IMG/VR virus record: IMGVR_UViG_3300028549_000688
Source of the DNA: a virus
DNA length: 64,000 nt
Reading direction: 5' to 3' (one strand)
Part shown: positions 1 through 64,000 of the stretch, in pieces
How the letters are laid out: every line of letters begins with the position of its first letter
Position numbering within the stretch: position 1 is the first letter of the stretch
Translations under genes and position numbers: made by a program
The notes under the pieces: model-generated
What the model saw: only the letters and a program-made list of their open reading frames with translations
What the model was told of the DNA's origin: nothing
Database searches by the model: none

Positions 1-84
1 CCCGTATGGTCCACAGAAAGGCAACCAGTGCCCGCATGGGTACACAGGTTCTATGACCATCGCAGATTACAGAAGGAAATACGC

Positions 85-984
85 ATGAAACCACTCATCA
101 TCTATCACGCAAACTGTGCAGACGGCTTCGGCGCAGCATTCGCAGCATGGAACAAGTTCGGCAACGAAGCTGAGTACGTGCCCATGCAGTACGACCGAAT
201 CAAGACTGAGGAGGATGCCAAGAAGCTTCTCCCAGATATGACAGAGCGCGACGTCTACATCCTGGACTTTAGTTTCCCAGCCCCAGTAATGACATACATC
301 ATCAACGTCGCTGGCTACTTGACATGGCTCGACCATCACAAAACAGCCTTCGAGATGTGGGCACCACCGAATCAACAAAGCTACTTCTTTGAAGAAAGCA
401 ACGAAGCACACATTGTCCTGGACAACAGCAAGTCAGGCGCGTTGATTGCATGGGAACACTTCATGCAGAACAACAAGTATCCGCAGATGTTGATACACAT
501 CGACGACTACGACCGCTGGCAGTTCCGCTATGCAGACACGAAGCCGTTCAACAAAGCTTTGTGGGCGCTTCAACCATGGTCGTTCGAGCAGTGGAACGAA
601 CTGGAACAGGAGACATCTTCGCCACGCAATACGTACTACATCGCATTCATCGCACAAGGCGATGCGCTGCTGCGTGACCACGAGGCGCGTGTAAAGAAAC
701 ACGTTGAGAAGAGCCGCATGGCAAACATCAACGGGCACAAAGGCTTAGTCATCAATGCACCTGGTTACGTCACAAGCGACGCAGGTCACGAGCTGGCTGT
801 GCAAAGCAAGACATTCGGCATGACATACACCATCGACGAGAACCTGCAGGTGCGGTGCTCGCTGCGCAGCGAAGGTGAATACGACGTAACCTGCCTGGCC
901 AAGGTTTACGGTGGTGGCGGCCACAAGAACGCAGCAGGATTCACCTGCTCCATCGAACAACTGACAGAGATTCTGCAACCATGA
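85..984 (+). CDS. DHH/DHHA1-family phosphoesterase (RecJ/NrnA-like)
   Basis: ATG 85 follows an AGGAAA SD within ORF 28..984. Motifs HANCADG, LDHHKT and C-terminal GGGGHKNAAGF (DHHA1). Confidence 0.85.
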   Translation: MKPLIIYHANCADGFGAAFAAWNKFGNEAEYVPMQYDRIKTEEDAKKLLPDMTERDVYILDFSFPAPVMTYIINVAGYLTWLDHHKTAFEMWAPPNQQSYFFEESNEAHIVLDNSKSGALIAWEHFMQNNKYPQMLIHIDDYDRWQFRYADTKPFNKALWALQPWSFEQWNELEQETSSPRNTYYIAFIAQGDALLRDHEARVKKHVEKSRMANINGHKGLVINAPGYVTSDAGHELAVQSKTFGMTYTIDENLQVRCSLRSEGEYDVTCLAKVYGGGGHKNAAGFTCSIEQLTEILQP

Positions 985-1202
985 CAACGTACAAGAAGCC
1001 TGACTCCGACGCCAAGCGTGTACGGCGTGTGAACCCCACAGTACCTGCGCACGCGTTCGAGGCTAAACCCATCGAACCGTTTACAAACGCACAGCCTAAA
1101 GTGGAGCGAGCCCTTTACGACGGCAAAGAGCTGCGCCCGTTTGAAGGCCGACCAGGTGCGATGGACTTCAAGAAGTATCCAAGCAAAGGACTCAGCGTAT
1201 GA
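981..1202 (+). CDS. hypothetical protein (73 aa, basic)
   Basis: ATGA start/stop overlap with the upstream gene. Sits in a co-oriented, tightly packed operon. Confidence 0.55.
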   Translation: MTTYKKPDSDAKRVRRVNPTVPAHAFEAKPIEPFTNAQPKVERALYDGKELRPFEGRPGAMDFKKYPSKGLSV

Positions 1203-2572
1203 ACAAAGCACCGCCGCTCTTCAAGCATCAAGCTGCAACCAAGAAAGCACTGAAAAATGCACACCGATTCTTTGATCAAAGTGAACCAGGTACTGGCAAA
1301 ACCCGTGTCCAAATTGAAGATTTCGCAGAGCGACGGGCCAAAGGCGGCAAACCAGCTGTCGTACTTGCAACTCGCTCAACACTCGAATCAGCATGGGCCG
1401 AAGACATCAAGAAGTATGCCCCGCAGCTCAAAGTCTCTGTGGCCTACGCGAACAATCGAGAGAAAGCCTTCGCCCAGAGCGCTGACGTTTACATCACGAA
1501 TCACGATGCTGTAAATTGGCTGGTCAAACAAAAGCCAACCTTCTGGAAACCCTTAGAAGGCGGCACAATGATCGTTGACGAGTCGGTCGTATTCAAGCAC
1601 AACACCAGTCTGCGCTCAAAGAACGCAGCAAAGATCGCCAAGCACTTTGAGTGGCGGCGCATGATGAGCGGCCTGGCCGACCCCAACGGCATCACCGACA
1701 TTTGGCACCAATACTACCTGCTCGACGAGGGCAAGCGCCTGGGCAAGAGCTACTTTGGCTTTCGTTCAGCCGTATGCACGCCTATACAAGTCGGTCCCAT
1801 GCCAAACATGGTCAAGTGGGAAGAGAAAGAAGGTATCGCCAGTATCGTCGCGGCGTTGATCAAAGACATCACCATAAAGCACCTGTTTGAAGAGTGTGTC
1901 GACATCCCACCCAACCATGAATACACACGCGCGGTGACATTGGGGACCAAACATGCCAAACACTATGCAGAGATGCAAGACGAAATGGTCACGCTGGCTC
2001 AAGGTAAGGTTCTGGCTGCTGTCAACAAAGCTGTACTTCGCATCAAGTTGCTTCAAATTGCATCGGGCGCGGTGTACAACAGCGAAGAATCCGGTTATAC
2101 GCGCTTTGATACTGACCGCTATGAGCTTGTACTTGATCTGGTTCAAGAATGCGCCCACAGCGTCGTGTTTTTTCAATGGGCACACCAGCGCGACGAACTT
2201 GTCAAAGAAGCCGACAAACGTGGACTGAACTTCGCAGTCTATGACGGCAAGACAAACGACAAAGAACGTGCAGCCATCACTGCAGATTTTCAGAAAGGTG
2301 CATACGACTGCATCTTCGCCCACCCCAAGAGCGCAGCACACGGGCTGACTTGGGTCAAAGGCACACGCACCATCTGGGCATCGCCTACTGATAACTACGA
2401 CTGGTTCAACCAGGGCCTCAAACGCATTTACCGTATTGGCCAGACACAGAAGACCGAGACCATCACCGTCATCGCTGCAAACACGTACGACGAGATTGCA
2501 TACGAGCGTTTGACCGGCAAAGCCCTACGAAGCGACGAATTTACACAACGACTGAAGGAGTTTTTGATATGA
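1199..2572 (+). CDS. SNF2/DEAD-like superfamily-2 helicase
   Basis: Walker A EPGTGKT, motif II MIVDESVVF, C-terminal HGLTW and QGLKRIYRIGQ (motif VI). ATGA coupling to the upstream gene. Confidence 0.85.
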   Translation: MNKAPPLFKHQAATKKALKNAHRFFDQSEPGTGKTRVQIEDFAERRAKGGKPAVVLATRSTLESAWAEDIKKYAPQLKVSVAYANNREKAFAQSADVYITNHDAVNWLVKQKPTFWKPLEGGTMIVDESVVFKHNTSLRSKNAAKIAKHFEWRRMMSGLADPNGITDIWHQYYLLDEGKRLGKSYFGFRSAVCTPIQVGPMPNMVKWEEKEGIASIVAALIKDITIKHLFEECVDIPPNHEYTRAVTLGTKHAKHYAEMQDEMVTLAQGKVLAAVNKAVLRIKLLQIASGAVYNSEESGYTRFDTDRYELVLDLVQECAHSVVFFQWAHQRDELVKEADKRGLNFAVYDGKTNDKERAAITADFQKGAYDCIFAHPKSAAHGLTWVKGTRTIWASPTDNYDWFNQGLKRIYRIGQTQKTETITVIAANTYDEIAYERLTGKALRSDEFTQRLKEFLI

Positions 2573-2814
2573 ACCACAAAACCGCGACAGCTCAAATTCT
2601 GGAATTGATTGCAAGAACCAATTCCCCGGCGAGCTTGAGCACCGGCGACATGGCAGTTGAAATCGCTCGTCGCCTTGAGCCCGGCGTCTCAGTCCGAATC
2701 ACTTCCAAAGGTGTGCGCGTAACCCACAGCCGCTACGTCGACAACCTCAACGACCCAAGTTCCATCGACGACGCCCTTTCTACCAATGAATGGATCAAAT
2801 GTGAAGCAGCCTAA
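2569..2814 (+). CDS. hypothetical protein (81 aa)
   Basis: ATGA overlap with the helicase stop. Same operon. Confidence 0.55.
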   Translation: MNHKTATAQILELIARTNSPASLSTGDMAVEIARRLEPGVSVRITSKGVRVTHSRYVDNLNDPSSIDDALSTNEWIKCEAA

Positions 2815-4756
2815 ACAGACAGTGATTTTCGACTGCGAGATCATCGGCAAGGACAAGCCGGTCTTTATGGTCGGTACCAAGATCGTCGAGACCGGTGAGA
2901 CCAAAGCATTCTGGTACAACAAGCGCGGGCACATGAACGCGCTGGCCAAGATGCTGGCCAACCCGGACTACACCTGGGTGGGCTTCAACAGCGAGAACTT
3001 CGACCGCCCGCTCATCGCCTTGGCAATGAACCCCCAGTACGATGTGCATGGCATCAAGGACCTGGCCACGATCATCATTGAAGACCGGCTACGCTCGTGG
3101 CAGTCGTACAAGCAGTTCAACATCGACTTCATCGAGTACGACCACATCGACCTGTTCGAGGTTGTGCCAGGTGTGCTGGTCAGTCTGAAAACCTATGCAG
3201 GCCGCATCAGCTACAAGACGATGGTCGACCTGCCTTTCCACCACGACACTGATCTGACACCAGCGCAGTGCAAGGTGCTTGAGACGTACTGCCTCAACGA
3301 CCTGGGTGTTACCGAGGCACTGTTCAAGACACAGCAGACAGAGCTGACACTACGCGCTGAGATGAGTGAAGAGTACGGTATAGACCTGCGCTCCAAGAGC
3401 GACGCACAGGTGGCCGAGGCCATCCTCAAAAAGAGGGTGGGCATAGGCTCAGGCAGCAAGGAGGTGCCCCACAGCGTGAGCTACAAGGCACCCAGCTTCA
3501 TCGTGACCGACAGCCCGATCATTCAGGAGCTGGCAGACCTGCTGAGCAAATTCCCGTTCGTGCTTAACCGAGCCAACGGCAGCCCAACAGCACCGAAGTT
3601 CCTCGACGAGGTGGTAACTGTAGGCAGCGGGACATACCAGTGCGGCGTGGGCGGCCTGCACAGCACGCATGACAAGTGCATGTACCTCGAAGCATCTGAC
3701 GGCCTCATGCTCAGCGACTTTGACGTGGCCAGCTACTACCCGAACATCATGCTCAAGGCAGGCCTGGCCCCCAAGCTCGGTGGAAACAAGGGCCAAAAGT
3801 TCTTGGAGGAATACCGGCACATTTACGAGACGCGTATGGCTGCCAAGCGTGCCGGCAACAAGAAAGTGGCCAACGCACTCAAGATCACGTTGAACGGGAC
3901 ATTCGGCAAGCTCGGCAGTCTGTTCTGCAGCTTTTACGCACCTGAGCTTATGCTCGCGGTGACACTGACCGGCCAGCTCAACCTGCTGTGCGTGATTCAC
4001 GACTTGTCAAAAATCAAAGGCGTGGATGTGCGCTCTGCCAACACAGACGGTCTGCTTGTAGCGTACAAGCCAAGCGCCCGCGACAAAGTGCTCAAGATAT
4101 TTGCCAAGAACGCTAAGCGTACCGGCTTTGAATATGAAGAAACGCCGTACACAAAGTATGCGGCTAAAGATGTAAACAACTTTATCGCGCTCAAACCAGA
4201 TGGCAAGGCCAAGACCAAGGGTCTGTACACGCTGAACGACCCCAAGGAGAACCCGCTGTACCTGATGAAGAACCCGACGATGGACGTCTGCACGCGCATG
4301 GTGATCGACTGCCTGCGCGACGGATCAACACCAGAGGAAAACATCGACAAGTACACAGACATGAAGGACTTTGTGGCTATACGCAACGTCGGTGGTGGTG
4401 GCATTCAGTTCGACGGTTACAAGAAGGTGGACGACTGGGTAGAAACGGCACCAGGCAACTGGCGCAGACCCGAGTGGCCAAGTCTGAAGGCGTCGGTCAA
4501 GCGCAAGTCACGACCAAAACCTGCAGACGTTGGTGTGGGTGGTGTGAGATTCGGCCGAGTAGCTCGCTGGTACATGACGACGGCTGACATCCCGCCACTG
4601 ACTTACATCAAGTCGGGAGCACTGGTACCCAAGACAGAAGGCGCGCGTGTGTGCATGACTTTGCCAGACAAGCTGCCCAAGGATTTGAATAAACAGTGGT
4701 ACATCGACGAGGCGTACGCAATTCTTGAATCAATCGGCGTAAAAACTCTAACGTAA
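2786..4756 (+). CDS. family B DNA polymerase with 3'-5' exonuclease domain
   Basis: ExoI FDCEI, ExoII NSENFD, ExoIII YCLND. Motif A DFDVASYYPNIM, motif B KITLNGTFGKLG, motif C ANTDGLLV, then KGLY. Confidence 0.85.
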   Translation: MNGSNVKQPKQTVIFDCEIIGKDKPVFMVGTKIVETGETKAFWYNKRGHMNALAKMLANPDYTWVGFNSENFDRPLIALAMNPQYDVHGIKDLATIIIEDRLRSWQSYKQFNIDFIEYDHIDLFEVVPGVLVSLKTYAGRISYKTMVDLPFHHDTDLTPAQCKVLETYCLNDLGVTEALFKTQQTELTLRAEMSEEYGIDLRSKSDAQVAEAILKKRVGIGSGSKEVPHSVSYKAPSFIVTDSPIIQELADLLSKFPFVLNRANGSPTAPKFLDEVVTVGSGTYQCGVGGLHSTHDKCMYLEASDGLMLSDFDVASYYPNIMLKAGLAPKLGGNKGQKFLEEYRHIYETRMAAKRAGNKKVANALKITLNGTFGKLGSLFCSFYAPELMLAVTLTGQLNLLCVIHDLSKIKGVDVRSANTDGLLVAYKPSARDKVLKIFAKNAKRTGFEYEETPYTKYAAKDVNNFIALKPDGKAKTKGLYTLNDPKENPLYLMKNPTMDVCTRMVIDCLRDGSTPEENIDKYTDMKDFVAIRNVGGGGIQFDGYKKVDDWVETAPGNWRRPEWPSLKASVKRKSRPKPADVGVGGVRFGRVARWYMTTADIPPLTYIKSGALVPKTEGARVCMTLPDKLPKDLNKQWYIDEAYAILESIGVKTLT

Positions 4757-4788
4757 TCTGATATTATCTAAACTCAAAAGGACACAAC

Positions 4789-5199
4789 ATGGCGACCTCA
4801 ACGGCACTGCGAAAACAAACCAAACCAACAGTCGGCTATCTGATCGACTCACTGCAAAACATTCGTGCTCAGAAACGCGAACTGGCTGTACGTGAAAAAG
4901 CACTCACAGCCGAGTACGACCTGGTTGAGAAACAACTCATGGACATGATGGACGCTGAAGGCCTGGCCAAGTCCACAGGCAAGACCGCCACAGCGTCAAT
5001 CACCACCACACAGAATTTCAATTTCATCAAAGAGGGCGGCTTCGAGGCGTACTTCGCCTACGCAGCCAAGCTCAAGCGCCCAGACCTCCTGCAACGACGC
5101 CTCTCAGCGCCAGCTGTGCGTGAGTTGTGGGCGATGAAAGGTACGGTACCTGGTCTCACACCGTATGAAGAAAAGAAGATCGGCCTGCGCGATCTTTGA
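4789..5199 (+). CDS. hypothetical protein (136 aa, N-terminal coiled coil)
   Basis: SD AAAGGA upstream of the ATG. Lies in the replication/recombination module. Confidence 0.6.
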   Translation: MATSTALRKQTKPTVGYLIDSLQNIRAQKRELAVREKALTAEYDLVEKQLMDMMDAEGLAKSTGKTATASITTTQNFNFIKEGGFEAYFAYAAKLKRPDLLQRRLSAPAVRELWAMKGTVPGLTPYEEKKIGLRDL

Positions 5200-5236
5200 G
5201 ACTCTAAGCGAATCTTTTCAACCCTTAAAGGACATC

Positions 5237-6043
5237 ATGGTTACCAAAGCTACCTCGAAGAAAACCACCGAAGCATTCGACGCCACCAAACCCGTCGGAA
5301 CCGCTTTGGCCAAAGCGAAAGCAAATCTCCCTGCGAACATTCAAGAGCAGTTCGCTGCTGAAGTGGCCGCACTGCAAAAGCGCATTGCTGCGCCCAGCGG
5401 CGACCGCATCAAGTGCACGCGCGCTAAGACCTTCAAACTGCCTAACGGCCTGGAGGTTGACGAGATCGAATGCGTCATCGTGGACTTCGTTGCTGCAAGT
5501 TTCTACTACAGCAAGGGTTACAACGAAGACAGCATCGTGCCGCCTGACTGCTTCGCCATCGGCCTGGAACCCGCAGGGCTCATCCCCTCGGATAACAGCC
5601 CTGACGCGCAGTGTGCGTCGTGCGCAGGCTGCTGGGCTAACCAGTTCAAGTCAGCGCCCAACGGCAAAGGCAAGGCCTGCAAGAACGTGCGTCTGATTGC
5701 CATCATCCCGCTTGATGCCGATGAAACCACTCAGCCGATGATCCTGAAGGCTTCGAGCACGGCGCTCACCAGCTTCGACGGTCACGTCGCCAAGGTTGCC
5801 AGCATGTACGGTGTCCCCGTGCGTGGTGTAACGACCAAGGTCACGATGAGCGACGACGACTATGCGTCGCTGCGGTTCTCGATCATCGAGCGGCTGTCCC
5901 CCAAAGACCCGCTGCTGGCTATCGCGCAGAGTCTCAAGGAGACCGCGATGACACGTCTGCTGACTGAGCCCGACGTCAGTGCTGCAAAGGCCGAGCCCGC
6001 AGCCCGTCGTGCACCGGTCAAGAAGGCGCCCGCTCGTCGGTAA
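5237..6043 (+). CDS. hypothetical protein with Cys cluster (CASCAGC...GKGKACKN) and basic tail; possible DNA-binding or recombination protein
   Basis: ATG 5237 follows an AAAGGA SD inside ORF 5165..6043. Cys cluster plus Lys/Arg/Ala-rich C-terminus. Function not recognised. Confidence 0.55.
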   Translation: MVTKATSKKTTEAFDATKPVGTALAKAKANLPANIQEQFAAEVAALQKRIAAPSGDRIKCTRAKTFKLPNGLEVDEIECVIVDFVAASFYYSKGYNEDSIVPPDCFAIGLEPAGLIPSDNSPDAQCASCAGCWANQFKSAPNGKGKACKNVRLIAIIPLDADETTQPMILKASSTALTSFDGHVAKVASMYGVPVRGVTTKVTMSDDDYASLRFSIIERLSPKDPLLAIAQSLKETAMTRLLTEPDVSAAKAEPAARRAPVKKAPARR

Positions 6044-6208
6044 AAGTTTAGCCGTAAGGCAAACGAGCGTGGGTTTCGGTTGGGCGCCCCAGAGAGCAAA
6101 AGCTCTATGCCGCAAGGCTAAGACAGTGGTTGTGAAATACCGCTGTAACCGATGACAGGTCGGAAAGACGGCCATTTCCCTTAATCAAATCAACTGGAGT
6201 TAGTTAAC

Positions 6209-6451
6209 ATGGCACGCACAAAATCAGCAGTTCTTTCCCCCGCAGACAAAAAAGCAGCAGTAGCATCTGCCAAGGCCGCCAACAAGGCCGCCCAAGACGC
6301 AGTGAAGGCCCACATCAAAGCCGCCGCTGCCGCTGCCAAAGCCTTTGAAAAGGCAGACCTGGCTGCAACGAAAGAACTCGCCAAGCTCACCAAGGTTGCC
6401 GAAAAGGCAGCCGCTGAGCTGACTGGTCTGTTGGAACCAGTGGCTGCATAA
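6209..6451 (+). CDS. Ala/Lys-rich low-complexity protein (80 aa), histone-H1/AlgP-like composition
   Basis: GGAG SD 10 nt upstream. Composition dominated by A and K (KAAAAAAKA). Both overlapping antisense ORFs look like shadows. Confidence 0.5.
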   Translation: MARTKSAVLSPADKKAAVASAKAANKAAQDAVKAHIKAAAAAAKAFEKADLAATKELAKLTKVAEKAAAELTGLLEPVAA

Positions 6452-6478
6452 CAAAACCGAGGGCCTCGACAACGAGGC

Positions 6479-6516
6479 ACCTCTGGTGAGTGTTGCGTGC
6501 AGCGTTCACCAGAGGT
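6479..6516 (+). other. 11-bp stem hairpin (ACCTCTGGTGA / TCACCAGAGGT, 16-nt loop) with no U-tract
   Basis: Perfect inverted repeat read directly. Lies between the 80-aa gene and the next SD. Confidence 0.6.
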
Positions 6517-6536
6517 ACTTAAACAAAGGAGTGGTG

Positions 6537-6884
6537 ATGATTGCCGTCAAGCTGGAAGAACAAGTTTGGATCAAAGACACAACGGTGCCCGACGCTAACC
6601 CGCCGGACACCGCCCCCACAGCATTCCAGCTGTTAAATCGAGCGGCTGACCACATGCAAGCTCGTGCGGCCACCTATGACAAGCCGGAAGGCGAGCGCTC
6701 CATGGGCGCCACAGTGGCCGCATTCAACGCAATAACTGGATTCAACCTGACCGAGGCACATGGCTGGCTGCTCATGTCCATCTTGAAGATGGTGCGCGAC
6801 AATCAGCGCCAGGCAGCCCACGTCGACTCGTGTGAAGACCTGGTAGCCTATGTCAGTTTATATGGCGAAGCTCGCTTGAAATGA
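6537..6884 (+). CDS. hypothetical protein (115 aa)
   Basis: ATG 6537 follows an AAAGGAG SD. Conserved-looking core (ATYDKPEGERS...LKMVRDNQR...DSCEDLVAY) that I cannot assign. Confidence 0.6.
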   Translation: MIAVKLEEQVWIKDTTVPDANPPDTAPTAFQLLNRAADHMQARAATYDKPEGERSMGATVAAFNAITGFNLTEAHGWLLMSILKMVRDNQRQAAHVDSCEDLVAYVSLYGEARLK

Positions 6885-7357
6885 GCCGTAAACCTGAAAG
6901 CGTATTCATCACGTCAGTGCACAAGCACCTGCCGAAAGACCTGTACAAAATCAAGAACAACAACCCGTTTGCCGGAGGGCAACCTGATTGTTGGTACAGC
7001 GGCACACGTGCTGACCTCTGGATTGAGTACAAATTCATAGCACGTATGCCGAAGGGCGGTGCAAAAGCCGACCTTTCAGCATTGCAAGTGACGTGGCTGC
7101 ATGACAGGCACAAAGAAGGGCGCAACGTAGCTGTGATCGTAGGCTGCAAGGACGGTGGTTTTATCTTACGCGATCTCGCGTGGGAAAATACGATACCACC
7201 AGATTTAACACCATCGTCGCGCCAAGATATTGCGCGCTGGATTCAACGCGAAACAGGAGAACGTGATGATCAAATCAGAGGCTGCGATTTATCAGATACT
7301 CGAAGAACTGCTTCGAGCAGCAGGGTCAAACCCGCAGACCTGCGCCGATCTGTTTGA
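6881..7357 (+). CDS. VRR-NUC / PD-(D/E)xK-type nuclease
   Basis: ATGA coupling to the upstream gene. GGQPDCWY ... ADLWIEYKF matches the VRR-NUC D...ExK pattern. The 3' end overlaps the next gene by 92 nt, so the end is uncertain. Confidence 0.6.
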   Translation: MSRKPESVFITSVHKHLPKDLYKIKNNNPFAGGQPDCWYSGTRADLWIEYKFIARMPKGGAKADLSALQVTWLHDRHKEGRNVAVIVGCKDGGFILRDLAWENTIPPDLTPSSRQDIARWIQRETGERDDQIRGCDLSDTRRTASSSRVKPADLRRSV

Positions 7358-7655
7358 CGACCCGCGCGTCAAAGAGCTGGCACCCAACACAAACCGTGTG
7401 AGCGATTACCTGGGCCACATGTGGCGCAGGGGCCTTGTACAGCGTTGGTACGCCAGCAAAGACACAGCGCAACGCTCGCGTTACGCATACACATGGCTTG
7501 AGCAAGCGCCTGCTGCGCCTGAGCCGGTCGAGCGACTGACCGTCGTGCCGAAACTCAAGCCTGTACCTGAGAAACCCAACATTACCGTGACCGAAGACGA
7601 AGGAAGCGTTACCTTGGATTTCAAGGAATTCACCATCACGGTGAAGCGAAAGTGA
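7266..7655 (+). CDS. hypothetical protein, possible winged-helix DNA-binding N-terminus
   Basis: ATG 7266 follows an AGGAGAA SD. N-terminal helix pattern YQILEELL...VSDYLGHMWRRGLV. Confidence 0.5.
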   Translation: MIKSEAAIYQILEELLRAAGSNPQTCADLFDDPRVKELAPNTNRVSDYLGHMWRRGLVQRWYASKDTAQRSRYAYTWLEQAPAAPEPVERLTVVPKLKPVPEKPNITVTEDEGSVTLDFKEFTITVKRK

Positions 7656-7669
7656 CCCCCCCCCCCCCC
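7656..7669. repeat. homopolymeric C14 tract
   Basis: 14 consecutive C counted directly. Starts immediately after the TGA at 7653-7655. Confidence 0.95.
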
Positions 7670-7781
7670 TAGCGAAACCAGGTAGCGCAGCCGCCTAGTT
7701 TTCAATTTAACCCAAACTCTAACGAGGTCTTATGAACATCAAAACAGATGACGTACGAGCACGTCCAAATGGAGGCACATC

Positions 7782-7970
7782 ATGAAAGCTGGATGGAAAA
7801 ACGACCCCGCAATGCGGGCGTACTTTGAAATAAAGAAAGCTGTGTGGCGACACAACTGTGCAGTCACAAGGCACCGCGAGCAACAAACCGAAGCCCTTGA
7901 CCAGGTCGCAGCAGAACTCATGCGGACCGTCATGGTTGAGGCCCAGCAAAACAACGTACCAAAGCACTAA
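7782..7970 (+). CDS. hypothetical protein (62 aa)
   Basis: GGAGG SD upstream of the ATG. Abuts the ligase start. Confidence 0.5.
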   Translation: MKAGWKNDPAMRAYFEIKKAVWRHNCAVTRHREQQTEALDQVAAELMRTVMVEAQQNNVPKH

Positions 7971-8834
7971 ATGAACTTCAAACCACTCCTGGCATCACCC
8001 GCCGACCTTGACAACCTGCGCTTCCCATTACTAGCAAGTCCTAAGCTCGACGGTGTACGCGCCATCGTCAAAGATGGCGTCGTACTCTCACGGAGTCTGA
8101 AGAAGATTCCCAACCTTCATATACAGACTCTGTTCGGTAATTCAGCGTGCGAAGGTATGGACGGTGAGCTCATCGCGGGCAGTCCAACCAGCAAGACCTG
8201 CTACATCAACACGGTGTCCACCGTCATGCGTGCCAGCAGTTGCGCCAAAGCCGTGCGCTTCCATGTGTTCGACGACATCACCTGGCCGAAACGCGGGTAC
8301 TTCGAGCGCCGTCCGAGGTTTAAGGACTCTGACAATCTCGTAGAGGTACCTCAGACCATCGTGCATTGCCTCGAAGACCTGCTGAAGATGGAAGAGTTTC
8401 ACCTGACATCGGGCTACGAGGGTCTCATCCTGCGTGACCCGAACGCACCCTACAAATACGGCCGCAGCACTACCAAGGAAGGCATCCTGCTCAAGCTCAA
8501 GCGCATGGAGACCGACGAGGCTGTCGTACTGGCAGTCGTCGAGGAGCAGCACAACGGCAATGAGGCGACGACCAGCGAACTTGGACGCACTAAGCGCAGT
8601 TCGCACCAAGCGAACAAAACCGGCAAGGGTTCGATGGGCGCGCTGCACGTTCGTGACGTTAAGAGTGGTGTTGACTTTCATATCGGTACAGGATTCACAG
8701 CTGAGGACCGCGCAGCCATGTGGACGACACCGCCGATCGGAAAGATTGTCAGCTACAACCACTTCCCCATAGGCGCGGTCGACAAGCCCAGGCACCCTTC
8801 GTTCAAGGGCTTCAGAGACTCGCGTGACCTATGA
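7971..8834 (+). CDS. ATP-dependent DNA ligase
   Basis: Motif I SPKLDGVR, motif III MDGELI, motif IV FHVFD, motif V EGLILRD / LLKLK. Confidence 0.9.
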   Translation: MNFKPLLASPADLDNLRFPLLASPKLDGVRAIVKDGVVLSRSLKKIPNLHIQTLFGNSACEGMDGELIAGSPTSKTCYINTVSTVMRASSCAKAVRFHVFDDITWPKRGYFERRPRFKDSDNLVEVPQTIVHCLEDLLKMEEFHLTSGYEGLILRDPNAPYKYGRSTTKEGILLKLKRMETDEAVVLAVVEEQHNGNEATTSELGRTKRSSHQANKTGKGSMGALHVRDVKSGVDFHIGTGFTAEDRAAMWTTPPIGKIVSYNHFPIGAVDKPRHPSFKGFRDSRDL

Positions 8835-9052
8835 CCACGCCCGAGTACGCGGCAGCCGAAATCTGCTGCATAGGCAAAGACAAGCTGCAGACGATGAACC
8901 TGGCCCGAAGCATTGCCAAACGCATGTCTCGTGTCAGGGAGACACCCATTGATGCTTACAAGTGCCCCCACTGCGGGGCGTATCACGTCGGCAACGACAA
9001 CAAAAAGGGGAAATTCCATGGAAAACCAAGACAAAGCGACCAGGCTGGTTGA
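8831..9052 (+). CDS. small protein with CxxC knuckle (KCPHCGAYH)
   Basis: ATGA coupling to the ligase stop. Confidence 0.5.
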   Translation: MTTPEYAAAEICCIGKDKLQTMNLARSIAKRMSRVRETPIDAYKCPHCGAYHVGNDNKKGKFHGKPRQSDQAG

Positions 9053-9668
9053 ACGTGAAATCTACTGCTGTGTCTCGACGTTGATGAGTGCTGTGCTCGC
9101 TGCGTCACGCAGCATGCCGTACAAGGAATTCAGGGATGAATTCTGCATTGACGAGGACGACCTGCTGAGTCTGTTTCAGAGCCCAAATTACGAGGAAGCT
9201 GCCCGGCAGTTTGTGATGGACGATGCCGATGTCGACCAGCTCAAAGAGGTGGCAGACGAAAACGGCTACTGGGATGACGTACTCGACGCTTGCCTGCCCG
9301 AGCTCGAAGGCGACCTCGACCCTGAAAACGAAGGACGATGGACGTTCCTCGGAGCGGGCGAGAGCTTCGAGGATGAAGACGAAGCTCGTGAAGCAGCCAT
9401 CGAAAGTGTGCTACCTGAAATTCGCGAGGCTGTGTGGGCCATCACCACGAATTACGAAGAGGTCTGCTCGACGTACAACCTCGATTACGAATACGACGAG
9501 GTTTACGAGCACTGGGTGGTAAGCGACTGGTTGGCCAAGAAGCTCAGTAAACGTGGCGAGGTCACAGGCGAAGTGGCTGGGCTCACGGTCTGGGGGCGCG
9601 GCTGCAGCGGTCAGTCCATCAGCATGGACTGGGTGATCCAGGAAATTGCTGCGGAGACGTACTCATGA
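9018..9668 (+). CDS. strongly acidic hypothetical protein (216 aa)
   Basis: ATG 9018 follows a GGGGAAA SD inside ORF 8913..9668. Long D/E-rich stretches. Confidence 0.55.
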   Translation: MENQDKATRLVEREIYCCVSTLMSAVLAASRSMPYKEFRDEFCIDEDDLLSLFQSPNYEEAARQFVMDDADVDQLKEVADENGYWDDVLDACLPELEGDLDPENEGRWTFLGAGESFEDEDEAREAAIESVLPEIREAVWAITTNYEEVCSTYNLDYEYDEVYEHWVVSDWLAKKLSKRGEVTGEVAGLTVWGRGCSGQSISMDWVIQEIAAETYS

Positions 9669-9898
9669 AAACCGAGACCTACGTCCTGCCCGCGTACTGG
9701 GCCAGCGCACTCATCAACGGTGACAACTCAGGGCTCGAAGACGACGAGATCAAGGAGATCGACAACTTCTGCAAAGGCATGGGGCCTTGCATCGACGTCT
9801 CTGACGAAAACGAATTTAGCTGGACCAACGACGCCAACGGTCTCGGCGGCTCAGTCGCCACGTTCACATTTCAAATTCTGGAGAAAGATCATGCGTAA
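9665..9898 (+). CDS. hypothetical acidic protein (77 aa)
   Basis: ATGA coupling to the upstream gene. Confidence 0.55.
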   Translation: MKTETYVLPAYWASALINGDNSGLEDDEIKEIDNFCKGMGPCIDVSDENEFSWTNDANGLGGSVATFTFQILEKDHA

Positions 9899-10865
9899 AC
9901 GTACCGTAATCACTGAAGACGTCGAAGGCGTCGACTGCGAACTCACCTTCGAGCCCGTTGAATACTGCGACTCACACAAAGCGCGTGTGGGTGACATGCT
10001 GGTCTACAGCTACCTGGTCTATGACAACATTGGGTACCGAGACATCGACGATCTGATGGGCGACTGCATGGGCACGCTCTACAGCTTTCACCGAGATGCA
10101 GGCCGTGACGACCACTCTAACGGACTCGAAGCCCTCGGCAACAACTCTGACGGTGAGGCTGACTTGGAGGCGGTATATCGCAGGCATGAGAGCGTGGCTG
10201 ACCATCGCTACGTCGAGGCAGCGTTCGAGTCCTTCAACTTGGAGGAACATCTACGGGCTTTTGGGCCGGGTGGCGAATGCGAGTTCGACCGTGAGGAGGG
10301 CGAAAGTGACGTTGACTTTATCAAGCGAGGCTTGCTCACCGACGCCGAATATCACGACTGGGAGTGCGTCGTTCACGACGACATCTACCGCGACGTGCTT
10401 GAGAAGATGTGGAGCGAGCCTGAGTTCTTCCCGGGCGACCCTGACGCCCAGCTTCTGTCCTGCTACAGCCATAGTGGCGAGCACTGGAGCCTCAGCGGCC
10501 ACGGTATGCAGTGCCGCTGGGACACGTCCAACAGCGCAGGGGTCTGGGTGCCTGGCGACTGCCTGAGTAACGAGCTGGCCGAGCTCACAGACCCAGTGGA
10601 GCGCCGCCAACAAGCGCAAGGCTACTGCATGAGCTTCCTCGAACAGTACAACGACATCAACAGTGGCCAAGTGTTCGGTATCGTCGTCGAGTGGTTCGAC
10701 GAGGAGGGTACAGCGATCGAACACGACAGCTGCTGGGGCTTCGTGGGTAGCGACCACGCCGAAGAGTCACTCAAGGAGACGTTCGACGGTGTGGTTAAGA
10801 CCCTGCAGAAGAAGTACGAGGACGACGTGCGTACGCAGTGCGGCAAACAGCTGGAGCTTGCATGA
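9891..10865 (+). CDS. hypothetical acidic protein (324 aa)
   Basis: ATG 9891 follows a GGAGAAAG SD. The upstream part of ORF 9720..10865 is S/T/R-rich and looks non-coding. Confidence 0.6.
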   Translation: MRKRTVITEDVEGVDCELTFEPVEYCDSHKARVGDMLVYSYLVYDNIGYRDIDDLMGDCMGTLYSFHRDAGRDDHSNGLEALGNNSDGEADLEAVYRRHESVADHRYVEAAFESFNLEEHLRAFGPGGECEFDREEGESDVDFIKRGLLTDAEYHDWECVVHDDIYRDVLEKMWSEPEFFPGDPDAQLLSCYSHSGEHWSLSGHGMQCRWDTSNSAGVWVPGDCLSNELAELTDPVERRQQAQGYCMSFLEQYNDINSGQVFGIVVEWFDEEGTAIEHDSCWGFVGSDHAEESLKETFDGVVKTLQKKYEDDVRTQCGKQLELA

Positions 10866-11071
10866 AATTCAAATTCGCACCCAAAGGTGACTACCACCCT
10901 GGCCAGACGATTGTCATCGAAGGCAAGCCCTGGACCATCGACAGTGTTTCCCACACAGGGCGAAACCTTGAAGTGACCACACCGTTCAACGGCTACACCA
11001 ACATGCCCAAGTTTGAACGCATGTTGGTCATTCTGACCGATGCAAAACCTATCGTGGAAATACCGGCATGA
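10862..11071 (+). CDS. hypothetical protein (69 aa)
   Basis: ATGA coupling at 10862. Confidence 0.55.
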   Translation: MKFKFAPKGDYHPGQTIVIEGKPWTIDSVSHTGRNLEVTTPFNGYTNMPKFERMLVILTDAKPIVEIPA

Positions 11072-11325
11072 ACACGCCCTACAAGAGAGAGTTGCATCTC
11101 GCGGCGATCAAAGCCACCGGCGCAAAGCTCTCACAACCAAACGCCTTCGGTGATTCACCGAACAATGCCCACTGGGCGGCGTTCGATGTGCCTGGTGAGA
11201 GCCGCATGGCGTTTCACGAAGTCTGCGAAAAGTTCGGCCTGTACACATCGTGGTTTGGAGAAGCCAACTACGCCCACAGTGGCGAAGCGTGCATGGTCAT
11301 TGCCAAATACGAAAGGGAAACATGA
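11068..11325 (+). CDS. hypothetical protein (85 aa)
   Basis: ATGA coupling. Confidence 0.55.
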   Translation: MNTPYKRELHLAAIKATGAKLSQPNAFGDSPNNAHWAAFDVPGESRMAFHEVCEKFGLYTSWFGEANYAHSGEACMVIAKYERET

Positions 11326-11981
11326 AACACACAACCACCATCCCGTTCAGTGGGTTCTACAACTCTGTCCACGACAGCTCGCTCGACGATGCGCTGGAGC
11401 AAATGTTCACTGACCGCGACACAGGGTGCAACAGTAACGACGGCCTTGTCTACGCCGCGATGAACAAGATCAACTGGCGCGCAGTGCACACGGAGTACGC
11501 CAGGGAGTACTGTGCAAACTTTGCAAGCTGGCTAGAACTTGACTTGGAGTTCGACGACCTGGACTCGCCACGCGAGTACAACTTCACGACTGACCGCATC
11601 TTCTGCAGCATCAGTGAAGACAGCCTGAAGCGCGCCTACGACAGGGTGGATACACCTGCACTGCGCGAGTTGGTGCGCCAGCGGTTCACGAGCCGTGACG
11701 GGTTCATCAGCTTCTACGAGCCCGACCTGGACGACTGGCCTGCCAACGTCTTCGAGTGGGACTGCAACCAGATAGGCACATTGCTCATGGCACGGGCTGA
11801 CCAGGAGTGCAGCAATTCAGACGGCTTCGAGTGCTGGGACGAGTACGACCTGATGGAGTACGACCGATGCAACAGCGGTATTGACAACATGATCATCAAG
11901 AACATGCCCAACGCCGACCGGCTTTTCAAGGTCTTCGATTATTTAGAACTGCGGGCGCACCGCGAAGGAGTAACAGCGTGA
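11322..11981 (+). CDS. hypothetical acidic protein (219 aa)
   Basis: ATGA coupling at 11322. The upstream part of ORF 11250.. is implausible as coding. Confidence 0.6.
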   Translation: MKHTTTIPFSGFYNSVHDSSLDDALEQMFTDRDTGCNSNDGLVYAAMNKINWRAVHTEYAREYCANFASWLELDLEFDDLDSPREYNFTTDRIFCSISEDSLKRAYDRVDTPALRELVRQRFTSRDGFISFYEPDLDDWPANVFEWDCNQIGTLLMARADQECSNSDGFECWDEYDLMEYDRCNSGIDNMIIKNMPNADRLFKVFDYLELRAHREGVTA

Positions 11982-12136
11982 CAAACACCAACCCTGAGAC
12001 CGGCATTCGTTATGGGCTGATCAGCTCTAACAGCCTCGACCCCGAGGTCATCTACGACCTGCAAGCGATGGGGCCGCGACGTGCACTGGGGGATGGCCCT
12101 CGAAGACCTGAAGAAGCAGATCGCGCGCGAGGTTGA
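11978..12136 (+). CDS. 52-aa ORF, or the N-terminal part of a frameshifted gene continuing in 12081..12428
   Basis: GTG 11978 shows GTGA coupling and an AGGAG SD 8 nt upstream. The frame closes at TGA 12134-12136. Confidence 0.4.
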   Translation: MTNTNPETGIRYGLISSNSLDPEVIYDLQAMGPRRALGDGPRRPEEADRARG

Positions 12137-12428
12137 GAACGGAGAGCTGGCGCTCGAAGACGCTGACGACGAGTACACCCTCCGTGAGGAACGCATGGGC
12201 GACAGCTTCTACGACGACGAGCCTGTGCACGAGTTCCAGCGTGACGGCGTGCGCGGCCAGACAACCTGGCTCGGTGGCGCGCTGCTGGTGTTCATCTTTC
12301 ACAGCCCGTTCACCGGCCAGTTCGACCGGTGCTCGCCGTGCGTACCCAACGCCTGCGACCTCGACCACTTTAACCCCGATGGCTACGTCGGATATGACGT
12401 TCCACCAACCTGGAGGATTGAACAATGA
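12081..12428 (+). CDS. hypothetical protein (115 aa), possibly the C-terminal part of a frameshifted gene
   Basis: Frame is open from 12021. No convincing SD before GTG 12081 or ATG 12093. Confidence 0.45.
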   Translation: MHWGMALEDLKKQIAREVENGELALEDADDEYTLREERMGDSFYDDEPVHEFQRDGVRGQTTWLGGALLVFIFHSPFTGQFDRCSPCVPNACDLDHFNPDGYVGYDVPPTWRIEQ

Positions 12429-12958
12429 GCAACTTAACGGATGTTCTGCAGCATTGGCTGCAAGGCGAAATCAACACATGCGTTGCCGGCCATCAGTCGC
12501 GCATTGATCATCTGGAGGCACGCGTCGAAGCTCTGGCGCACGTAATCGACCGCCAAGCCCAGCTCATCGAAGACCAGCGTGCAGCGTTCAAGGAGCTGCA
12601 CAAAGAACTGCACAAGGGGCTACATCCAGCTTGCATGGAAAACTTCTTTGCAAACCTGGAGGAATGTGCAAGGGTGGGCTCGCTGCAGCGCTTACTTGGC
12701 TCTGAGTTCAACATTCTGCATGAAGCGCACAACCAGCTGGCAAACAAGGTGCAAGCCATGCTGGTGCCCGAGACGATGTGTGCAGACGCCCTGCTGGACA
12801 AGGTGTGCAACTCCGAGAACTGGAGTGACGCGGTGGCTGGATGCTACACCGACAGTGCGTTTGAAGAAGCTGTCAACGATGTCGTTTCGGGCCGAGAACT
12901 GAAACAAATGGTCAGAGACATCGTCAACGACCTTCGTTTCGATGTGAGTGTGCGATGA
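12425..12958 (+). CDS. hypothetical coiled-coil protein (177 aa)
   Basis: ATGA coupling. Confidence 0.6.
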   Translation: MSNLTDVLQHWLQGEINTCVAGHQSRIDHLEARVEALAHVIDRQAQLIEDQRAAFKELHKELHKGLHPACMENFFANLEECARVGSLQRLLGSEFNILHEAHNQLANKVQAMLVPETMCADALLDKVCNSENWSDAVAGCYTDSAFEEAVNDVVSGRELKQMVRDIVNDLRFDVSVR

Positions 12959-13383
12959 GCGCGCCGCACATCACCTGGGTGTTTGAGGCGATCTCGACGC
13001 CTCTCTACTTCACAACGATGATACCGCGCAGCGCGCCGATGTATGAGAACCTCGACGAACAGCTCGCATGCTTTGACGAGCTGGTCACTGAGTTGTCGAA
13101 CGCTGGCTACTACGCCATCAGGCTCGATCACAGAGAGTGGAAGCGATGGGCCTGGCCCGGGGGCTACCCAATCTTCTACATCACCAAGGACGGCGGTCGG
13201 CTCTGCAGCAGGTGCGCCAACGACAACATCAAGCTCACCAGCGACCCGCAGGCTGAAGACGACTGGCGCATCGTTGCAGCGGACATCAACTACGAAGACC
13301 CCGACCTGTTCTGCGATAACTGCTGTGAGCGCTGCGAGTCGGCATACGGTGACAACAACGAACAAGACAAGGACCCAACATGA
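12955..13383 (+). CDS. hypothetical Cys-rich protein (CSRC...CDNCCERC)
   Basis: ATGA coupling at 12955. Confidence 0.55.
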   Translation: MSAPHITWVFEAISTPLYFTTMIPRSAPMYENLDEQLACFDELVTELSNAGYYAIRLDHREWKRWAWPGGYPIFYITKDGGRLCSRCANDNIKLTSDPQAEDDWRIVAADINYEDPDLFCDNCCERCESAYGDNNEQDKDPT

Positions 13384-13589
13384 CAGCCACAGCCACCATC
13401 CAAGACGTCCACGGCAAGAAGGGCAAGCTCAGCCATATCGAAGTCAAGGTGTCTGCCTCGCAGATCGACTTCCCGTACACCGACGAGGCGCAGCGCCTGG
13501 CTCAGCTGGCCAACGCACGGTCCTACCTGCTGTCGGCCAACAAGGCCGGTGCCAAGCTCAAGATCAAAGAGCTGGAGGCAAAGCCGTGA
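13380..13589 (+). CDS. hypothetical protein (69 aa)
   Basis: ATGA coupling. Confidence 0.55.
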   Translation: MTATATIQDVHGKKGKLSHIEVKVSASQIDFPYTDEAQRLAQLANARSYLLSANKAGAKLKIKELEAKP

Positions 13590-13765
13590 TCATCCTCATC
13601 GAACTGCGCGGCGGGGCTGTTGCCAACGTCTGGTGCTCAGAGCCCGACGGAGCAGAAGTCATCGTGCGCGACCGCGACGCGATACGCACACTGGGCGCAC
13701 CAGACCCGATGGAAGAGACACCTGCGCTTGAGCATCTGCGCGTCCCACATTTTGTAATTTACTAA
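13586..13765 (+). CDS. hypothetical protein (59 aa)
   Basis: GTGA coupling at 13586. It is the C-terminal segment of the otherwise implausible ORF 13043..13765. Confidence 0.45.
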   Translation: MIILIELRGGAVANVWCSEPDGAEVIVRDRDAIRTLGAPDPMEETPALEHLRVPHFVIY

Positions 13766-13776
13766 AGGAGCACATT

Positions 13777-14085
13777 GTGCAAGAAGTTATTGATCATTTC
13801 AAAGCCGCAGGGCTGGAGCCCATCGTCATCGACGAGAACACGGACTTCGGCAAGCTGCCGCGTGTGCGCGAGACGAACACCGAGTTCATCACCCGTGTCA
13901 TGGAGTTCTGCCCGCACGGGCCGTTGGGGCAAGCGTTCATCCTGCACGCGCTGGACGTGTACTGCCAGCTGGTCGAAGCGGCCGATGAAACTGAGTTCGA
14001 CAACGGCATGTTCAGCAGCGGCGCCTGGAAGGGCGTCGGCAAGTGGATGCAGGGCGAGCTCGACGCACGCTTTGAGAAGGGCTGA
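13777..14085 (+). CDS. hypothetical protein (102 aa)
   Basis: GTG start follows an AAAGGAG SD. Confidence 0.55.
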   Translation: MQEVIDHFKAAGLEPIVIDENTDFGKLPRVRETNTEFITRVMEFCPHGPLGQAFILHALDVYCQLVEAADETEFDNGMFSSGAWKGVGKWMQGELDARFEKG

Positions 14086-14087
14086 GC

Positions 14088-14246
14088 ATGTTCTGGAAAT
14101 TCCTGGCAGGCCTGAGCAAGGCCACCTTTCACATCAGCCGAAGTGCGACGGCCATTGGCGCGGCTGTCGTTATCAGCGTCGGTGTGTACGACTTTTTGAA
14201 GGCGCGCAAGAAGCGCGACGAACAACCCCGAAGGAGATTAAGGTGA
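14088..14246 (+). CDS. 52-aa single-pass membrane protein
   Basis: My own translation: MFWKFLAGLSKATFHISRSATAIGAAVVISVGVYDFLKARKKRDEQPRRRLR. Its stop overlaps the thyX GTG. Below the track cut-off. Confidence 0.45.
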   Translation: MFWKFLAGLSKATFHISRSATAIGAAVVISVGVYDFLKARKKRDEQPRRRLR

Positions 14247-14923
14247 GCAAAATTGATGTACTCAACCACGGCTATGTCCGGCTTGTCGAGCACATGGGGT
14301 CAGACCTATCCATCGTGCGAAGCGCAAGGGTCTCGTACGACGCCGACTGGCGCGATGATATGCGCGGCGATGCCAAGCTCATCGACTACCTGGTTAAGAA
14401 CCGGCATACCAGCCCCCTGGAGTCCGTTGTCTTCACCTTCGAGGTCAAGGCCCCGATCTTCGTCTTCCGCCAGTGGCACCGGCATCGCACGTGGTCGTTT
14501 AACGAGGTGAGCGCCCGGTACTCTGAGCTACCGCAGGAGTTCTATATTCCAGAGGTGTCGCAGATCACCACACAGAGCAAGTCGAACAAGCAGATGCGTA
14601 CCGGCGATATTCACCCGGACGCAGATGAAATTCAGGACACGATCTCACACACATGTATGTTGGCGTTCGAGGCGTACCGGAAGATGATCAAGCTGGGCGC
14701 ACCTCGTGAACTGGCCAGGGGCGTCTTGCCTGTGAACACCTACAGCCGGATGTTTGCCACGGTCGATCTGCACAACCTGCTGCACTTCTTGAAGCTGCGT
14801 CTGCACGAGCACGCTCAGTATGAGATTCGTGTGTTCGCCCAGGCCATGCTGGAACTGGTCGAACCCATCGTACCTGTGGCAGTGGCAGCCTGGAAGCGTC
14901 ATGAACCTCGTCCTCAGTTATGA
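14243..14923 (+). CDS. thyX: flavin-dependent thymidylate synthase
   Basis: GTG 14243 follows an AAGGAG SD. ThyX signature RHRTWSFNEVSARY. The upstream part of ORF 13775.. overlaps other genes. Confidence 0.9.
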   Translation: MSKIDVLNHGYVRLVEHMGSDLSIVRSARVSYDADWRDDMRGDAKLIDYLVKNRHTSPLESVVFTFEVKAPIFVFRQWHRHRTWSFNEVSARYSELPQEFYIPEVSQITTQSKSNKQMRTGDIHPDADEIQDTISHTCMLAFEAYRKMIKLGAPRELARGVLPVNTYSRMFATVDLHNLLHFLKLRLHEHAQYEIRVFAQAMLELVEPIVPVAVAAWKRHEPRPQL

Positions 14924-15107
14924 CGAACTTGTAGCCCTGACCGGCTACAAGTACCCCAGCAAGCAGGCTGCGTGGCTGCGCAAGAACGGTATCAAGTACC
15001 GCTTGAACCGCTTCAACCGGCCGGTGGTGGACCGCACCCACTACCTGGCCAAGATGGGCCTGGGTGTGGCCAAGGCACCAGAGCCAAATTGGGAGGCATC
15101 CAAATGA
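14901..15107 (+). CDS. DUF4224-like small protein (commonly precedes phage integrases; possible directionality factor)
   Basis: ATG 14901. Sequence MNLVLSYDELVALTGY...AAWLRKNGIKY resembles that family (from memory). ATGA coupling into int. Confidence 0.55.
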   Translation: MNLVLSYDELVALTGYKYPSKQAAWLRKNGIKYRLNRFNRPVVDRTHYLAKMGLGVAKAPEPNWEASK

Positions 15108-16150
15108 AAGACAACCAGCCCGTACCAGGAGTACCGGGCCTGTACATGCGACCCGGCAAGCGGCGCGTCCTGTACTTCTGCAAGCCGCAGAACAAGTACA
15201 CACCCCTGGGTTATGACCTCGACGCAGCCAAGGCTGCGCTGGCCAAGCTCATGGAGATGCCGCTACTTCCCGGGCAGCACACGGTGGAGCACATGTGCCT
15301 GGCGTACATCGCTGAGCAAAAGCGCTACCTGGCCAACAACGACCTTGAGGCACTGGCACCTCGTACAATCAAGGACTATGAAGAGAGTTTGACCCGCTTC
15401 ATCATCCCGGTGTTCGGCCACATGCACCCGGACAGCGTGACCAAGAACCACATTGCCAAGTACCTAAAGGACGGACGCAGCACTCGGCGCACACGCGTGA
15501 ACCGTGAGCGCGCAGCACTCAGCAGTGCCTACAAGTTCGGCTTGGCTGAGGGTCTGGCCAAGGAGAACCCGTGCCACGGCGTGCCACGCAACACCGAGCG
15601 TCCACGCAGGCGCAACGTGACCATCGCTGAGTTCAACGACTTTCTGGAGCACGCCCGCGTCAAGGGCGGCTCGTCCTACATGGTGGCGCTCATCGGATGC
15701 ACCGTGGCCATCACCGGACGGCGGCGTGGCGAGATTCTGAACCTGACACGCGCAGCACTACAACCCGAGGGCTTCAGGGTCAAGGACATCAAGACCAAGG
15801 TGGGCGAGCCTGAGCGCCACTACCTTGTCGAGTGGAGCGACCTGCTGCACCAGCTCGTGAACGAAGTCATGGCCATCCCGCGCAGGGTGTCGAGCATCTA
15901 CCTGTTTGCCACAACCGACGAGGGCACACCCTACACCGACGCGGGGTTCAGTTGCCTGTGGGGGCGGCTCATGCGTAGCTACGCAGGTAGCAGGTCGAAC
16001 CCCAGGTGGTTCACAGCGCACGACCTGCGGGCTCTGTACGTCACGCAGATGCTCGAACAGAGTCGTGACCCCAAGACTCATAAAAATGAGCAGACAATGA
16101 AGAACGTGTATGAGCGCAGCCAGGTGATCAAGGTTTCGCCACTTGCGTGA
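15104..16150 (+). CDS. int: tyrosine integrase
   Basis: ATG 15104 follows a GGGAGG SD. Catalytic pattern ITGRRRGE (R), HDLRALY (HxxR), NVYERS (Y). Adjacent to a tRNA-derived att core. Confidence 0.9.
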   Translation: MKDNQPVPGVPGLYMRPGKRRVLYFCKPQNKYTPLGYDLDAAKAALAKLMEMPLLPGQHTVEHMCLAYIAEQKRYLANNDLEALAPRTIKDYEESLTRFIIPVFGHMHPDSVTKNHIAKYLKDGRSTRRTRVNRERAALSSAYKFGLAEGLAKENPCHGVPRNTERPRRRNVTIAEFNDFLEHARVKGGSSYMVALIGCTVAITGRRRGEILNLTRAALQPEGFRVKDIKTKVGEPERHYLVEWSDLLHQLVNEVMAIPRRVSSIYLFATTDEGTPYTDAGFSCLWGRLMRSYAGSRSNPRWFTAHDLRALYVTQMLEQSRDPKTHKNEQTMKNVYERSQVIKVSPLA

Positions 16151-16180
16151 GAGCATGTTAGACTATGTCAGACATATTCT

Positions 16181-16343
16181 GTAGCAAAAAGTGCGCTAAG
16201 TTGTTGATTTTATTGATGTGCGTGGCGCACTCTTAATCCGTAGGTCGAGAGTTCGAGCCTCTCAGTTCCCACCACCCATATAGGTTTGTTGCTATGAATT
16301 TTGACAAGAGATCGTAGCAAAAACTCTGAAACGTAGCAAAAAA
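16181..16343 (+). repeat. three direct copies of GTAGCAAAAA flanking the att core (candidate integrase arm-type sites)
   Basis: Copies at 16181-16190, 16314-16323 and 16333-16342. A near-inverse TTGCTAT lies at 16289-16295. Confidence 0.6.
16230..16274 (+). other. attP core: 3' half of a tRNA-Lys(CUU)-like gene, from anticodon loop to CCA
   Basis: CTCTTAA loop, TCCGT stem strand, T-arm GAGAG-TTCGAGC-CTCTC, AGTTCCC-A-CCA end. No matching 5' acceptor or D-arm upstream. Confidence 0.7.
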
Positions 16344-16369
16344 CCCGCCTTGAGCGGGTTTTCTTTTGT
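16333..16369. terminator. bidirectional rho-independent terminator
   Basis: Stem ACCCGC/GCGGGT (16343-16359) is flanked by an A-run upstream and TTTTCTTTT downstream. It sits between the convergent arms. Confidence 0.7.
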
Positions 16370-16401
16370 CATCGTTGCATGGCTCAAGACAAGAACCGCA
16401 G

Positions 16402-19400
16402 TTAACTGTCAGCGTGGCCGTCGGCCAGCGAGTTGCCCTTCATCGTGTTCCACACGTTCGCACCGGGCAGTGCGTTGACGGCCGTCTCGGCGGGCGCGTC
16501 GGTGAACATCTCGGTGATCTGCTCGATGGCCGGTCCGCCCAAGCTCAGCACTGTGTGGTGCGGGGCCATCGTGTCGGCCATCGGCTGGAACTTGCCCAGC
16601 AGCCCTGCGCGCATGGCGCCGTGCTCCAGCTCACTGTCGAGACCACCCTTCATCCACACAGGCTCGTCGCCGGTCAGCAGCACACTCTTGAGCGCGTCGC
16701 TGGCGATCATCACCGGGGTGTAGGTCAGCGCCAGCATGCCTGCAGGCCCCATGTCGCCGAACTTCTTGTAGTCGTGCAGCGCCCGCTTCAAGACCACGTC
16801 GTGGAACGTGTAAGCGAACTGCTTCATATGCCAGAACACCATGTAGTGCGGGTCGCTGGCCCAGGCCGGACGCTGTGCCGCGTTGGGCCGCAGCACTGAG
16901 CCGTTGACCCACTGGTGCAGCGCCTGCTGGATACGCGGGTCGGTGTAGTCGAGCTCACCGTCAGCGCCCACCTTCACGTCCTTGGCCGTCAGGTTCAACT
17001 CCTTGAGGTACGCAGCACTGCGCTCGTTGGGTGTCTGCACATGGCGCTTGATGAAGTTGATGGCCGCGCGCGTGGCTGCCACCTGCATGCCCCGGTTGAA
17101 GCCCTCCATGCCGTTGTACTTGAACATCACGTCGTTGATCTTGCGGAACTTGGCGCCCAGGTACTGGCTGCCATGGAGCTGGCCGAAGGCTGCCAGGAAG
17201 TGATTGGCGTCGGTCGTGCCCACCTGGTCAGCGATCTTGGCATCGAGGTCTTTGATAGGGTCGTCCTTGATGCTGGCCACCACCTCGCGCAGCCCGCGCT
17301 TGTATGCGTTCCATGCGTCACCCACAGTGGCTCCGCGCACCAGCAGGTTCAGCGGGTCGATGAACTGGCTGAACAGGCTCATGCTCAGCAGGCGCATGTT
17401 CTCGTAGACCAGCACGCTGTTCTGGAACTGGCGGTTCTTCGGGCTGATGTTGTAGCCCAACGTGCCTTCCATGGCCATCACGTCCTTGGCTGCACCTTGC
17501 GCCATCTTGAGCGCCTTGACCGTCAGCGCGTCGAACGCAGCCTTGTCGGCGTCGGGCTGACTGAAGGTTACCGTCTGCCACATGCGCTCAGGCATGCTGC
17601 CCTTACCGTCGATGGGCTTGGCCATCTTGGCTTTGTTGTACAGGTCGGTCACACCGAACTTGTTCTCGACCAGCTTGGCCAGCTGCATGTCGTGCGCCTT
17701 CTCTAGCTTGTCCTTGAGCACCTCACCACCGTTACCGAACTTGCGCACGTATTCGGCGCGCTTGACACCCTGGGCGATGTACCCCGTGAGGATGCGCGAG
17801 ACATCCTTGTCGCCGTACTTCTTGAGCATCTCCGGGTGAATCCAGTGCATCTGGCGTCGGTTGATCGCCTGCATGAACGGGCTGAATCCGATGGAGCTGC
17901 CGCTCTCTTCGATCTCGGTCTGGCCGAAGGCGTTGATCAGCCGGTTCGCAATGGCCTTGGCCACGTCCTCGGATGTCACCGGTGTGAAGTCCTTGCCCAC
18001 ACTTTTGGCCAGCGTCGCGTTCTGAGCTGCAGCGATGGCACCAAGCTCGTCGGGGTTGAACTTGACCAGGTCGGCCACGAAGCCGTCCACGTTGCCAAGG
18101 ATCATGGCCGTGTCGTAAGCACGCGGGAAGTAGCCGTGGTCAATCTTGCCCATGGGTACCCATTCGCCGCCCTCGCCGTCGGGTGAAGCCTCCCAGCGCT
18201 CGACGCCTGCCTGCTTGAGGTACTTGTGCATCTCAGGCAGCAGGCCGTTTGGCCCCTTGAGGCGCGCCACCAGCTGCTTGACAGCCGGGTCTTTGGGCGT
18301 CTCGCCTGTGTGCAGGTACGGCGCGGCCAGCTCCAGGTCTTTGGGGTGCAGCCCCTCGAACACAGTGGCCAGCCGGTTGCCCCACAGCTTCATCTGGTGA
18401 TCCTTGGCGTCCAGGAAGCCCTGCGCGCCGTCCTCGCCCACGCTGCGCTTGAACATGCGGCGCACCTCCTTGTACACAGGGTTGCCGGTGCGCTCCAGGT
18501 TCGTCTCAGCCGTGTTGACCAGACGCCCCGCCCGCTCCATCATGGGCTTGAAGGCGTTGTTGACACCCTCGTACATCTTCTGGCGGGCAGTCACACTGTT
18601 GGCCAGCACGCGCGCAGCTGCGTCGGCGGTCTGCATCTTGCCCTCGTCGAAGTTGCGCAGCAGCAGGTCGACACGTTCGTCGTCGTTGAGCAGGCCCGCC
18701 ACTTTGCGGAAGAAGGCTGCCAGCTTGGTGAAGATGTTCTGTGTCTCGGGTCCGATGTTCAACAGACCTGCTTCCCAGAACTGGAACATGTATGCCATGC
18801 GCTCTTCAGCTGCGTTCTTGGCACCTTGCTTGATCTGCTTGAGCGCCTCGGTCTCGCCGTCGAGCAAGCGCTCCAGCTGGCGCACCACGTACGGCGCGTT
18901 GGCAGCACGGTCGAGCAGCTTCATCACCTCGGCTGCAGCAGGCTCGCTCTTCATGCGGTCGAAGAACTCGTGGAACGCCTCATGCGCGCCCACTTGTCCC
19001 AGGTTGCGTGCGTACACCGAGGCGTAGATTGCACCCTTCTCCCACTTGCCACTGAGCATGATGTCTTTGCCCTTGGCGTTCTTGCCGTAGAGCATCTCCA
19101 GCGCAGCACTCTTCATGCCCGGGCCGAGGCGACGCATGATGTCGGCGTGGAACTTCTCCACCTCGGCCGGTGTGGCAGGGGTGGCGGTGCTGGTACCGAA
19201 GGCTTTGTTCGCAGGGTTTTGCTTGTTGAACTTCGTCGAGCCCTCGCGCGTCATACCAGTGTTCTTGACGCGAGCGCCTGATACACGCTCCCACGTGACG
19301 TCGCTGATCATCCCGCCCATCGCCTCATGGAATGCAGCCGTCATACCGAAGAAGCGAATCATCTGCTGCGGGGTTGTGCCAAGCACACGCAACAGCGACT

Positions 19401-22400
19401 CGCCGCTCGGTAGTTTGAGTCCTGTGTCTTCTATTGAGTTGGCGTGTAGTTTGTGAGCGGGTGACCCCGCCATAGGCCCGAGCGTGTCGAACGTCTTTTT
19501 AACCGGGTCGAACATCGCGTGTTGGATGGCGAAGTACGACATGGCGTTGAGCGCCCGGGTCTCATTCTGGAACTCCGGGCGAGACAGAAACCGTTGTAGC
19601 TGGGGGACTAACTCTTGAGCGACCGAAAAAGCATGCGTAAATCCGTTGCTTCCTCGGTAGACAAGCCAGTGACTGCCTTTAGCTGGTCCAAAGTCTGTCC
19701 CATCGACGAAAACCTCGAATGGGGTGTTTGCGGGATTGAATCCGCGAGCTTCGAGAACTCTTCGGAACTCATCTCCTTGCCTTCTAACCGAGGCCACGAA
19801 GCCCCGATGTGCTCCGATATGCTTTTTTGCGTCATCGTTTACTCCTTCAGGTGTTTGTGCGTTGTACCTCGGCCCACCGGTCTCATCATGATGCGCCTTT
19901 ACCTCAGCCTCGTTCTTGAGCGCCTTGAGCGCCTCGGCGCGCAGCAGCGTGGCCTTGAAGCGCAGGTCGTCGAGCCTATCGTACTCGTCACTGCCCTCTT
20001 CATGCTTGGCAGCCTCGGCCTTGAGCCGTGCCTCCTGCTTGGTCGCCCAGTCGCGTATGGCTTCGACCTGCTTGACGTTGTAGTCAGCCGGTGGGTTCTT
20101 GAGGTAGTTATTCATTTTCTCGGCTACGTCGGCGAACTTTTGTGACGGCGGTGCCGAAGCCGGTTTTGCGGCATCGGACTTCTTCGTCGCACCCTGCATC
20201 TTGCCCAGCTCGATGAGCGCGACGCGCGCACGCGCAGCATGCGGTGCGAACTTCGGGCTTTCGACCAGGCGCTGCAGGTGCCCGAGCAGCGCCTCGCGGC
20301 GCTCTGGCGAGAGCTTGCGCGCCATGGCTACGAACGACGGTACCCCCTTGGCAAGTGCGTCGATCACGAACGCGGTGCGTTGTGCGCGCTGTTCTTTGTC
20401 TGCAGATGGCGTCGCACGTGAGTCAAACGGGTGCAGCGCCTGGCCCAGCTCGTCGTAGTAGCGCTCGCCGTCGGACTCACCGTCTTCGTGACGTGAGCGT
20501 ATCGAGGTGGCCTTACCCATCTCACCGATCTCGGTTGGGAGGCCTGTGTGCTCGCGGCGGGTGTCTGCGACATCGCGTTCGACGACCCACGCCCCTGCGC
20601 GCTTAACAACTCTGTCGCTACCTTTGGCGCTAGCAAGTGCGAGCTTCTTAGAGCCGAACTTATTGCCCTGGTTGTCGCGCGCAATCACATCAGTGCGCGT
20701 TACAGGCTTCGTCTCGTAAGTGTCGGCACCGATCTCGGCATCGTCCTCGCGCCCGAGCTCGTACTTCTCAGACTTGCGCAGGATAGCGTCAACGGCCTTG
20801 GTGGCACCGGCTTCGAGGGCCGCACTCAGGTCTTCGATGTCTTCGATCACGTAGCTGCGCCCCTTGGCATCAGGCGCCATGTTTGCGAGCCGCGTCGAGA
20901 ACGACTTGAGCAGTGCCTTGCCAGCCGTCAGAATCTTCTGATTGGCAGCACCCTTGACGGCAGCCTTGGCGTCGCCATAAGTCTTGTCGCCGCTGTACAT
21001 GCGCAAGCTGGCAGGGAAGTCTTCACCGGCCTTGAGCCAGCGTACCTGATCGCCGGGTGCCTCCTTGTAGCCGACACGTCCGCTGAGCACCGGCGCACCG
21101 GTACCGCTCTTGCCGCTGGTGCTCTGGCCGTACTTGCCAGCCTCGGTCTCAGGATGTGCAGCTGCCAGCAGCGAGGCCAGCCCCTGCATGAGCGCAGTCT
21201 TCTGGCCAGCCAGGCCTGAGCTCTCGTCGACACGGCCCTCAGCCTTGCGGGCCTTGAACATGCGGTCGATGATGCGGCTGGCGCTGGTGGCGAACTCACG
21301 CGGCTTGCCGTCGGAGCCCATGCGCTCAAGCCAGATGCGCCCGTGCGCAGTGGTACCGAACTCACCGTCCTTGCCCACCTTCTCGGCCCACTTGTTACCA
21401 ATAATCTGGCCGTTGGCACCCTCGCGCCCGAACTCGTTGGCCGTCACGTTGGTGGCTTCGCCCTTCTCACGCTGTGCTTCTTCGCGCAGCACGTAGTAGT
21501 TGTCGTTGAGCACCTTGCCCAGGTCGTCGTGCTGTACATGCTTGGAGCCATCTTCCGTCGTGACCTCGCGGCCAGTCTTGTTCTGCAGCTGCAGCAGCTC
21601 GTCGTACTTGCTCTCGATGATCTTCTGCGCGTCGCCCATGAGCCCTTCGGCGTCGTTGCCGTGCTTCTCGCGCAGGTAGTCCATGTAGCCCTGCTGCGTC
21701 GCCTCGACGGCGCTGGTGCCGTGCAGCTCGGCCATGCGCTGCTTGGACACCGTGTCATGGAACGTGTCGGGCACAGCGAGGCCGTTCTTGTCGTTGTTCT
21801 TGACTCGCCCGCCAACGCGGAAGGGCTCAGGCAGCTTGATCTCGCCAGTGGTCTTGTCGACGCTACCTTCCTTGTAGTGGTGGTACTTCACCGTCGGTGC
21901 ACCCGCGTCGGGGTCGAGGTGGCTCGACGTGATCTGTTCCATGCCCTCAGCATCCATGCCGGGGATGACGTTCGGGGCCGGATTACCAGCCATGTCGCCG
22001 AACTCGTCGACCTGCGCGTTGGTGCGCTGTTCACCCGTGGTGAACTCGAACGAGCCGTCCTTGCGCCGAGCCTTTTCGTCCACATTGCGCAGCGCGTCGA
22101 GCACCAGGCGTGCGCGCGGCCCAAAGAGCTGGCGCGCCTCAGCGCTGTCGATCTTGTCAGCACGCATGTCGCCCTGCAGCTTCTCGGCCAGCGTCCGCAG
22201 TGACGGCGTGCTATACGCACGTCGCGCAGTCGGAAGGAGGTTGCTCTCAACAATGGCCCATGTGTCCTTCTGAGTGTCCTGCAAGACCTTGATCTGTTCC
22301 AGCACACGCGCACGAGTCTGCAGCGCATCGTCGTCGATAAGCCCCTGCTTGTGCATCATCTGCGTCGTGGCCACCACGGCAGCAGCCGGGTCGGTGAACA

Positions 22401-24081
22401 TGTTCAGCAGCGACTTGGGCACGACGGGCTCGCCGCCTTTCTTCATGCTAAAACCGTTGGCCACCCAGTTGCGCATGGCATGGCCCAGCGTGGGCATTGC
22501 ATTCTCCAGCGCCTCTGGTGTCTTGAGCCCGGTGAACGGTGCCAGGCTCTCTTCGAGGATTGGGCTGAAGTCGTCGCGCTCGTTGGCTATCTTGCGTCCC
22601 ATGGCCGGAGTCATGGCGTTCTGGCGGCCGTCAGCCTCGCGCTTGCCGTTGTAGGCAGTCAGCGCGTCGTCCTTGGCGTTCATCAGGTCAGCCGCGCCTT
22701 TGCCAAGCGCCTCGGCCACCGGAGCCAGCTTGTCGGACAACAGGTCGTTGGCTCCGCTGAGAATGTCCTCTGAGCGGTGCATGTCGTTGACTGCATCGGC
22801 CACAGGGCGCCAGCTGTCCATGGTCTTGCTGCCCTGCATGTACTGCTGCACGGCTGCATGCACGTAGTCCGGCACAGCCCCCGGATTTGCTTGAGTCTTT
22901 GCTATGAAGTTAGCAGCAGCCTGGTGCTTGGCTGCGTCGTCGGCGCGCAGGCCGGCCTCGTCCATGCCCTTCTGCGGCGTGAGCAGCACGTCGACATCTG
23001 CGTCGCGGCCCTTCTGCGCCCAGCGCGTGACCATGTCCTCGGCCTGGTTGTGCAGGTTTGCCGCACCTTCGCCCACCATGACGGCAGCCTCGTCCCACGA
23101 CTGCGGGCGTGCATCCCACGCCTGCTTGGCAGCGCCGCCGGCGGCTATGGCACCGCGCTTTCCCGCGCGCGCTGCGTAACTGGCCGCGTCGCCCACCGCT
23201 GCCGCCCCGCCGCCAAGCAGCTGGTGGCCCACGTCGCCAGCGTGGCCCATGGCACCGTAAGCTACGCCACCGGCAGCCTCGCCAGCCATGGCGTCGGCCA
23301 AGCGCCAGCCATCGTCGGTCGTGTCGCGCTGAGCATCGCGCCCAGTCTCGTAGCCCATGGCCACACCCTCAGACACACCGGCTGCGCCCGTGTCCAGCAG
23401 CACGTCGCGCCCTATGCGCTTGGCAGCGCTGGCCACCGGCTGACGCAGCACGTTGGCTGCCGTACCGCGCACCAGGCTGCCGCTGGCCAGGCCTGGCACC
23501 GTGCCCTCTATGAGCGACTGCGTCAAGCCCTGGTTGCTGGTATTGGTGAGCACGCGCTGCGGGTCCAGCGCAGGCGCACCCTGCTGCTCGGCCTGCAGCT
23601 GCTGCAGTCGGGCAGCGTCGCGCAGCTGCGGGTACATGCCGCCCGAGGCACCCAGGTGGCTACCTATGGCTGCGCCCGCAGGGCCTGCCACCAGGCCGCC
23701 CAGCACGCCGCCAGCCAGACCGCCGCCCATGGCGGGCACGGCCGAGACTGGCAGCGAGCCCACCGTGCCTGCGAACCAGTCGGCACCGTCGCCCCATCCG
23801 TGTATGTCACGCAGGCTGCGCACCCTCGGTGCCACCTGCTCGGCCTCTTGCGCCAGCTGCTGAGCGCGCAGTTGGCTGGCCTGAGCACGCGGCATGTCGC
23901 CTGCGGCTCGGGCCTGCCAGTATTCATCAGCAGCGGTGCCAGCACTGTGCCCGACGAGCGCCGACCGCAGCCCGCGTGTGACTTGTCCGTCTTCGACGAA
24001 GCGGCTGTAGTCGGGGTCTGCCGGAGATGGCAGTGAATAAACCGCTTGGGGGGTTGTCGCTTGGTACAGAGCTGTTGCCAC
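16402..24081 (-). CDS. giant multidomain virion/ejection (polyvalent-type) protein, 2559 aa, with HExxH metallopeptidase-like motif
   Basis: GTG start with a GGAG SD. Gly-zipper/Ala-rich N-terminus. GAHEAFHEF at 18970-18984. Last gene of the late arm. Confidence 0.65.
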   Translation of the reverse strand: MATALYQATTPQAVYSLPSPADPDYSRFVEDGQVTRGLRSALVGHSAGTAADEYWQARAAGDMPRAQASQLRAQQLAQEAEQVAPRVRSLRDIHGWGDGADWFAGTVGSLPVSAVPAMGGGLAGGVLGGLVAGPAGAAIGSHLGASGGMYPQLRDAARLQQLQAEQQGAPALDPQRVLTNTSNQGLTQSLIEGTVPGLASGSLVRGTAANVLRQPVASAAKRIGRDVLLDTGAAGVSEGVAMGYETGRDAQRDTTDDGWRLADAMAGEAAGGVAYGAMGHAGDVGHQLLGGGAAAVGDAASYAARAGKRGAIAAGGAAKQAWDARPQSWDEAAVMVGEGAANLHNQAEDMVTRWAQKGRDADVDVLLTPQKGMDEAGLRADDAAKHQAAANFIAKTQANPGAVPDYVHAAVQQYMQGSKTMDSWRPVADAVNDMHRSEDILSGANDLLSDKLAPVAEALGKGAADLMNAKDDALTAYNGKREADGRQNAMTPAMGRKIANERDDFSPILEESLAPFTGLKTPEALENAMPTLGHAMRNWVANGFSMKKGGEPVVPKSLLNMFTDPAAAVVATTQMMHKQGLIDDDALQTRARVLEQIKVLQDTQKDTWAIVESNLLPTARRAYSTPSLRTLAEKLQGDMRADKIDSAEARQLFGPRARLVLDALRNVDEKARRKDGSFEFTTGEQRTNAQVDEFGDMAGNPAPNVIPGMDAEGMEQITSSHLDPDAGAPTVKYHHYKEGSVDKTTGEIKLPEPFRVGGRVKNNDKNGLAVPDTFHDTVSKQRMAELHGTSAVEATQQGYMDYLREKHGNDAEGLMGDAQKIIESKYDELLQLQNKTGREVTTEDGSKHVQHDDLGKVLNDNYYVLREEAQREKGEATNVTANEFGREGANGQIIGNKWAEKVGKDGEFGTTAHGRIWLERMGSDGKPREFATSASRIIDRMFKARKAEGRVDESSGLAGQKTALMQGLASLLAAAHPETEAGKYGQSTSGKSGTGAPVLSGRVGYKEAPGDQVRWLKAGEDFPASLRMYSGDKTYGDAKAAVKGAANQKILTAGKALLKSFSTRLANMAPDAKGRSYVIEDIEDLSAALEAGATKAVDAILRKSEKYELGREDDAEIGADTYETKPVTRTDVIARDNQGNKFGSKKLALASAKGSDRVVKRAGAWVVERDVADTRREHTGLPTEIGEMGKATSIRSRHEDGESDGERYYDELGQALHPFDSRATPSADKEQRAQRTAFVIDALAKGVPSFVAMARKLSPERREALLGHLQRLVESPKFAPHAARARVALIELGKMQGATKKSDAAKPASAPPSQKFADVAEKMNNYLKNPPADYNVKQVEAIRDWATKQEARLKAEAAKHEEGSDEYDRLDDLRFKATLLRAEALKALKNEAEVKAHHDETGGPRYNAQTPEGVNDDAKKHIGAHRGFVASVRRQGDEFRRVLEARGFNPANTPFEVFVDGTDFGPAKGSHWLVYRGSNGFTHAFSVAQELVPQLQRFLSRPEFQNETRALNAMSYFAIQHAMFDPVKKTFDTLGPMAGSPAHKLHANSIEDTGLKLPSGESLLRVLGTTPQQMIRFFGMTAAFHEAMGGMISDVTWERVSGARVKNTGMTREGSTKFNKQNPANKAFGTSTATPATPAEVEKFHADIMRRLGPGMKSAALEMLYGKNAKGKDIMLSGKWEKGAIYASVYARNLGQVGAHEAFHEFFDRMKSEPAAAEVMKLLDRAANAPYVVRQLERLLDGETEALKQIKQGAKNAAEERMAYMFQFWEAGLLNIGPETQNIFTKLAAFFRKVAGLLNDDERVDLLLRNFDEGKMQTADAAARVLANSVTARQKMYEGVNNAFKPMMERAGRLVNTAETNLERTGNPVYKEVRRMFKRSVGEDGAQGFLDAKDHQMKLWGNRLATVFEGLHPKDLELAAPYLHTGETPKDPAVKQLVARLKGPNGLLPEMHKYLKQAGVERWEASPDGEGGEWVPMGKIDHGYFPRAYDTAMILGNVDGFVADLVKFNPDELGAIAAAQNATLAKSVGKDFTPVTSEDVAKAIANRLINAFGQTEIEESGSSIGFSPFMQAINRRQMHWIHPEMLKKYGDKDVSRILTGYIAQGVKRAEYVRKFGNGGEVLKDKLEKAHDMQLAKLVENKFGVTDLYNKAKMAKPIDGKGSMPERMWQTVTFSQPDADKAAFDALTVKALKMAQGAAKDVMAMEGTLGYNISPKNRQFQNSVLVYENMRLLSMSLFSQFIDPLNLLVRGATVGDAWNAYKRGLREVVASIKDDPIKDLDAKIADQVGTTDANHFLAAFGQLHGSQYLGAKFRKINDVMFKYNGMEGFNRGMQVAATRAAINFIKRHVQTPNERSAAYLKELNLTAKDVKVGADGELDYTDPRIQQALHQWVNGSVLRPNAAQRPAWASDPHYMVFWHMKQFAYTFHDVVLKRALHDYKKFGDMGPAGMLALTYTPVMIASDALKSVLLTGDEPVWMKGGLDSELEHGAMRAGLLGKFQPMADTMAPHHTVLSLGGPAIEQITEMFTDAPAETAVNALPGANVWNTMKGNSLADGHADS

Positions 24082-24093
24082 GTGAGTCTCCGG

Positions 24094-26661
24094 TTATTGC
24101 TTGGACACAGGCAGTCGCCCTAGTGTTTCCAGCATGGCCCTACCGTTGGGGTCGTTGATGATGTCCATGAGCGGCACGGAAATCGGTCCGCCGACACCGC
24201 GTATCTGAACTCGCTGGTCGTTGATCCACGGCAGCTTTGTTTTCAGATAGCCGTCCAAGTGCATATTGGCCGCCAGATCGGCAAGCTCTGCCGCGCGAGG
24301 CCCATCGACAACGGCCACGCGACCTGGCGCTACACCTTTGCCAAGAGCCGATTGCTTCGAGTATTTGTTGGCGAATTCACTGAGCGTGTGCTCGTTGGAA
24401 GCATGCTGTGCAAACGCTTTGGCCTCTCGCGGGTGGTGCGCGAACGCATAGTCCAGCGACATCTCTCTGTCACCAATTTTCACCGTCGGTAGCGTCTGTG
24501 CGATGTACGCACGCTTGCGCGCCAGCGCCCGCTCGTCGAGGGTGGGCGGCTTCTCACCCTTGGGGTCGTCGATGTACATCGACGGGTCGTTCTTGAGATA
24601 TTCGTCGAACGACTTAGACCCTTCGCGCTGCATCTCGCCGGTGTACTTGGCCCGATCTAGCCCAAGGCGCGCCAGGAGCCCCTGCGACGTGAGCTGGTTG
24701 TGCTCGCGGTTTATCTCGTTTTGCTCACGTGCGGTCGCGTCGGACGCAGCGGCGGTCTGCTGCTGCATCTTGGCCTTCTGCATCTCAACCATCGCTGCGC
24801 GCCTGTGCTTGCTCATGGGCTGGTTCAGAGCCTCGGCGTCTTCACGCAGGGTGCGTTCAGCCGTCATCTTGTCAGCAAGGGCTGACATGCGCCCCGCCAC
24901 CTCGACACCCTCAGCGTATTGCCGGGTGCGCTTGTAGTCGGTTGTCGGTTTACCCTCCTCGTCCACGTAGGACATCTTTTCCGGCCCAGTTGAGTTGGAC
25001 AACACGAGTCCTCCGTTTGCGTCGCGCGAAGCTCTGATGCCCGCGCCACGCAATGCCCAGGCTTCGTTGGCCGTGTCCATCGCTGCACCTTTGAGGCCCC
25101 TGATGTTCATGTCGGCGTTTGTGTTGGCGATGCCGCCGCCACCCTGTGGTACCCGCCATTCGCTCGGATCGGCCACACCCGCCTTCAGCGCAGCCGCGCG
25201 CAGTGTGTAGTCCTCATCGGCGGAGCCTCTGCGACCAAAGACCGTGTTGAGCATTGCATCGCTCTTCAGCCTGTCGTCGTCGGTGACCGCGACAGGGAGG
25301 CTTGGTGTTTGTGCTGCTTTCTCCTGTGCAGCATGCTCCGCCAGCTTGCGGTCATTTTCCGCTTTGAAGGGGTTGGTGTCGGCCTTGTTCGCAGGGGCTG
25401 CCGTGCTCACGTCGCGCACACCTTGCGCAGCACCCTGCACTGCGCCAGCCACCAGCGGACGCTCGGCGAGCTTGAGCGTCTTGCTAATTGCACCTGCCCC
25501 AAGGCCCAGCGCGCCACGTGCGACGGGGCCCGCGCCTGGGATCATCGAGACTGCGTTCAGCGTGTTGCCGACGTTGCGCCCCGTCTCGTTGTCAGTGAAG
25601 TAGTTGTACGGCTGTGCGGCAGGCGTTGCACCAGCCACCCCTCCTGTGGGAATTTTACGGACCTGTTCTGTCTCTGTCGGGTTGGGCCGCACAGGGTTGT
25701 TGGACGGGTCTCCGATATTCGTGGCAGCCTGAGCTGCGGCGTACCCCGCAGCGCCACCCATCGCACCTGCAGCCAGCCCGCCGAGGACAGGTTTGACAAC
25801 CGACGGTCGTACTGGCGCGGGCGCGGCGGGTGTTGCTGCTATACCCGGCGTTGGTCGGCCACGCGCCGCGTCCCACTGATTGCTACCCCACTGCTTGGCC
25901 TGTTGCCAGGTCGACTTTGGTGCTGGAGCTGCTTCTTGAATTGGCGGTGGCGCAGCGCCGGACGTGTTACCCATGGGCGGCGGTTTGCGGGCCTGCGCCT
26001 TGGCTGTGGCTGCGTCCTTCATGGCTTGCGCTTCGGGGCTTATGCCCGGCGCAGGGCCTGCACCCGTCCCTCGCGCGCCCAGGTCGTTGGCCATGCCGTT
26101 GAACGCAGTGCTACCTGGCGGCGGCTTCGGCGCACGCTTCTGCCCGAGCAGGTCAGCGGCCACGTCCGCCATCGGGGGCACACGCGCATCTGCAAAATGC
26201 CCACCGGCTCGCAGCCCTCCGCGTGCAGGCGCTATACCGTCGTTGGTCTGCTCGATGAGCCTTGCAAGGTTCTCTACACCTACCTTGGCAACCGTCTTGG
26301 CAGGTAACACAGCCTCGCCGCGTGACAGGTTGGCAGGTACTGAGTCGCTGGTGGCGGTGCCTGGGCCATGAACGTACGGCGTACCTCGTGACAGCTGTAG
26401 ACCACTCGGCATGGCTATCGGGTTGTAGCTGCCAAGCATGGCACCTGTTGTGGCGCGCAGATTGCGCGGCGCGGTTGTGGCGGGCGGTGCAGCAGGGCTT
26501 GTCAGTGCACCTGTAGGTGTGTTCTGCAGATTGTTGAACGCGGCCTGATCCTGTCCACTCATGGGTGCGGTGTTCATGGGTGGCTCGGGCACCAGGCCTG
26601 TTGCAAAGCGGTTCGCGGCACGGGCCTTATGGAGTCCGCGTAGTATCTGTGTTTCTCTCAT
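24094..26661 (-). CDS. internal virion/ejection protein, 855 aa, Ala/Pro/Gly-rich
   Basis: GGAG SD. The GPGTATSDSVPANLSRGEAVLP motif resembles one recurring in phage tape-measure/ejection proteins (from memory). Long low-complexity core. Confidence 0.55.
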   Translation of the reverse strand: MRETQILRGLHKARAANRFATGLVPEPPMNTAPMSGQDQAAFNNLQNTPTGALTSPAAPPATTAPRNLRATTGAMLGSYNPIAMPSGLQLSRGTPYVHGPGTATSDSVPANLSRGEAVLPAKTVAKVGVENLARLIEQTNDGIAPARGGLRAGGHFADARVPPMADVAADLLGQKRAPKPPPGSTAFNGMANDLGARGTGAGPAPGISPEAQAMKDAATAKAQARKPPPMGNTSGAAPPPIQEAAPAPKSTWQQAKQWGSNQWDAARGRPTPGIAATPAAPAPVRPSVVKPVLGGLAAGAMGGAAGYAAAQAATNIGDPSNNPVRPNPTETEQVRKIPTGGVAGATPAAQPYNYFTDNETGRNVGNTLNAVSMIPGAGPVARGALGLGAGAISKTLKLAERPLVAGAVQGAAQGVRDVSTAAPANKADTNPFKAENDRKLAEHAAQEKAAQTPSLPVAVTDDDRLKSDAMLNTVFGRRGSADEDYTLRAAALKAGVADPSEWRVPQGGGGIANTNADMNIRGLKGAAMDTANEAWALRGAGIRASRDANGGLVLSNSTGPEKMSYVDEEGKPTTDYKRTRQYAEGVEVAGRMSALADKMTAERTLREDAEALNQPMSKHRRAAMVEMQKAKMQQQTAAASDATAREQNEINREHNQLTSQGLLARLGLDRAKYTGEMQREGSKSFDEYLKNDPSMYIDDPKGEKPPTLDERALARKRAYIAQTLPTVKIGDREMSLDYAFAHHPREAKAFAQHASNEHTLSEFANKYSKQSALGKGVAPGRVAVVDGPRAAELADLAANMHLDGYLKTKLPWINDQRVQIRGVGGPISVPLMDIINDPNGRAMLETLGRLPVSKQ

Positions 26662-26693
26662 ATCAGACTCCGTTAGAGTTAAGGGTATTGTAA

Positions 26694-26710
26694 AGCGCCA
26701 CTATGGCGCT
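26694..26710 (-). terminator. weak hairpin (AGCGCCA-CTA-TGGCGCT) downstream of the moron cassette
   Basis: 7-bp perfect stem read directly. Only a poor U-tract on the minus strand. Confidence 0.3.
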
Positions 26711-26722
26711 GGGGGTTGTTGA

Positions 26723-26977
26723 CTACTTGTAGAGCTTTACGCAGCGCTCTTCTTCTTCGAGTCGCCACACTTTGTGCGCGTTAACAGCGGCTACGCACTC
26801 AGCACGTTTGTCAGGGCTCTGACCGTAAGCCGCGCCTGCGCAACCCAATCGCTGCAAGTCGGCTGTGCCTGAAACTCGCTGCACGACGCCTGCATCTTCC
26901 ATGCACTTTTCGAGCTTTTGTTGGTTACCGCTGCACCCTGACACAGCAAGTAGCGTTGCAAGCAATAGTTTGTTCAT
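26723..26977 (-). CDS. small Cys-rich lipoprotein (84 aa)
   Basis: Signal peptide MNKLLLATLLAVSG|C with a lipobox. Five further Cys in the mature part. Sits in a low-GC island. Confidence 0.7.
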   Translation of the reverse strand: MNKLLLATLLAVSGCSGNQQKLEKCMEDAGVVQRVSGTADLQRLGCAGAAYGQSPDKRAECVAAVNAHKVWRLEEEERCVKLYK

Positions 26978-26983
26978 ACGAAC

Positions 26984-27160
26984 CTACTCGTCTTCGTCGT
27001 CAAAATCATCGCCAAAATCGGCGGAGTACTCAGCCTCAAGCTGCTCCCAGCGAGGATCACCGCGATAAATTACAGTCCCGTCGGTGAGAACGCAAGCATC
27101 TAGCCCTTCGGCCAGAACCATGTTCAATGACGCGGCCATTGCGCCGTCTTTTTCTGTCAT
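26984..27160 (-). CDS. 58-aa protein with extremely acidic C-terminal tail (DFGDDFDDEDE)
   Basis: My own translation; below the track cut-off. AGGAG SD 8 nt upstream of the ATG. Confidence 0.5.
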   Translation of the reverse strand: MTEKDGAMAASLNMVLAEGLDACVLTDGTVIYRGDPRWEQLEAEYSADFGDDFDDEDE

Positions 27161-27179
27161 GTCATTCGCTCCTGTCTGA

Positions 27180-27632
27180 TTAACAGCCGGCTCGTTGCGG
27201 CATATTCCAAATATCTATATCGCACCCGCAGGTCAGACACTTCGGGCAAATTATTCCGCCGCAATCCCCGCACTGAAAATAGTGAGCCTGCAACTGCACG
27301 CCGCACCTTGCACATTTCGGCGTTCGCCTGCCGTTAAATAAGCCGACAAGTACCTTTTTGTTTTCTTTGCCAACCACTGCTGCAAACCGCGTCGGAGTTG
27401 TTCGCAGCAACTCACCCTCATGCTCCACACTCACATCTTCGATCGCCGTTTGCAAAGCGCGTTTAACTGTGATGTAGTCTCCGACTATCTCGAACGCCTT
27501 TTTCTTATCGCCATCTTTGTGAAACAGAACACCGCGCACCAGCTCACCCTCGCGTCTTGTGACTGCCTCAAAATCGCATAATCTTTTGGATGAATGCGTA
27601 AAGTTCTTAGGCACGTCGTCAAAGTTGTCCAT
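27180..27632 (-). CDS. 150-aa protein with C-terminal 8-Cys double zinc-ribbon
   Basis: GGAGGG SD. CARCG-x10-CGDCGGIICPKCLTCGC. Low-GC codon usage. Confidence 0.6.
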   Translation of the reverse strand: MDNFDDVPKNFTHSSKRLCDFEAVTRREGELVRGVLFHKDGDKKKAFEIVGDYITVKRALQTAIEDVSVEHEGELLRTTPTRFAAVVGKENKKVLVGLFNGRRTPKCARCGVQLQAHYFQCGDCGGIICPKCLTCGCDIDIWNMPQRAGC

Positions 27633-27653
27633 CTCACCACCATCCCTCCAAAG

Positions 27654-27685
27654 TTATTGTGCCGAACATTCTACGCGCGCAATAA
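27654..27685. promoter_or_regulatory. imperfect palindrome TTATTGTGC-N14-GCGCAATAA in a divergent intergenic region
   Basis: Read directly. Lies between the divergently oriented 27632(-) and 27719(+) starts. Confidence 0.35.
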
Positions 27686-27718
27686 TGAGCACCCCGCACT
27701 GCGAACCGAGGCGAATCT

Positions 27719-28015
27719 ATGACACCCACCGAACACGAAACGTATGCGCTAAAGATGCGAGCGCTCGCTCTACAAACACTTGTAGACTGGAACGCTGATC
27801 TCTGGCACGAGCTGGGCATGCAGTCTGAATCTGCTGCTCGATCTGAGTTCTTGTCGGCAATGAGGAAAAAGCTACTGATTGCACGAGCTGACTACCAAGA
27901 GATAACTCTTCAGGGCGTGCACCCCGTTGAGTCTGACTTGCGTGCGGCTTTGTTTCAGGAAGCATTTGATTTGGCCTCAGAGAAGATGATGAAAATAATC
28001 GAGCACGGTCTCTGA
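27719..28015 (+). CDS. 98-aa all-helical hypothetical protein; the only plus-strand gene inside the late arm
   Basis: GAGG SD. Its stop abuts the stop of the convergent 895-aa gene with 0 nt between. Confidence 0.6.
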   Translation: MTPTEHETYALKMRALALQTLVDWNADLWHELGMQSESAARSEFLSAMRKKLLIARADYQEITLQGVHPVESDLRAALFQEAFDLASEKMMKIIEHGL

Positions 28016-30703
28016 TTACTCCCCCGCATACTCAACAGCCAAACCGTTGATACCAGCCACTGCTGCACCGGCCAGGTTCCCTGCGATGGTCGCTTGAGAT
28101 GTCGACAGCTGCGACAACAGCGTGGAGTAGCTCTTCTTGAGCTCAGCCTCAGCAATGAGCCGCTGCTGATCGATCTTGCCCTGCTCGATCTGTAGCCCCG
28201 TGGCGGCCTGGTAGTAAGCGATGTGTGCGCGGGCCTGGGCTTCCTCGGCGCTCATCTGCGCACCGAACTTGTCGAACACCTGCTTGTTCGCGGCGATGTT
28301 CGCTTGCACCACTGCCGACTCCGCGTCCACCCCGGCTTTGTACGCCCCCACCGAGGCCAAGTACTGCTGGGAGTTGGCCGAATTGCTGGTAGCTACAGCC
28401 TGAATCTCGGCCACCTTGGATTCGACAATTGCCTTGAACCCCTGCACCTCAGCGTTGAACGCCTGCACGCTACTGGCATACACCTGTGCTTTGGCCGTCT
28501 CACCGCTGATCTCGGCCATGTAGCCACGGTACTCTGCGTCCTTGGCTTGTACCTCGGCGTTGTATGCCTGCACTTGGGCCTGGAACAGTTCTACCTTGAG
28601 TTTCTCCAGCGAGGTCTTCGCTACCAGCGCTTCGATCCGCGCGCGGTACGCTGCCACCTGGGCCGACATACCTCCGATCTTGGCCTTGTACCCTTCCACG
28701 ATGTTCTGCCCCGCCTGGGCATTCACCCCCATGGCAGCAACCTCGGCTTTCATCACCTCGACCGGTGCCACCGCAGCCCTGATAGCCAGCTCGTACTGCT
28801 TCACTTCTTCTGCGTAGCTCTCAACGGCAACCTTGTCGCTCTGTACCGCTGCCTGATAGCCAGCGACCTCTGCCTGGAACCCCTCTATAGCTGCGCGGGC
28901 CACCTTCTGCTCGACCTCGAACACCTGCTGCTCGATGGCGAACACATCGCCCTTCACCTTCTCGCCCTGCACCTGTGCCTGCACGCCGCTGATCTGCGCC
29001 TTGTACGCCTCGATGGGCATCAGGTCCGACTCGACCTGTGTCTTGTACACCTGCGCCTGCACACCATACATCTGGGCCAGGGCCTGATCCCCCTGCACTT
29101 GTGCCTGCAGCGCCTGCACCTCAGTCTTGTACAGCTCCACTGGTGCCATGGCCGCACGGACCTGTGCTTCATATGCCTGCACACCTGACGTGAATATATC
29201 CACCTTCAGCTTGTCACCCTGTATCAGCGCCACCATGGCGTCGATTTCGGCCTTGAAGATGTCCACCCGCACCACACTTGCGCGCAGCAGTGACTCGTAC
29301 ACCTGTGCCTCGGTCTTGTAGGCATCCAGCTTGGCGGCGTAGTTCTTGACCTCCAGGTTGTAGGTCTCGACGAGGGCAGAGAGGATGGACTTGGAGTAAT
29401 CCAGCGCTTGCCCGTTGATAACCCCGAGGTTTTGCATGTAGCTCATGGCTGTGTTCAACAGCGTCGTGCGCAGCCCAATCGCCGCAGTCAGAATGAACTG
29501 GCGGTTCTTCTGCTCCATTTCGGCCTTCATCACCACGATCTCCGACGCTGCTCGCGCGTTGTTGTCAGCCCCAGCTTGCCGCGCCTGCTGCATGGCAGAC
29601 ATCATGGCACCGGTAGGTATGGTGAAGCCACGTGTCGCCGCGTCGTTAATCACCTGGTCGCGCACACGTCGCGCCTCAGCATCGTTCTTGCTCCGTGCCC
29701 GCGAATAAATTGCGTCCTCGACCTCGGGCTGAATGCCAGTGCCCTCTGGCCCGGGGTTCAGGTACTCGTCGAGCTTGAGCACAATCGCTGCAAACTGTTC
29801 CCGCCCACCTGGACAGGTAGTGTCGAGGAACGCGTCCAACTGCGCCTTAATGTTCGCGCTCATGGACGCAGAGGCTTGGCCATATTCCGTGGCTGCTGTC
29901 AGCGACAGACCTCTCGGTGCGTTGGTGAGGTCAACGGGTTTTAGTGCAGTGAACTCCGGCAGAATGATCTCTGGCGGCTCGGGCTCAGCCCGGTTGTCCA
30001 CCGTCGGTACCTCGCCGTAGAACGACGGGATGGACAGCGCCGGTGCCGTAGGCAGGGTGTGTGCTGTTATGTTCGGGGCGGGGTCATTGAATGCGCGGGC
30101 CGATACACTCGGCGCTGCGCCAACTGTCGGGGTGGTGATTGACGGCGCGTTGCCGGAGAACGTGACAGGCGTGTATCCCTTGAACACCGGAGCAGCACCC
30201 GCGTTCAGTGCTGCTACCTGGCCCGCGAAACCCGGGTCAGTTACGTGTACGGCGGTATATGTGCCCACCGGCGGCAGCGGGTCGGGCACCCCAGGCTCCA
30301 GCGAGGGTGGCGGCGGCTCAGCAAAACTGGTCTGCACGACAGGTGCGCGTTCTGTAAAGCTCTGTAGTTCATCAGGTACTGTGCCCCATGTCAATGTCGG
30401 TGCGGTACCGTAAGAGGGGGTTGGTGCAGCGCCCGCTGCCACATCAGGGACAGGCTGTAAGGCCTCAGGTGCCTCAGGAGCACCCGGGAAGGAGGGGTTC
30501 ACCGGTGACACTGACGGTAGCGGCGATAAAGCGCCGGGTACGTAGGGTGCTGGCCCGCCGCCCACGTTGGCCGTGCCGATCAGGGTGCCCCACCCCGCCC
30601 AGTCTACTGAGTCGATGGCGTTCTCAATAGATGCCTGCGCGCTATCGTGCATGGCCTGCGCATAGGTCCTCGCCTGAGATATTAGGTCAGCTGCTTGGGT
30701 CAT
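28016..30703 (-). CDS. 895-aa virion/ejection protein with Pro-rich N-terminus and a long heptad-phased repeat region
   Basis: About 13 tandem 21-residue units (aa ~481-770), alternating A and B types. Directly abuts the neighbouring genes. Confidence 0.65.
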   Translation of the reverse strand: MTQAADLISQARTYAQAMHDSAQASIENAIDSVDWAGWGTLIGTANVGGGPAPYVPGALSPLPSVSPVNPSFPGAPEAPEALQPVPDVAAGAAPTPSYGTAPTLTWGTVPDELQSFTERAPVVQTSFAEPPPPSLEPGVPDPLPPVGTYTAVHVTDPGFAGQVAALNAGAAPVFKGYTPVTFSGNAPSITTPTVGAAPSVSARAFNDPAPNITAHTLPTAPALSIPSFYGEVPTVDNRAEPEPPEIILPEFTALKPVDLTNAPRGLSLTAATEYGQASASMSANIKAQLDAFLDTTCPGGREQFAAIVLKLDEYLNPGPEGTGIQPEVEDAIYSRARSKNDAEARRVRDQVINDAATRGFTIPTGAMMSAMQQARQAGADNNARAASEIVVMKAEMEQKNRQFILTAAIGLRTTLLNTAMSYMQNLGVINGQALDYSKSILSALVETYNLEVKNYAAKLDAYKTEAQVYESLLRASVVRVDIFKAEIDAMVALIQGDKLKVDIFTSGVQAYEAQVRAAMAPVELYKTEVQALQAQVQGDQALAQMYGVQAQVYKTQVESDLMPIEAYKAQISGVQAQVQGEKVKGDVFAIEQQVFEVEQKVARAAIEGFQAEVAGYQAAVQSDKVAVESYAEEVKQYELAIRAAVAPVEVMKAEVAAMGVNAQAGQNIVEGYKAKIGGMSAQVAAYRARIEALVAKTSLEKLKVELFQAQVQAYNAEVQAKDAEYRGYMAEISGETAKAQVYASSVQAFNAEVQGFKAIVESKVAEIQAVATSNSANSQQYLASVGAYKAGVDAESAVVQANIAANKQVFDKFGAQMSAEEAQARAHIAYYQAATGLQIEQGKIDQQRLIAEAELKKSYSTLLSQLSTSQATIAGNLAGAAVAGINGLAVEYAGE

Positions 30704-32260
30704 TTAGATTCTCCGGGTCATGTTGTGGGTCTCAAGCTCGATGGTGTCGAGCTCGACGGTTCCTGTACCTGAGGCACCAAGTGCAAAGTAGCGCTCTTTG
30801 ACACCTTTGCCAAACACCTGGCGGTGATTCTGGGCCAGCGCGTCACGCGGCGTGCTGAAGCTGTAAGTGTTGGGGGTGTCCTCACCAGCGTGAAGCTGCA
30901 CTGTGCTGGCCGGTCCGAACCTGCCACCGAAATACGCAGCTGCCACGGTCTTTTTCACCGGGGTCTTGAAGTCGTCCATGGCGGTCTTCACTGCCCACGG
31001 TATCGCTGTTCCGTCATCAGTCGTACCTTCCAGGAGGTAAAGACCTGTGGAATTCGCCCCGTAGTAGCTGTTCTTGTAACGCACCACATGCGTGAACGGG
31101 AAGTTCGTGTAGTGCGTCACCTCGTCAATCGGCAGCTCCTGGTTCGTCACCCGTGGCCGGTGGCCCAGGTTCACTGCATACGCCTCGTAGGTGGCGGTAA
31201 CGACAGCAGAGCCGATGGCCGTGAGCCGTGCGCTCGGCGCGGTGAGCCATGCCTGCGCCTGTACGCCAAGGCGCGGGCTCGGTGCGACGAGGCTCGCACC
31301 TCCGTGGTTCTGTGCGGTGGCTTCTGAGGTCAACTCGAACAGCGGGCAGGTGGCTTGTACTGATGCAACCCCGCCCGTGGTGCCGGTAGCGGTGAGAGTG
31401 GCGCTGCCGACTGTGACGCTGCACACCGCGCCGCCGTAGCCGACGAGCTTCGCCCGGGTCGTGACAGACAGCGCTACGTCGGCCAGCCCACCGCCAAGCA
31501 CTTCGGCAGCAAGCGTCGGCGTGGGCGGCTGCAGGCTGACAGTCGCGCCGGTATGTGCCGAGAGCGTGGGTGCAGCAGGCTTCACCGACGCACTCGCTAC
31601 TGATCCTATCGTGACGTGGGCCGAGAGCGAGGGCTTGGTCGTGGTACGCAGCTGCGCTGCTGCACCTGTGTAGCTGACCAACGTCGGGCTGTCGGTCAGG
31701 GTTAGGTCAGCGGTCGCCATGATGGTGACCGTGCCGGTAGCACTGAGCGTGGGTTTCGGGGGCTTGAGCTTGGCGGTCGCCATGATGGTGACCGTGCCTG
31801 AGGTGCTCAGGGTTGGACTCGGCGCAGTCGGGCTATTGGCATTCGCGCCGGTGTAGAAGCTCAGGACAGGGCTCGGCGCTGTCAGGTGCGCGGCTTGCCA
31901 GCCGGTGGAGTCCTTGGCTGTGGCGCGTAGGGTTGGGCGAGGGGCGGTGGCTGAGGCTGAGCCGCCAGTAGTGATAGCGAGTGTCGGCGCGGGCGGGGCC
32001 ACTACGCATACCACCCCCGAGAATGCGGAAACCTGTGGTGGTGGGGGCGTAAGGTTCGCGCGCAGCACCGCAGCATCACAAGCGAATAGCGACCCGATAG
32101 GGCACGCAAGTTCAGCGGATGCGTGGTAGCTCGATGCACTCGCAGAGACTGATAGCGATGGCGATGGACAGGTTAGTGCAGCCAGGGCATATATGGTGAT
32201 TACCCCGTCAGCGGGGGACGCGCCGATAGGCGCGCTTCCGATAGGTGATGCACCGATCAT
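30704..32260 (-). CDS. 518-aa structural protein with about 12 P-x-P-(T/S)-L-(S/T/A) repeats and a globular C-terminal domain
   Basis: ATG 32260 lies just after the upstream stop. The N-terminal part of ORF ..32515 overlaps the upstream gene and is R/H/G-rich. Confidence 0.6.
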   Translation of the reverse strand: MIGASPIGSAPIGASPADGVITIYALAALTCPSPSLSVSASASSYHASAELACPIGSLFACDAAVLRANLTPPPPQVSAFSGVVCVVAPPAPTLAITTGGSASATAPRPTLRATAKDSTGWQAAHLTAPSPVLSFYTGANANSPTAPSPTLSTSGTVTIMATAKLKPPKPTLSATGTVTIMATADLTLTDSPTLVSYTGAAAQLRTTTKPSLSAHVTIGSVASASVKPAAPTLSAHTGATVSLQPPTPTLAAEVLGGGLADVALSVTTRAKLVGYGGAVCSVTVGSATLTATGTTGGVASVQATCPLFELTSEATAQNHGGASLVAPSPRLGVQAQAWLTAPSARLTAIGSAVVTATYEAYAVNLGHRPRVTNQELPIDEVTHYTNFPFTHVVRYKNSYYGANSTGLYLLEGTTDDGTAIPWAVKTAMDDFKTPVKKTVAAAYFGGRFGPASTVQLHAGEDTPNTYSFSTPRDALAQNHRQVFGKGVKERYFALGASGTGTVELDTIELETHNMTRRI

Positions 32261-32268
32261 GGTCTGCC

Positions 32269-33291
32269 CTAGTGTGCCTTGTATGCGATCTTGGTGACGT
32301 GCAGATAGCCTGAGAGCTTTAGCCCAGCTACTGCTGCCACGGTGGCCTGAAGCCTCATGCCACTCAGAGCTAGCCCGAGCGAGATATTGTTTGCCCCCTG
32401 GGCCATAACCGTCTGGGTTAACGTCCCGCCAGTGACCCACTCGACTTTCACCACCTTGTCGTCCGCTGTGTCGGTTGCTCTGGCTACGATGATGCCCTGT
32501 ACGTGTATGACCCACGACGCCCCGCTTGCCGGGTAGTATGGTTCCAGGGTCTTAAGGTCGGCTATGTTCGCGAGGAGATAGGCGTAGTTGGTGGTGTCGT
32601 ACCCAGCAACTGCCTGGAATGTAAATGTCCCACCCTCGCTAGGGTCGGCAGTCATGATAGGAACACCACTCATGTGTGGAACCGACGCATTACCGAGGGC
32701 CACCTCCCCTGCTGCCGAGCTGCTGGCGCGGTAGCCTATAGCGGTGCTGCCCGCCGTAGATATGTTGTTGTATGACTCATCCATGAACTGGGCGGTGCTC
32801 GCCCCGAACCCGACCGCCGTCGTCTCTGCCGCCCCCGCGTAGCCCCCGACGGAAACACTGTGCGGGCTGTCAGCGAGCACCGACCCGGCGAGTGTCAGAC
32901 TGTCAGCTGATCCCGTGCCGATGTTTGCGCCCTTCCCTATCGCGATCCCCCTCACTGACTCTATCAGCGGGGCAGGGCCAGGACTGCCCATGTGGGTGTC
33001 GGACACGTAATTATGTGCGGGGACGATCAGGCTGCACGATATGTCCGTACCGGTCGGGACGCCTACCCCGCCCGACTCAGATGTTTGGAACCTGTCAGAA
33101 ACGTCCGTTGCGTCCGGGTCATAAGCCACTATTATCCACCCGTCCCCCGCTATCGTCTCTAGCAGACAGTAATACACCCCGTACCCGGAGCTGAGTGGCG
33201 ACGTGACATATCCGGCAAACGCGGCACCTGGGGTGATTACCCCGTCGGTGCCGAGGGTGGCGTGAAACTTTGCTCTTGATACGTATTCCAT
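32269..33291 (-). CDS. 340-aa virion protein (function unknown)
   Basis: GGAG SD. G/A/S/T-rich, beta-type composition typical of tail proteins. Confidence 0.6.
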   Translation of the reverse strand: MEYVSRAKFHATLGTDGVITPGAAFAGYVTSPLSSGYGVYYCLLETIAGDGWIIVAYDPDATDVSDRFQTSESGGVGVPTGTDISCSLIVPAHNYVSDTHMGSPGPAPLIESVRGIAIGKGANIGTGSADSLTLAGSVLADSPHSVSVGGYAGAAETTAVGFGASTAQFMDESYNNISTAGSTAIGYRASSSAAGEVALGNASVPHMSGVPIMTADPSEGGTFTFQAVAGYDTTNYAYLLANIADLKTLEPYYPASGASWVIHVQGIIVARATDTADDKVVKVEWVTGGTLTQTVMAQGANNISLGLALSGMRLQATVAAVAGLKLSGYLHVTKIAYKAH

Positions 33292-33296
33292 ATTGA

Positions 33297-36200
33297 TTAC
33301 TCCGGTTTAAACTTCTGGCCTGTCAGTACTTTTTCCTGCGGGACGCTGTAAGTGAAGATGCCATTGGCGCCAAACCTTCCAACGCCCTTTGGCGCGTCGG
33401 CTTCTGACACATCGACTGGCATGGTGATCGGGTCGGCAGTCCTCCTGAACGCCTGATTCAGGGTATCGGCGTGTGACGTGTAGTTTTTGTTGATCTTTAT
33501 GATGTCGAAAACTCCGCCCTTGCCCGCAATCGGCGTGGTCTTTGGGCTAGAGAACTGTGCTGATCGCGCGTCAAAGTAGACCGCGTAGTCCCCCTCAGGT
33601 GTGAACGAGAAGGTTGTTTCGTATTGGGCGGACGTAACAAGCGGGAGAAACTTCAGCGCCATTAGCTTGCGGTGCTCAGGGGTAGCCGCGTAGTCTTCAC
33701 GCATCGTCGGGTAGGGGATAAGGACGCTGCTGAACTGTGCGTATTCGTTAGTCTGATAGAGGGTTAGGTCGTGTGCGTATGCCTCCGGGACGACGTGCGT
33801 AGCAACCACACTGCTTGACTTCGTGATCTTCGATTCGATCCTCGCACCACCCAACTGGAAGTCTGGTTTGATTGATGTGAGTGGGTCAGGCCCGAGGCTT
33901 TGGATGTAACCGAACTCGCCCGCAAGGCGCTTACCGCTACTACCGGCGACTACCCCTGAAGTAATGCGGCGTGTCCATGAGGTAAACTCGGAATACGAAA
34001 GGCTGTAGTCAATGACGGTTATGTCGCCTGTCATGTCGGTGTCTGGCGTCAGCTCAGACAGATCGCACCCGCCATCCGCATAGCCAGAATAAACGCTGTG
34101 CCCATAGTCAATGGTTTTGAGCGGCTCGCCGGGTATACGCAGCTCGAACCTTGGGAGTATTGTGTGCGTTGTAGTAAACGCAGCACCTCCAGGTTCACTG
34201 TCTCGAAGTTGCTTGAAGCTGCGTTCTGCGCGGTAGTATGTTGCCGTTATGAATGATAGATACCTGAGGTCGTGCGCGACAATCGTCGCCAAGAATAATA
34301 AGGGAATCGTTAGCAGAAGTTGCCCCGGGCCGGAAATATCGGATATGCCCTTTGACCTAACTGTTGCCTGCACCGCCAAGCACAGCGTTAGCACTGTGTC
34401 GCCGGTTGTCTCGTTTTTGACGTTGTAGAAAGCGTTTGCAGCCCTGCTCGCGGGCCAAAGTTGGTCGATCCCTTCGTCGACACCGACGTACCCTCGCCCC
34501 ATAACTATGATATTGGAGGATAGTAGGGCGTCATCTTCAGGTAGGTTCTGGATAACGAGTGAGTTGGACGTTTTCTTTTCTCGCGGCGTACTGACGTAAT
34601 ATGCCGCGTCTGCATAAACCTTCTTTGATTGGCTAAAAAAGTCCGACTGGATGACCTTTACTTTAGGATCAATGATTTCTTTCCCGTTGTCGTCGTGGGT
34701 GACAGTTGCGCTTATACTGACTTCGACGAGCCCAGGGGTCACAACCATAACGGGCTCTGCCTTGTACTTCTCGGCGAGCTCCCTAAATCCGTCGCCGGGG
34801 GTTATAACGAGCGAACATGGGTTACTGGTGAGCTCTCTAGTGCCACTATAATACTGCGATAGGTCAATGCTCGACATCAGATGGAATGCCGTGCCGACCT
34901 TTGCAAACAAAACAAAGCCTTCAGGGCTAGGATCCTCGTTCATTCGGATCATGTACGACGGTTTGGTGTCATTCAGTAGTTGCCACTTAGCTACAAAATC
35001 TGCGTTCATTTCGGCGGTTGTTATCCGCAGACTGTACAAATCCCCTACAGACACTGCCGCCCCTTGTGCTTCCTCAAGTGACAGAAAAACATTAGACTCT
35101 TGCCACCCCGAGCCGTTGACACCTTCTGGATCGAACCAAACCTTTGCTGGGGCTGCATTTATAGGCGTGCTCACCGCCTTTGTCCCGTCCTTGTTGAACC
35201 GCCACAACCATGACAGGTTGGCGTGTGGCTTTCCCTCGTCAGGTAGTGTCACCCATGCGGGCATAGCTGGCTTGACCCGAACCCACTCGGTGCTCGGTAT
35301 GTTTCGGTACGATGCGGCCCCCTCTGCACCACCGAGCGAGTCAGTGGTAGGCGCATCATACTCACCTGCGTAGTTCCTGGCCGGGTAGAACATGAACCCG
35401 TTGTGAGTGTCGGTGACGACGATCAGACGTACATCTGCGCCGTTCTCATCTTTCACGGTGATCGTGGCGGCGCTTCTCCAGTGGATGTACTCCCCCGCCT
35501 TACCGGCACCAACATTCAACTTGCCATTCTTGTACTGTGCTGGTGGGATGTCGAAAGTATTCGCTAAATCATCTTCGCCAGCTGACACAGGACTAAGTCT
35601 TGACCCTAGTAAGTACCGCTGGTTGTCCTTTATGCGGGCGCGGTCATAGAGTGTGTACCCCCCGGCGCTCGACATGAGATTAATATCGTCTGTGACAGTA
35701 CCAAACTCGCCTTGCCTCCAGCATTGCGGGGGTGATGTGACCCGGGTGTCAGTCCACGCGAATGGATAAGTCGATGAGAACCCAGATGCTAGGCCGTCTG
35801 TACTCCAGAACAATCCGTCGATCTGGGTTGCCCCGTCCCCAGCCCCAACAGAGGGGGGGATATTTTGGGTGATTTCTTTTGGTACAGTACCAAACGAGAA
35901 ATGGCTTATTTTGTATGGCACGCCGATGGCACTCAAGTGAAATGTGCCGTGCCCGTTAAATGGTGTTATCGTGGACGCACCCGGGCCGAATGGCCTGCAT
36001 GACGTGAGCAGATTGGTTTTCTTGTTGTCGTGGTAGCTGTGATAAGACCCGAAATGCTCGCTTGGCTGTGAGAATGTCGTAAGAAAGTTTTCGCTCCCAG
36101 CTCTTCCGCCCATGTAAATCTGGTTTGAGGCCCACCAACGTCTGTCCCTAAGCGTCCATTTAGGGTCTGCTTCATCTGGCGGATAGATTGATGACCACAG

Positions 36201-36530
36201 CGGCACGCAGAGTAGCTCTTTGCTACCTTGCTTCGATGTAACTCGAACTGCCGACCCGTCCTGGTTTAGCCAGTCGAACTGGGCGCCGCCACCCGACAAC
36301 GATCGGTTTGGGTTCCAGAAGGACCCGGATGCAAAGAACTCGTAGGTCGTATCGACGCCACCGTCAATCCTGATGTACTCGTGCCCGGGCTCAATGCGAA
36401 CCTTGATCGACGCACCACCCACCTCATACGACTGATCGGCGTAGGGCAATCCCAGCTTTTTGAGCTTGGTGATGCAGCTACGCGCGAAGGGCAAGTATTC
36501 GTCGCCCCCGAGGATCAGTCGGTGCTCCAT
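33297..36530 (-). CDS. 1077-aa large structural (tail/nozzle-type) protein
   Basis: Size, position and beta-rich composition. No motif recognised. Confidence 0.6.
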   Translation of the reverse strand: MEHRLILGGDEYLPFARSCITKLKKLGLPYADQSYEVGGASIKVRIEPGHEYIRIDGGVDTTYEFFASGSFWNPNRSLSGGGAQFDWLNQDGSAVRVTSKQGSKELLCVPLWSSIYPPDEADPKWTLRDRRWWASNQIYMGGRAGSENFLTTFSQPSEHFGSYHSYHDNKKTNLLTSCRPFGPGASTITPFNGHGTFHLSAIGVPYKISHFSFGTVPKEITQNIPPSVGAGDGATQIDGLFWSTDGLASGFSSTYPFAWTDTRVTSPPQCWRQGEFGTVTDDINLMSSAGGYTLYDRARIKDNQRYLLGSRLSPVSAGEDDLANTFDIPPAQYKNGKLNVGAGKAGEYIHWRSAATITVKDENGADVRLIVVTDTHNGFMFYPARNYAGEYDAPTTDSLGGAEGAASYRNIPSTEWVRVKPAMPAWVTLPDEGKPHANLSWLWRFNKDGTKAVSTPINAAPAKVWFDPEGVNGSGWQESNVFLSLEEAQGAAVSVGDLYSLRITTAEMNADFVAKWQLLNDTKPSYMIRMNEDPSPEGFVLFAKVGTAFHLMSSIDLSQYYSGTRELTSNPCSLVITPGDGFRELAEKYKAEPVMVVTPGLVEVSISATVTHDDNGKEIIDPKVKVIQSDFFSQSKKVYADAAYYVSTPREKKTSNSLVIQNLPEDDALLSSNIIVMGRGYVGVDEGIDQLWPASRAANAFYNVKNETTGDTVLTLCLAVQATVRSKGISDISGPGQLLLTIPLLFLATIVAHDLRYLSFITATYYRAERSFKQLRDSEPGGAAFTTTHTILPRFELRIPGEPLKTIDYGHSVYSGYADGGCDLSELTPDTDMTGDITVIDYSLSYSEFTSWTRRITSGVVAGSSGKRLAGEFGYIQSLGPDPLTSIKPDFQLGGARIESKITKSSSVVATHVVPEAYAHDLTLYQTNEYAQFSSVLIPYPTMREDYAATPEHRKLMALKFLPLVTSAQYETTFSFTPEGDYAVYFDARSAQFSSPKTTPIAGKGGVFDIIKINKNYTSHADTLNQAFRRTADPITMPVDVSEADAPKGVGRFGANGIFTYSVPQEKVLTGQKFKPE

Positions 36531-36536
36531 ACGGCG

Positions 36537-36992
36537 TTACTGCGCCGGCTGTGTCCAGGTAAAGCTATCCACGGTTGTGGGCGCGCCTATTGCAATGCTG
36601 ATGTTCGACAAGTTCATGTCAGCACCAGACACAGCAATCGAGCCATCCAGACGAGCATACGCGGTGCTCAACAAGTTGTCGTCAGCTGCGTTACCTTTCA
36701 GGCGGAACCAACCGGCTGTGCCAGCGGCTATGCCGACCATGCTCCACACGCCTGATTTGCTCACTGCGCCATCGGCGGCTGTAGCGAACGTCAGGCCGTT
36801 GGTGGCGGTGCCTGGGGTGAATGCGCCAGAGGCGAGAGTGACTGTTCCAAGTAGCGTGCCCGTAGCGGCTGCATCAGCCGTGGCGGGCTGTGTACCGCTG
36901 CGGATTTCGACAACGCCGTTGGCGAATGTGGCTGCAAAGCCGGTGGTGCCTGCGAGGTTATTGCGCAGTTGAGTAGATAGTCGGACGGTCAT
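36537..36992 (-). CDS. 151-aa virion protein
   Basis: GGAG SD. G/A/T-rich. Confidence 0.6.
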   Translation of the reverse strand: MTVRLSTQLRNNLAGTTGFAATFANGVVEIRSGTQPATADAAATGTLLGTVTLASGAFTPGTATNGLTFATAADGAVSKSGVWSMVGIAAGTAGWFRLKGNAADDNLLSTAYARLDGSIAVSGADMNLSNISIAIGAPTTVDSFTWTQPAQ

Positions 36993-37004
36993 GGTGGTTG
37001 CTCC

Positions 37005-38153
37005 TTAGAGGGCGTTGAACGGGCTTCCGCCCACTTGAAGAGCAGCGACGAACCGTTTCTGGCCCCCGCTGCGGACGATGCAGCCACCAGCGCGAAGCCC
37101 TGGCTGAACTGAAATTTGTTTTTCTGTGAGGTTCTGAAACGGCAGCGCGGCGCACAGGCCGCGCAGGGTCCAGAACAAGATGCGTTCGCCGTCGCGGTCC
37201 CAGTGCCTGCCAGGCACCACGCCGTAGTCAGCGATCTGGTCGAGCTTCTGTCCGTCGTAGGCATAGACCTTGGCATCCGTGCCAATGATCAGCGCCGCGT
37301 CGTGTGGAGCCAGCATCAGAACTTGGCCAGGGAGGATGACGAAATTCGAGTTGAGGTTCCAGAGGTGGTAGCCCAGCGCTTCGCTGAACCACAACACGGT
37401 CTGGTTCTCAGCCGGTGAGTAATGCGCGGCGTACATCCGGCCTTTCCAGAACTGGACGACATCAGCGCCAACGGGCAGCGGGTCGAGGAACTGGTTAAGC
37501 AGGTCGCGCCCGAGGTCGTCAGGGGAGCTATTGAATGTCAGCGACGTAGCTTGTGTCGTTGCGAAGAGCTGATACACCTCGGAGTTCGCGGGGGTGATGT
37601 AGACGTTGGTCTGGTGGCCGGGCAGCTGTGGAATGTTGCCCACCTGCACGCCAAACCCTTCCGGGATGGTCAGGTAGGCAGCCTCGCCTGCACCGGTCTC
37701 GCGGCCATCGGGCAGCAAGTAGGTGCAGCAGACCATGTACATGCCACCAGCAAGTAAGCCATCTGTAGTGGCAAGATTTGGTGCTGTCGGCACTGGCCAG
37801 TCCCAGGGGATGACACTGTCGTCTGGCAGGACGATGCCCCGGTCAACGCCGTTGTTGAAGAACACCTGCTCGTTGACTTCCGTCCAGAACATCGGGCGAC
37901 TCGAACTTAGAGCTACGATGTTCTCACCGGCAAAGTTCTGGATGCCCAGGGCTGTAGCCATGTACATCCGGGTGAAATCCAACGTGGTGTATGCCCCGAG
38001 AAAGGTGCCTGCGCGGCTCAGCACGTAGCCTGCGCGCTTGGAGACTCCACCGGAGTCCACCACGTTGACGTTATCTGCAGTCACGAGCCACGTCATGTCG
38101 AGCCGCATGGGGTCCGACACGTTGTTGAGGCCACGGAATTGCTTGATGTCCAT
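37005..38153 (-). CDS. 382-aa structural protein
   Basis: Position immediately after the lysis cassette. No motif recognised. Confidence 0.6.
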   Translation of the reverse strand: MDIKQFRGLNNVSDPMRLDMTWLVTADNVNVVDSGGVSKRAGYVLSRAGTFLGAYTTLDFTRMYMATALGIQNFAGENIVALSSSRPMFWTEVNEQVFFNNGVDRGIVLPDDSVIPWDWPVPTAPNLATTDGLLAGGMYMVCCTYLLPDGRETGAGEAAYLTIPEGFGVQVGNIPQLPGHQTNVYITPANSEVYQLFATTQATSLTFNSSPDDLGRDLLNQFLDPLPVGADVVQFWKGRMYAAHYSPAENQTVLWFSEALGYHLWNLNSNFVILPGQVLMLAPHDAALIIGTDAKVYAYDGQKLDQIADYGVVPGRHWDRDGERILFWTLRGLCAALPFQNLTEKQISVQPGLRAGGCIVRSGGQKRFVAALQVGGSPFNAL

Positions 38154-38162
38154 AGTCTTATT

Positions 38163-38600
38163 CTATCTTAGAGCGTCGATGATAGTCACTGCGGTTTTGA
38201 GGTCGGAAACGTGTCTATCACAGCTGCCCGCCAACGCAGAATACTCTGTGCTGCAACTAGAGAGTAGCTCGCTGGTGGTAGTGGTTGTGTCAGCACAAAC
38301 GCTGGGGTCGGCGCGAGCGGCGAACACGGCACGGTGGAGGGCGCTGCGCAGGCTGTCAACAGCAGACTCAGCGGCGGCAGCGTCCAGGCGAAGCTGGCGT
38401 TCGCGCAGGCGAGCATCATTCTGTGCAGTGAGCACTTGAAGGCTTCTTGCCTGCTCCAGGCGAGATACTTCTTGTTCTGCAGCTCGCGCTGTGGTGAGAC
38501 GATCGTTTTCATTGGCTTGCATCCGTAGGGTTTGAATTTGCCATGCTGCCCCGAAGGACAGGCCGGCGCTGAGAAAGGCGGTGATCAGGTAGAGGTTCAT
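38163..38600 (-). CDS. i-spanin (Rz-like)
   Basis: N-terminal TM (LITAFLSAGLSFGAAW) followed by an Arg/Glu/Gln/Ala-rich (charged/polar) coiled coil. Lies downstream of the endolysin. Confidence 0.65.
   Translation of the reverse strand: MNLYLITAFLSAGLSFGAAWQIQTLRMQANENDRLTTARAAEQEVSRLEQARSLQVLTAQNDARLRERQLRLDAAAAESAVDSLRSALHRAVFAARADPSVCADTTTTTSELLSSCSTEYSALAGSCDRHVSDLKTAVTIIDALR
38186..38419 (-). CDS. o-spanin (Rz1-like), embedded out of frame in the i-spanin gene
   Basis: MMLACANASFAWTLPPLSLLLTA|C lipobox, followed by a Pro-rich 54-aa mature peptide. Fully nested inside Rz. Confidence 0.55.
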   Translation of the reverse strand: MMLACANASFAWTLPPLSLLLTACAAPSTVPCSPLAPTPAFVLTQPLPPASYSLVAAQSILRWRAAVIDTFPTSKPQ

Positions 38601-38696
38601 CGTTGTTCAGTGCGAAGTCGGTGTCGCTTTGGTCGTTGGCTAACTGCCCCTGGCGGCGATTGCGGAAGAGTCCCGCCAGGTGCTCCAGCTGAGCGT

Positions 38697-39170
38697 CTAT
38701 GGTGTGAGGTACGTGAGGCATAGGTCTTTTTCCATGTTGCGACGAGTTGTCAAGCCAGGGAGACTGACTGCAACACCACCGACAATGGCATTCGACCATC
38801 TCGGCAATTGTTCGCAGGCCTCCCGAAACTTGCCTGCTGCAAGAAATCTCGCGGCGGTGGACCGGGAAGAGTCGCAGGCGACTTTGTCACCAAGGTTATA
38901 TGCCGCGTCGCTAAAGGCGGCAAGAACCGGGATCGGTAGGCCTGGCCGGCAGGTGTCCACGGCTGATATGACATCGTTCATCTCCTTGGTGAGTAGCGCT
39001 TTGCATTCGGGCAACGTCCTGAAGTCGCCCATCTTTACGCCCTTGGTGCTGCCCATGCAGATGGTGGGCAGGCCGGTCACATCCCGGTAAGCCCACAGGC
39101 GCGTGCCCTCCATCGGGATCGCAATTGCCGTGGACAGAGCGAGGACGATGGCGCGCTGTTTGGGTGTCAT
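38697..39170 (-). CDS. endolysin, T4-lysozyme (GH24) type, with hydrophobic N-terminus (possible SAR)
   Basis: E-x8-D-x5-T triad in PMEGTRLWAYRDVTGLPT, with T4L spacing. N-terminal AIVLALSTAIAIP. Confidence 0.85.
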   Translation of the reverse strand: MTPKQRAIVLALSTAIAIPMEGTRLWAYRDVTGLPTICMGSTKGVKMGDFRTLPECKALLTKEMNDVISAVDTCRPGLPIPVLAAFSDAAYNLGDKVACDSSRSTAARFLAAGKFREACEQLPRWSNAIVGGVAVSLPGLTTRRNMEKDLCLTYLTP

Positions 39171-39523
39171 TTATGGTGATCCTTGAACAGAAACCACACG
39201 CTGCCAAGCGACAGCGCCACACCTGCAGCCCACTTTGCTGCTTCAAATATCCACCCCATGACCCGGAAAAACCCACGGGCCGACTCGATGTAGCCCAGCA
39301 GCTTTTGCGTCAGCTCGGTGTTGTTGTCGAGCTTGTCTTCCAGGCGCTGGCGCGCAGCGTCTGTTTCGACCTGATGGTCCGCCACACGCTGCACGTTCTC
39401 CTCTATGCGCTGCATCCGGTCTGCACCGTCGTCGAACTGCGCCTTCACGTCAATGATGTTCCGGCACGTCTCAGGCGTGTGCCACTGTTTGCGGCGTTCG
39501 GGGGTTGTGGTTTCTTCGGTCAT
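39167..39523 (-). CDS. holin candidate (118 aa; long soluble N-terminus, C-terminal hydrophobic segment)
   Basis: ATGA coupling into the endolysin. C-terminal FFRVMGWIFEAAKWAAGVALSLGSVWFLF. Atypical topology and a weak SD. Confidence 0.4.
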   Translation of the reverse strand: MTEETTTPERRKQWHTPETCRNIIDVKAQFDDGADRMQRIEENVQRVADHQVETDAARQRLEDKLDNNTELTQKLLGYIESARGFFRVMGWIFEAAKWAAGVALSLGSVWFLFKDHHK

Positions 39524-39558
39524 GGGTGGGGTCCATTTTCGTGGTCGGTCGATGCTTC

Positions 39559-40548
39559 TCAGATAATGCTCCGCCTGACAGCCCGGGCGCTGCAGTACGT
39601 ATCCGCCTTAAATCCAGCGGACTGATAGCCAGGATAGGTGGCGTGCCAGTACTGGAGCCATACACCTGTATCGCTATGCTCCGTGCTGGACATGTAGTAG
39701 CTTGTGCCGTACCTAAACGCCTCTGATTCGTTGTAAACAAATCCTTTGCCAGCGGGTATTTGTGCCGGCACACTAGCTGTATGTGCTGCGCCCGCAGGCG
39801 ACGTGTTGTTGGACACTCCCTGACCAGTAGACGTGTCGCCATACGCCCCCAGGTTCATGTAGTTTGGTGTCGCGTTTACGGGGCGAGCAGCGGTGTAGTT
39901 GTCGTTTATGTATGGCTTGAGGTTGCGCCAGCACAGCTCAAGTTCATCGCGGGCGGGCAGATACCAGTCGGTTTTTCCAGCAATGCTCAGGCTGTTACAA
40001 AAGTGCGCCGCCGGGTACACCGTGCTGGTGCCCGCTGCCACCATGGCAAGCGTTGCTTTGCGGCCTTCCGACAACGTACCGCATGCAGCGGGCGATGCAG
40101 TATTGGCATTTTTGTACGCCACCGACGCAATCTCCCCGCTAGCTTTCGGGGAGACAATGACACGGTAACGGGCCATAATTGACCAGTCAGTAAACGTGCC
40201 GCTGCCACCCACGCTGGTTACGTTTAACACGAGGGCTGTACCCGCTGCTCCAGTCACGACGCCGATCATTTTGTTTGCGGGGTTAGCTCGGCTGCGCACT
40301 TCGAGGGTTTGCCCTGCATAGGCCAGCGGTGTGCCGGTCATGTCGGCCACGGCGAAGGTTCTGCTGCCCGTGCCGATGGCAGTGCTTGTGGATGACTGCA
40401 CGAGCTCGTTCCAGATCATCCCGGTGTAAAAGCCTCCCTCGAACGGGTCGCCGAAAGCCGCAGGTGTTGCTGCGGGTGTAGCGATGTAGCTGTTGCTGAC
40501 TGCGCTGCTTTTATACGCGAGTACTCCGGCCTGGGTCGCTGCAAACAT
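39559..40548 (-). CDS. tail fibre protein with DUF1566 (Lcl C-terminal-like) domain
   Basis: DWYLPARDELELCWRNL resembles the DUF1566 signature (from memory). Sits in the fibre gene cluster. Confidence 0.55.
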   Translation of the reverse strand: MFAATQAGVLAYKSSAVSNSYIATPAATPAAFGDPFEGGFYTGMIWNELVQSSTSTAIGTGSRTFAVADMTGTPLAYAGQTLEVRSRANPANKMIGVVTGAAGTALVLNVTSVGGSGTFTDWSIMARYRVIVSPKASGEIASVAYKNANTASPAACGTLSEGRKATLAMVAAGTSTVYPAAHFCNSLSIAGKTDWYLPARDELELCWRNLKPYINDNYTAARPVNATPNYMNLGAYGDTSTGQGVSNNTSPAGAAHTASVPAQIPAGKGFVYNESEAFRYGTSYYMSSTEHSDTGVWLQYWHATYPGYQSAGFKADTYCSARAVRRSII

Positions 40549-40550
40549 AA

Positions 40551-41018
40551 TCAGGCCCTCGTGTAATTCAACCCGCCGACAAAACCAAGCCAGTATGTTC
40601 CATCAGCGACGAACGAGATCACGTCGGTTTTGTTGGCCGCTGCGGTGATTGTGGGGGCCGTGCCCCCTGCCCAACGGACAGATGATGGCCAGGTCACAGT
40701 TCTGCTGCCTGTTGCGTCCTGTTTCTGTACCAGCAAAAATGACTTCCCTGCCGCTGAGGCGGGGAATGTATATGTGCAGTTACCCGTAAGTGTTAATAGC
40801 TGAATGCCGGCGCTTGTGATGTCGATTGTGTATGCCGTGCTAGTGTTGGCGGTAACGACGCCCTCTGTGTACCCGTTGACTAACGGGGTTGTTAGGGTTT
40901 TGTTGGTGAGGGTTTGCGCGCCCGTGAGCGTGACATCCCCTACACCAACGAGCGTGTCTCCGCTAGGCAGTTGTTGAACCTGCCCAGCGACAACGACCAG
41001 CGGTTTTTGCGTCGCCAT
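40551..41018 (-). CDS. tail fibre-associated protein (155 aa)
   Basis: TLTNKTLTTP-type fibre motif. Position in the fibre cluster. Confidence 0.5.
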   Translation of the reverse strand: MATQKPLVVVAGQVQQLPSGDTLVGVGDVTLTGAQTLTNKTLTTPLVNGYTEGVVTANTSTAYTIDITSAGIQLLTLTGNCTYTFPASAAGKSFLLVQKQDATGSRTVTWPSSVRWAGGTAPTITAAANKTDVISFVADGTYWLGFVGGLNYTRA

Positions 41019-41021
41019 GCT

Positions 41022-41690
41022 TTACACCAAGGTGATGGGCGTGCCGCTCTGGAAGTTCATCGACGTGGTCGATGTGGCAAACCCCACCCGCTGCACCACG
41101 TTGCCCGTACCACTCGGTGCCGTGGCACTGGATGTGCCGGCCGTGGTAGACAGGTAGCGCTTGCCTGCCACAAGGCCCGTCATGGCAGTGTTGCTGCCCT
41201 CAAAGTACACGTCTACCGTAGCGCCTGATGCAGCGCCCACCAGCACAAAGCCGTGCGCTTCTTTACCGGCAATGGTGGCGTCGGCCTTACGCGCCTTGGC
41301 ACCGGTGCTGTCCCAGATGTTGACCAGGTCGCCGCTGGCAATAGTCTCGCTGGTGGTGAGAGTCACTGTGTCTGCACCCACGCCAACCGGCAGCAGGCCC
41401 ATAGCCAGTCGGCCCGAGCCGTCGAGCTTGGCTATTTTGTTGGCAGCACTGGTGGCTGACGCATTGATGATGCTGTCGTCCAGGATGCCGCTGGCGTTCA
41501 GCGCGGGCAGCTTGCCGCTGTCGCCTGCGCCTGCGCTGGTGGTCTTGCTGTTAACGATGGTTGGGTCAAGCACGCCTGACGCATTGAGCGCGGGCACTTT
41601 GCCGCTGTCGCCAGCACCGGCTGATGCGGTGACTGCAGATTCCTCGGTCAGTACGCCAGATAAGTTTTTAATGAATTTAGCGGTTGCCAT
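41022..41690 (-). CDS. fibre protein with tandem GDSGK(V/L)PALNASG(V/I)LD repeats
   Basis: Two near-identical 29-aa repeats plus a degenerate third. The C-terminal domain is paralogous to 41700..42155. Confidence 0.6.
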   Translation of the reverse strand: MATAKFIKNLSGVLTEESAVTASAGAGDSGKVPALNASGVLDPTIVNSKTTSAGAGDSGKLPALNASGILDDSIINASATSAANKIAKLDGSGRLAMGLLPVGVGADTVTLTTSETIASGDLVNIWDSTGAKARKADATIAGKEAHGFVLVGAASGATVDVYFEGSNTAMTGLVAGKRYLSTTAGTSSATAPSGTGNVVQRVGFATSTTSMNFQSGTPITLV

Positions 41691-41699
41691 GATGGGCTC

Positions 41700-42155
41700 C
41701 TATTGGGTGAAGATTGCAGGTTGAAAGTCGAGGGAAACGCGCACCGGGGAGACTGCCACCCCCAGTGCCTTTGAGAACACAGCCGTTGGCGGGAGTGCTT
41801 GGGTCAACGACCCAGAGAGACCGAGAAACACAGGCAAACCGGCCGTGAACGTCCAGCCCAGGTGTTCGAGAACGCCCTTGTTGACCGCCTCGACTGCAGC
41901 GCCAGACGACCCGGCCTGAGCGGTGATGCCGACAACAGCGTGGTGTGTGGGGTCTGTCGGATCAGCAGGCAGGGCCTGACCCGAAGCATCCAGCACGACA
42001 GCAACATGCCCAGACAGCGCGACCGCTGCGATGTATGCACTGACAGACGAGCCCGACAGACCTTGTGGACCTTGCGCACCGACAGGCCCCTGAGCGAGTA
42101 CCTCGACCAGGTCGACGGTGTCGTCGTCATGAATAATGATCTGTGTATCCATCAC
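41700..42155 (-). CDS. fibre protein with short collagen-like G-x-y run
   Basis: GPVGAQGPQGLSG. GTG 42155 or ATG 42152 overlaps the upstream stop. Confidence 0.55.
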   Translation of the reverse strand: MMDTQIIIHDDDTVDLVEVLAQGPVGAQGPQGLSGSSVSAYIAAVALSGHVAVVLDASGQALPADPTDPTHHAVVGITAQAGSSGAAVEAVNKGVLEHLGWTFTAGLPVFLGLSGSLTQALPPTAVFSKALGVAVSPVRVSLDFQPAIFTQ

Positions 42156-42637
42156 ACCGCCGCGAAGATGTCGCCAGCTGTACTGCGGCTGGAGATAGGT
42201 TTGTCGATACGAGCCAGTTCAGTGGCCAGCGCCATGCGCACAGCGGCTGCGATCTCTGCTGCAGTCGGACCAGTGCTGCCCGAGGTGCTAATGCCCTGCG
42301 CCTGTACAGGTACGGTGTAATTCACATTGACTTGGTACGTCCCAAGCGTCTGCACCACCGGCACGCCACCTCCCTCGACAAACAGGTTTCCCGTAATCGT
42401 TAAGGAGTGGTTGGCTTCCATGGGGCGCACGCGCCAGGTGTTCTGTAAAAAGAAGTAAGGCGGGATTGACAAGCCCGCGCCCAGGTCGTCGCCGCCCACC
42501 TGCCGAAACACCGCTCCGTATTTGGCGTTGTCGTCCAGCGCAAGCCAGTCCGCCGACCGGCTGTAAAGCTCAGTCGCAGTCACGCTCGCGCTATCGAGCA
42601 CGATGCGTTTGCTGGCGGGGTCAAACACGATGGGCAT
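42152..42637 (-). CDS. 161-aa tail protein
   Basis: Position and tight packing. Confidence 0.5.
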   Translation of the reverse strand: MPIVFDPASKRIVLDSASVTATELYSRSADWLALDDNAKYGAVFRQVGGDDLGAGLSIPPYFFLQNTWRVRPMEANHSLTITGNLFVEGGGVPVVQTLGTYQVNVNYTVPVQAQGISTSGSTGPTAAEIAAAVRMALATELARIDKPISSRSTAGDIFAAV

Positions 42638-42640
42638 GGG

Positions 42641-44023
42641 TTAGGCCGGTGAGTAAACCCGGTCAGTTTCCGCCACCAGGCTCAGGCTGATGCCCTTGGA
42701 GCGGGTCAGCGTGCCGGTGGCAGCGGCGAACTTGCCTGTGCCGGGCTTGATGCCGATCAGCGTAACCGGGCGGTCAGTTCCGGGCGCGAATCCAGCCTGT
42801 ATGTTGCCGTCATAGTCGTAGTCGAATCCAATGGAGTCGGTGCTGATGGTGCCGGTAATCGGTGTGCCAGCGGCGTTGTTGACTGTGACAGCGCCTGCCT
42901 CACCGTAGTCGTTGCCTGCACCAGTCGGCGCAGAGTACATCAGGCGGTATGAGCTGCCTGCACCCACCAGCACGCTATTGAATGTCATCGCTCCAGCAGC
43001 GGTATATGGGTTGGTGCGCTTGGTGTTGCCATCGTCGTAAAACTCAACGCGATTGCTGTCGGCTGTCTGGATGTCGTCAATAAACACAGACCGGCTTGTA
43101 ACCAGTGTGTCGCCCACAAACGCCAGCAGATCAGACTGGATTTTGCCGACCTTGCTGCCTGCGGTGCCGCCCGTGTTGATGTCGGTGCCCTGGCGAAGCA
43201 TGTACTGGACTTTGGCGTAAATTTGCTCCAGGGTCGCGCCGTTGCCGTCGATGATGATCTTGAAGTTGCACGACACGCTGTTGATTACGCGGGTTTGGTT
43301 AGCGCTGAAATAAGCCACGGTGATGCCGTCGTAAGGTGCGCCGCTCATGGCTGTATCAGCGGTAGCCTCTACCGCGCCCAGCAGGGCCAGCAGCTTCAGG
43401 TCATCTTCATTGCTGATCAAAAAGTTCTGCTTATTCGCGCCAGTGCCCGTCGCGCCAGTGTCGGCCAACACTGAGCTTTTGAACTTCTTGCCGTACTCGC
43501 GGCAGAAGGTCTTGGCGTAGGTGCGCTTGTCAAAGTTGCCGTGCGTGGCATCACCAAACACCTTGATGCCAGCATTGAACTGGTCATCAAACGGAAAGTT
43601 GCTGGGTGCGTCCGTCTCAGCCAGGTGATAGTACGGTTGTGCCCCGAGGTTGACAGCACCCAGGCCAACGAACCCTGAAAACTGCTGCAACAACACGCCC
43701 GCATCAGAATACTCAGACCAGCCACCGTCACGCAGCGCGTCACGGGTAGCGGTGTCGGCAAACGACCAGCCGCTGAATGTCGCGCCGTCCGTGCCGATCT
43801 GGAACTGTCCCGAAAGCGCGTCGATAGCGTATGCAGGAAATTCAGAGTCTTGGTAGGTGGCGGTTGCCCACAGGTCAACCAGCTTTGAGTACAGCGCCTG
43901 CCATGTCACGCCGTCTTTGAATACCAGCCCGCCTGCTTCGAGGAACTGGATGGTTTTGGCGGGCTCGTCAATGACCAGGTTGGTGCCTACAACGAGGCCG
44001 GATTTGCTTGAGATTTTTGCCAT
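42641..44023 (-). CDS. 460-aa tail protein
   Basis: GGAG SD (GGAGCCCACCATG). Confidence 0.55.
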   Translation of the reverse strand: MAKISSKSGLVVGTNLVIDEPAKTIQFLEAGGLVFKDGVTWQALYSKLVDLWATATYQDSEFPAYAIDALSGQFQIGTDGATFSGWSFADTATRDALRDGGWSEYSDAGVLLQQFSGFVGLGAVNLGAQPYYHLAETDAPSNFPFDDQFNAGIKVFGDATHGNFDKRTYAKTFCREYGKKFKSSVLADTGATGTGANKQNFLISNEDDLKLLALLGAVEATADTAMSGAPYDGITVAYFSANQTRVINSVSCNFKIIIDGNGATLEQIYAKVQYMLRQGTDINTGGTAGSKVGKIQSDLLAFVGDTLVTSRSVFIDDIQTADSNRVEFYDDGNTKRTNPYTAAGAMTFNSVLVGAGSSYRLMYSAPTGAGNDYGEAGAVTVNNAAGTPITGTISTDSIGFDYDYDGNIQAGFAPGTDRPVTLIGIKPGTGKFAAATGTLTRSKGISLSLVAETDRVYSPA

Positions 44024-44032
44024 GGTGGGCTC

Positions 44033-46597
44033 CTATGAATAATTGCGGTCAAAACTTTGGGTGATTAGCAGCGAGGCATCGGTGCTCCCAAGTGCGTAGT
44101 TGCGCACATACCGAGGGATGAATCCAGGCTTCAGCACGCCCACATCCACCGGCTGCGCTGTCTCGTACACATAGCCCCAGCTGCTGCCTGCATAACTGTC
44201 AACCGAGGCCAGCACGGTGTCAGTGCCTGCTGCCAGCACAACGATGTCGCTACCCGGCTCGAACCCGGTCACGGTTAGCGTGGTGACATCGAGCGGGTAC
44301 AGGTTGTCGGTCTGCGCTGCTAAGGTTGTGTATGTCAGCGGGCCAAAGTAGGTGAGCAAGTTGGTAGCGTTTGCCACAACGGTGACTATCCGGTACTTGA
44401 TACGCATACCGACGGCAGGATCAATGCCGGTGCCCGCTGCCGCCAGATTGACCCCGTTGCAGTCAAGCCAGTTGCCGTCAAACCCGGCACCCTTGTCGAG
44501 CTGGAAATAGATGTCGTGGTTGCCCCAATGCGCACCACTCGTCCAGGTGACGTTGGTGCCCACCACTGTTGGACTGCCGATTACGAAGCCTGTGTGCCCG
44601 ATGGCAAAGTACGACTGCTCAAATATCACCTCGTCGCCCACAGACTGCATGGTGATGTTGCCCGCGCTGGTGAACTTCGGTGAGCCAGAAACTACAGTGA
44701 CATACGGCGCGGTCGCTACCGAGGGCTCGTTGAACATGAGGATCAGACGACCCGATGTATCAGACACGAACAGGTCATGGAAGTGCGAGCCGTACACCGC
44801 CGACTGTGCGCTTGTGCTTACATTGGCACCTACGGCGCGCAGGGTCTGGTTCAGTCCAGCGTTCGAGACACCGACACCGCCGACTGACACGTTTTGAAAA
44901 GTGCATCCGGTATCAGTATTAACTGCGCTTATTACCCCCAATCGTGCGGGCGACAGGTAGCAGCGCTGCACACGCACACGCGTGTTGTTGCCTCCTGACG
45001 CATAGATATAGCCCAGTTGGTTGACCGTGCCACCGTTGACAAACGCGCTGCGCGTGCCGAGGTTGCGAAAGGTTACATCCTGCGATGCACCGCAGTTGAA
45101 TACACCGCTGTATGGGTGGACATCAGGAATCAAACCTCGCAAACCGAAGGTGCAACCATCAACCACGATATTGCTTGATTGGCTTGACACGGCTACCGCG
45201 TAAAGAGCCGTGGTCGTGATCGTGGTTCCGACGATTCGGTCAACGTGATCGTGGTCATTGATGCGCACGTTTGCGCTTGTGACAACCGCTGTCGTCGAAT
45301 TCATAGCGGTGCAATCGTTGAGTTCAATGTCGGTGCTCTGTGCCACATTGAACGCATATCCGCTGCTACGCGCATACTGCAATATGCCGCTGGTGACGTT
45401 GCTGAGTGTGAAGCCTTTGCAGTACACCAGGTCAACAGCGTGGTCGCTTGAACCTGCGAGGTAGCGCGGCAGGTTGCAGTCGGTAATCGCCCCACCAGAG
45501 AAGTTTGATGTCAGTTGCAACGAGCGTGAATCGATTGACGCGGTACACCCTTTGCCGACATTCTGCATCGTGACGAAGGTGGCGCACTCACCAATGTAGG
45601 CGGTGTCTGCATAAGCACTGTTGGCTATGCGCACAGAGTACGGTTGCAGCAGGTTCAAGTACCAGTCAGTGTAGGCAAACTCGATGTCAATGGCCCCGGA
45701 TGACGTGGTTGAAAACTCAGGGCGCGATGCAATCGTGGCGTGCGGTATGACGTTAGCAGCACGCGCAGCTGTGGTGCACTGCCGCATGATCACGTTCGGA
45801 ATACGAATCTTGCGACTAGCTGGCGGTACATAGCCGACTGCGGTAGTGCCGTTATGTCCAATCAGCAGCGTGCCGCTACCAGTGATGCAAACGAACTTGC
45901 TGCGCTCGTCAGTACCAAAGTTGGCTGTCAACATCAGTGCATAATCCACGCCGGGATAGAACTCGTACTCGTCAGCCACTGCTGTTTCAATCCACAGGCC
46001 AAGGCCCCAAGATACGCCGCCGAGTCCCGGCAAGGTGATTGCTTGATTTTCAGCTCCACTGGTTGTACCGAGCGAGAACCAGTCACCGCGCACCTTGAAG
46101 TCACCCAACCGAGGCACTGCGATGGTGGCAGCCTGATCATGCACCACCTCTATCCATCCTGGTACATCAGGCCCATCAGCCGTGGCTGTGATGCCGCTCA
46201 ATGCACCAGCAGAAAACGTACCACCAGTCACTTCGCGCAGCTTGATAAAGCCCGTGGCCCCGATGGTTGTTGAAGGCGCGGCGTTGAGCGAGGCCCAGTA
46301 CCCAAGGAAATACCCAGACACGCCGCCCTGCGTGACTGTCGCACCTATCGCTGCTGTTCCAGACCCACCACTGATGGCAAGCCAACGAACCTGTGTACCG
46401 TCAACCTCGTAGCCCCCACCCAACGATGAGCTGATGGTGGCGCTACCCAGCGAGCCTGTCAGACTGACTGGCGCGTTAGCGTGCCAGCGCGTGTCTGTAC
46501 GCACCACCAAACGTCCGCCGTTGATGGTCATAACCTCACCGGCGGTACGCGCAGTACCACCGTCAAGGTATGTCGGATTGACGGTGATGGTTGCCAT
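44033..46597 (-). CDS. tailspike-like protein, probable right-handed beta-helix (candidate depolymerase)
   Basis: Size, plus repetitive short beta-strand segments rich in N/T/S/G/V (NVTSG, INDHDH, FRNLGT). Inference only. Confidence 0.5.
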   Translation of the reverse strand: MATITVNPTYLDGGTARTAGEVMTINGGRLVVRTDTRWHANAPVSLTGSLGSATISSSLGGGYEVDGTQVRWLAISGGSGTAAIGATVTQGGVSGYFLGYWASLNAAPSTTIGATGFIKLREVTGGTFSAGALSGITATADGPDVPGWIEVVHDQAATIAVPRLGDFKVRGDWFSLGTTSGAENQAITLPGLGGVSWGLGLWIETAVADEYEFYPGVDYALMLTANFGTDERSKFVCITGSGTLLIGHNGTTAVGYVPPASRKIRIPNVIMRQCTTAARAANVIPHATIASRPEFSTTSSGAIDIEFAYTDWYLNLLQPYSVRIANSAYADTAYIGECATFVTMQNVGKGCTASIDSRSLQLTSNFSGGAITDCNLPRYLAGSSDHAVDLVYCKGFTLSNVTSGILQYARSSGYAFNVAQSTDIELNDCTAMNSTTAVVTSANVRINDHDHVDRIVGTTITTTALYAVAVSSQSSNIVVDGCTFGLRGLIPDVHPYSGVFNCGASQDVTFRNLGTRSAFVNGGTVNQLGYIYASGGNNTRVRVQRCYLSPARLGVISAVNTDTGCTFQNVSVGGVGVSNAGLNQTLRAVGANVSTSAQSAVYGSHFHDLFVSDTSGRLILMFNEPSVATAPYVTVVSGSPKFTSAGNITMQSVGDEVIFEQSYFAIGHTGFVIGSPTVVGTNVTWTSGAHWGNHDIYFQLDKGAGFDGNWLDCNGVNLAAAGTGIDPAVGMRIKYRIVTVVANATNLLTYFGPLTYTTLAAQTDNLYPLDVTTLTVTGFEPGSDIVVLAAGTDTVLASVDSYAGSSWGYVYETAQPVDVGVLKPGFIPRYVRNYALGSTDASLLITQSFDRNYS

Positions 46598-46819
46598 TTA
46601 TTCCAGGCGCAGGTACACGGTGCTGTCGAGCACCATCAGGTCGGCGATGCGGCGCTCGTCAGCAAACCAGCCCGCAGCGGCCAGTTTGTCATTGAGGTCG
46701 TTGGGGGTGTGGCCCTGCATTTCGCTCAAGGTGGCGAGGGTGTCGCCGCTGATGCTGCACATTGCGTCAACGTCAATGCGCGTCCACTCAGGCGGCACGA
46801 TGACAAGTATTTGACTCAT
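46598..46819 (-). CDS. hypothetical protein (73 aa)
   Basis: Abuts the neighbouring genes. Confidence 0.5.
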   Translation of the reverse strand: MSQILVIVPPEWTRIDVDAMCSISGDTLATLSEMQGHTPNDLNDKLAAAGWFADERRIADLMVLDSTVYLRLE

Positions 46820-46821
46820 GG

Positions 46822-47031
46822 TTAAACCCTCTTGACGGCAATACCAGCAGCTTGCATTTCAGCAATTACCGGGTCTTCAGAAACAGCAAGAGACACCTTG
46901 TTGTAGTTGTGGTCAGCGTCGTTATTGACACTCACGACACGAACACCGGACACCAACGTGCCGTTCCAGAACACCTGGGGTGTTGCTGTGTGGGGGTTGA
47001 GAATGGTCAGTTGACCGTTGGCTACTTGCAT
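46822..47031 (-). CDS. hypothetical protein (69 aa)
   Basis: GGAG SD. Confidence 0.5.
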   Translation of the reverse strand: MQVANGQLTILNPHTATPQVFWNGTLVSGVRVVSVNNDADHNYNKVSLAVSEDPVIAEMQAAGIAVKRV

Positions 47032-47041
47032 GTGGTGGCTC

Positions 47042-47521
47042 CTAAGAATCGGTTACAGCGGACAGCACGCCGCCCACATAGGCGAACGTGCGAGTGTTCA
47101 GCAGCACCCCTAGCACGTCGTAGTACTGGATGCTGCTGAGTGCGCCGTCGGTGTAGGTGAGCACGCGCTGCTCGGCGATTTGGGTGGCGGCTGCGTCGTG
47201 GAACATCATTACCTCGACCAGCTGGCCATCAACATAGGTCAAGTGCTTGGCCGGGTAGCTGCCTGCTGTGGGTCCGGGCGGACCGGGCGGGCCCTGCAGG
47301 GCGGTTTCGACGATCTGGGCTTCGACCCAGTGGTCTGTGAATGTGGCGGACTGAGTCTCGACGACGACGGACGCGTCGGCCACGGTCTCAGTGATGACGT
47401 CTGGACCCGAAGGTGTGACATCGAATACCTGTGAGTCGCTTTCTGTCTCTACGACAGCAGCCACGTCCCCCAGCTCGATGATCTCTGGTATAGCATCGGT
47501 GGTGACGGTTATGAAGTTCAC
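47042..47521 (-). CDS. 159-aa virion protein with GPPGPPGP motif
   Basis: GTGA coupling to the upstream gene. Confidence 0.55.
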   Translation of the reverse strand: MNFITVTTDAIPEIIELGDVAAVVETESDSQVFDVTPSGPDVITETVADASVVVETQSATFTDHWVEAQIVETALQGPPGPPGPTAGSYPAKHLTYVDGQLVEVMMFHDAAATQIAEQRVLTYTDGALSSIQYYDVLGVLLNTRTFAYVGGVLSAVTDS

Positions 47522-47880
47522 CGGGTCACCTCTGGACTTGCCGTGACGGGGCCATACAACAGCCGCTTCACGTCAGGCTCAGGGACAGCAGGGAACACGA
47601 TCTCAAGGTCGTACACCGCAGATGTCCAGGTGATGTCCTCAGTCACTGTGGGGCGCAGGTACAGTACGATGGTGCCGGCCGTGCCGCCCAGGGTGATGCC
47701 ACCGTCCTCAGTGGTGAGGCTCAGCAGCGGTACCTCGTCCGTAATCACCGCGCGGATGTGCATACGCGCCGTGCATCCTGTGAGGTCCACTGGAACGCTC
47801 GGTGTGCCAGCCTTCCAGGTCAGGGTTTTACGGAACGTAGCGCCCTGCTCTATCGTGAGTTTGAGTTTTGCAGCGGCCAT
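47518..47880 (-). CDS. 120-aa head/tail-completion-type protein
   Basis: ATG 47880 is ATGA-coupled to the upstream stop. The longer ORF ..47931 overlaps the upstream gene. Confidence 0.5.
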   Translation of the reverse strand: MAAAKLKLTIEQGATFRKTLTWKAGTPSVPVDLTGCTARMHIRAVITDEVPLLSLTTEDGGITLGGTAGTIVLYLRPTVTEDITWTSAVYDLEIVFPAVPEPDVKRLLYGPVTASPEVTR

Positions 47881-48569
47881 CAGATGCCTCCGTAAGCAGT
47901 GGTCATGTTGTGGCTGCGGTAGCGGTTCCACTCAGCCTTGGCAGAGGCGCAGTACGTCTTGAAGGCCTGCTCGTACTCGTCGCGCCGGCCACGGTCGAAA
48001 GTCTCTGCGTCCTGCTTGCCGTAGGCGCGGGCCTTCATCCAGAGCATGAGGTGCTCGTGGTGTTCTTCGCCGATGTCGGGGAACTCGAAACCAGGTTCGA
48101 CTGTCTCCAGCGGCAGGCGCTGCACGCTCAGCTGCACCGTGTCGGCTTTGTCCGGTATGCGCAGCCAGCGCACGGTGCCGCCTGTGGCACTGCGCCCCAT
48201 GCCGGTGATCATGTACTCGACGCGGCCCTGCAGCATGCTGCGCCGCTGGGTGACGACCTGACCGTAATCGCGGTCGCCCTTGAGCGGTATTTCAGCCTCG
48301 TTGATGATCTTGAGCTCGGTACCGTCAGACAGCAGGTATGCGTTGCGGAACCGAAGAATGAGCGGGCTGACCTGGCTGGTGGCTTCGCCTGGAACCAGAG
48401 TCAGACGTGTGAGGGGTGACGTGGCGTCAGGCACGCCGCCTGTGAGACGAACGAACATCCTGTACGCGTCGTTCATGTACATCCACACCTCGGTATCGCC
48501 CCAGAGGTACGGCGCCTCGACATCAACGATGTCGCTGCGGAACAGGTCGTACAGGTCGTCGGAGGTCAT
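47880..48569 (-). CDS. 229-aa head-tail connector-region protein
   Basis: Position downstream of the capsid genes. Confidence 0.55.
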   Translation of the reverse strand: MTSDDLYDLFRSDIVDVEAPYLWGDTEVWMYMNDAYRMFVRLTGGVPDATSPLTRLTLVPGEATSQVSPLILRFRNAYLLSDGTELKIINEAEIPLKGDRDYGQVVTQRRSMLQGRVEYMITGMGRSATGGTVRWLRIPDKADTVQLSVQRLPLETVEPGFEFPDIGEEHHEHLMLWMKARAYGKQDAETFDRGRRDEYEQAFKTYCASAKAEWNRYRSHNMTTAYGGI

Positions 48570-48570
48570 G

Positions 48571-48951
48571 TTAAGCCTTGGCTTTCAGATACTCTTCCCA
48601 GACGTCGTCACGCTCACGGGTGATGACCTCAAAGCCGAGCAGCTCTTTCATGACGGCCAGGTTCGGCCGGCCTTGACCGGTGAAGTCGCCGCGCTGGTTG
48701 CGCGCTTCGAGCTGCGCGTACACAGCCAAAATCTGACTCTTGCGCTCGTCGCCAGCAGGTGCCAGCGGTAACGCCTTGGCATCCGGGTCGAGCACGTCGA
48801 GTTTTTCGCCATCGACAGGCTCGGCACCGAACTGAGTGACTTCGCGCTCAAGTGCGGGAGGCACCCAGACAGGCTGGCCTTTGACAAAGTTGACGATGTG
48901 CCCGAGGGTTGAGCGATGGGTGTAGGTGCGGTTGAGCACGTAGTCCGGCAT
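48571..48951 (-). CDS. 126-aa protein
   Basis: ATG 48951 has a GGAG SD. The longer ORF ..48999 would run through the terminator hairpin. Confidence 0.5.
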   Translation of the reverse strand: MPDYVLNRTYTHRSTLGHIVNFVKGQPVWVPPALEREVTQFGAEPVDGEKLDVLDPDAKALPLAPAGDERKSQILAVYAQLEARNQRGDFTGQGRPNLAVMKELLGFEVITRERDDVWEEYLKAKA

Positions 48952-48969
48952 GAGGTTCTCCAGAGGATT

Positions 48970-48997
48970 AAAAAAGAAGTGGGCCGAAGCCCACTTC
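48970..48997 (-). terminator. rho-independent terminator after the capsid-gene block
   Basis: Perfect 9-bp stem GAAGTGGGC/GCCCACTTC with a 4-nt loop, then T6 on the minus strand. Confidence 0.75.
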
Positions 48998-49007
48998 AAG
49001 GCGGCAC

Positions 49008-49559
49008 TTAGGTTGCGCTGACTTCGTTGATGCGACCGTCGATCGTGTACATCACACGAACGCGTACGCGTCCAGCACTGGCGTTGCCTGCACCAAGCAC
49101 CAAAGTGGCGCGCACGTCAAGGCCGGTAAAGGCGCCAGACGGTGCGGCGTCGCTGTCTTCCAACGGGATCGTCAGAGCCGTGCGGGCGGCCGTTTTCAGG
49201 TCGACAGTGGTGGCCAACAGCGTGCCTGCAGCCGATGTGCCGAGAGACAGCGTGGCTGTGGCGGGACCGACGTAGGCGTTCTCGACGTGGATGTCCCCAC
49301 CGATTACCTGGGCACCGATGGGCAGGCCCAGCACCTCGAAGTAACTGGTCTTGCCGCCGCCGCCTGTGACGTAGGTGACGCCTGACAGCATGCCGTCGGG
49401 CTGCACGCCAGAACCGAAGTCCGTGACATTGGCCTTGGGCACTGTGTCGACGCTTGCGCCGTTCAACGCGGACAGGAAAGCCATGCCGTCGTTGTAGTTG
49501 AAGACGTACTCAGCTACCAGAGGGTACTGAGCGCCGCGTGTGCGATTTTTAACTGACAT
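49008..49559 (-). CDS. 183-aa abundant head protein candidate (decoration-type)
   Basis: Lies directly after the MCP. Shares the initiation context GGAGTAAATCATG with the scaffold gene and is followed by a strong terminator. Confidence 0.5.
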   Translation of the reverse strand: MSVKNRTRGAQYPLVAEYVFNYNDGMAFLSALNGASVDTVPKANVTDFGSGVQPDGMLSGVTYVTGGGGKTSYFEVLGLPIGAQVIGGDIHVENAYVGPATATLSLGTSAAGTLLATTVDLKTAARTALTIPLEDSDAAPSGAFTGLDVRATLVLGAGNASAGRVRVRVMYTIDGRINEVSAT

Positions 49560-49617
49560 GATTTACTCCTAAACTTGATGAAGCTCGTCAGCGGGCCACC
49601 GGCCCGCCTGTGGGCTA

Positions 49618-50742
49618 TTACTGGGCCGTGTACAGGGACATGACACCGAAGTCTTCGGTGGTTCCGCCGCTGTACTGGGTGTAGAACTGAGGCTTGAGGA
49701 AGCCCATGATCTTGGCCACGGAGATACCTTGTTGGTTCTCGTAGTCAAAACCTTCTTCGGTCCAGCTCGGAGCACCGAGGTCAGCCATACCCAGCGCCTG
49801 GGCACCGCAGAACAGCACCTGGCAGCCGTCGATCAAACCACCAGAGCCCCACTTCTGGGTGCTTGGTGTCAAGCGTGTGTTGGGCACGTGACGGTACTCA
49901 TGCAGATACATGCCGTCGACGCGGACCACGTCACCGGTGAACAGCGGGTTGTCCTCGCCGCGTTGGCGAGCCCAGCGCAGGTTCGACAGGTACTCAGGGT
50001 CCAGCTTCAGCTTGGCCATGGCCTGTGGGCTGAGGAACACGTGGTAGACCTCTTCGCCGCCCTTGTCCTTGCAGCCGCGCACATAGTTGTCCTTGGCGTA
50101 GGCCTTGGCTTGCACCAGCATGTTGTAGGACGGCGTGTCTGCCACGGCCACGGAGCCGGTACCAACGCCCCACTCCATCAGCTTGGAGGTGCCGTTCCAG
50201 CGGCCGAAACGCTTGGAGCTGGGTGCGGCCACGTCGGCAGCGAACTCCAGGTACGGCAGGTCGGAGCCGACGCGGCCCACGGTGGCACCCACGGCGCTGA
50301 GCTTGGTGCTGTAGGACAGGCCTGCCAGGGTCAACATGGCGAGCTGGTCGATGCGGTCAGAAGCCCAATAGGCCAGCTTGTCGCGGCTGTTCTCGCGGAA
50401 CTGCACCACGGTCTTCTGATCAGCCATGCGGCCTTCGTTGATGTTGGCGTTACGGATTTGGTCAATCCGAATCACCTTGTCGTAGCTCTTGAGCTGCTCT
50501 TCATTGCCGCGCAGGGTGCGGTCCCCTGCGATACCGTCACCTTCGAGGTCGGTCAGCAAGGTCATGACGGCGCGTGCGCCCTTCTGGGTTTTCTTCAGCT
50601 CGGTAACGTGCTGAATCAGCGAGTTCTCGTCAGAGCCGAGGAACTTGTTGACAAATGATAGGTTGCGGGCCTGGCGCCAAAAATCGAGCGACCAGACTGT
50701 TTTTTGTTCGCTGGTGAGCAGCGCAAAATTAGTCGTAGACAT
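49618..50742 (-). CDS. major capsid protein (N4-gp56-like family by N-terminal pattern)
   Basis: ATG 50742 has a GGAG SD. Pattern KGARAVMTLLTDLEGDGIAGDRTLRGNEEQL. Position after the scaffold gene. Confidence 0.8.
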   Translation of the reverse strand: MSTTNFALLTSEQKTVWSLDFWRQARNLSFVNKFLGSDENSLIQHVTELKKTQKGARAVMTLLTDLEGDGIAGDRTLRGNEEQLKSYDKVIRIDQIRNANINEGRMADQKTVVQFRENSRDKLAYWASDRIDQLAMLTLAGLSYSTKLSAVGATVGRVGSDLPYLEFAADVAAPSSKRFGRWNGTSKLMEWGVGTGSVAVADTPSYNMLVQAKAYAKDNYVRGCKDKGGEEVYHVFLSPQAMAKLKLDPEYLSNLRWARQRGEDNPLFTGDVVRVDGMYLHEYRHVPNTRLTPSTQKWGSGGLIDGCQVLFCGAQALGMADLGAPSWTEEGFDYENQQGISVAKIMGFLKPQFYTQYSGGTTEDFGVMSLYTAQ

Positions 50743-50998
50743 GGGGACTCCGTAAGTTGTAAAGATCGAACACACTCTGATGCAATCTGTGCATCAATCT
50801 CAGGCCACGATGTCGCGGTGACTGCGAGTTGTTCGGCTCTTACGGAGTCGCTTCGGGGGCTGTGTCGCCGCCCCAGTGCAGATGGGTACGCTATCCTTTT
50901 CCAGATGTCGCTCTGGATGGCGAAGCGCCGCACTTACGTGCGACGCCGCTATATTACATCAGATCACGTTAGAGTTCAAGCGATACCCTGTCCGATGC

Positions 50999-51925
50999 CT
51001 ATGCCAAATCTCCACGCATGCGCTTGAGCGTGGCCAGCGGGATGGCCTTGAGGTCGTCGACGTTCTGCGGCACGGCGGTGCCGTCGCGCATGCCGGCCTT
51101 GTCGCTGTCGAGCCCGACGTCGCGCGTGTCAGGCGGCGTGCGCAGTGCTGCGTCGACGTTCTTGGCGCGTGCAGCCTGTGTGCGGTCGGCACCCTTGGCA
51201 CTGGCCAAGCCGCCTGCGGGCTTGTCGTCGACAGCCTTGGCCGGCTGGAACCTGACCATGATGTCGTTGGTGGCCTTGATGAGCGCTTGCGACGGTGGCA
51301 TGCGGTCGCGGTTGATGAGCTGACTCTGTGCCGCCAGCACCAGGTCTACGAGACCCTGGTCGAACTCAGGTGCGCCTTCCTTGAGCGCCGGGTACGTGGC
51401 TTCGAGCTTCTCGATGGCCATCTCGACACGGATGCCCTCGCGCGCCTCCTCGCTGGCCTGCGAGCTCATGCTCTGGCTTTCCTGGATGATGATCTGGCGG
51501 TTGATGCGGTCGATCTGCGCAGCCAGTGCCACGCTCTTTTCCTCGTCACCGTCCATCATGGCGCGGCGGTCCTGCTTGCGCAGCTCGACGAGCTGGGCTT
51601 CGAGCTGCGAGGTGTCGGCCGCTCGGTTGACACTCTGAATCTGCTTCTGCAGCTCGCCCAGCTGGCGCTCGGCCGTCTCGCGGCGCTCGCGCTCCTTCTT
51701 TACAGCCTCATCGAAACGCGCCTTGGGCACAACATAGCCCTTGTCGTCGCGCTGAGGCTCAGCCTCTGGCGCAGCGTCGGCCTTGTCGGCCGCTGCGTCG
51801 GCCTTAGCCGCGAGCTCGTCTTCGAGCGATACGCCCAGTGTGTCGGGAGCCAGCTTGTCGCTGGTGTCGTCGACGCTTGGGATGTGGTTGTCGCCACGAT
51901 CTACTACTTCTTCAGTGCCTGCCAT
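50999..51925 (-). CDS. scaffolding protein
   Basis: Acidic, helical, coiled-coil composition. Lies between portal and MCP. Confidence 0.65.
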   Translation of the reverse strand: MAGTEEVVDRGDNHIPSVDDTSDKLAPDTLGVSLEDELAAKADAAADKADAAPEAEPQRDDKGYVVPKARFDEAVKKERERRETAERQLGELQKQIQSVNRAADTSQLEAQLVELRKQDRRAMMDGDEEKSVALAAQIDRINRQIIIQESQSMSSQASEEAREGIRVEMAIEKLEATYPALKEGAPEFDQGLVDLVLAAQSQLINRDRMPPSQALIKATNDIMVRFQPAKAVDDKPAGGLASAKGADRTQAARAKNVDAALRTPPDTRDVGLDSDKAGMRDGTAVPQNVDDLKAIPLATLKRMRGDLA

Positions 51926-51928
51926 GAT

Positions 51929-54094
51929 TTACTCCGTTGTGGTTGTAGGGGAACTCTCTGCCTTCTCTGCCTTAGCCCTCTCGGCGTAGGCCTTCTGCTC
52001 TGCCATCTGCGCCTGCTGGGCTGCAGCCTGCTGCTTAATCTGCATGTCAAGCGCGTGTTTCTCCTGCTCGAACTGCAGCTTCATGGCCAGCTCCTGGCGC
52101 TTGAAGTCGAGGTCAAGTGCATGTTTCTCGCGCTCCATCTCAAAGCGCTCGCGCTCCAGCGCCATCTCCTGCTGCATCTTGAGCGTCTCTGCGGTGTCGC
52201 CACCCTGAGCCAAGTGCTGGGCCTCGATGCCTTCTTTCTTGGCCCGGGCCGCGTCGAGCGCGCTCTTGGTGTGGGTGCCTGCCGCCTCGCCTTCGAGCTT
52301 GGACACGTTGGCCTCCATGGCGCGCATCTCCAGAGCAGCTTTCTGCTGGGCCTCGGGGCTCTGTGCCTGAGCCTGCATCTGCTTGACGATCTCGGCGCGG
52401 CGCTGCAGCCGGCTGTTCTCGATGAGCACGTCGTCTGGGACTGCGATGCCGAGCTCCTTGAGTGCGCGAGCCTGCTCGAACTGGCTGTCTTCGAGTGTGG
52501 CGCGGTCGGGTGTGGCAGTGATGATGATGCCGTACTCGCCGAGCGTGAGGTCGTTGACGATGGCGTCTGTAGCCTCGTCGTACTGGTTGATGGTGGTCGT
52601 CTCGGGCGAGTTGACCAGGTCGTTACCAGTGATGTGGACGATGCGCTCCTCGGTGTAATACTCTTGCACCAGGTCGAGCACGTTGCGAGCCAGGAACCAG
52701 TCGCTGCGCTCCAGGTTGTCGAGAACGCGCACGAGGTTGGCCTGGCCACTCTGCTTCTTGGCGCTGATAGCCTTGGCAGCCACGTCCTCGCGGTCGAAAC
52801 CCTGCATGCTGTCGCTCACACCGCTGATGGCCTTCATGTGCTCTTCAGCCTTGTAGCTGATGCGGTCCATGCCCTGCGGGGTGGCGTTGGGGGTGATCTT
52901 CTCGATGCCCTCGATCTTCTTGACTTCGAGCACCAGTCCGGTCTGCGCGCCGGTCTGTGCCAAGTCCTCGATCTCCATGTTGACCAGGTTGCCACTCTCA
53001 ACCTTCCAGCCGCTGTTGGCGCTGGTGTTGACCACGTGCAGCTCCTGGCTGCTGGTCTTGTTGAGCAGCTCCTGGCTGCCCAGCAGGTTCTCGACCAGGC
53101 CGATGGTGCGGCCGTGGTGGAAGTGCGGGAAGTACGGCACGACCGTGAAGTGCTTGTAGGGGGACCAGTCGTCATGCAAGATGACGTTGTCGGCGCTCAC
53201 CGTCCAGCGTATGCGCTTGACCTTCTTCTTAATGACGGTGAGCTGACCCTGCGTGCGCTCCAGCATGGCGGCGATGCGGTCGCGCTCCCAGCTCTCGGGC
53301 ACCGGGCGAGCGTCGCCTGTCTGTACGTCGACGAAGTGCTTCTGGGTAGTGAGCTTGCGGTACTGGCGCTCCAGCACGCGGATGTTGCGTCGTACGTGCG
53401 CCGTGTCGAGGATGCCGTAGTAGCTACCGGCCAGCGCCGAGCCGGCGAAGCGGTCGCGCACGCGCTCGATGCTGTCGTAGGCGTAGGGAAACAAGCTTTC
53501 CTCGCGGTTCTTGAGGTACTCGGCGTCGGCCTGGTCGTACAGCACGGCCACATCCTGGTACGTGAGCCACTTGGTGATGAACATGTCGTTCCACTCGTCG
53601 GGGTCGTACTGCTCAGCGTCCGGGTCGATGACCACGTTCTTGCTGTTGAGGTTTGTGATGCGAACCTCGCCCTTCAGACTGTCGGTGAAGTCGAGCCGCA
53701 CGTCGTAGAAGCCGCGGCTACGGATGATGCCGTCGGCGAACACGTCGGAGCGCAGCCAGTTGAGCTGGTTGTTGGCAGCGATCTGGCTCCAGACCTTCTG
53801 CAGCGCGTCGGCCGTCTCTGCACTGGCCCCTTCGCCCGCCGGTCTGAAGCTCACCTCGTTGCGGTTGTAAATCTGCTGGCCCATGATGGTGGACACAGTG
53901 CTGATGATCTTGTTTATCGTTAAACAAGGTCTGCGCGCAAGCTGCAATGCAGCGACGTCTTCAACGGCCCACTGATCACCTGCGAAGAAGGAATCGCACT
54001 TATCGGCTTTAGCGAGGAAACTGTAATGACCTCTCTCGACACAAAAGCGATACCGTGTCCACATGTCAGATGCGAGTGAGTCGTTGACAGCCAT
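51929..54094 (-). CDS. portal protein with ~150-aa C-terminal coiled-coil tail
   Basis: 721 aa, follows TerL. Contains RRPCLTINKI. The C-terminus is an E/K/Q/A-rich helix, like barrel-bearing portals. Confidence 0.8.
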   Translation of the reverse strand: MAVNDSLASDMWTRYRFCVERGHYSFLAKADKCDSFFAGDQWAVEDVAALQLARRPCLTINKIISTVSTIMGQQIYNRNEVSFRPAGEGASAETADALQKVWSQIAANNQLNWLRSDVFADGIIRSRGFYDVRLDFTDSLKGEVRITNLNSKNVVIDPDAEQYDPDEWNDMFITKWLTYQDVAVLYDQADAEYLKNREESLFPYAYDSIERVRDRFAGSALAGSYYGILDTAHVRRNIRVLERQYRKLTTQKHFVDVQTGDARPVPESWERDRIAAMLERTQGQLTVIKKKVKRIRWTVSADNVILHDDWSPYKHFTVVPYFPHFHHGRTIGLVENLLGSQELLNKTSSQELHVVNTSANSGWKVESGNLVNMEIEDLAQTGAQTGLVLEVKKIEGIEKITPNATPQGMDRISYKAEEHMKAISGVSDSMQGFDREDVAAKAISAKKQSGQANLVRVLDNLERSDWFLARNVLDLVQEYYTEERIVHITGNDLVNSPETTTINQYDEATDAIVNDLTLGEYGIIITATPDRATLEDSQFEQARALKELGIAVPDDVLIENSRLQRRAEIVKQMQAQAQSPEAQQKAALEMRAMEANVSKLEGEAAGTHTKSALDAARAKKEGIEAQHLAQGGDTAETLKMQQEMALERERFEMEREKHALDLDFKRQELAMKLQFEQEKHALDMQIKQQAAAQQAQMAEQKAYAERAKAEKAESSPTTTTE

Positions 54095-54138
54095 GCGATC
54101 TCCGAGAGTATGTTAGATAGCTTGCGAGTTTATCAGAG

Positions 54139-55992
54139 CTACGCAGCCATGTGCGAACCGCCAGCGCCACGAAGTGTGGCTGCGAGCTTGCTTTTCCAGC
54201 TCTGAGGCATCTTGGGCGCAGGTGGCCCCTTGGGTGCGGCCTGCGACGTGGCCAGCCTGACCAGGTGAGCCAGTGCGTCGACCTGGTCGTCGTGCTTACC
54301 ACCGGCCTGAAAGCGCAGCAGCTCGGCCTTAAACTCCTGGTACCACGGAGCACGTGCGGGGAACTGAATCTTGCCCTGCTGCATACGCCCGCGCGCAGGC
54401 TGGGCCCGCGTGCGCTTGTCGGTGAGCGGCACGATAACCTCGTACGACGGATAGTGCTTGGCCACCTCGCACGCCTTGTCGAAGTTGCTCTTGATGGACT
54501 TCCATATCTGGCCGTCCTCGACACCGATGAGGTCCGAGCCCCAGGTGCGGCTGTACTGCATGACGGCAGTACCCAGCTCGATACCGTCGTCGGTCTTGAA
54601 GCGCCACACGTCGAGCACATACATGTTGTCGTACTCGTCGACAAGGCCCGTTATGGCTACGGTGTAGTCGCTCTTCTGCTTCTCGGTGATGGCAAAGTCC
54701 CACGCCTGGTACACGCGCCGGCCATGGCGCTGCGGCGCGTGGACGTACTCGATGAACATGCTCTTGGTAAAGAACGCGCCGTCTTCTGGTGCTGGATTCT
54801 GCTGGTAGAGCGCTGACCACCAGCGCTGGTTGCCAAGCGCGTAGTACGTCGCCTTGGTGTTCATCAGCATCTTCAGCGTGTAGCGCGAAGGATGCAGCGG
54901 TGTGTTCATCACACGTGTGAGCCGCGAACCATCGGGCGGTGTGGTGCCTGGTGCAAACTGCGCGATGCTGTCATCAGGTAGGATGTACTCGTCACCCTGG
55001 TCGTTGATGGCCGGGTACTTGACAACCTCGAACGTGTCCGCGTCCTCGATACCGCTGAGCGCCTGCACACGACCTGCCCAGTCGTCCTCGTTCCAGTGCG
55101 TCATTATTCCTAGCACGCCTCCACCTGGCGCGAGGCGGTTTAGCGCAGCGCCGATGTACCACTCCCACACGCTATCGCGCTGAATTTGGCTGTCGGCAGC
55201 TTCTGGGCTAGTACAAGGGTCGTCGATAAGAAGCACATGCGCGCCGCGCCCTACGATCATCGTGCCTATACCGGCAGCGAGGTACCCACCGCCGTAGGTG
55301 GTGTTCCAATTCTCAACAGACTGAGATGTAGGGTCGAGCTTCATGCTGTCGAAGACACTCTGGTACGCCGGATCACGCACAAGGTCGCGTATGTAGCGCG
55401 AGAAGCTCATGGCCAGACTCTGACCACCGCTTGCCGCGATTATCTCCCAGTCTGGATGCTTGCCCAAGACCCACGGGGCGAAGTGCCGCGAGCCAATTTC
55501 CGACTTACCCATTCGCACGGGCATGCAAAGCAGCATGCGCGGAGACTCTTGACGTTCAACCGCCGCCATGAACCGCTCCAGGCGACGGCAGATGTCCTGA
55601 TGCACCCAGCCAGCGTCGTATTTCGGACGAAATCGCTTAATAAATGATAGCAAAGAGCGTCTGGCAAGGGTTCTTGCAGCCAACTCCTTGTTGATGTCTG
55701 TCACAGGTACCGGCGAGGCAAAAACGTCGCCCGCAGAGGCTTCCTGGGGCGTTCCTGGGGGTGGCTGCGGAGTGTCTTCGGGCGGTGTGGAGAGGATTTT
55801 GAGGCTGGGTGCTCGTTTTTTAAGCACCTGCGGGGCGGGCGCTGGTGGTTCGAGCGTGTTTTCGGCGTCCGCAGCTTGTTTAGCCAGGCAATCCGAGCAC
55901 TCGGTGTCGTTCCCACGTGGGAAGAGCGTCGGAGGCTTGGGCTCGCCGCAGTGGCGACACACGAATTTAGTTGAGCGTCTTGGCGTCGACAT
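54139..55992 (-). CDS. terL: terminase large subunit with N-terminal CxxC...CxxC and Pro-rich extension
   Basis: Walker A PVRMGKSE, Walker B HVLLIDDP, nuclease-domain Asp AWDFA. N-terminal CRHCG...CSDC. Confidence 0.9.
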   Translation of the reverse strand: MSTPRRSTKFVCRHCGEPKPPTLFPRGNDTECSDCLAKQAADAENTLEPPAPAPQVLKKRAPSLKILSTPPEDTPQPPPGTPQEASAGDVFASPVPVTDINKELAARTLARRSLLSFIKRFRPKYDAGWVHQDICRRLERFMAAVERQESPRMLLCMPVRMGKSEIGSRHFAPWVLGKHPDWEIIAASGGQSLAMSFSRYIRDLVRDPAYQSVFDSMKLDPTSQSVENWNTTYGGGYLAAGIGTMIVGRGAHVLLIDDPCTSPEAADSQIQRDSVWEWYIGAALNRLAPGGGVLGIMTHWNEDDWAGRVQALSGIEDADTFEVVKYPAINDQGDEYILPDDSIAQFAPGTTPPDGSRLTRVMNTPLHPSRYTLKMLMNTKATYYALGNQRWWSALYQQNPAPEDGAFFTKSMFIEYVHAPQRHGRRVYQAWDFAITEKQKSDYTVAITGLVDEYDNMYVLDVWRFKTDDGIELGTAVMQYSRTWGSDLIGVEDGQIWKSIKSNFDKACEVAKHYPSYEVIVPLTDKRTRAQPARGRMQQGKIQFPARAPWYQEFKAELLRFQAGGKHDDQVDALAHLVRLATSQAAPKGPPAPKMPQSWKSKLAATLRGAGGSHMAA

Positions 55993-56419
55993 CTGTGACG
56001 GGCTGCGAAGGTGCCATCTGCATAGCGATGAGCTCTTCGTCGCTCATGGCCTCGAACTTTGAGCGCATGCGCTGCTGGTTCATGCTGATGTTGATGTTCT
56101 TGACCTCTGGCGCGTAGTGACCGAGGATTTTTGCGACCTCTGTCCACCCCTTGATCATGTTACCTGCGTCACCCTGCATGCGGGCACATGCGATGCCGTC
56201 CATGATGCCGTCGATCACGTCGATGCGCTTGATCTGTGTGAGGTCGGTGAGCTTTTCACGGGCGTTTGCGATCTCGATACGCACGAGCTCGGACTTGTCA
56301 GGACAGCTTGAGTTCGGATAACCAGCGTCTTTGGCCGACTCGTGACGTGACTTGCCCGTGAGGACTCCGGCGACGAAAGTCGATTGCTGAGGACTGAGTG
56401 CTGAGGGACGTCTGGCCAT
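55967..56419 (-). CDS. terS: terminase small subunit
   Basis: LSPQQSTFVAGVLTGKSRHESAKDAGYP HTH pattern. First gene of the late arm; overlaps terL by 26 nt. Confidence 0.75.
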   Translation of the reverse strand: MARRPSALSPQQSTFVAGVLTGKSRHESAKDAGYPNSSCPDKSELVRIEIANAREKLTDLTQIKRIDVIDGIMDGIACARMQGDAGNMIKGWTEVAKILGHYAPEVKNINISMNQQRMRSKFEAMSDEELIAMQMAPSQPVTDVDAKTLN

Positions 56420-56427
56420 GGTGCGAG

Positions 56428-56457
56428 ATTATAAGAGTCCGTGAGATTTTGCAAAAT
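56428..56457 (-). promoter_or_regulatory. candidate promoter for the late arm (TATAAT, TTGCAA) overlapping the palindrome ATTTTGCAAAAT
   Basis: On the minus strand, TATAAT (56433-56428) lies 8 nt before the terS ATG, and TTGCAA (56454-56449) lies 15 nt upstream of it. Perfect 12-bp palindrome at 56446-56457. Confidence 0.3.
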
Positions 56458-56663
56458 TTATATGGAGAAGTGTCTTGAGAAAAAGACGGGGGTGGGGTGC
56501 GGATTTGAAAACGAAGTGACGAAGGAACTGAGGGACGAAGGAGCACGGTTCTGTGAAACTGCGTGAACAAAGTCATGCGAACAACCCTCCCGGGGTCCGG
56601 AAAACCGCCCACCGTGTTCGGATTCGGGTTTCGTATTGCATAACGTCCCTTCTAATACCGTCG

Positions 56664-56710
56664 TCGCAAGCTCCTCCAAATACCTTGTGATGTGCAGTTG
56701 TCTTAACTGT
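56664..56710 (+). promoter_or_regulatory. conserved 47-nt element, copy A (27-nt core with stem-loop)
   Basis: 42/47 identical to 57522-57568. Ends 21 nt before ATG 56732. Confidence 0.6.
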
Positions 56711-56731
56711 GTTCTTTATAAGGAGCCCTTC

Positions 56732-56929
56732 ATGGCTACTACCTCCAAGTCCCTCGCCACTATGACCGCTGCTGAACGCCTGCAGTTCTATCGTGAGGCT
56801 GCCAAGCAAGCCAAGCCCGCTGCCCAAGCCAAGACGTCCTTCGCTGAAACTATCGGCAAGCTCGGTGCTGACTTCGGCAACTTCAGCACCGATGTCAAGG
56901 CTACCTATCAGTTCCACCGCTATCAGTGA
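56732..56929 (+). CDS. hypothetical early protein (65 aa)
   Basis: AAGGAG SD. First ORF of the plus arm. Confidence 0.6.
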   Translation: MATTSKSLATMTAAERLQFYREAAKQAKPAAQAKTSFAETIGKLGADFGNFSTDVKATYQFHRYQ

Positions 56930-56973
56930 ACAACGGGCTTCGGCCCTTTTGTTCAACAACTCAGGAGATAGCT

Positions 56974-57189
56974 ATGGTGTCAACAACTCAGGAGCAAATC
57001 ATGACATACAAAGAATTTATGGCGGAGCAGTATGCAAAGCAAATCGCGCTTGGTATCGAAGCAGGCTGCAACGGCGCAACTTGGAAAGAACTGGTGCAAT
57101 TGCAACTGTTGTGCTGGCGCGAATATTACGCTGCGTGGTGGAAGCTGACCTGCGCGAAGTTCAAAGAGCTCCGTGCCCAAAGGAGATAG
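56974..57189 (+). CDS. hypothetical early protein (71 aa; alternative start at 57000)
   Basis: The duplicated CAACAACTCAGGAG provides an SD for both ATG 56974 and ATG 57000. Confidence 0.5.
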   Translation: MVSTTQEQIMTYKEFMAEQYAKQIALGIEAGCNGATWKELVQLQLLCWREYYAAWWKLTCAKFKELRAQRR

Positions 57190-57191
57190 CT

Positions 57192-57275
57192 ATGGTGCGT
57201 TACCGCATATACAAAGTGTTGCGTGCTCTGGGGTACAGCCCGGCGCACGCATGGCAGAGGGCGTATCAGCTATGA
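57192..57275 (+). CDS. 27-aa micro-ORF (MVRYRIYKVLRALGYSPAHAWQRAYQL)
   Basis: Same AGGAGATAGCTATGGTG initiation cassette as at 56963. ATGA-coupled to the next gene. Confidence 0.3.
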   Translation: MVRYRIYKVLRALGYSPAHAWQRAYQL

Positions 57276-57517
57276 ACGCATTCCTCTCGCATATTGACTT
57301 AGCACCCGTGTTCTACGGCGTGCTGCTGTGCATCGGCGTGTACTCGCTTATGTACAAGCTGATGCGTGGCAACTTCGTCACGTTCGCTGTTGAACTCGGC
57401 GTGTTCTACGTCGTGTTCAAGATGCACGGCGGCACGGTTCTCGGCGGCTTGTCCGCTGCCATCGCCGCCTTGATCGTAGGCCTCACTCTCAAATGGTTTG
57501 TGCGCATCGTGCGCTGA
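57272..57517 (+). CDS. 81-aa membrane protein with three hydrophobic segments (holin-like or exclusion-like)
   Basis: Segments LAPVFYGVLLCIGVYSLMY, FVTFAVELGVFYVVF, VLGGLSAAIAALIVGLTL, followed by a basic C-terminus. Confidence 0.6.
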   Translation: MNAFLSHIDLAPVFYGVLLCIGVYSLMYKLMRGNFVTFAVELGVFYVVFKMHGGTVLGGLSAAIAALIVGLTLKWFVRIVR

Positions 57518-57521
57518 CACC

Positions 57522-57568
57522 TCGCAAGCTCGGTCAAAGAGCTTGTGATGTGCAGTTGTCTTAACTGT
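57522..57568 (+). promoter_or_regulatory. conserved 47-nt element, copy B
   Basis: Identical 27-mer at 57542-57568. Ends 19 nt before ATG 57588. Confidence 0.6.
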
Positions 57569-57587
57569 ATCTATATAGGAGTCCGTT

Positions 57588-57767
57588 ATGGAACTCAACT
57601 CTGGTGAACTGTTCACCTTGTCAGCTGACCCGATGCTCATTCTCATGGCTCTCGAATGCGAGACCGTCAAGGATGAGCAAGAACTGTCAGCCATCACCGA
57701 CGAGCGTGAGTCTGCACTCTTGGCAGCTCAGGCCTATGTTGCTATCCGTCAATCATCTTTCAACTAA
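57588..57767 (+). CDS. 59-aa acidic early protein
   Basis: My own translation; below the track cut-off. TAGGAG SD. Confidence 0.5.
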   Translation: MELNSGELFTLSADPMLILMALECETVKDEQELSAITDERESALLAAQAYVAIRQSSFN

Positions 57768-57779
57768 TTGGAGTTTCTC

Positions 57780-58688
57780 ATGTTCAACCGTTCATTCAAC
57801 CTCACCGCCTTCGTCAAAGATATTCCGTCGCTCGCAATCCGCAAGGCTGCGTGGCTGTCACTCGTTGGCTCTGTCAACGCATCGTTGTTCGGTGCTGCTG
57901 ATGCCATCGCACAGAAGCTGGTTGCTGATGGCATCGAGCCGAGCGAGTTCGTGACGCTCACACCGCGCGAGATTCGTGCGCTCACGTCCGGGCCTGAGAC
58001 CGGAGCAAGCAAGGACGCCGTGTCAGCCGCACGTAAGCTGTACAAAGTCCACGTCGAGTGGCGCACTGAGTTGCAACACTGCACTGTTGTGTCATCTGGC
58101 CGTAAGGCTGACGACACACTCGGTTCGATCTATTCGACCATCAAGATGATGACCGGCCCACAAAAGGAACGTGGCATCAGCGCTGAAGCAATTCCAATGC
58201 TTGCATCACTCGGCATCGAAGTTACGGCCGAACTAATCGCTGGTGCAAAGAAACAGCGTTTGTTGGACGACAACTTCTTTGCAACGCAACGTCGTCAACG
58301 CGCGGGCATGATCGAGTTCATCATCGACAACATGTTCGCATCGGAACTCAGCGATGAGGACGACGAGTTTTATTCAGAGCTCGACGTCGATGTCAAAGAG
58401 TACCTCGCAAACAAACTGATGACCGCGATGAACAAAGCAATGACGAGCGCAGTGAACAACACTTTGTTCGGACGCAAGGGTGACAACGTGCTCGGTGTCG
58501 GTGACTATCTCATCGCACAGAAAATAATTCCACAACTCATCGACGCAATGAGCGTGTCAGCTTCGAGCAAGGTTGTGAAACGCGTTCGCAAGACAGCAAA
58601 GCCAAAAGTGCAACGCGCACCGAAGCCAGTAACACCAACGACGACAGTCAGTGAAGTCAACGGCATCAAGGTCACGACTGCTGCGTGA
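57780..58688 (+). CDS. 302-aa hypothetical early protein with basic C-terminal tail
   Basis: ATG 57780 follows a TGGAG SD. Followed by a strong terminator. Confidence 0.65.
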   Translation: MFNRSFNLTAFVKDIPSLAIRKAAWLSLVGSVNASLFGAADAIAQKLVADGIEPSEFVTLTPREIRALTSGPETGASKDAVSAARKLYKVHVEWRTELQHCTVVSSGRKADDTLGSIYSTIKMMTGPQKERGISAEAIPMLASLGIEVTAELIAGAKKQRLLDDNFFATQRRQRAGMIEFIIDNMFASELSDEDDEFYSELDVDVKEYLANKLMTAMNKAMTSAVNNTLFGRKGDNVLGVGDYLIAQKIIPQLIDAMSVSASSKVVKRVRKTAKPKVQRAPKPVTPTTTVSEVNGIKVTTAA

Positions 58689-58699
58689 TAAATTCAATC

Positions 58700-58734
58700 G
58701 AGCGACGCACGAAAGTGTGTCGCTCTTTTATTTT
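58700..58734 (+). terminator. rho-independent terminator
   Basis: 11-bp stem (one G-U pair) GAGCGACGCAC / GTGTGTCGCTC with a GAAA loop, then TTTTATTTT. Confidence 0.75.
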
Positions 58735-59051
58735 GCGGCACAAACTATGGTGTTTTTAAAACCTTCCAATACCAACCTTCCGAAACAGTTTTTACTCCTA
58801 CTACGTACACACTACACAGTCTCTATATCTATATAACTTTTACTTTAACTATATATATATATTAGAAGAATAGAAGGAAATAGGTGTCTCCCCTAGGGAA
58901 ACGGGACATTCCATTGTTCCTTCCAGTGTAATTCCTATAGGCACTGAATCTGCCATAGTTTTTCACAATTTCGCACTTCAAATCTGCTGTGCTCTAATGC
59001 GCTCTCAGTCAATCGTGACTGAGCACAAAGTTCTTTTGGAAGTTTCAGAAT
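58735..59051. other. AT-rich non-coding region with short repeats (candidate origin and/or promoter region)
   Basis: (TA)6 run at 58850-58862; TAGAAG twice; ACCTTCC twice; palindrome CCCTAGGG; hairpin CTCAGTCA-ATCG-TGACTGAG. No ORF with an SD. Confidence 0.35.
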
Positions 59052-61520
59052 ATGGCTGCTATACATTTCCTAGCGTCTGACGTTGCCCTCGGCAAGTCAT
59101 TCTGGCTAGACAGTCAAGGCGAACTCTGCAAATCAAGCTACCCCAATGTGCGCGACTTCACGTCGACCACAGTGCAATGCACAAGCATCAAAGACTTTCA
59201 TGCGGCACTCGTAAAGCAAGCAGCACTCGGTGCATGCTTGTTGAAAGGCAAACTGAATCGTGAGCTCGATAACGAATCACGTGCAGGCTCAACCAAGTCA
59301 GACGATGCAACTGATTGGCTGTGCCTCGATCTCGATGGTGCGCCTCATGCAACCCCACAAGAGTTCATGGCATCAATACCCGAGTTCAAAGATGTGGCGC
59401 ACGTCGTTCAATACAGCGCCAGCTATGGTGTCAATGGCAGCACCAAACTTAGCTGTCACATCTTCATGCTCATGGATAACAAGCTGCCAGCCACCAACAT
59501 CAAGACATGGTTGATGGACAAGAACCTGAGCGACACACTGCGCAAAGGCATCACGCTTGGTCGCACCGGTGCAGCACTGCACTGGCCTGTTGACATCACT
59601 GCATGCCAGAACGACAAGCTGTTGTACATCACACCACCAAAGATTGGCAAAGGCATCAGCTGTACTCTAAAGGACTCTGAGCGCATTCAGCTTGTACCTG
59701 GACGCATCCAACTGCTACCAGCCAAAGCATTGACAACCAAGCGCAGTCTTGAGCAGGTCAAGGCTGAGGCACAAGCCCTGCGCGACGCACTGCGCAAAGA
59801 TGCAAGCTTGCCAGCACTGCGCACTACGACACGCATCGTTGGTGAATATGAAGTCCAACCCAAGCCAGGTCAAGCAACGATCACAGGTAGAAAGGAAGAG
59901 CGAGGCTATGTTTATTTCAACCTTAATGGCGGCAATTCTTGGGGCTATTACCACCCTGTCGGTAACCATGAGTTCATTCACAATTTCAAGTCAGAGCCCG
60001 TCTATTACACACGTGAGCTACTGCCTGACTATTACAAAGACTGCAAAGTCCAGCAACGCATCCAACAATCCCAACCCACAGAAGGTGGCGAGTTGGTGCT
60101 CGCCTTTCGTGACAAGCGCACAGCGCAATACTGGAATGGCATCTGGTCAGAAGACACGCAGCACTTAGAGCTGCATCCTGCCAAGTCAGAGCTTCAGCTC
60201 AATCACTGGATGCAGAACCACGACCTTCCACCGTGGGAAGTCATACCTGTGTGGGACATGCACTTCAACCCGCAGTCCACAGTCATTCTCAACGAAGACG
60301 AAAAAACGATCAACACGTACGTGCCCACGAAATACTTCCGCATGAAGTACGACACCAAAGCGTCACTGGACAAGTGCCCACTGATCAAGCGCATCATGCT
60401 CCATGCCATCTCAGGTGGCCAAGAGGACGAGACGTTCGAGCACTGGCTCAACTGGCTCGCCGTTGTGTTCCAGCACAAACGCAAGCCAAAGACAGCATGG
60501 ATACTTCATGGTGAGGAAGGCACAGGCAAGGGTGTCATCATCAGCCGCATACTGACTCCATTGCTAGGCGCTGAATACGTTGTGCAGAAGCGCGCCAGTG
60601 AGCTCGAAGAGAAATTCACTGGCTGGATGGAAAAAGCTCTCATTGCTTTCATTGACGAGATCGAGGTGTCATCGAGCATACGCAAAGACACCATATCAGG
60701 TGACCTACGCTCTTTCATTACAGAAGACGTAGTCACCATCAGGCACATGAACCGTGCAGCTGTGCAGACACGCAACTACACAGGCCTCATATTCAGCTCA
60801 AACAAACCAAACCCGGTCATCATAACTATAGGTGACCGCCGCTACAACGTAGGATTCTTTCAGAAACTAAAACTCATCATTACGCAGCATGAGCTGGACA
60901 ATGTAATACCAACGGAGCTCGAAGCGTTCATGAGCTACATCATGACGCGCGAAGCAGACATACAGAAAGCTGTAACACCACTCAAGAACGAAGCTCACAA
61001 AGACCTTGTCGAGAACAACAAGACCAGTGCAGACATCACTGCCAGCCAACTGGCTAACGGCGACCTGATGGCACTATGGGAAATGCGCATGGACCTGAAT
61101 ATGGCCATACAGATCACAGGTGGCAACGCAGGCTTTGCTCACATGTACCACGACATCATCAAGCGTGAGATCGAGCTGCTGGCAGCCAGCCCCAACGGAG
61201 GTGATTACAAAGCTCGTATATCGAAAACAAACAAGATCGACAAAGTCATAACAACTGAGTCACGCCTGACACGCGACGAGCTCCTGGTGATCTTCGAGCA
61301 CTGTGTAGGGAACATGCCTAAGACACCGAACAAGTTTACGTCTCTGCTCAAACACAGAGGGATTAAGACAGAGCGTGTTTGGGTGAACGGAGCGGCGCAA
61401 TACGGCCTGCGTGTCGAGTGGAAAGCGCCTCGCTCATGGCTCGACGAGACCATGGCTGAGTTCAAGGCAGCCACACCCAAGACATCACGGCTACAACTTG
61501 TGAAAAGGAAGACAGCATGA
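59052..61520 (+). CDS. bifunctional AEP-type primase(-polymerase) / SF3 helicase
   Basis: N-terminal LCLDLDG and SCHIFM. C-terminal Walker A GEEGTGKG, Walker B AFIDEI, motif C IFSSN. Confidence 0.85.
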   Translation: MAAIHFLASDVALGKSFWLDSQGELCKSSYPNVRDFTSTTVQCTSIKDFHAALVKQAALGACLLKGKLNRELDNESRAGSTKSDDATDWLCLDLDGAPHATPQEFMASIPEFKDVAHVVQYSASYGVNGSTKLSCHIFMLMDNKLPATNIKTWLMDKNLSDTLRKGITLGRTGAALHWPVDITACQNDKLLYITPPKIGKGISCTLKDSERIQLVPGRIQLLPAKALTTKRSLEQVKAEAQALRDALRKDASLPALRTTTRIVGEYEVQPKPGQATITGRKEERGYVYFNLNGGNSWGYYHPVGNHEFIHNFKSEPVYYTRELLPDYYKDCKVQQRIQQSQPTEGGELVLAFRDKRTAQYWNGIWSEDTQHLELHPAKSELQLNHWMQNHDLPPWEVIPVWDMHFNPQSTVILNEDEKTINTYVPTKYFRMKYDTKASLDKCPLIKRIMLHAISGGQEDETFEHWLNWLAVVFQHKRKPKTAWILHGEEGTGKGVIISRILTPLLGAEYVVQKRASELEEKFTGWMEKALIAFIDEIEVSSSIRKDTISGDLRSFITEDVVTIRHMNRAAVQTRNYTGLIFSSNKPNPVIITIGDRRYNVGFFQKLKLIITQHELDNVIPTELEAFMSYIMTREADIQKAVTPLKNEAHKDLVENNKTSADITASQLANGDLMALWEMRMDLNMAIQITGGNAGFAHMYHDIIKREIELLAASPNGGDYKARISKTNKIDKVITTESRLTRDELLVIFEHCVGNMPKTPNKFTSLLKHRGIKTERVWVNGAAQYGLRVEWKAPRSWLDETMAEFKAATPKTSRLQLVKRKTA

Positions 61521-61648
61521 CTCTCGAACAACGTGCGGCCCGCCTGTGGCCCAACAACCCTCAGTATCAGCAGGCGTGGCTGCGCATAGTGACCCTGCTA
61601 GGCGACCGCTGGCTGCTGGCCAAACCAGCTATCAAGGCGACGGTATGA
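61517..61648 (+). CDS. 43-aa ORF
   Basis: ATGA-coupled at both ends. My own translation. Confidence 0.4.
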   Translation: MTLEQRAARLWPNNPQYQQAWLRIVTLLGDRWLLAKPAIKATV

Positions 61649-61905
61649 GCAAGCAAATCACACCCCAAGAGCTTGCAGAGATCGTCACGAAGCTGCTCAC
61701 AGACCCTGACGAAATTGACGACTACGACACGTACCAACGCTTCTTCACCGAGCTTGCAGAGTTTGTCTGCGACCAGTGCGGGGGCGAGGTGCAACGCCCT
61801 GCCGACGACTTCGCCGACAAGTGGCTCGTCGGCATCCATGCCAACGACAGCCTACCCGAGAACGGTGGCATCTGGGCCAACTACGACTTAGAAGGAGATC
61901 TGTAA
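61645..61905 (+). CDS. 86-aa acidic hypothetical protein
   Basis: ATGA coupling at 61645. Confidence 0.55.
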   Translation: MSKQITPQELAEIVTKLLTDPDEIDDYDTYQRFFTELAEFVCDQCGGEVQRPADDFADKWLVGIHANDSLPENGGIWANYDLEGDL

Positions 61906-62267
61906 TGCCCCGCAAATTTAGAAGTGAGTTCATGTCAAACATCGAGTGGGCCACCAACCCGGAGGAAGTCGAGATTACCTTGAGCGACGACCTTGCCGAA
62001 CGTATCCCAAAGATCGCCCAGGGCCTCACAGACATGGGCCTGTTCAAAGGCGTGCTGCTGAATGCTGTCGAATTCGAGTTCTTCGCAGGAGATGACTACA
62101 TGGACGAAGACTGCGAAATGGTCCCCTTCGAGCCTGAGTGGCGAGTCGGTGTTACAGAGCTGATCATCTACAGCGACGGCGACTTCCAGGTTCAGTTCGA
62201 CCTGAAGCACACCAGTGAGCAGGGCTTCACGGATTACCTGAAGCCTGACCAAGGGGCGCACGAGTGA
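61905..62267 (+). CDS. 120-aa acidic hypothetical protein
   Basis: GAAGGAG SD. TAATG overlap with the upstream gene. Confidence 0.55.
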   Translation: MPRKFRSEFMSNIEWATNPEEVEITLSDDLAERIPKIAQGLTDMGLFKGVLLNAVEFEFFAGDDYMDEDCEMVPFEPEWRVGVTELIIYSDGDFQVQFDLKHTSEQGFTDYLKPDQGAHE

Positions 62268-62497
62268 AAACCACCGATTACACGCGGGGCACACTGCGCC
62301 CCACAGAGTGGGACATGGCATACATGAACAAACCTACTGATCTCAGCGACAAGTACCCGGACTGCTTCGGCAGTCTGGAACGCATCGAAAACGATAAGCT
62401 GGAAAAACGCATCCGCTGGGTGTCACGTCTCATCACCGTAATCATCGCAGTCAGCGCAGCCATGGCGCTGCTGCACTTCTTGGAGAGATTTCAATGA
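62264..62497 (+). CDS. 77-aa tail-anchored membrane protein
   Basis: GTGA coupling. C-terminal LITVIIAVSAAMALLHF. Confidence 0.55.
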   Translation: MKTTDYTRGTLRPTEWDMAYMNKPTDLSDKYPDCFGSLERIENDKLEKRIRWVSRLITVIIAVSAAMALLHFLERFQ

Positions 62498-62853
62498 GTC
62501 TAGCCTCAACGACCGTGTACTTGTACATCGGCTTCGACAACCAACGCCGCAAGGGTAACGGCGAGTGGCCACATGAACTTGGTGGCCATCTTGAGCTGGT
62601 CGACTGGCTCGAAATGTTCGCCGGAGTTCTCGAAGATCAGTACACCAGCATGTACGCCGATCTCGACCTCGGCTGTGTGTTCGACTACGAGATCACTGAG
62701 GGTCTTGGAGCTTGGCTCTACGACAACACCTGCGCGGACCCATCCGACTTCCGTGCCGAGGCCAACCACCTCGTAGCGTTGCAGGTGGAGGAAGACAACA
62801 AGGCCCTCGCACTGTGGCGGGACAACGACAAACGACTTGGAGGCGAGAAATGA
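62494..62853 (+). CDS. 119-aa hypothetical protein
   Basis: ATGA coupling. Confidence 0.55.
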   Translation: MSLASTTVYLYIGFDNQRRKGNGEWPHELGGHLELVDWLEMFAGVLEDQYTSMYADLDLGCVFDYEITEGLGAWLYDNTCADPSDFRAEANHLVALQVEEDNKALALWRDNDKRLGGEK

Positions 62854-63119
62854 CCCAACGTGTTTTGACCCTGACCATGCCTGTCATCTCGACAGCGCAT
62901 ATCCCGCGCCCTGACTCCATCGAGGACAGTGGCTACCTCTATGCAGCCTATGACTGCGGCTGGTTCTTCTTCGTGGACGACCAGCCAGACCTCGATGACA
63001 AGTGGGTGTGTGACCTGCGCACATGGCTCGACAACAACGGGTTCGCTGGAGACAACTGGGTGCGGCTTGACGCGGACGGTGATCGCCTCGACGGCCTTCC
63101 ACTTTACACATGGGAGTGA
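62850..63119 (+). CDS. 89-aa hypothetical protein
   Basis: ATGA coupling at 62850. Confidence 0.55.
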   Translation: MTQRVLTLTMPVISTAHIPRPDSIEDSGYLYAAYDCGWFFFVDDQPDLDDKWVCDLRTWLDNNGFAGDNWVRLDADGDRLDGLPLYTWE

Positions 63120-63122
63120 AGC

Positions 63123-63332
63123 ATGAGAGTCCAGATCAAACCATGTATCCGTACCCACGACAACGATGTGGAATGGTGCGAGGAATCCAACGCCGCGTTC
63201 TTCGGGGTCTACCTAGGGGAACCCGGCAGCTATGACTGGGTGGCAGACTTTGCCACCAAGGGTGAAGCTGAGTGGTACGCAGAGGCGTTGTGTGACAGGC
63301 TTGAACTTGAGGAGCAGGAGGACTTCAAGTGA
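63123..63332 (+). CDS. 69-aa hypothetical protein
   Basis: Tight packing within the operon. Confidence 0.5.
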   Translation: MRVQIKPCIRTHDNDVEWCEESNAAFFGVYLGEPGSYDWVADFATKGEAEWYAEALCDRLELEEQEDFK

Positions 63333-63592
63333 AAACCGTCCTCGTACCGGGCGTAGCCTGGCCTCCGTACAAGCCCACTAAGCAGATCGTACCCAGACCC
63401 AGACCAAACCGCATCACTCCCAACTCAGTGGACGCTATGGCCTATATCAAAGCCCACCCGGGCTGCCTGATCAGCGACGTGGCCCGCGCCATCGGCAAGA
63501 AGTACACCACGGTGTACGACCACGTGAGCAACGGAATCCGGGTTGGGAGGTATCGCAGAGAACAGAAAGGAATCGTATGCGTGTCAAAGTGA
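63329..63592 (+). CDS. 87-aa protein, possible HTH
   Basis: GTGA coupling. ISDVARAIGKKYTTVYDHVSNG resembles a helix-turn-helix. Confidence 0.45.
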   Translation: MKTVLVPGVAWPPYKPTKQIVPRPRPNRITPNSVDAMAYIKAHPGCLISDVARAIGKKYTTVYDHVSNGIRVGRYRREQKGIVCVSK

Positions 63593-63903
63593 ACGGAGCG
63601 TCAGGCGTACAGCTTGACTGGATGGTGACCTACGCACTGTATGGTGAGCAAGCCCATTACATATACAAGCACTCCAAGGTGCGCAACCAGTACTCAGCGA
63701 ACTGGGGCCATGCCGTACCAATCATTGAAGGCGAGGGCATCAGCATTGCAGCACCGTCGCTCATGCGCGAAACATGGGTAGGGTTTTCTCCAAGTTGCGA
63801 AGTTGAAGCCAACGGCCCCACCCCACTGATCGCCGCTATGCGGTGTCTAGTAGCCTCAAGATTAGGGGACGTTGTAGACGTACCGGAGGAAATATGCCAG
63901 TAG
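63577..63903 (+). CDS. 108-aa DUF2591/NinX-like protein
   Basis: LDWMV...NWGHAVPIIE...PLIAAMRCLVASRLGDVVDVP matches my memory of that family. Confidence 0.5.
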   Translation: MRVKVNGASGVQLDWMVTYALYGEQAHYIYKHSKVRNQYSANWGHAVPIIEGEGISIAAPSLMRETWVGFSPSCEVEANGPTPLIAAMRCLVASRLGDVVDVPEEICQ

Positions 63904-64000
63904 CAAAACAACTTGTCGGTCAAAGATTTGGCCGTCTGCTTGTGTCCGACAGAGCAGGGGCACGACATGGACGGGTCACGTGGTCATGCTACTGCGACTG
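63894..64000 (+). CDS. partial CDS (N-terminus only), GQRFGRL...W.C.CD motif
   Basis: GGAGG SD. Runs off the window end. Confidence 0.4.
   Translation, partial: MPVAKQLVGQRFGRLLVSDRAGARHGRVTWSCYCD

Follow-up and report, generated by a model that had tools for sequence, protein, structure and literature searches.

In phage P22, the sieA/immI region lies downstream of the ejection-protein gene 16, inside the late operon. SieA is overcome by mutations in the ejection proteins gp16 and gp20; sieA, orf59a, and mnt were present together on one plasmid, and gene 9 is located downstream of gene 16 (PMC10883804). The definition of a moron and the case of HK97 gp15, whose gene (gene 15) is placed between the tail chaperone and tape-measure genes, have been given in PMC3594210. 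Phage T5 Llp is a periplasmic, disulfide-bonded lipoprotein encoded beside the gene of the receptor-binding protein (PMC9586334).

Here, we compare with these systems a 1.35-kb block (positions 26662 to 28015) of a 64,000-nt viral sequence, which was analyzed as a whole and is referred to below as the window. The block separates the genes for an 895-aa and an 855-aa virion protein (Table 1). With its four small orphan genes, it represents a rather ordinary accessory cassette ("moron") of phages, because related phages carry different cargo, or none, at the same site. The phage, a podophage distantly related to F116, is likely temperate, since the window has an integrase-like gene at 14972 to 16150 and a related sequence, L026, sits in a 117-kb contig beside recombinase-like genes.

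Table 1. Features of the cargo slot and its flanks (window coordinates; SD, Shine-Dalgarno sequence)
Feature	Coordinates	Strand	Basis
855-aa putative internal virion/ejection protein, downstream flank of the slot	24094..26661	-	ORF
Conserved joint	26621..26761	-	141 nt 87% identical to L012; proteins only 40% identical
GC-rich hairpin AGCGCCA-UAG-UGGCGCU, then UUUAC; weak, terminator-like, end of the cargo slot	26694..26710	-	
84-aa lipoprotein precursor	26723..26977	-	ORF; signal MNKLLLATLLAVSG followed by C, lipobox VSGC, four further Cys
58-aa highly acidic protein ending DFGDDFDDEDE	26984..27160	-	ORF, AGGAG SD
150-aa Zn-Cys protein, core of the apparently newer module	27180..27632	-	Homologues; dN/dS 0.26
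86-bp divergent spacer	27633..27718	.	Sequence read directly; inverted-repeat scan
98-aa helical orphan protein, convergent with the 895-aa gene	27719..28015	+	ORF, GAGG SD, best frame of six
895-aa virion protein, upstream flank of the slot	28016..30703	-	phrog_10969, PHROG match 1.4e-68

Composition, coding, and insertion of the block

The block has a GC content of 0.517, compared with 0.582 for the whole window, 0.60 for the late-arm mean, and ∼0.61 to 0.63 for the flanks, and it is the GC minimum of the 40-kb late arm. Stretches of equal size with a GC content as low account for 0.1% of the late arm and 4% of the whole window. GC3 ranges from 0.53 to 0.57 in the four island genes versus 0.59 to 0.84 in all other genes tested. 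In a six-frame comparison of codon log-odds, the annotated frame ranked top for each of the four open reading frames (ORFs), with scores of ∼0; codon use is thus atypical for the phage. These figures bear out the lower G+C and deviant codon usage relative to the flanks that a first-pass annotation of this DNA had described, and the four small ORFs were all found where it had placed them. Its remark that the four proteins match no recognized family also stands: none gave a match above noise in Pfam, PHROGs, NCBIfam, PADLOC, or the PDB, families of exclusion, defence, and regulator proteins included. PADLOC models returned nothing at E ≤ 1 for the four proteins and three distant homologues, neither the island DNA nor the four proteins (DNA search, tblastn) matched GenBank phages or PLSDB plasmids, and Rfam had no match across 26300 to 28300. 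Target-site duplications and flanking direct repeats were not found at the island, whose left similarity boundary falls inside the lipoprotein gene.

In F116 and MW202615 the slot is empty, with the three equivalent genes contiguous and the slot-flanking pair adjacent. In L012 to L016 and L022 to L025, a metagenomic lineage, it is occupied by an 85-aa lipoprotein alone, in a 474-bp low-GC gap, and the genes for the 150-aa eight-Cys (Zn-Cys), 58-aa, and 98-aa proteins are absent from L012. L026 carries at this site an HNH endonuclease, a 204-aa protein without an assigned family, and a membrane protein with four transmembrane segments. The module formed by the Zn-Cys, 58-aa, and 98-aa genes is 92 to 97% identical in the contig L002 versus 62% for the abutting 3′ end of the 895-aa gene. 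We consider it very probable that a variable cargo slot with two layers exists between the 895-aa and 855-aa genes; few independent lineages stand behind this comparison, L012 to L016 and L022 to L025 being one population and ERZ1426815 entering it by its gene table. Judging from the sequences, the lipoprotein gene appears to be the older resident of the slot, and the other three genes appear to be a more recent module that moves horizontally. The idea of an inserted moron island is hence retained as far as insertion is concerned, given that the slot is empty or holds other cargo in relatives, but two layers replace the single unit. The co-occurrence of the four genes, which had been put forward as a check, extends to the Zn-Cys, 58-aa, and 98-aa genes in L002, whereas the lipoprotein stands alone in the L012 slot.

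In agreement with the assignment of the four genes to functions other than virion assembly, they are not routinely syntenic virion genes in the relatives. It is quite unlikely that they are ordinary late-operon accessories (chaperones, assembly factors, or ejection aids), expressed only late and not functional morons. The minus-strand genes do share the strand and orientation of the late operon, are tightly packed, and have their own SD sequences, an arrangement compatible with late-only expression; no promoter or terminator reached the scan threshold, and a diverged lineage, with flanking proteins of just 36 to 40% identity, has kept the lipoprotein at the slot. Against this count the empty slots of F116 and MW202615, the unrelated genes of L026 (a homing endonuclease among them), the lack of the other three genes in L012, and the foreign composition. 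Furthermore, a capsid assembled in the cytoplasm cannot incorporate a protein that bears a lipoprotein export signal.

As to the flanks, residues 85 to 148 of the 855-aa protein contain a GPGT-SD motif that matches tape-measure-type PHROGs, and homologues of its gene come after the slot in L012 and L026. The 895-aa protein has distant homologues in F116-like phages; scans of viral contigs with the 895-aa, 855-aa, and lipoprotein queries found nothing. The conserved joint runs from the final 13 codons of the lipoprotein gene through the hairpin, CTTTACAATACCC, and the leader with its SD sequence ACTCTAACGGAGTCTGA into the 855-aa gene, taking in its initial ∼15 codons. The leader and the 855-aa gene start (∼80 nt) are near-invariant across the window, L012, and L026. 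The hairpin that had been noted after the cassette is a real 7-bp stem, found in both the minimum free energy (MFE) and centroid folds, but its tail is only UUU and its fold z-score of -1.0 is no better than that of shuffled sequences, making it statistically ordinary; the terminator scan made no call for it. Hairpins of other sequence occupy the same position in L012 (GCCC-GACA-GGGC) and L026 (AGCGUC-UUCG-GGCGCU), and a hairpin stands 3′ of the cargo in all three lineages (window, L012, and L026).

The lipoprotein

The 84-aa product is a Cys-rich lipoprotein, as first annotated, with the signal peptide, lipobox, and four further Cys listed in Table 1; its mature part comprises 70 residues, including these four Cys besides that of the lipobox and one Pro. 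The homologous 85-aa lipoprotein at the same slot in the L012-type lineage is 41% identical and has the lipobox LAGC and four nonlipid Cys with similar spacing, three of which align. The C-terminal RLEEEERCVKLYK is identical in the two proteins, and KLEKCM is common to both, so the ends are conserved and the centre is variable. A word-indexed homologue search with the lipoprotein found none. The centre was also considered as a copy made from a template in the manner of a diversity-generating retroelement (DGR), which was rejected upon finding no second copy within the window.

A small lipoprotein within a late operon could also be the o-spanin of the phage or another lysis factor. We regard this as extremely unlikely, because the lysis cassette (38163 to 39170) lies 11 kb away. 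This cassette includes an endolysin gene (38697 to 39170) and an Rz-like gene (38163 to 38600) with an embedded ORF; moreover, the gene preceding that of the lipoprotein encodes no transmembrane segment, and, in contrast to the proline-rich Rz1, the mature part has a single Pro along with four Cys.

The precursor has the sequence features of Cor/Llp-type proteins: a type II signal peptide, a lipobox, and, in its small mature domain, Cys for a putative disulfide. Searches of PHROG, Pfam, NCBIfam, and the PDB gave no sequence match that would point to homology with Cor or Llp. That the lipoprotein acts as an entry-exclusion factor is a plausible but tentative proposal, and an exclusion role like that of Cor/Llp or SieA is our best guess by analogy.

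The Zn-Cys, acidic, and divergent genes

The Zn-Cys protein combines an N-terminal beta-meander and helix with a C-terminal CxxC-x10-CxxC-x4-CxxC-xx-CxC arrangement, whose eight residues (C107, C110, C121, C124, C129, C132, C135, and C137) do not vary among six sequences with identity down to 28%. The word-indexed search retrieved two close relatives (91% and 72% identity, the 72% one on the ENA contig ERZ1426815), and an exhaustive HMM search retrieved three more distant ones (E = 6e-5 to 3e-4), which are found on short contigs or in a bacterial context and have no partner gene in common. Scans of genome contigs with the Zn-Cys protein and giant protein queries revealed no relative. Comparison with L002 indicates purifying selection on the gene (dN/dS in Table 1), within which pS leaps from 0.06 to 0.34. 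The family profile produced weak FYVE matches against the PDB (melanophilin, Hrs, and EEA1; E = 0.003 to 0.14), and the protein scored 10.6 bits against ZZ_ADA2, below the cutoff of 27.5. The double zinc ribbon of the first-pass annotation is at best putative: eight Cys are invariant in distant homologues, and the weak PDB likeness is to cross-brace, FYVE-type fingers. AlphaFold and Foldseek, the suggested means of deciding on a fold, furnished no usable match: two AF2 runs with 3 and 6 sequences reached pLDDT values of 46 and 51, and a Foldseek search with the low-confidence model returned nothing below E = 0.38. Its PDB matches CdiI and AcrF1 were discarded, with E values of at least 0.38 (0.5 for AcrF1). 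The spacing of the four Cys pairs is similar to that of cross-brace eight-ligand zinc fingers (FYVE, ZZ, and RING). Unlike in these fingers, the last pair is CxC, the match falls far under the Pfam thresholds with no confident structure, and the family is bacterial or phage and joined to an unrelated N-terminal domain.

The 58-aa protein has 17 D+E against 3 K+R, for a net charge of about -14, which together with its C-terminal end (Table 1) substantiates the extreme acidic tail initially reported. Its first 38 codons differ from those of L002 by 2 nonsynonymous and 5 synonymous changes, indicative of purifying selection, and L002 holds its only homologue (word-indexed search, GenBank phages, and PLSDB). 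Of the plus-strand ORFs in the late arm, the 98-aa gene alone escapes overlap by a longer ORF on the minus strand, which upholds its description as the only plus-strand gene there; as also described, its stop lies 0 nt from that of the 895-aa gene, the two abutting at 28015/28016. The L002 allele, the one truncated allele retrieved by the word-indexed search with the 98-aa protein, has an in-frame deletion of 96 bp (32 codons) and encodes a 66-aa product. In the gene table of ERZ1426815, the Zn-Cys gene is kept, there is apparently no space for the 98-aa gene, and no 58-aa-like gene is called beside the Zn-Cys gene.

The Zn-Cys and 58-aa genes are small neighbors in a mobile module, and the product of one is very acidic, as would suit a prophage-borne toxin-antitoxin or abortive-infection pair made up of the two proteins. 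In addition, the gene of one distant Zn-Cys homologue lies among HSP70, DUF6615, SNase, CsrA, and LexA-like genes of a bacterial region. PADLOC found no match, however, ERZ1426815 lacks the acidic neighbor in its gene table, and the distant homologues share no conserved partner, which leaves such a pair highly improbable.

The divergent spacer contains an imperfect palindrome (27654 to 27662/27677 to 27685; 8/9 complementary), with a -10-like TAGAAT on the minus strand (27673 to 27668) at its centre and a -10-like AATAAT on the plus strand (27681 to 27686). Both elements have poor -35 regions by eye and are sub-threshold sigma-70 matches only; the promoter scan of the 86-bp spacer made no sigma-70 call at threshold. 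Inverted repeats of this quality occur 4.2 times per kb, and 13% of 86-bp stretches contain one. The spacer is 93% identical in L002, where a change in one arm reduces complementarity to 7/9. Thus, the palindrome that had been annotated in the spacer exists, but it is no more than chance would provide and it weakens in L002. The L012 lipoprotein gene is preceded, 17 nt upstream, by a promoter-like CTGTCA-18-TAGAAT (a 9/12 site). The three minus-strand island genes would be cotranscribed with the late operon regardless.

Because the cassette follows ejection-protein genes inside the late operon, as immI does in P22, and has a small divergent gene and a palindrome overlapping both -10-like elements, it might be read as a secondary immunity region, in which a lysogen would express the 98-aa protein as a Mnt-like maintenance repressor that restrains an antirepressor, the Zn-Cys protein. 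This is very unlikely: the four proteins have no Arc/Mnt ribbon-helix-helix (RHH) or Ant match in Pfam, PHROG, or NCBIfam, the ERZ1426815 gene table keeps the Zn-Cys gene but has no space for the divergent one, and L002 lacks an intact palindrome.

Anti-CRISPR operons of Mu-like Pseudomonas phages are located inside structural operons and are under the control of an Aca repressor. By this precedent, the newer module could be an anti-defence locus, in which the acidic protein would be a DNA mimic or an inhibitor of the Acr or Ocr type, and the palindrome would be bound by the 98-aa protein, a repressor of the Aca type. The charge of the 58-aa protein, the purifying selection on small orphan genes, the recent horizontal movement of the module, and the -10-like element bracketed by the palindrome are in line with such a locus. 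On the other hand, the 98-aa protein has no helix-turn-helix (HTH) or RHH match, its gene diverges from the operon whereas aca genes are downstream within theirs, and it suffers a 32-codon deletion in L002 and apparently has no room in ERZ1426815; the AcrF1 match (E = 0.5, low-confidence model) is meaningless. We therefore hold an anti-defence locus of this kind to be unlikely.

Model and comparison with known systems

Blending its parts into a single estimate, we favor with moderate confidence a cargo hotspot in the ejection operon that includes an entry-blocking lipoprotein. The hotspot would be situated in an operon for internal virion and ejection proteins, between the 895-aa and 855-aa genes. 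The sequences themselves establish the insertion, the composition, the mosaicism, the coding status of the genes, and the lipoprotein signal, whereas all functions and promoters given here are inferred. Its first layer is the secreted small lipoprotein, which the diverged sister lineage also carries at the slot and whose four Cys would form two probable disulfides. We infer that the lipoprotein is attached to the periplasmic face of the outer membrane and that it would keep the same phage and similar ones from entering. It might mask the receptor in the manner of T5 Llp and Cor or, like P22 SieA, interfere with the ejection proteins of the incoming phage. The second layer, i.e., the 150-aa eight-Cys, 58-aa acidic, and divergent 98-aa helical proteins, would have entered the slot on the upstream side of the lipoprotein gene. 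It may be transcribed from weak divergent promoters within the 86-bp spacer, where the imperfect palindrome that brackets TAGAAT is a candidate operator, and late transcription would also read through it; its function is probably cytoplasmic regulation or counter-defence.

A more far-reaching joint reading, which we consider possible but rather doubtful, would combine two undescribed families, a lipoprotein block and a zinc/acidic switch, with an ∼80-nt anchor for swaps. The variable centre of the lipoprotein would set the specificity of the superinfection block from the periplasm, and the targets of the block would be either the fast-evolving ejection proteins of the incoming phage or the receptor. 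The mobile pair of eight-Cys zinc and hyper-acidic 58-aa proteins, with its palindromic operator, would constitute a new counter-defence or immunity switch, and the ∼80 near-invariant nt where the 855-aa gene begins might serve as a recombination or regulatory anchor for cargo swaps.

Cargo hotspots of temperate phages are the usual place of discovery of exclusion, defence, and counter-defence genes. The one favored here is located directly among genes for DNA-ejection proteins, shows cargo turnover across the few known relatives, and holds three protein families that lack any annotation among some 15 billion public proteins. Should the lipoprotein prove to block entry, the theme of Llp, Cor, and SieA would be extended to F116-related podophages, and exclusion specificity would be tied to rapidly diverging ejection proteins; otherwise, the locus is one more well-delimited moron with orphan genes.

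Like lambdoid morons such as HK97 gene 15, the island is extra DNA that separates two late genes found side by side in relatives, has a deviant G+C content and a downstream hairpin, and is next to genes for DNA-delivery proteins; by analogy, its small genes are probably not needed for the virion. Unlike the HK97 moron, it is multigenic, with two layers of different age and one divergent gene, and its promoters and terminator are only weak consensus matches. The lipoprotein recalls T5 Llp and Cor in being a phage lipoprotein of about 60 to 70 mature residues, with Cys that could form intramolecular pairs, and in that its gene adjoins those for host-entry proteins. It differs from them in having no detectable homology and four Cys rather than two. 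[quoted passage not shown] As in the P22 sieA/immI region, however, accessory genes are accommodated in the late operon beside the ejection-protein genes, their content varies among relatives, one small gene runs against the late direction, and the intergenic DNA is palindromic.

Genome context and the variable slot

The window is a nearly complete phage genome, whose proteins recur on a 66,328-bp JGI contig and from which the independent Logan contig L001 differs at 11 of 9,750 bases. The late arm runs on the minus strand from the large terminase through portal, major head protein, head-closure, and lysis genes to the giant protein, and among the early genes, which are on the plus strand, are those for a helicase, a ligase, and ThyX, as well as an integrase-like gene. 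F116-like podophages of Pseudomonas come nearest among the phages in GenBank, with a protein identity of only 24 to 26%. The integrase-like gene converges with the end of the giant virion gene across a 250-bp gap that is likely the attP region; no tRNA genes lie within the window. GC content peaks at 0.70 to 0.73, the highest in the window, over the part encoding the N-terminal portion of the giant protein, in correspondence with a Gly/Ala-rich segment.

Coordinates of features in the window and the compared contigs
Feature	Position	Strand	Remark
Large terminase	54139-55992	-	start of late arm
Giant protein, 2,559 aa	16402-24081	-	end of late arm
Integrase-like gene	14972-16150	+	Phage_int_M 28.6 bits, cutoff 27
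Candidate attP region	16151-16401
GC peak	23000-24000
Low-GC island	26662-28015
Zn-Cys gene	27180-27632	-	150 aa
Palindrome	27654-27662/27677-27685
Near-invariant ~80-nt stretch, window	26600-26690	-
Near-invariant ~80-nt stretch, L012	7300-7385
Near-invariant ~80-nt stretch, L026	7885-7965
L026 slot	6265-7866
P0013 region, L009	2286-4649
CTCTAACGGAGTCTGA copies	4746, 7717, 8085, 10115, 26663(-), 50959(-), 59665

The low-GC island occupies a slot between the genes of the 895-aa and 855-aa putative ejection proteins. Homologues of these two proteins and of the giant protein are contiguous in F116 and the metagenomic phage MW202615. Scanning metagenome contigs with the giant protein retrieved the L012 lineage (67% identity in this protein; L012-L016 and L022-L025 are all one population), whose 474-bp, low-GC slot is occupied by one gene only; its product, an 85-aa lipoprotein, is a homologue of the one in the window. 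In the IMG/VR prophage-like contig L026 (IMGVR_UViG_2894787282_000001; 65% identity in the giant protein), the 1.66-kb slot is without a lipoprotein gene and carries genes for an HNH homing endonuclease (Pfam 7e-16), for an orphan protein of ~204 aa, and for a ~150-aa four-TM membrane protein, which could be an inner-membrane exclusion factor. The Logan contig L002 is 92 to 97% identical to the window over the island but only 62% over the neighboring 895-aa gene end, with the identity break falling at the convergent stop codons. In the gene table of the ENA contig ERZ1426815, the Zn-Cys gene starts 74 bp after a long same-strand gene, which would leave no room for a divergent gene, and the table lists neither a 58-aa nor a lipoprotein gene downstream of the Zn-Cys gene. 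These differences in content make it very probable, on sequence comparison, that the slot is a cargo hotspot, in which the island combines an older lipoprotein layer with a newer, mobile layer of the Zn-Cys, 58-aa, and 98-aa genes. The moron proposed by the first-pass annotation stands in its structural aspects, i.e., insertion, composition, and mosaic spread; transcription of its own is putative.

Coding content of the island

The island indeed has a low GC content (0.517), which is the minimum of the late arm (mean, 0.60) and is equaled in 0.1% of late-arm windows of the same size. GC3 of its four genes (0.53 to 0.57) falls below that of all 20 other genes tested (0.59 to 0.84). All four ORFs are present as annotated; for each of them, the annotated frame tops six-frame scoring, yet with a score close to zero, which indicates a codon usage not typical of this phage. 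The acidic 58-aa protein contains 17 D+E and 3 K+R, and the 38 codons of its gene present in L002 show two nonsynonymous and five synonymous changes. The 98-aa plus-strand ORF, which is preceded by a good SD and scores best in its own frame, is probably, but not certainly, a real gene. Its sole relative, an L002 allele of 66 aa, is shortened in frame by a 96-bp deletion between AGTCTGA microhomologies; the few substitutions in it are mostly nonsynonymous.

Homologues of the Zn-Cys protein occur on L002 (91%; dN/dS, 0.26) and ERZ1426815 (72%). Searching 1.8 billion representatives exhaustively with a profile added three distant members (E, 6e-5 to 3e-4), in which the eight Cys of CxxC-x10-CxxC-x4-CxxC-xx-CxC are invariant. 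The gene is mosaic with respect to L002, with a pS of 0.057 in the first 240 nt and 0.34 in the last 213 nt, the part coding the Cys-rich domain. P0013, the most distant homologue, comes from AT-rich bacterial DNA (L008-L010), where the surrounding genes code for HSP70, DUF6615, CsrA, LexA, a membrane protein, and a secreted SNase; the window has none of these partners.

Family searches match none of the four proteins to anything known, and two structure predictions were of too poor quality for use. Options for the newer module can only be ranked: counter-defense comes first, albeit as an unlikely role, followed by an immI-like switch, which appears improbable, and a toxin-antitoxin or abortive-infection pair, which is less probable still. 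The interest of the region lies in these orphan families and in their location among ejection-protein genes.

Signals at the slot end and in the divergent spacer

The hairpin annotated 3′ of the lipoprotein gene is real, but its tail is just UUU. A GC hairpin ends the slot in all three lineages (window, L012, and L026), with a different sequence in each, and is each time followed by ~80 nearly invariant nucleotides, made up of CTTTACAATACCC, the leader/SD, and the start of the 855-aa gene (its first ~15 codons). This stretch is almost unchanged, synonymous sites included, though the 855-aa proteins of the three lineages are only 35 to 40% identical, a pattern suggesting a function at the nucleotide level, for which a promoter (-10-like TACAAT), an RNA element, and a recombination anchor are candidates. 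Hairpin and stretch together form a conserved slot end, which would be a leaky terminator or else a junction of terminator and promoter. Late transcription is predicted to read through the minus-strand cargo genes in any case, and would be opposed by transcription of the plus-strand gene. The motif CTCTAACGGAGTCTGA has seven copies with ≤3 mismatches in the window, against 0.38 expected (0 of 100 shuffles reach seven). The copies are always oriented with transcription, four being intergenic and directly upstream of gene starts; the motif is a candidate for a phage-specific signal in regulation or in translation initiation.

The palindrome reported in the spacer exists, with 8/9 complementary positions, but only 7/9 are retained in L002. 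Inverted repeats of this quality occur at 4.2 per kb, and 13% of all 86-bp stretches have one. Its sole merit is its position, as read directly from the sequence, bracketing a minus-strand -10-like TAGAAT and overlapping a plus-strand -10-like AATAAT; a consensus scan called no promoter at the palindrome or spacer. In L012, a 9/12 promoter-like site (CTGTCA-18-TAGAAT) lies 17 nt upstream of the lipoprotein start.

The lipoprotein and known entry blockers

The 84-aa lipoprotein carries a classical lipoprotein signal (MNKLLLATLLAVSG|C). It is 41% identical overall to its L012-lineage counterpart, with which it has in common the KLEKCM motif, an identical C-terminal RLEEEERCVKLYK, and four similarly spaced non-lipid Cys, three of which align. 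Being exported, the protein cannot form part of the virion, and a spanin role is ruled out because an endolysin and an Rz-like gene are located at 38.2 to 39.2 kb. Its variable center and the fast divergence of the neighboring 855-aa and 895-aa proteins (36 to 40% identity in the L012 lineage versus 67% for the giant protein) fit, but do not prove, entry blocking. We tentatively favor this role by analogy with three known systems. T5 Llp is a periplasmic disulfide-bonded lipoprotein whose gene adjoins that of the receptor-binding protein (PMC9586334), the block imposed by P22 SieA is overcome by mutations in the ejection proteins gp16 and gp20 (PMC10883804), and HK97 gp15 is the third analogue (PMC3594210).

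Follow-up and report, generated by a model that had tools for sequence, protein, structure and literature searches.

The early RNase III sites of phage T7 (R0.3–R1.3) are structured elements repeated before each early gene, including the first, and cleavage by RNase III leaves an upstream product with a 3′ hairpin. They are single irregular hairpins of ~20 bp, located downstream of strong sigma-70 promoters. In phage HK022, putL and putR bring about read-through of terminators without any phage protein. The put element is a ~65-nt double-hairpin RNA needed for early gene expression in a temperate phage (PMC8632103). The PeSL (promoter-early stem-loop) cassettes of T4-type phages, found around small early ORFs, are made up of three parts: a promoter, a Shine-Dalgarno sequence and a stem-loop terminator that overlaps the −35 and −10 elements or falls between them (PMC2839356). 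The promoters of the N4 virion RNA polymerase have a template-strand stem of 5–7 bp, a 3-nt loop with a central purine, and lie within a GC-rich heptamer centred at −11 (PMC4496689).

The locus described here lies in a 64,000-nt stretch of viral DNA (IMG/VR record IMGVR_UViG_3300028549_000688), referred to below as the window. As with PeSLs (PMC2839356, PMC4122927), short modular cassettes are repeated before small early ORFs, include a terminator-like stem-loop, end in a Shine-Dalgarno sequence and start codon, and vary in copy number between close relatives, one contig (L001) having a third copy before ORF6 that is absent from the window. However, PeSLs have obvious sigma-70 −35/−10 elements and an AT-rich UP region, which these cassettes lack, while the cassettes have two covarying hairpins and the invariant sequences TCGCRRGCTC and TGTGYAG. 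The T7 sites are also related, structured elements repeated before early genes including the first, but the cassette stems are 3–10 bp long and no promoter is visible. What the cassettes share with N4 P1–P3 (PMC4496689) is a small hairpin whose stem is conserved in part and covaries in part, a T-rich run after it, and a position, in 2–3 copies, where the early genes of a podophage with a giant virion protein begin.

Two copies of a cassette in the early region

Positions 56664–56710 and 57522–57568 (plus strand) are identical at 42 of 47 aligned positions (89%), and the 27-mer CTTGTGATGTGCAGTTGTCTTAACTGT occurs exactly twice in the whole window, both times on the plus strand, against a chance expectation of 0 (100 dinucleotide shuffles). 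No third copy was found in the window when up to 3 mismatches were allowed. The alignment and the identical 27-mer are as given in the original prediction, recomputed with the same result, and searching elsewhere in the genome returned only the two known copies. The 47-nt repeat is genuine: it represents, in the window, a two-hairpin early-gene cassette found across a family of KPP25/Bcep22-like phages. Coordinates are collected in Table 1.

Table 1. Features of the early region, with positions in the window
Feature	Position	Strand	Detail	Basis
Conserved blocks	56617–56659	+	TTCGGATTCGG (56617–27) and degenerate GGAGTCCCTTAAYAC (56645–59); before first cassette only	8-genome alignment
Cassette copy 1	56664–56710	+	Upstream of ORF1	Repeat alignment and orthologous cassettes
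Box 1 (copy 1)	56664–56673	+	TCGCAAGCTC; tip or loop of hairpin 1	TCGC..GCTC invariant in relatives
Box 2 (copy 1)	56691–56697	+	TGTGCAG; 5′ base of hairpin 2	Widest conservation of any cassette motif
Hairpin 2 (copy 1)	56692–56712	+	CAGTT (56695–99), loop GTCTT, AACTG (56705–09)	Fold and covariation
Shine-Dalgarno and ORF1	56720–56929	+	AAGGAG (56720–25); ORF1 56732–56929 (65 aa)	ORF reading; N-terminus kept in relatives
UUCG terminator-like hairpin	56935–56953	+	GGGC-TTCG-GCCC then TTTTGTT; right after ORF1	Sequence reading
Hairpin 1 (copy 2)	57519–57548	+		Flank-stem covariation; alternative fold by RNAfold
Cassette copy 2	57522–57568	+	Upstream of ORF5	Repeat alignment and orthologous cassettes
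Box 2 (copy 2)	57549–57555	+	TGTGCAG	Same motif in relatives
Hairpin 2 (copy 2)	57550–57570	+	9 sense-strand pairs	Fold
Shine-Dalgarno, ORF5 and ORF6	57577–58688	+	AGGAG (57577–81); ORF5 57588–57767; ORF6 57780–58688	ORF reading
Strong intrinsic terminator	58700–58735	+	11-bp stem then TTTTATTTTG; closes ORF1–ORF6 block

Both copies had been placed before the first ORFs of the plus arm. This holds for copy 1, whereas copy 2 starts 2 nt past the stop codon of ORF4 and precedes the fifth small ORF, with ORFs at 56974, 57192 and 57272 intervening. The predicted spacing of 19–21 nt to a ribosome-binding site and start codon was confirmed, the ends of the copies being 21 nt (ATG at 56732) and 19 nt (ATG at 57588) from the start codon, with AAGGAG or AGGAG 6 nt ahead of each ATG. 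The order of parts is hairpin 1, a U/G-rich linker, the TGTGYAG box (box 2), hairpin 2, Shine-Dalgarno sequence and ATG, with a gap of 8–12 nt between the end of hairpin 2 and the Shine-Dalgarno sequence, and the ends of the repeat unit coincide with the outer bases of hairpins 1 and 2. Folded as sense-strand RNA (RNAfold), both copies form two hairpins 1 nt apart, ~49 nt in total. The z-scores of the folds are −3.2 and −3.9 for the sense and −1.2 and −2.6 for the antisense strand, and the whole copy 2 cassette has an MFE of −24.1 kcal/mol (z −3.9). No relevant match to Rfam covariance models was found in 56300–59100 at E ≤ 10, and the DNA of the early region matched none of 50,697 phage records.

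The N-terminus of ORF1 (MATxSKSLAxMxAAERLxFYRE) is conserved among relatives, and an arginine-rich (N-like) motif was not evident on reading the ORF1 sequence. A UUCG terminator hairpin like that 3′ of ORF1 replaces hairpin 1 in the cassettes of two relatives (L030 and L060), where it stands in place of box 1, only 6 nt from box 2. The contigs encoding ORF5 that were looked up showed no transcript-like ends.

Cassettes in related phages

Cassettes were found in ~25 related contigs, at 2–3 per genome, with TerL proteins 40–82% identical to that of the window. Their sites are syntenic, upstream of the orthologues of ORF1 (L001, L002, L004, L005, L013, L014, L034 and L112), ORF5 (protein beginning MELNSGEL; L001, L002, L004/L034, L013, L014 and L104) and ORF6 (L001, L004 and L034), though the window ORF6 has no cassette of its own. 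Relatives thus keep the element together with the genes; loss of the element in relatives that keep the genes had been named as evidence against a function. The cassette is also found in the lytic Kochitakasuvirus KPP25. A scan of viral contigs for the pattern box 1–N16–19–box 2 gave 62 matches, nearly all due to chance, and one new member (L112/L159).

The most widely conserved part is box 2, TGTG(Y)A(G), seen in ~45 cassettes from ~25 contigs; the motif alone is no commoner in the window than chance predicts (29 matches, 27.6 expected). The stem-loop CAGTT(G)-TCT-(T)AACTG that had been proposed was seen at 56695–56709 and 57553–57567; it is hairpin 2, which begins within box 2. The stem covaries with pairing kept, as had been suggested for examination. 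In an alignment of 14 cassettes picked for alignability, 91% of cells were paired, compared with 26–49% when the partners were slid, and 20 cells changed on both sides. The 14 stems are all different and all anchored at the same position of box 2. Position 5 alternates between C:G and U:A, and positions 8 and 9 have 4 and 2 pair types, respectively. The central C of the loop is nearly constant. On the strength of this covariation, we take hairpin 2 to be under structural selection.

The positions of G·U pairs bear on the strand. In the window, sense-strand G·U pairs lengthen hairpin 2 of copy 1. Across the 14 aligned cassettes, the G that never varies in box 2 has U as its partner in nine and C in five, and G·U closes the apical loop in 12. 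The hairpins of L013a, L014a, L008 and L097 require internal G·U pairs. On the template strand the closing G·T becomes A·C and the loop is the 5-nt AAGAC, which corrects the 3-nt AGA loop read earlier. Raw folding energies of hairpin 2 favoured the sense strand in 35 of 40 cases; after control for composition using the sequences' own shuffles no sense bias was left (z −2.47 for sense vs −2.19 for antisense; 19 of 38). Folding energy was set aside as evidence for the strand, since the difference disappeared, and the assignment therefore rests only on the G·U positions. Loops of the UUCG, GAAA and GCAA types are seen in cassettes of relatives. Sense-strand signals that were counted are the two-hairpin folds, the G·U positions, the sense and antisense energies of hairpin 1, and the UUCG, GAAA and GCAA loops.

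In window-type cassettes box 1 is invariant at TCGC..GCTC (13/13) and its spacing from box 2 is fixed at 17–18 nt. In copy 2, ACC (57519–21) can pair with GGT (57532–34) to enclose box 1 (57522–31), or box 1 itself can form a 10-bp stem with 57539–48. Box 1 of copy 1 can pair alternatively with CTTGTGA at 56684–56690, and RNAfold pairs 56662–56670 with 56684–56692. The flank stem was paired in 72% of cells (22–41% with slid partners; cassettes again picked for alignability), and 5/5 pairs change on both sides, with variants including ACC/GGT, CGAC/GTCG, CTGCC/GGCAG and ACGCT/AGCGT around an unchanged TCGCRRGCTC loop. The 10 nt of the repeat that had been called semi-variable are not free in copy 2, because the GGT they hold, paired with the ACC just 5′ of the repeat, is part of this covarying stem. 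In other lineages hairpin 1 is a perfect GC-rich hairpin with the tip GC-RR(R)-GC, and in some relatives, unlike in box 1 of the window, the tip is palindromic.

The hairpin 1 region is more stable in internal than in first cassettes (−21.5 vs −9.1 kcal/mol, p = 0.004; same direction in 6/6 genomes). Internal stems reach 15–18 bp and include several G·U pairs, with sense/antisense energies of −33/−20 and −28/−17 kcal/mol. In several relatives U5 lies directly 3′ of hairpin 1, and a GC-rich stem followed by a U tract, as in intrinsic terminators, is present in L002b, L013b, L004b/c, L031 and L089. No such combination was found in the window copies or in KPP25, and a terminator scan of the window called neither copy. 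Hairpin 1 also covaries in first cassettes (L005, L013a, L002a and L112), where there is no upstream message to terminate. The distance from the tip of hairpin 1 to box 2 is constant at 22–24 nt; as evidence for recognition of duplex DNA this was dropped, since outward growth of the stem by substitution gives the same pattern.

The phage and the promoter of its early arm

No sigma-70 −35/−10 pair (TTGACA- and TATAAT-like hexamers with 16–18 bp between them) was found on the plus strand near either copy, the consensus and PWM scans agreeing with the earlier statement that the element has no such promoter. Within 360 nt upstream of the first cassette, no consistent plus-strand match stood above background in eight genomes: the best scores were 6.5–11.3 bits at positions that were inconsistent between genomes, compared with the background (best per 400 nt: median 5.5, 90th percentile 8.5). 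The same matrix scored a minus-strand promoter at 11.5 bits. Extended −10, sigma-54, sigma-E/ECF, sigma-32 and MerR-type (19-bp spacer) promoters gave no consistent fit by eye or PWM. Upstream of the first cassette only, conserved blocks are present (Table 1), and TTCGGATTCG is also found in KPP25. As no sigma-70-like promoter was seen, a promoter must hide somewhere, possibly inside the cassette. The searchable literature on the genus Kochitakasuvirus makes no mention of promoters or a polymerase.

The original prediction had compared the element with the hairpin promoters of N4, in which a single-stranded hairpin would be used by a virion-delivered RNA polymerase, and had described the capsid as N4-type. 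In N4-type promoters gyrase and SSB are needed for extrusion of the hairpin, the sequence is conserved from −17 to +1, the start lies 11 nt past the centre of the loop, and early transcription is resistant to rifampicin. A tblastn search using the major capsid protein gave 81 matches, to KPP25-like, Acidovorax AP1, Bcep22-like, Ralstonia and Klebsiella podophages, with no Schitoviridae record among them; in TerL, phiA008 and KPP25 came closest. The capsid is accordingly of KPP25/Bcep22-like rather than N4 affiliation. Acidovorax phage AP1, which has a related capsid, was rejected for comparison as its genome layout is different and co-directional. The window phage is temperate and carries an integrase. 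Its giant virion protein (2559 aa) had no Pfam match and no PDB match by sequence or family profile, and AlphaFold models of residues 1500–2559 (pLDDT 73) and 300–1499 (pLDDT 65) revealed no polymerase fold using Foldseek, the best match being a PhiM1 ejectosome protein. Homologues of this protein are conserved at the two ends only, and one is encoded, probably in a prophage, in a 4.4-Mb Rhodoferax fermentans contig. A polymerase signal was likewise not found in other large ORFs (PHROGs and Pfam on ~45 ORFs), no sigma factor or RNA polymerase gene was found in the phage, and no repressor gene was identified. A further large product, of 854 aa, belongs to a widespread family (homologue survey) whose consensus has many G, T and N residues and suggests a beta-helix tailspike. 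The capsid relatives, the integrase, the probable prophage homologue, the lack of a detectable polymerase, the conservation of only the ends of the giant protein and the tailspike-like reading of the 854-aa ORF all count against an N4-type promoter.

Possible functions of the cassette

We consider, with a probability of about 0.65, that the cassette works as RNA of the sense strand and not as a DNA hairpin promoter of the N4 type. A more tentative reading, which we hold at somewhat below even odds, is that a two-hairpin leader punctuates the early transcript or transcripts. The cassette would be transcribed and would act as RNA of the sense strand. At internal copies, the preceding message would have hairpin 1 as its terminator, attenuator or 3′-protective hairpin, and the next message would start at the linker and UGUG, by initiation or by cleavage. 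Hairpin 2 would then be a 5′-proximal leader hairpin that stabilises the message and leaves the ribosome-binding site exposed. We infer that RNA, not DNA, is the molecule that folds, that the two hairpins divide the labour in this way and that the start of transcription is located at box 2 or upstream of it. The terminator role is assigned to hairpin 1 because it is stronger in internal than in first cassettes and is followed by U5 in several relatives. A role in stability alone would leave the invariant boxes 1 and 2 and the near-constant loop C unexplained, and these point to recognition by some macromolecule. The covariation of hairpin 1 in first cassettes, without an upstream message, was counted against punctuation, as were the loss of the sense bias once composition was controlled, the promoter for the early arm, which was not located, and the use of alignments of selected cassettes.

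An antiterminator RNA is an unlikely but serious alternative to punctuation. Here the cassette would act in cis as put does, the double hairpin staying on the host RNA polymerase and allowing it to read through the terminators after ORF1 and ORF6. The likeness to HK022 put is in the sense-strand double hairpin, with 1 nt between its halves in both window copies, in the location in the early region of a temperate phage, and in the terminator-like hairpins downstream of each cassette (56935–53 and 58700–35). In neither case is a dedicated antiterminator protein apparent, ORF1 having no evident N-like arginine-rich protein. Recognition by a fixed partner such as RNA polymerase would also fit stems that covary while loop and box nucleotides are conserved. 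The likeness is one of architecture only, however: the cassette is shorter than put (~49 vs ~65 nt), is found in two or three tandem copies in one direction within a single 2-kb block where put or nut occurs once per operon (put once per divergent operon), and has a hairpin 1 that is itself terminator-like in internal copies. The upstream promoter that the reading needs was not identified, and Rfam gave no match. Lambda nut offers a similar comparison, in that a hairpin with a 5-bp core and a loop of five nucleotides (GUCUU, GACGU or GCCUU), here hairpin 2, is repeated within a genome, with the first copy just upstream of a small early ORF. It differs in that the boxA consensus (CGCTCTTA) is absent, the loop ends in U and is not GNRA-like, the conserved linear box is the base of the hairpin rather than 8 nt upstream of it, and ORF1 has no arginine-rich motif. 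A boxA-like GCTC(C/G)(T/G)(C/T)CAAA was read in copy 1 only. The suggestion of a nut- or put-like RNA thus stands as regards the two-hairpin sense-strand architecture upstream of terminators, and falls as regards boxA.

It is also unlikely, though arguable, that the cassette contains a non-canonical promoter resembling the terminator-promoter of the PeSLs, with the boxes 17–18 bp apart read as duplex DNA. This promoter would be read by an unrecognised phage enzyme or by the host polymerase, the latter assisted by an injected factor or an unusual sigma; the start would be at box 2, and hairpin 2 would form the 5′ end of the mRNA. ORF1 needs an upstream promoter, nothing sigma-70-like was found, and the cassette is the sole element repeated before several early genes. 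The fixed spacing of boxes 1 and 2 in window-type cassettes is in keeping with such a promoter, as is a GASNNT hexamer 4 nt 5′ of box 2 in the subfamily of the window (position 2 always A, position 6 always T). The PeSLs provide a precedent (PMC2839356), and a terminator-like internal hairpin 1 would force re-initiation for expression of ORF5 and ORF6. Against this, a −35 element could not be fitted in any register, the repeated segment extends only to about −30 from box 2, genes for a sigma factor or an RNA polymerase were not found, box 1 is exchanged for a UUCG terminator in L030 and L060, and recognition of a duplex leaves the covariation of both stems unexplained.

A further version, which we regard as quite improbable, is a new structure-dependent early promoter of KPP25/Bcep22-like podophages, in which neither an RNA polymerase nor a sigma factor can be recognised, with the tip GC-RR-GC ~23 nt upstream of TGTGYAG. 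As its reader, a host polymerase together with a factor injected from the giant polyvalent virion protein, or an unrecognised enzyme, was considered. If true, it would explain the absence of a sigma-70 promoter for the early arm in 8/8 genomes.

An operator or stoperator, a duplex-DNA site for a phage repressor or another early-gene regulator, would suit a temperate phage, the invariant boxes 1 and 2 in the same orientation before early genes and the palindromic hairpin 1 tips of relatives. The dimeric regulator suggested earlier is nevertheless disfavoured and very improbable: the arms differ within a genome yet stay complementary (KPP25a vs KPP25b; L014a vs L014b), which is a signature of pairing and not of half-sites, box 1 of the window lacks a palindrome, the lytic KPP25 has the cassette too, and no repressor gene was identified.

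The N4-type promoter is scarcely tenable. In its favour are a 5-bp Watson-Crick core, a central G in the template loop of 11/14 aligned cassettes, a T-rich run 3′ of the stem (N4 P1 and P2 have one on the coding strand), two or three copies at the start of the early arm, a giant virion protein and KPP25 hairpin 1 tips (GCGGAGC) equal to the N4 P2 heptamer. Against it, those tips are on the coding strand and, like the G·U pairs, have a polarity opposite to that in N4; the template loop is 5 nt long with an A·C closing mismatch, where N4 has a GC-rich heptamer with a purine loop of 3 nt; the L013a and L014a hairpins cannot form without G·U pairs that exist on the sense strand only; and the phage is a temperate one in which no virion polymerase was found. 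The +1 positions predicted by the N4 rule (56713 and 57571) fall in sequence that differs between the copies.

What emerges is a conserved early-gene cassette without a sigma-70 promoter, a set of structural constraints on it and a short list of mechanisms. Kochitakasuvirus (KPP25-like) phages are under development for Pseudomonas therapy, and their relatives are abundant in metagenomes and are found as prophages too. If the cassette proves to be a put-like RNA or a new type of promoter, a mechanism of a few model phages would extend to a large unrelated group.

A two-hairpin cassette upstream of early genes

The two 47-nt copies in the window match at 42 of 47 aligned positions, as stated in the original prediction, and contain an identical 27-mer, CTTGTGATGTGCAGTTGTCTTAACTGT, that occurs exactly twice; no further match with ≤3 mismatches was found, and none is expected by chance. 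Both copies contain the predicted stem CAGTT(G)/(T)AACTG, and an ATG with AAGGAG or AGGAG 6 nt before it lies 21 or 19 nt past the copy ends. Placement ahead of the first early ORFs holds for copy 1 only, copy 2 lying before the fifth of the small + arm ORFs, and the template-strand loop given as AGA is AAGAC, because A·C replaces the closing G·T pair on that strand. The 10 semi-variable nt are the 3' arm of a further hairpin (hairpin 1), complementary to the 5' flank of the same copy. Folded as sense RNA, each copy gives two hairpins with a single nucleotide between them (z -3.2 and -3.9, against -1.2 and -2.6 for the antisense strand). The linker between the hairpins carries AAGAC, complementary to the hairpin 2 loop GUCUU, in the window (variants AATAC and AAGAG) and in the cassettes of the relative L001 (GAAAGAC), and by sequence this would allow alternative pairing or a pseudoknot in this lineage only.

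About 100 related loci were retrieved using TerL and primase as anchors. In the closest relative (L001, TerL 82% identical), three copies have TCGCRAGCTC and GCAGTTGTCTTAACTGT in common and the third lies before the ORF6 orthologue. Remoter relatives have lost the 27-mer and retain the architecture at syntenic positions alongside the genes, where it precedes the ORF1 and ORF5 orthologues and in some cases that of ORF6. On the coding strand, hairpin 1 is followed by a 13–19-nt U/G-rich linker, TGTG(Y)A(G) (box 2) and hairpin 2, which starts within box 2, and then by an 8–12 nt spacer, a Shine-Dalgarno sequence and ATG. In all, ~45 cassettes were counted in ~25 contigs, KPP25 among them.

KPP25 has two perfect hairpins, the second being GCGCGCTGC-GGA-GCAGCGCGC, before its first two + strand genes, and a 49-nt repeat in three tandem copies (~80–88 bp apart, 92–98% identical) in a 680-bp gap between early genes. 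In Aeromonas phage phiA008, GGGACTCCTAAG adjoins a box-2-like TGTATGG with its complement downstream and no hairpin 1 between them, a layout suggesting that hairpin 1 may be an optional insert between two older motifs.

Positions of features in the window and in two cultured relatives
Feature	Position (nt)	Strand or arm	Remarks
C run	7656-7669	+	intergenic, about 14 residues
Integrase	14972-16150	+ arm	
tRNA-like sequence	~16218-16273	+	between integrase and giant-gene end
Giant 2559-aa virion protein	16402-24081	-	last gene of - arm
Near-consensus sigma-70 promoter	56417-56455	-	TTTGCA-16-TATAAT
Divergence of arms	56420-56731		
Conserved upstream blocks	56617-56659		
Copy 1	56664-56710		linker motif 56677-56683
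Six small ORFs	56732-58688	+ arm	
Repeated 17-mer	56963-56979, 57181-57197		starts of ORF2, ORF3
Copy 2	57522-57568		linker motif 57535-57541
Non-coding region	58736-59051		~320 bp, ORF6 terminator to primase gene
KPP25 (L041) TTCGGA block	~23955-23975		
KPP25 (L041) hairpins	24014-24032, 24322-24342		
KPP25 (L041) 49-nt repeats	26618-26833		
phiA008 (L171) motifs	~60-115		

Covariation, stability and strand of the hairpins

Covariation bore out the predicted stem of hairpin 2. Across 14 alignable cassettes 91% of cells were paired, against 26–49% with slid partners; four pairs and 20 cells were altered on both sides, and the box 2 Y, whether C or U, faces its Watson-Crick partner (G or A, respectively). 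Hairpin 2 is clearly subject to structural selection. In the window-type lineage, hairpin 1 has a short stem around a 10-nt loop that does not vary, TCGCRRGCTC (box 1); nine different stems occur, with double-sided changes in five of five pairs. In other lineages it is a perfect GC-rich palindrome with the tip GC-RR(R)-GC, as in AGCTTCGC-AGA-GCGAAGCT (locus L014) and TGATTCGC-GGA-GCGAATCA (the first KPP25 hairpin), and in two loci (L030 and L060) an ordinary UUCG terminator. Hairpin 1 is weaker in first cassettes than in internal ones (-9.1 versus -21.5 kcal/mol; six of six genomes), consistent with its serving the message before it as a terminator or 3' hairpin. This cannot be its only role, because the stem covaries in first cassettes too.

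Raw folding energies of hairpin 2 favoured the sense strand in 35 of 40 cassettes; they were not used to assign the strand because the advantage vanishes when each sequence is set against its own shuffles. The partner of the invariant box 2 G is U in nine cassettes and C in five, a G·U pair closes the apex in 12 of 14, and internal G·U pairs occur in the orthologous hairpins of L013a, L014a, L008 and L097. In internal cassettes the hairpin 1 stems are long and have several G·U pairs as well (sense/antisense -33/-20 and -28/-17 kcal/mol), and UUCG and GNRA loops are found among the cassettes. The positional G·U pairs and loop types are suggestive rather than conclusive of sense-strand RNA, and we consider it probable that the cassette is a sense-strand RNA element and not an N4-type promoter.

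The phage and its early promoter

The window covers almost all of a phage genome of some 66 kb. Its - arm opens with a terS-like gene, continues with TerL, portal, major capsid and tail genes and closes with the giant virion protein, and on the + arm the small ORFs are followed by primase, helicase, family A DNA polymerase, ligase, thymidylate synthase and the integrase. By TerL and capsid, the nearest cultured relatives are Pseudomonas phages KPP25 and phiR18 (Kochitakasuvirus) and Aeromonas phiA008, with Acidovorax AP1 and Bcep22-like phages more remote. The capsid had been called N4-type; none of 81 capsid matches was a Schitoviridae record. A homologue of the giant protein lies in a 4.4-Mb contig of Rhodoferax fermentans. 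On this evidence the phage is not N4-like, and it is either temperate or was so recently.

The tRNA-like sequence, which includes GGTCGAGAGTTCGAGCCTCTCAGTTCCCACCA, resembles a tRNA 3' half (T arm, acceptor stem and CCA) and is probably an attP core, with a tRNA gene as the integration target; neither ARAGORN nor Rfam called it. The non-coding region before primase is AT-rich in part, where it has (TA)n runs and small palindromes, and is a candidate for a replication origin or a middle-promoter region. ORF2 and the 27-codon ORF3 begin with the same 17-mer, AGGAGATAGCTATGGTG, which spans a Shine-Dalgarno, the ATG and the codon after it.

Consensus and PWM scans agreed with the original prediction that neither copy contains a sigma-70 promoter. 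In eight genomes, a scan reaching 360 nt back from the first cassette gave no + strand site that rose above background or recurred at a fixed position. A near-consensus site (11.5 bits) is present on the - strand shortly before the ATG of the terS-like gene; 8 nt separate the end of its -10 hexamer from this ATG, and no Shine-Dalgarno intervenes. TAYAATCTC and ATGG are conserved in L001, L002, L013 and L014, and the mRNA from which the first structural-arm gene is translated may be leaderless.

Two non-coding blocks, TTCGGATTCGG and GGAGTCCCTTAAYAC, are conserved upstream of the first cassette only (window, L013, L002, L014, L034, L005 and L004 aligned). The former comprises two tandem TTCGGA units and is retained in KPP25 (TerL only 39% identical), while the latter is similar to the ORF5 Shine-Dalgarno plus spacer (AGGAGTCCGTTATG). 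Neither matches a known promoter type; a promoter, a pac site and a fossil start are possibilities. The early-arm promoter would be either a non-canonical one within the cassette or a weak or unusual one upstream.

Possible roles of the cassette

The best explanation, with a probability of roughly 0.4, is a transcribed double-hairpin leader that punctuates the early mRNAs. Hairpin 1 would be a terminator or 3' hairpin, the U/G-rich linker and UGUG the point of initiation or cleavage for the next message, and hairpin 2 a 5'-proximal hairpin, with the Shine-Dalgarno kept free.

The invariance or near-invariance of box 1, of box 2 and of the C at the centre of the hairpin 2 loop suggests that some macromolecule recognises the cassette and keeps two other readings serious. 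A put-like antiterminator RNA, which by analogy would agree with put (PMC8632103) in architecture and placement, seems unlikely, as does a PeSL-like composite (PMC2839356) with a non-canonical promoter. An operator appears improbable.

The original suggestion of an N4-type hairpin promoter is very improbable, with no polymerase detected, the heptamer and purine loop absent and the kinship not N4-like. Features defining N4 vRNAP promoters were taken from PMC4496689 and the N4 sequence was checked directly (coding strands: P2, GAAGAAGC-TCC-GCTTCTT-ttGG; P1, GTTGC-TTC-GCAAC). Their GC-rich heptamer and 3-nt purine loop are both absent from hairpin 2; the KPP25 hairpin 1 tips, GCGGAGC, equal the P2 heptamer but lie on the coding strand, the opposite polarity to N4's template strand. 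No polymerase was found in the giant protein by Pfam, PDB (sequence or profile) or models of its middle and C-terminal regions. Its homologues are conserved only in the N-terminal ~300 and C-terminal ~920 residues; the modelled C-terminal domain (pLDDT 73) is all-helical with a PhiM1 ejectosome protein as top, weakly resembling match, and the modelled middle (pLDDT 65) had no structural match. A conserved HExxH motif (H1700/E1701) lies in the C-terminal domain, and the middle differs among homologues, some with Peptidase_M78 or SNase domains; the protein has the look of a polyvalent ejection protein. Among the unknown ORFs just one is polymerase-sized (854 aa); it is a member of a widespread family, and the G/T/N-rich consensus of that family is reminiscent of a beta-helix. 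No sigma factor gene was found in the phage.

Relationship to known elements

No Rfam family matches the cassette, and promoters and polymerases are unmentioned in the Kochitakasuvirus literature as far as it is searchable. The cassette is classed with phage early-region regulatory cassettes (PeSL, put/nut and T7 R-sites), with a modest probability of being categorically new.
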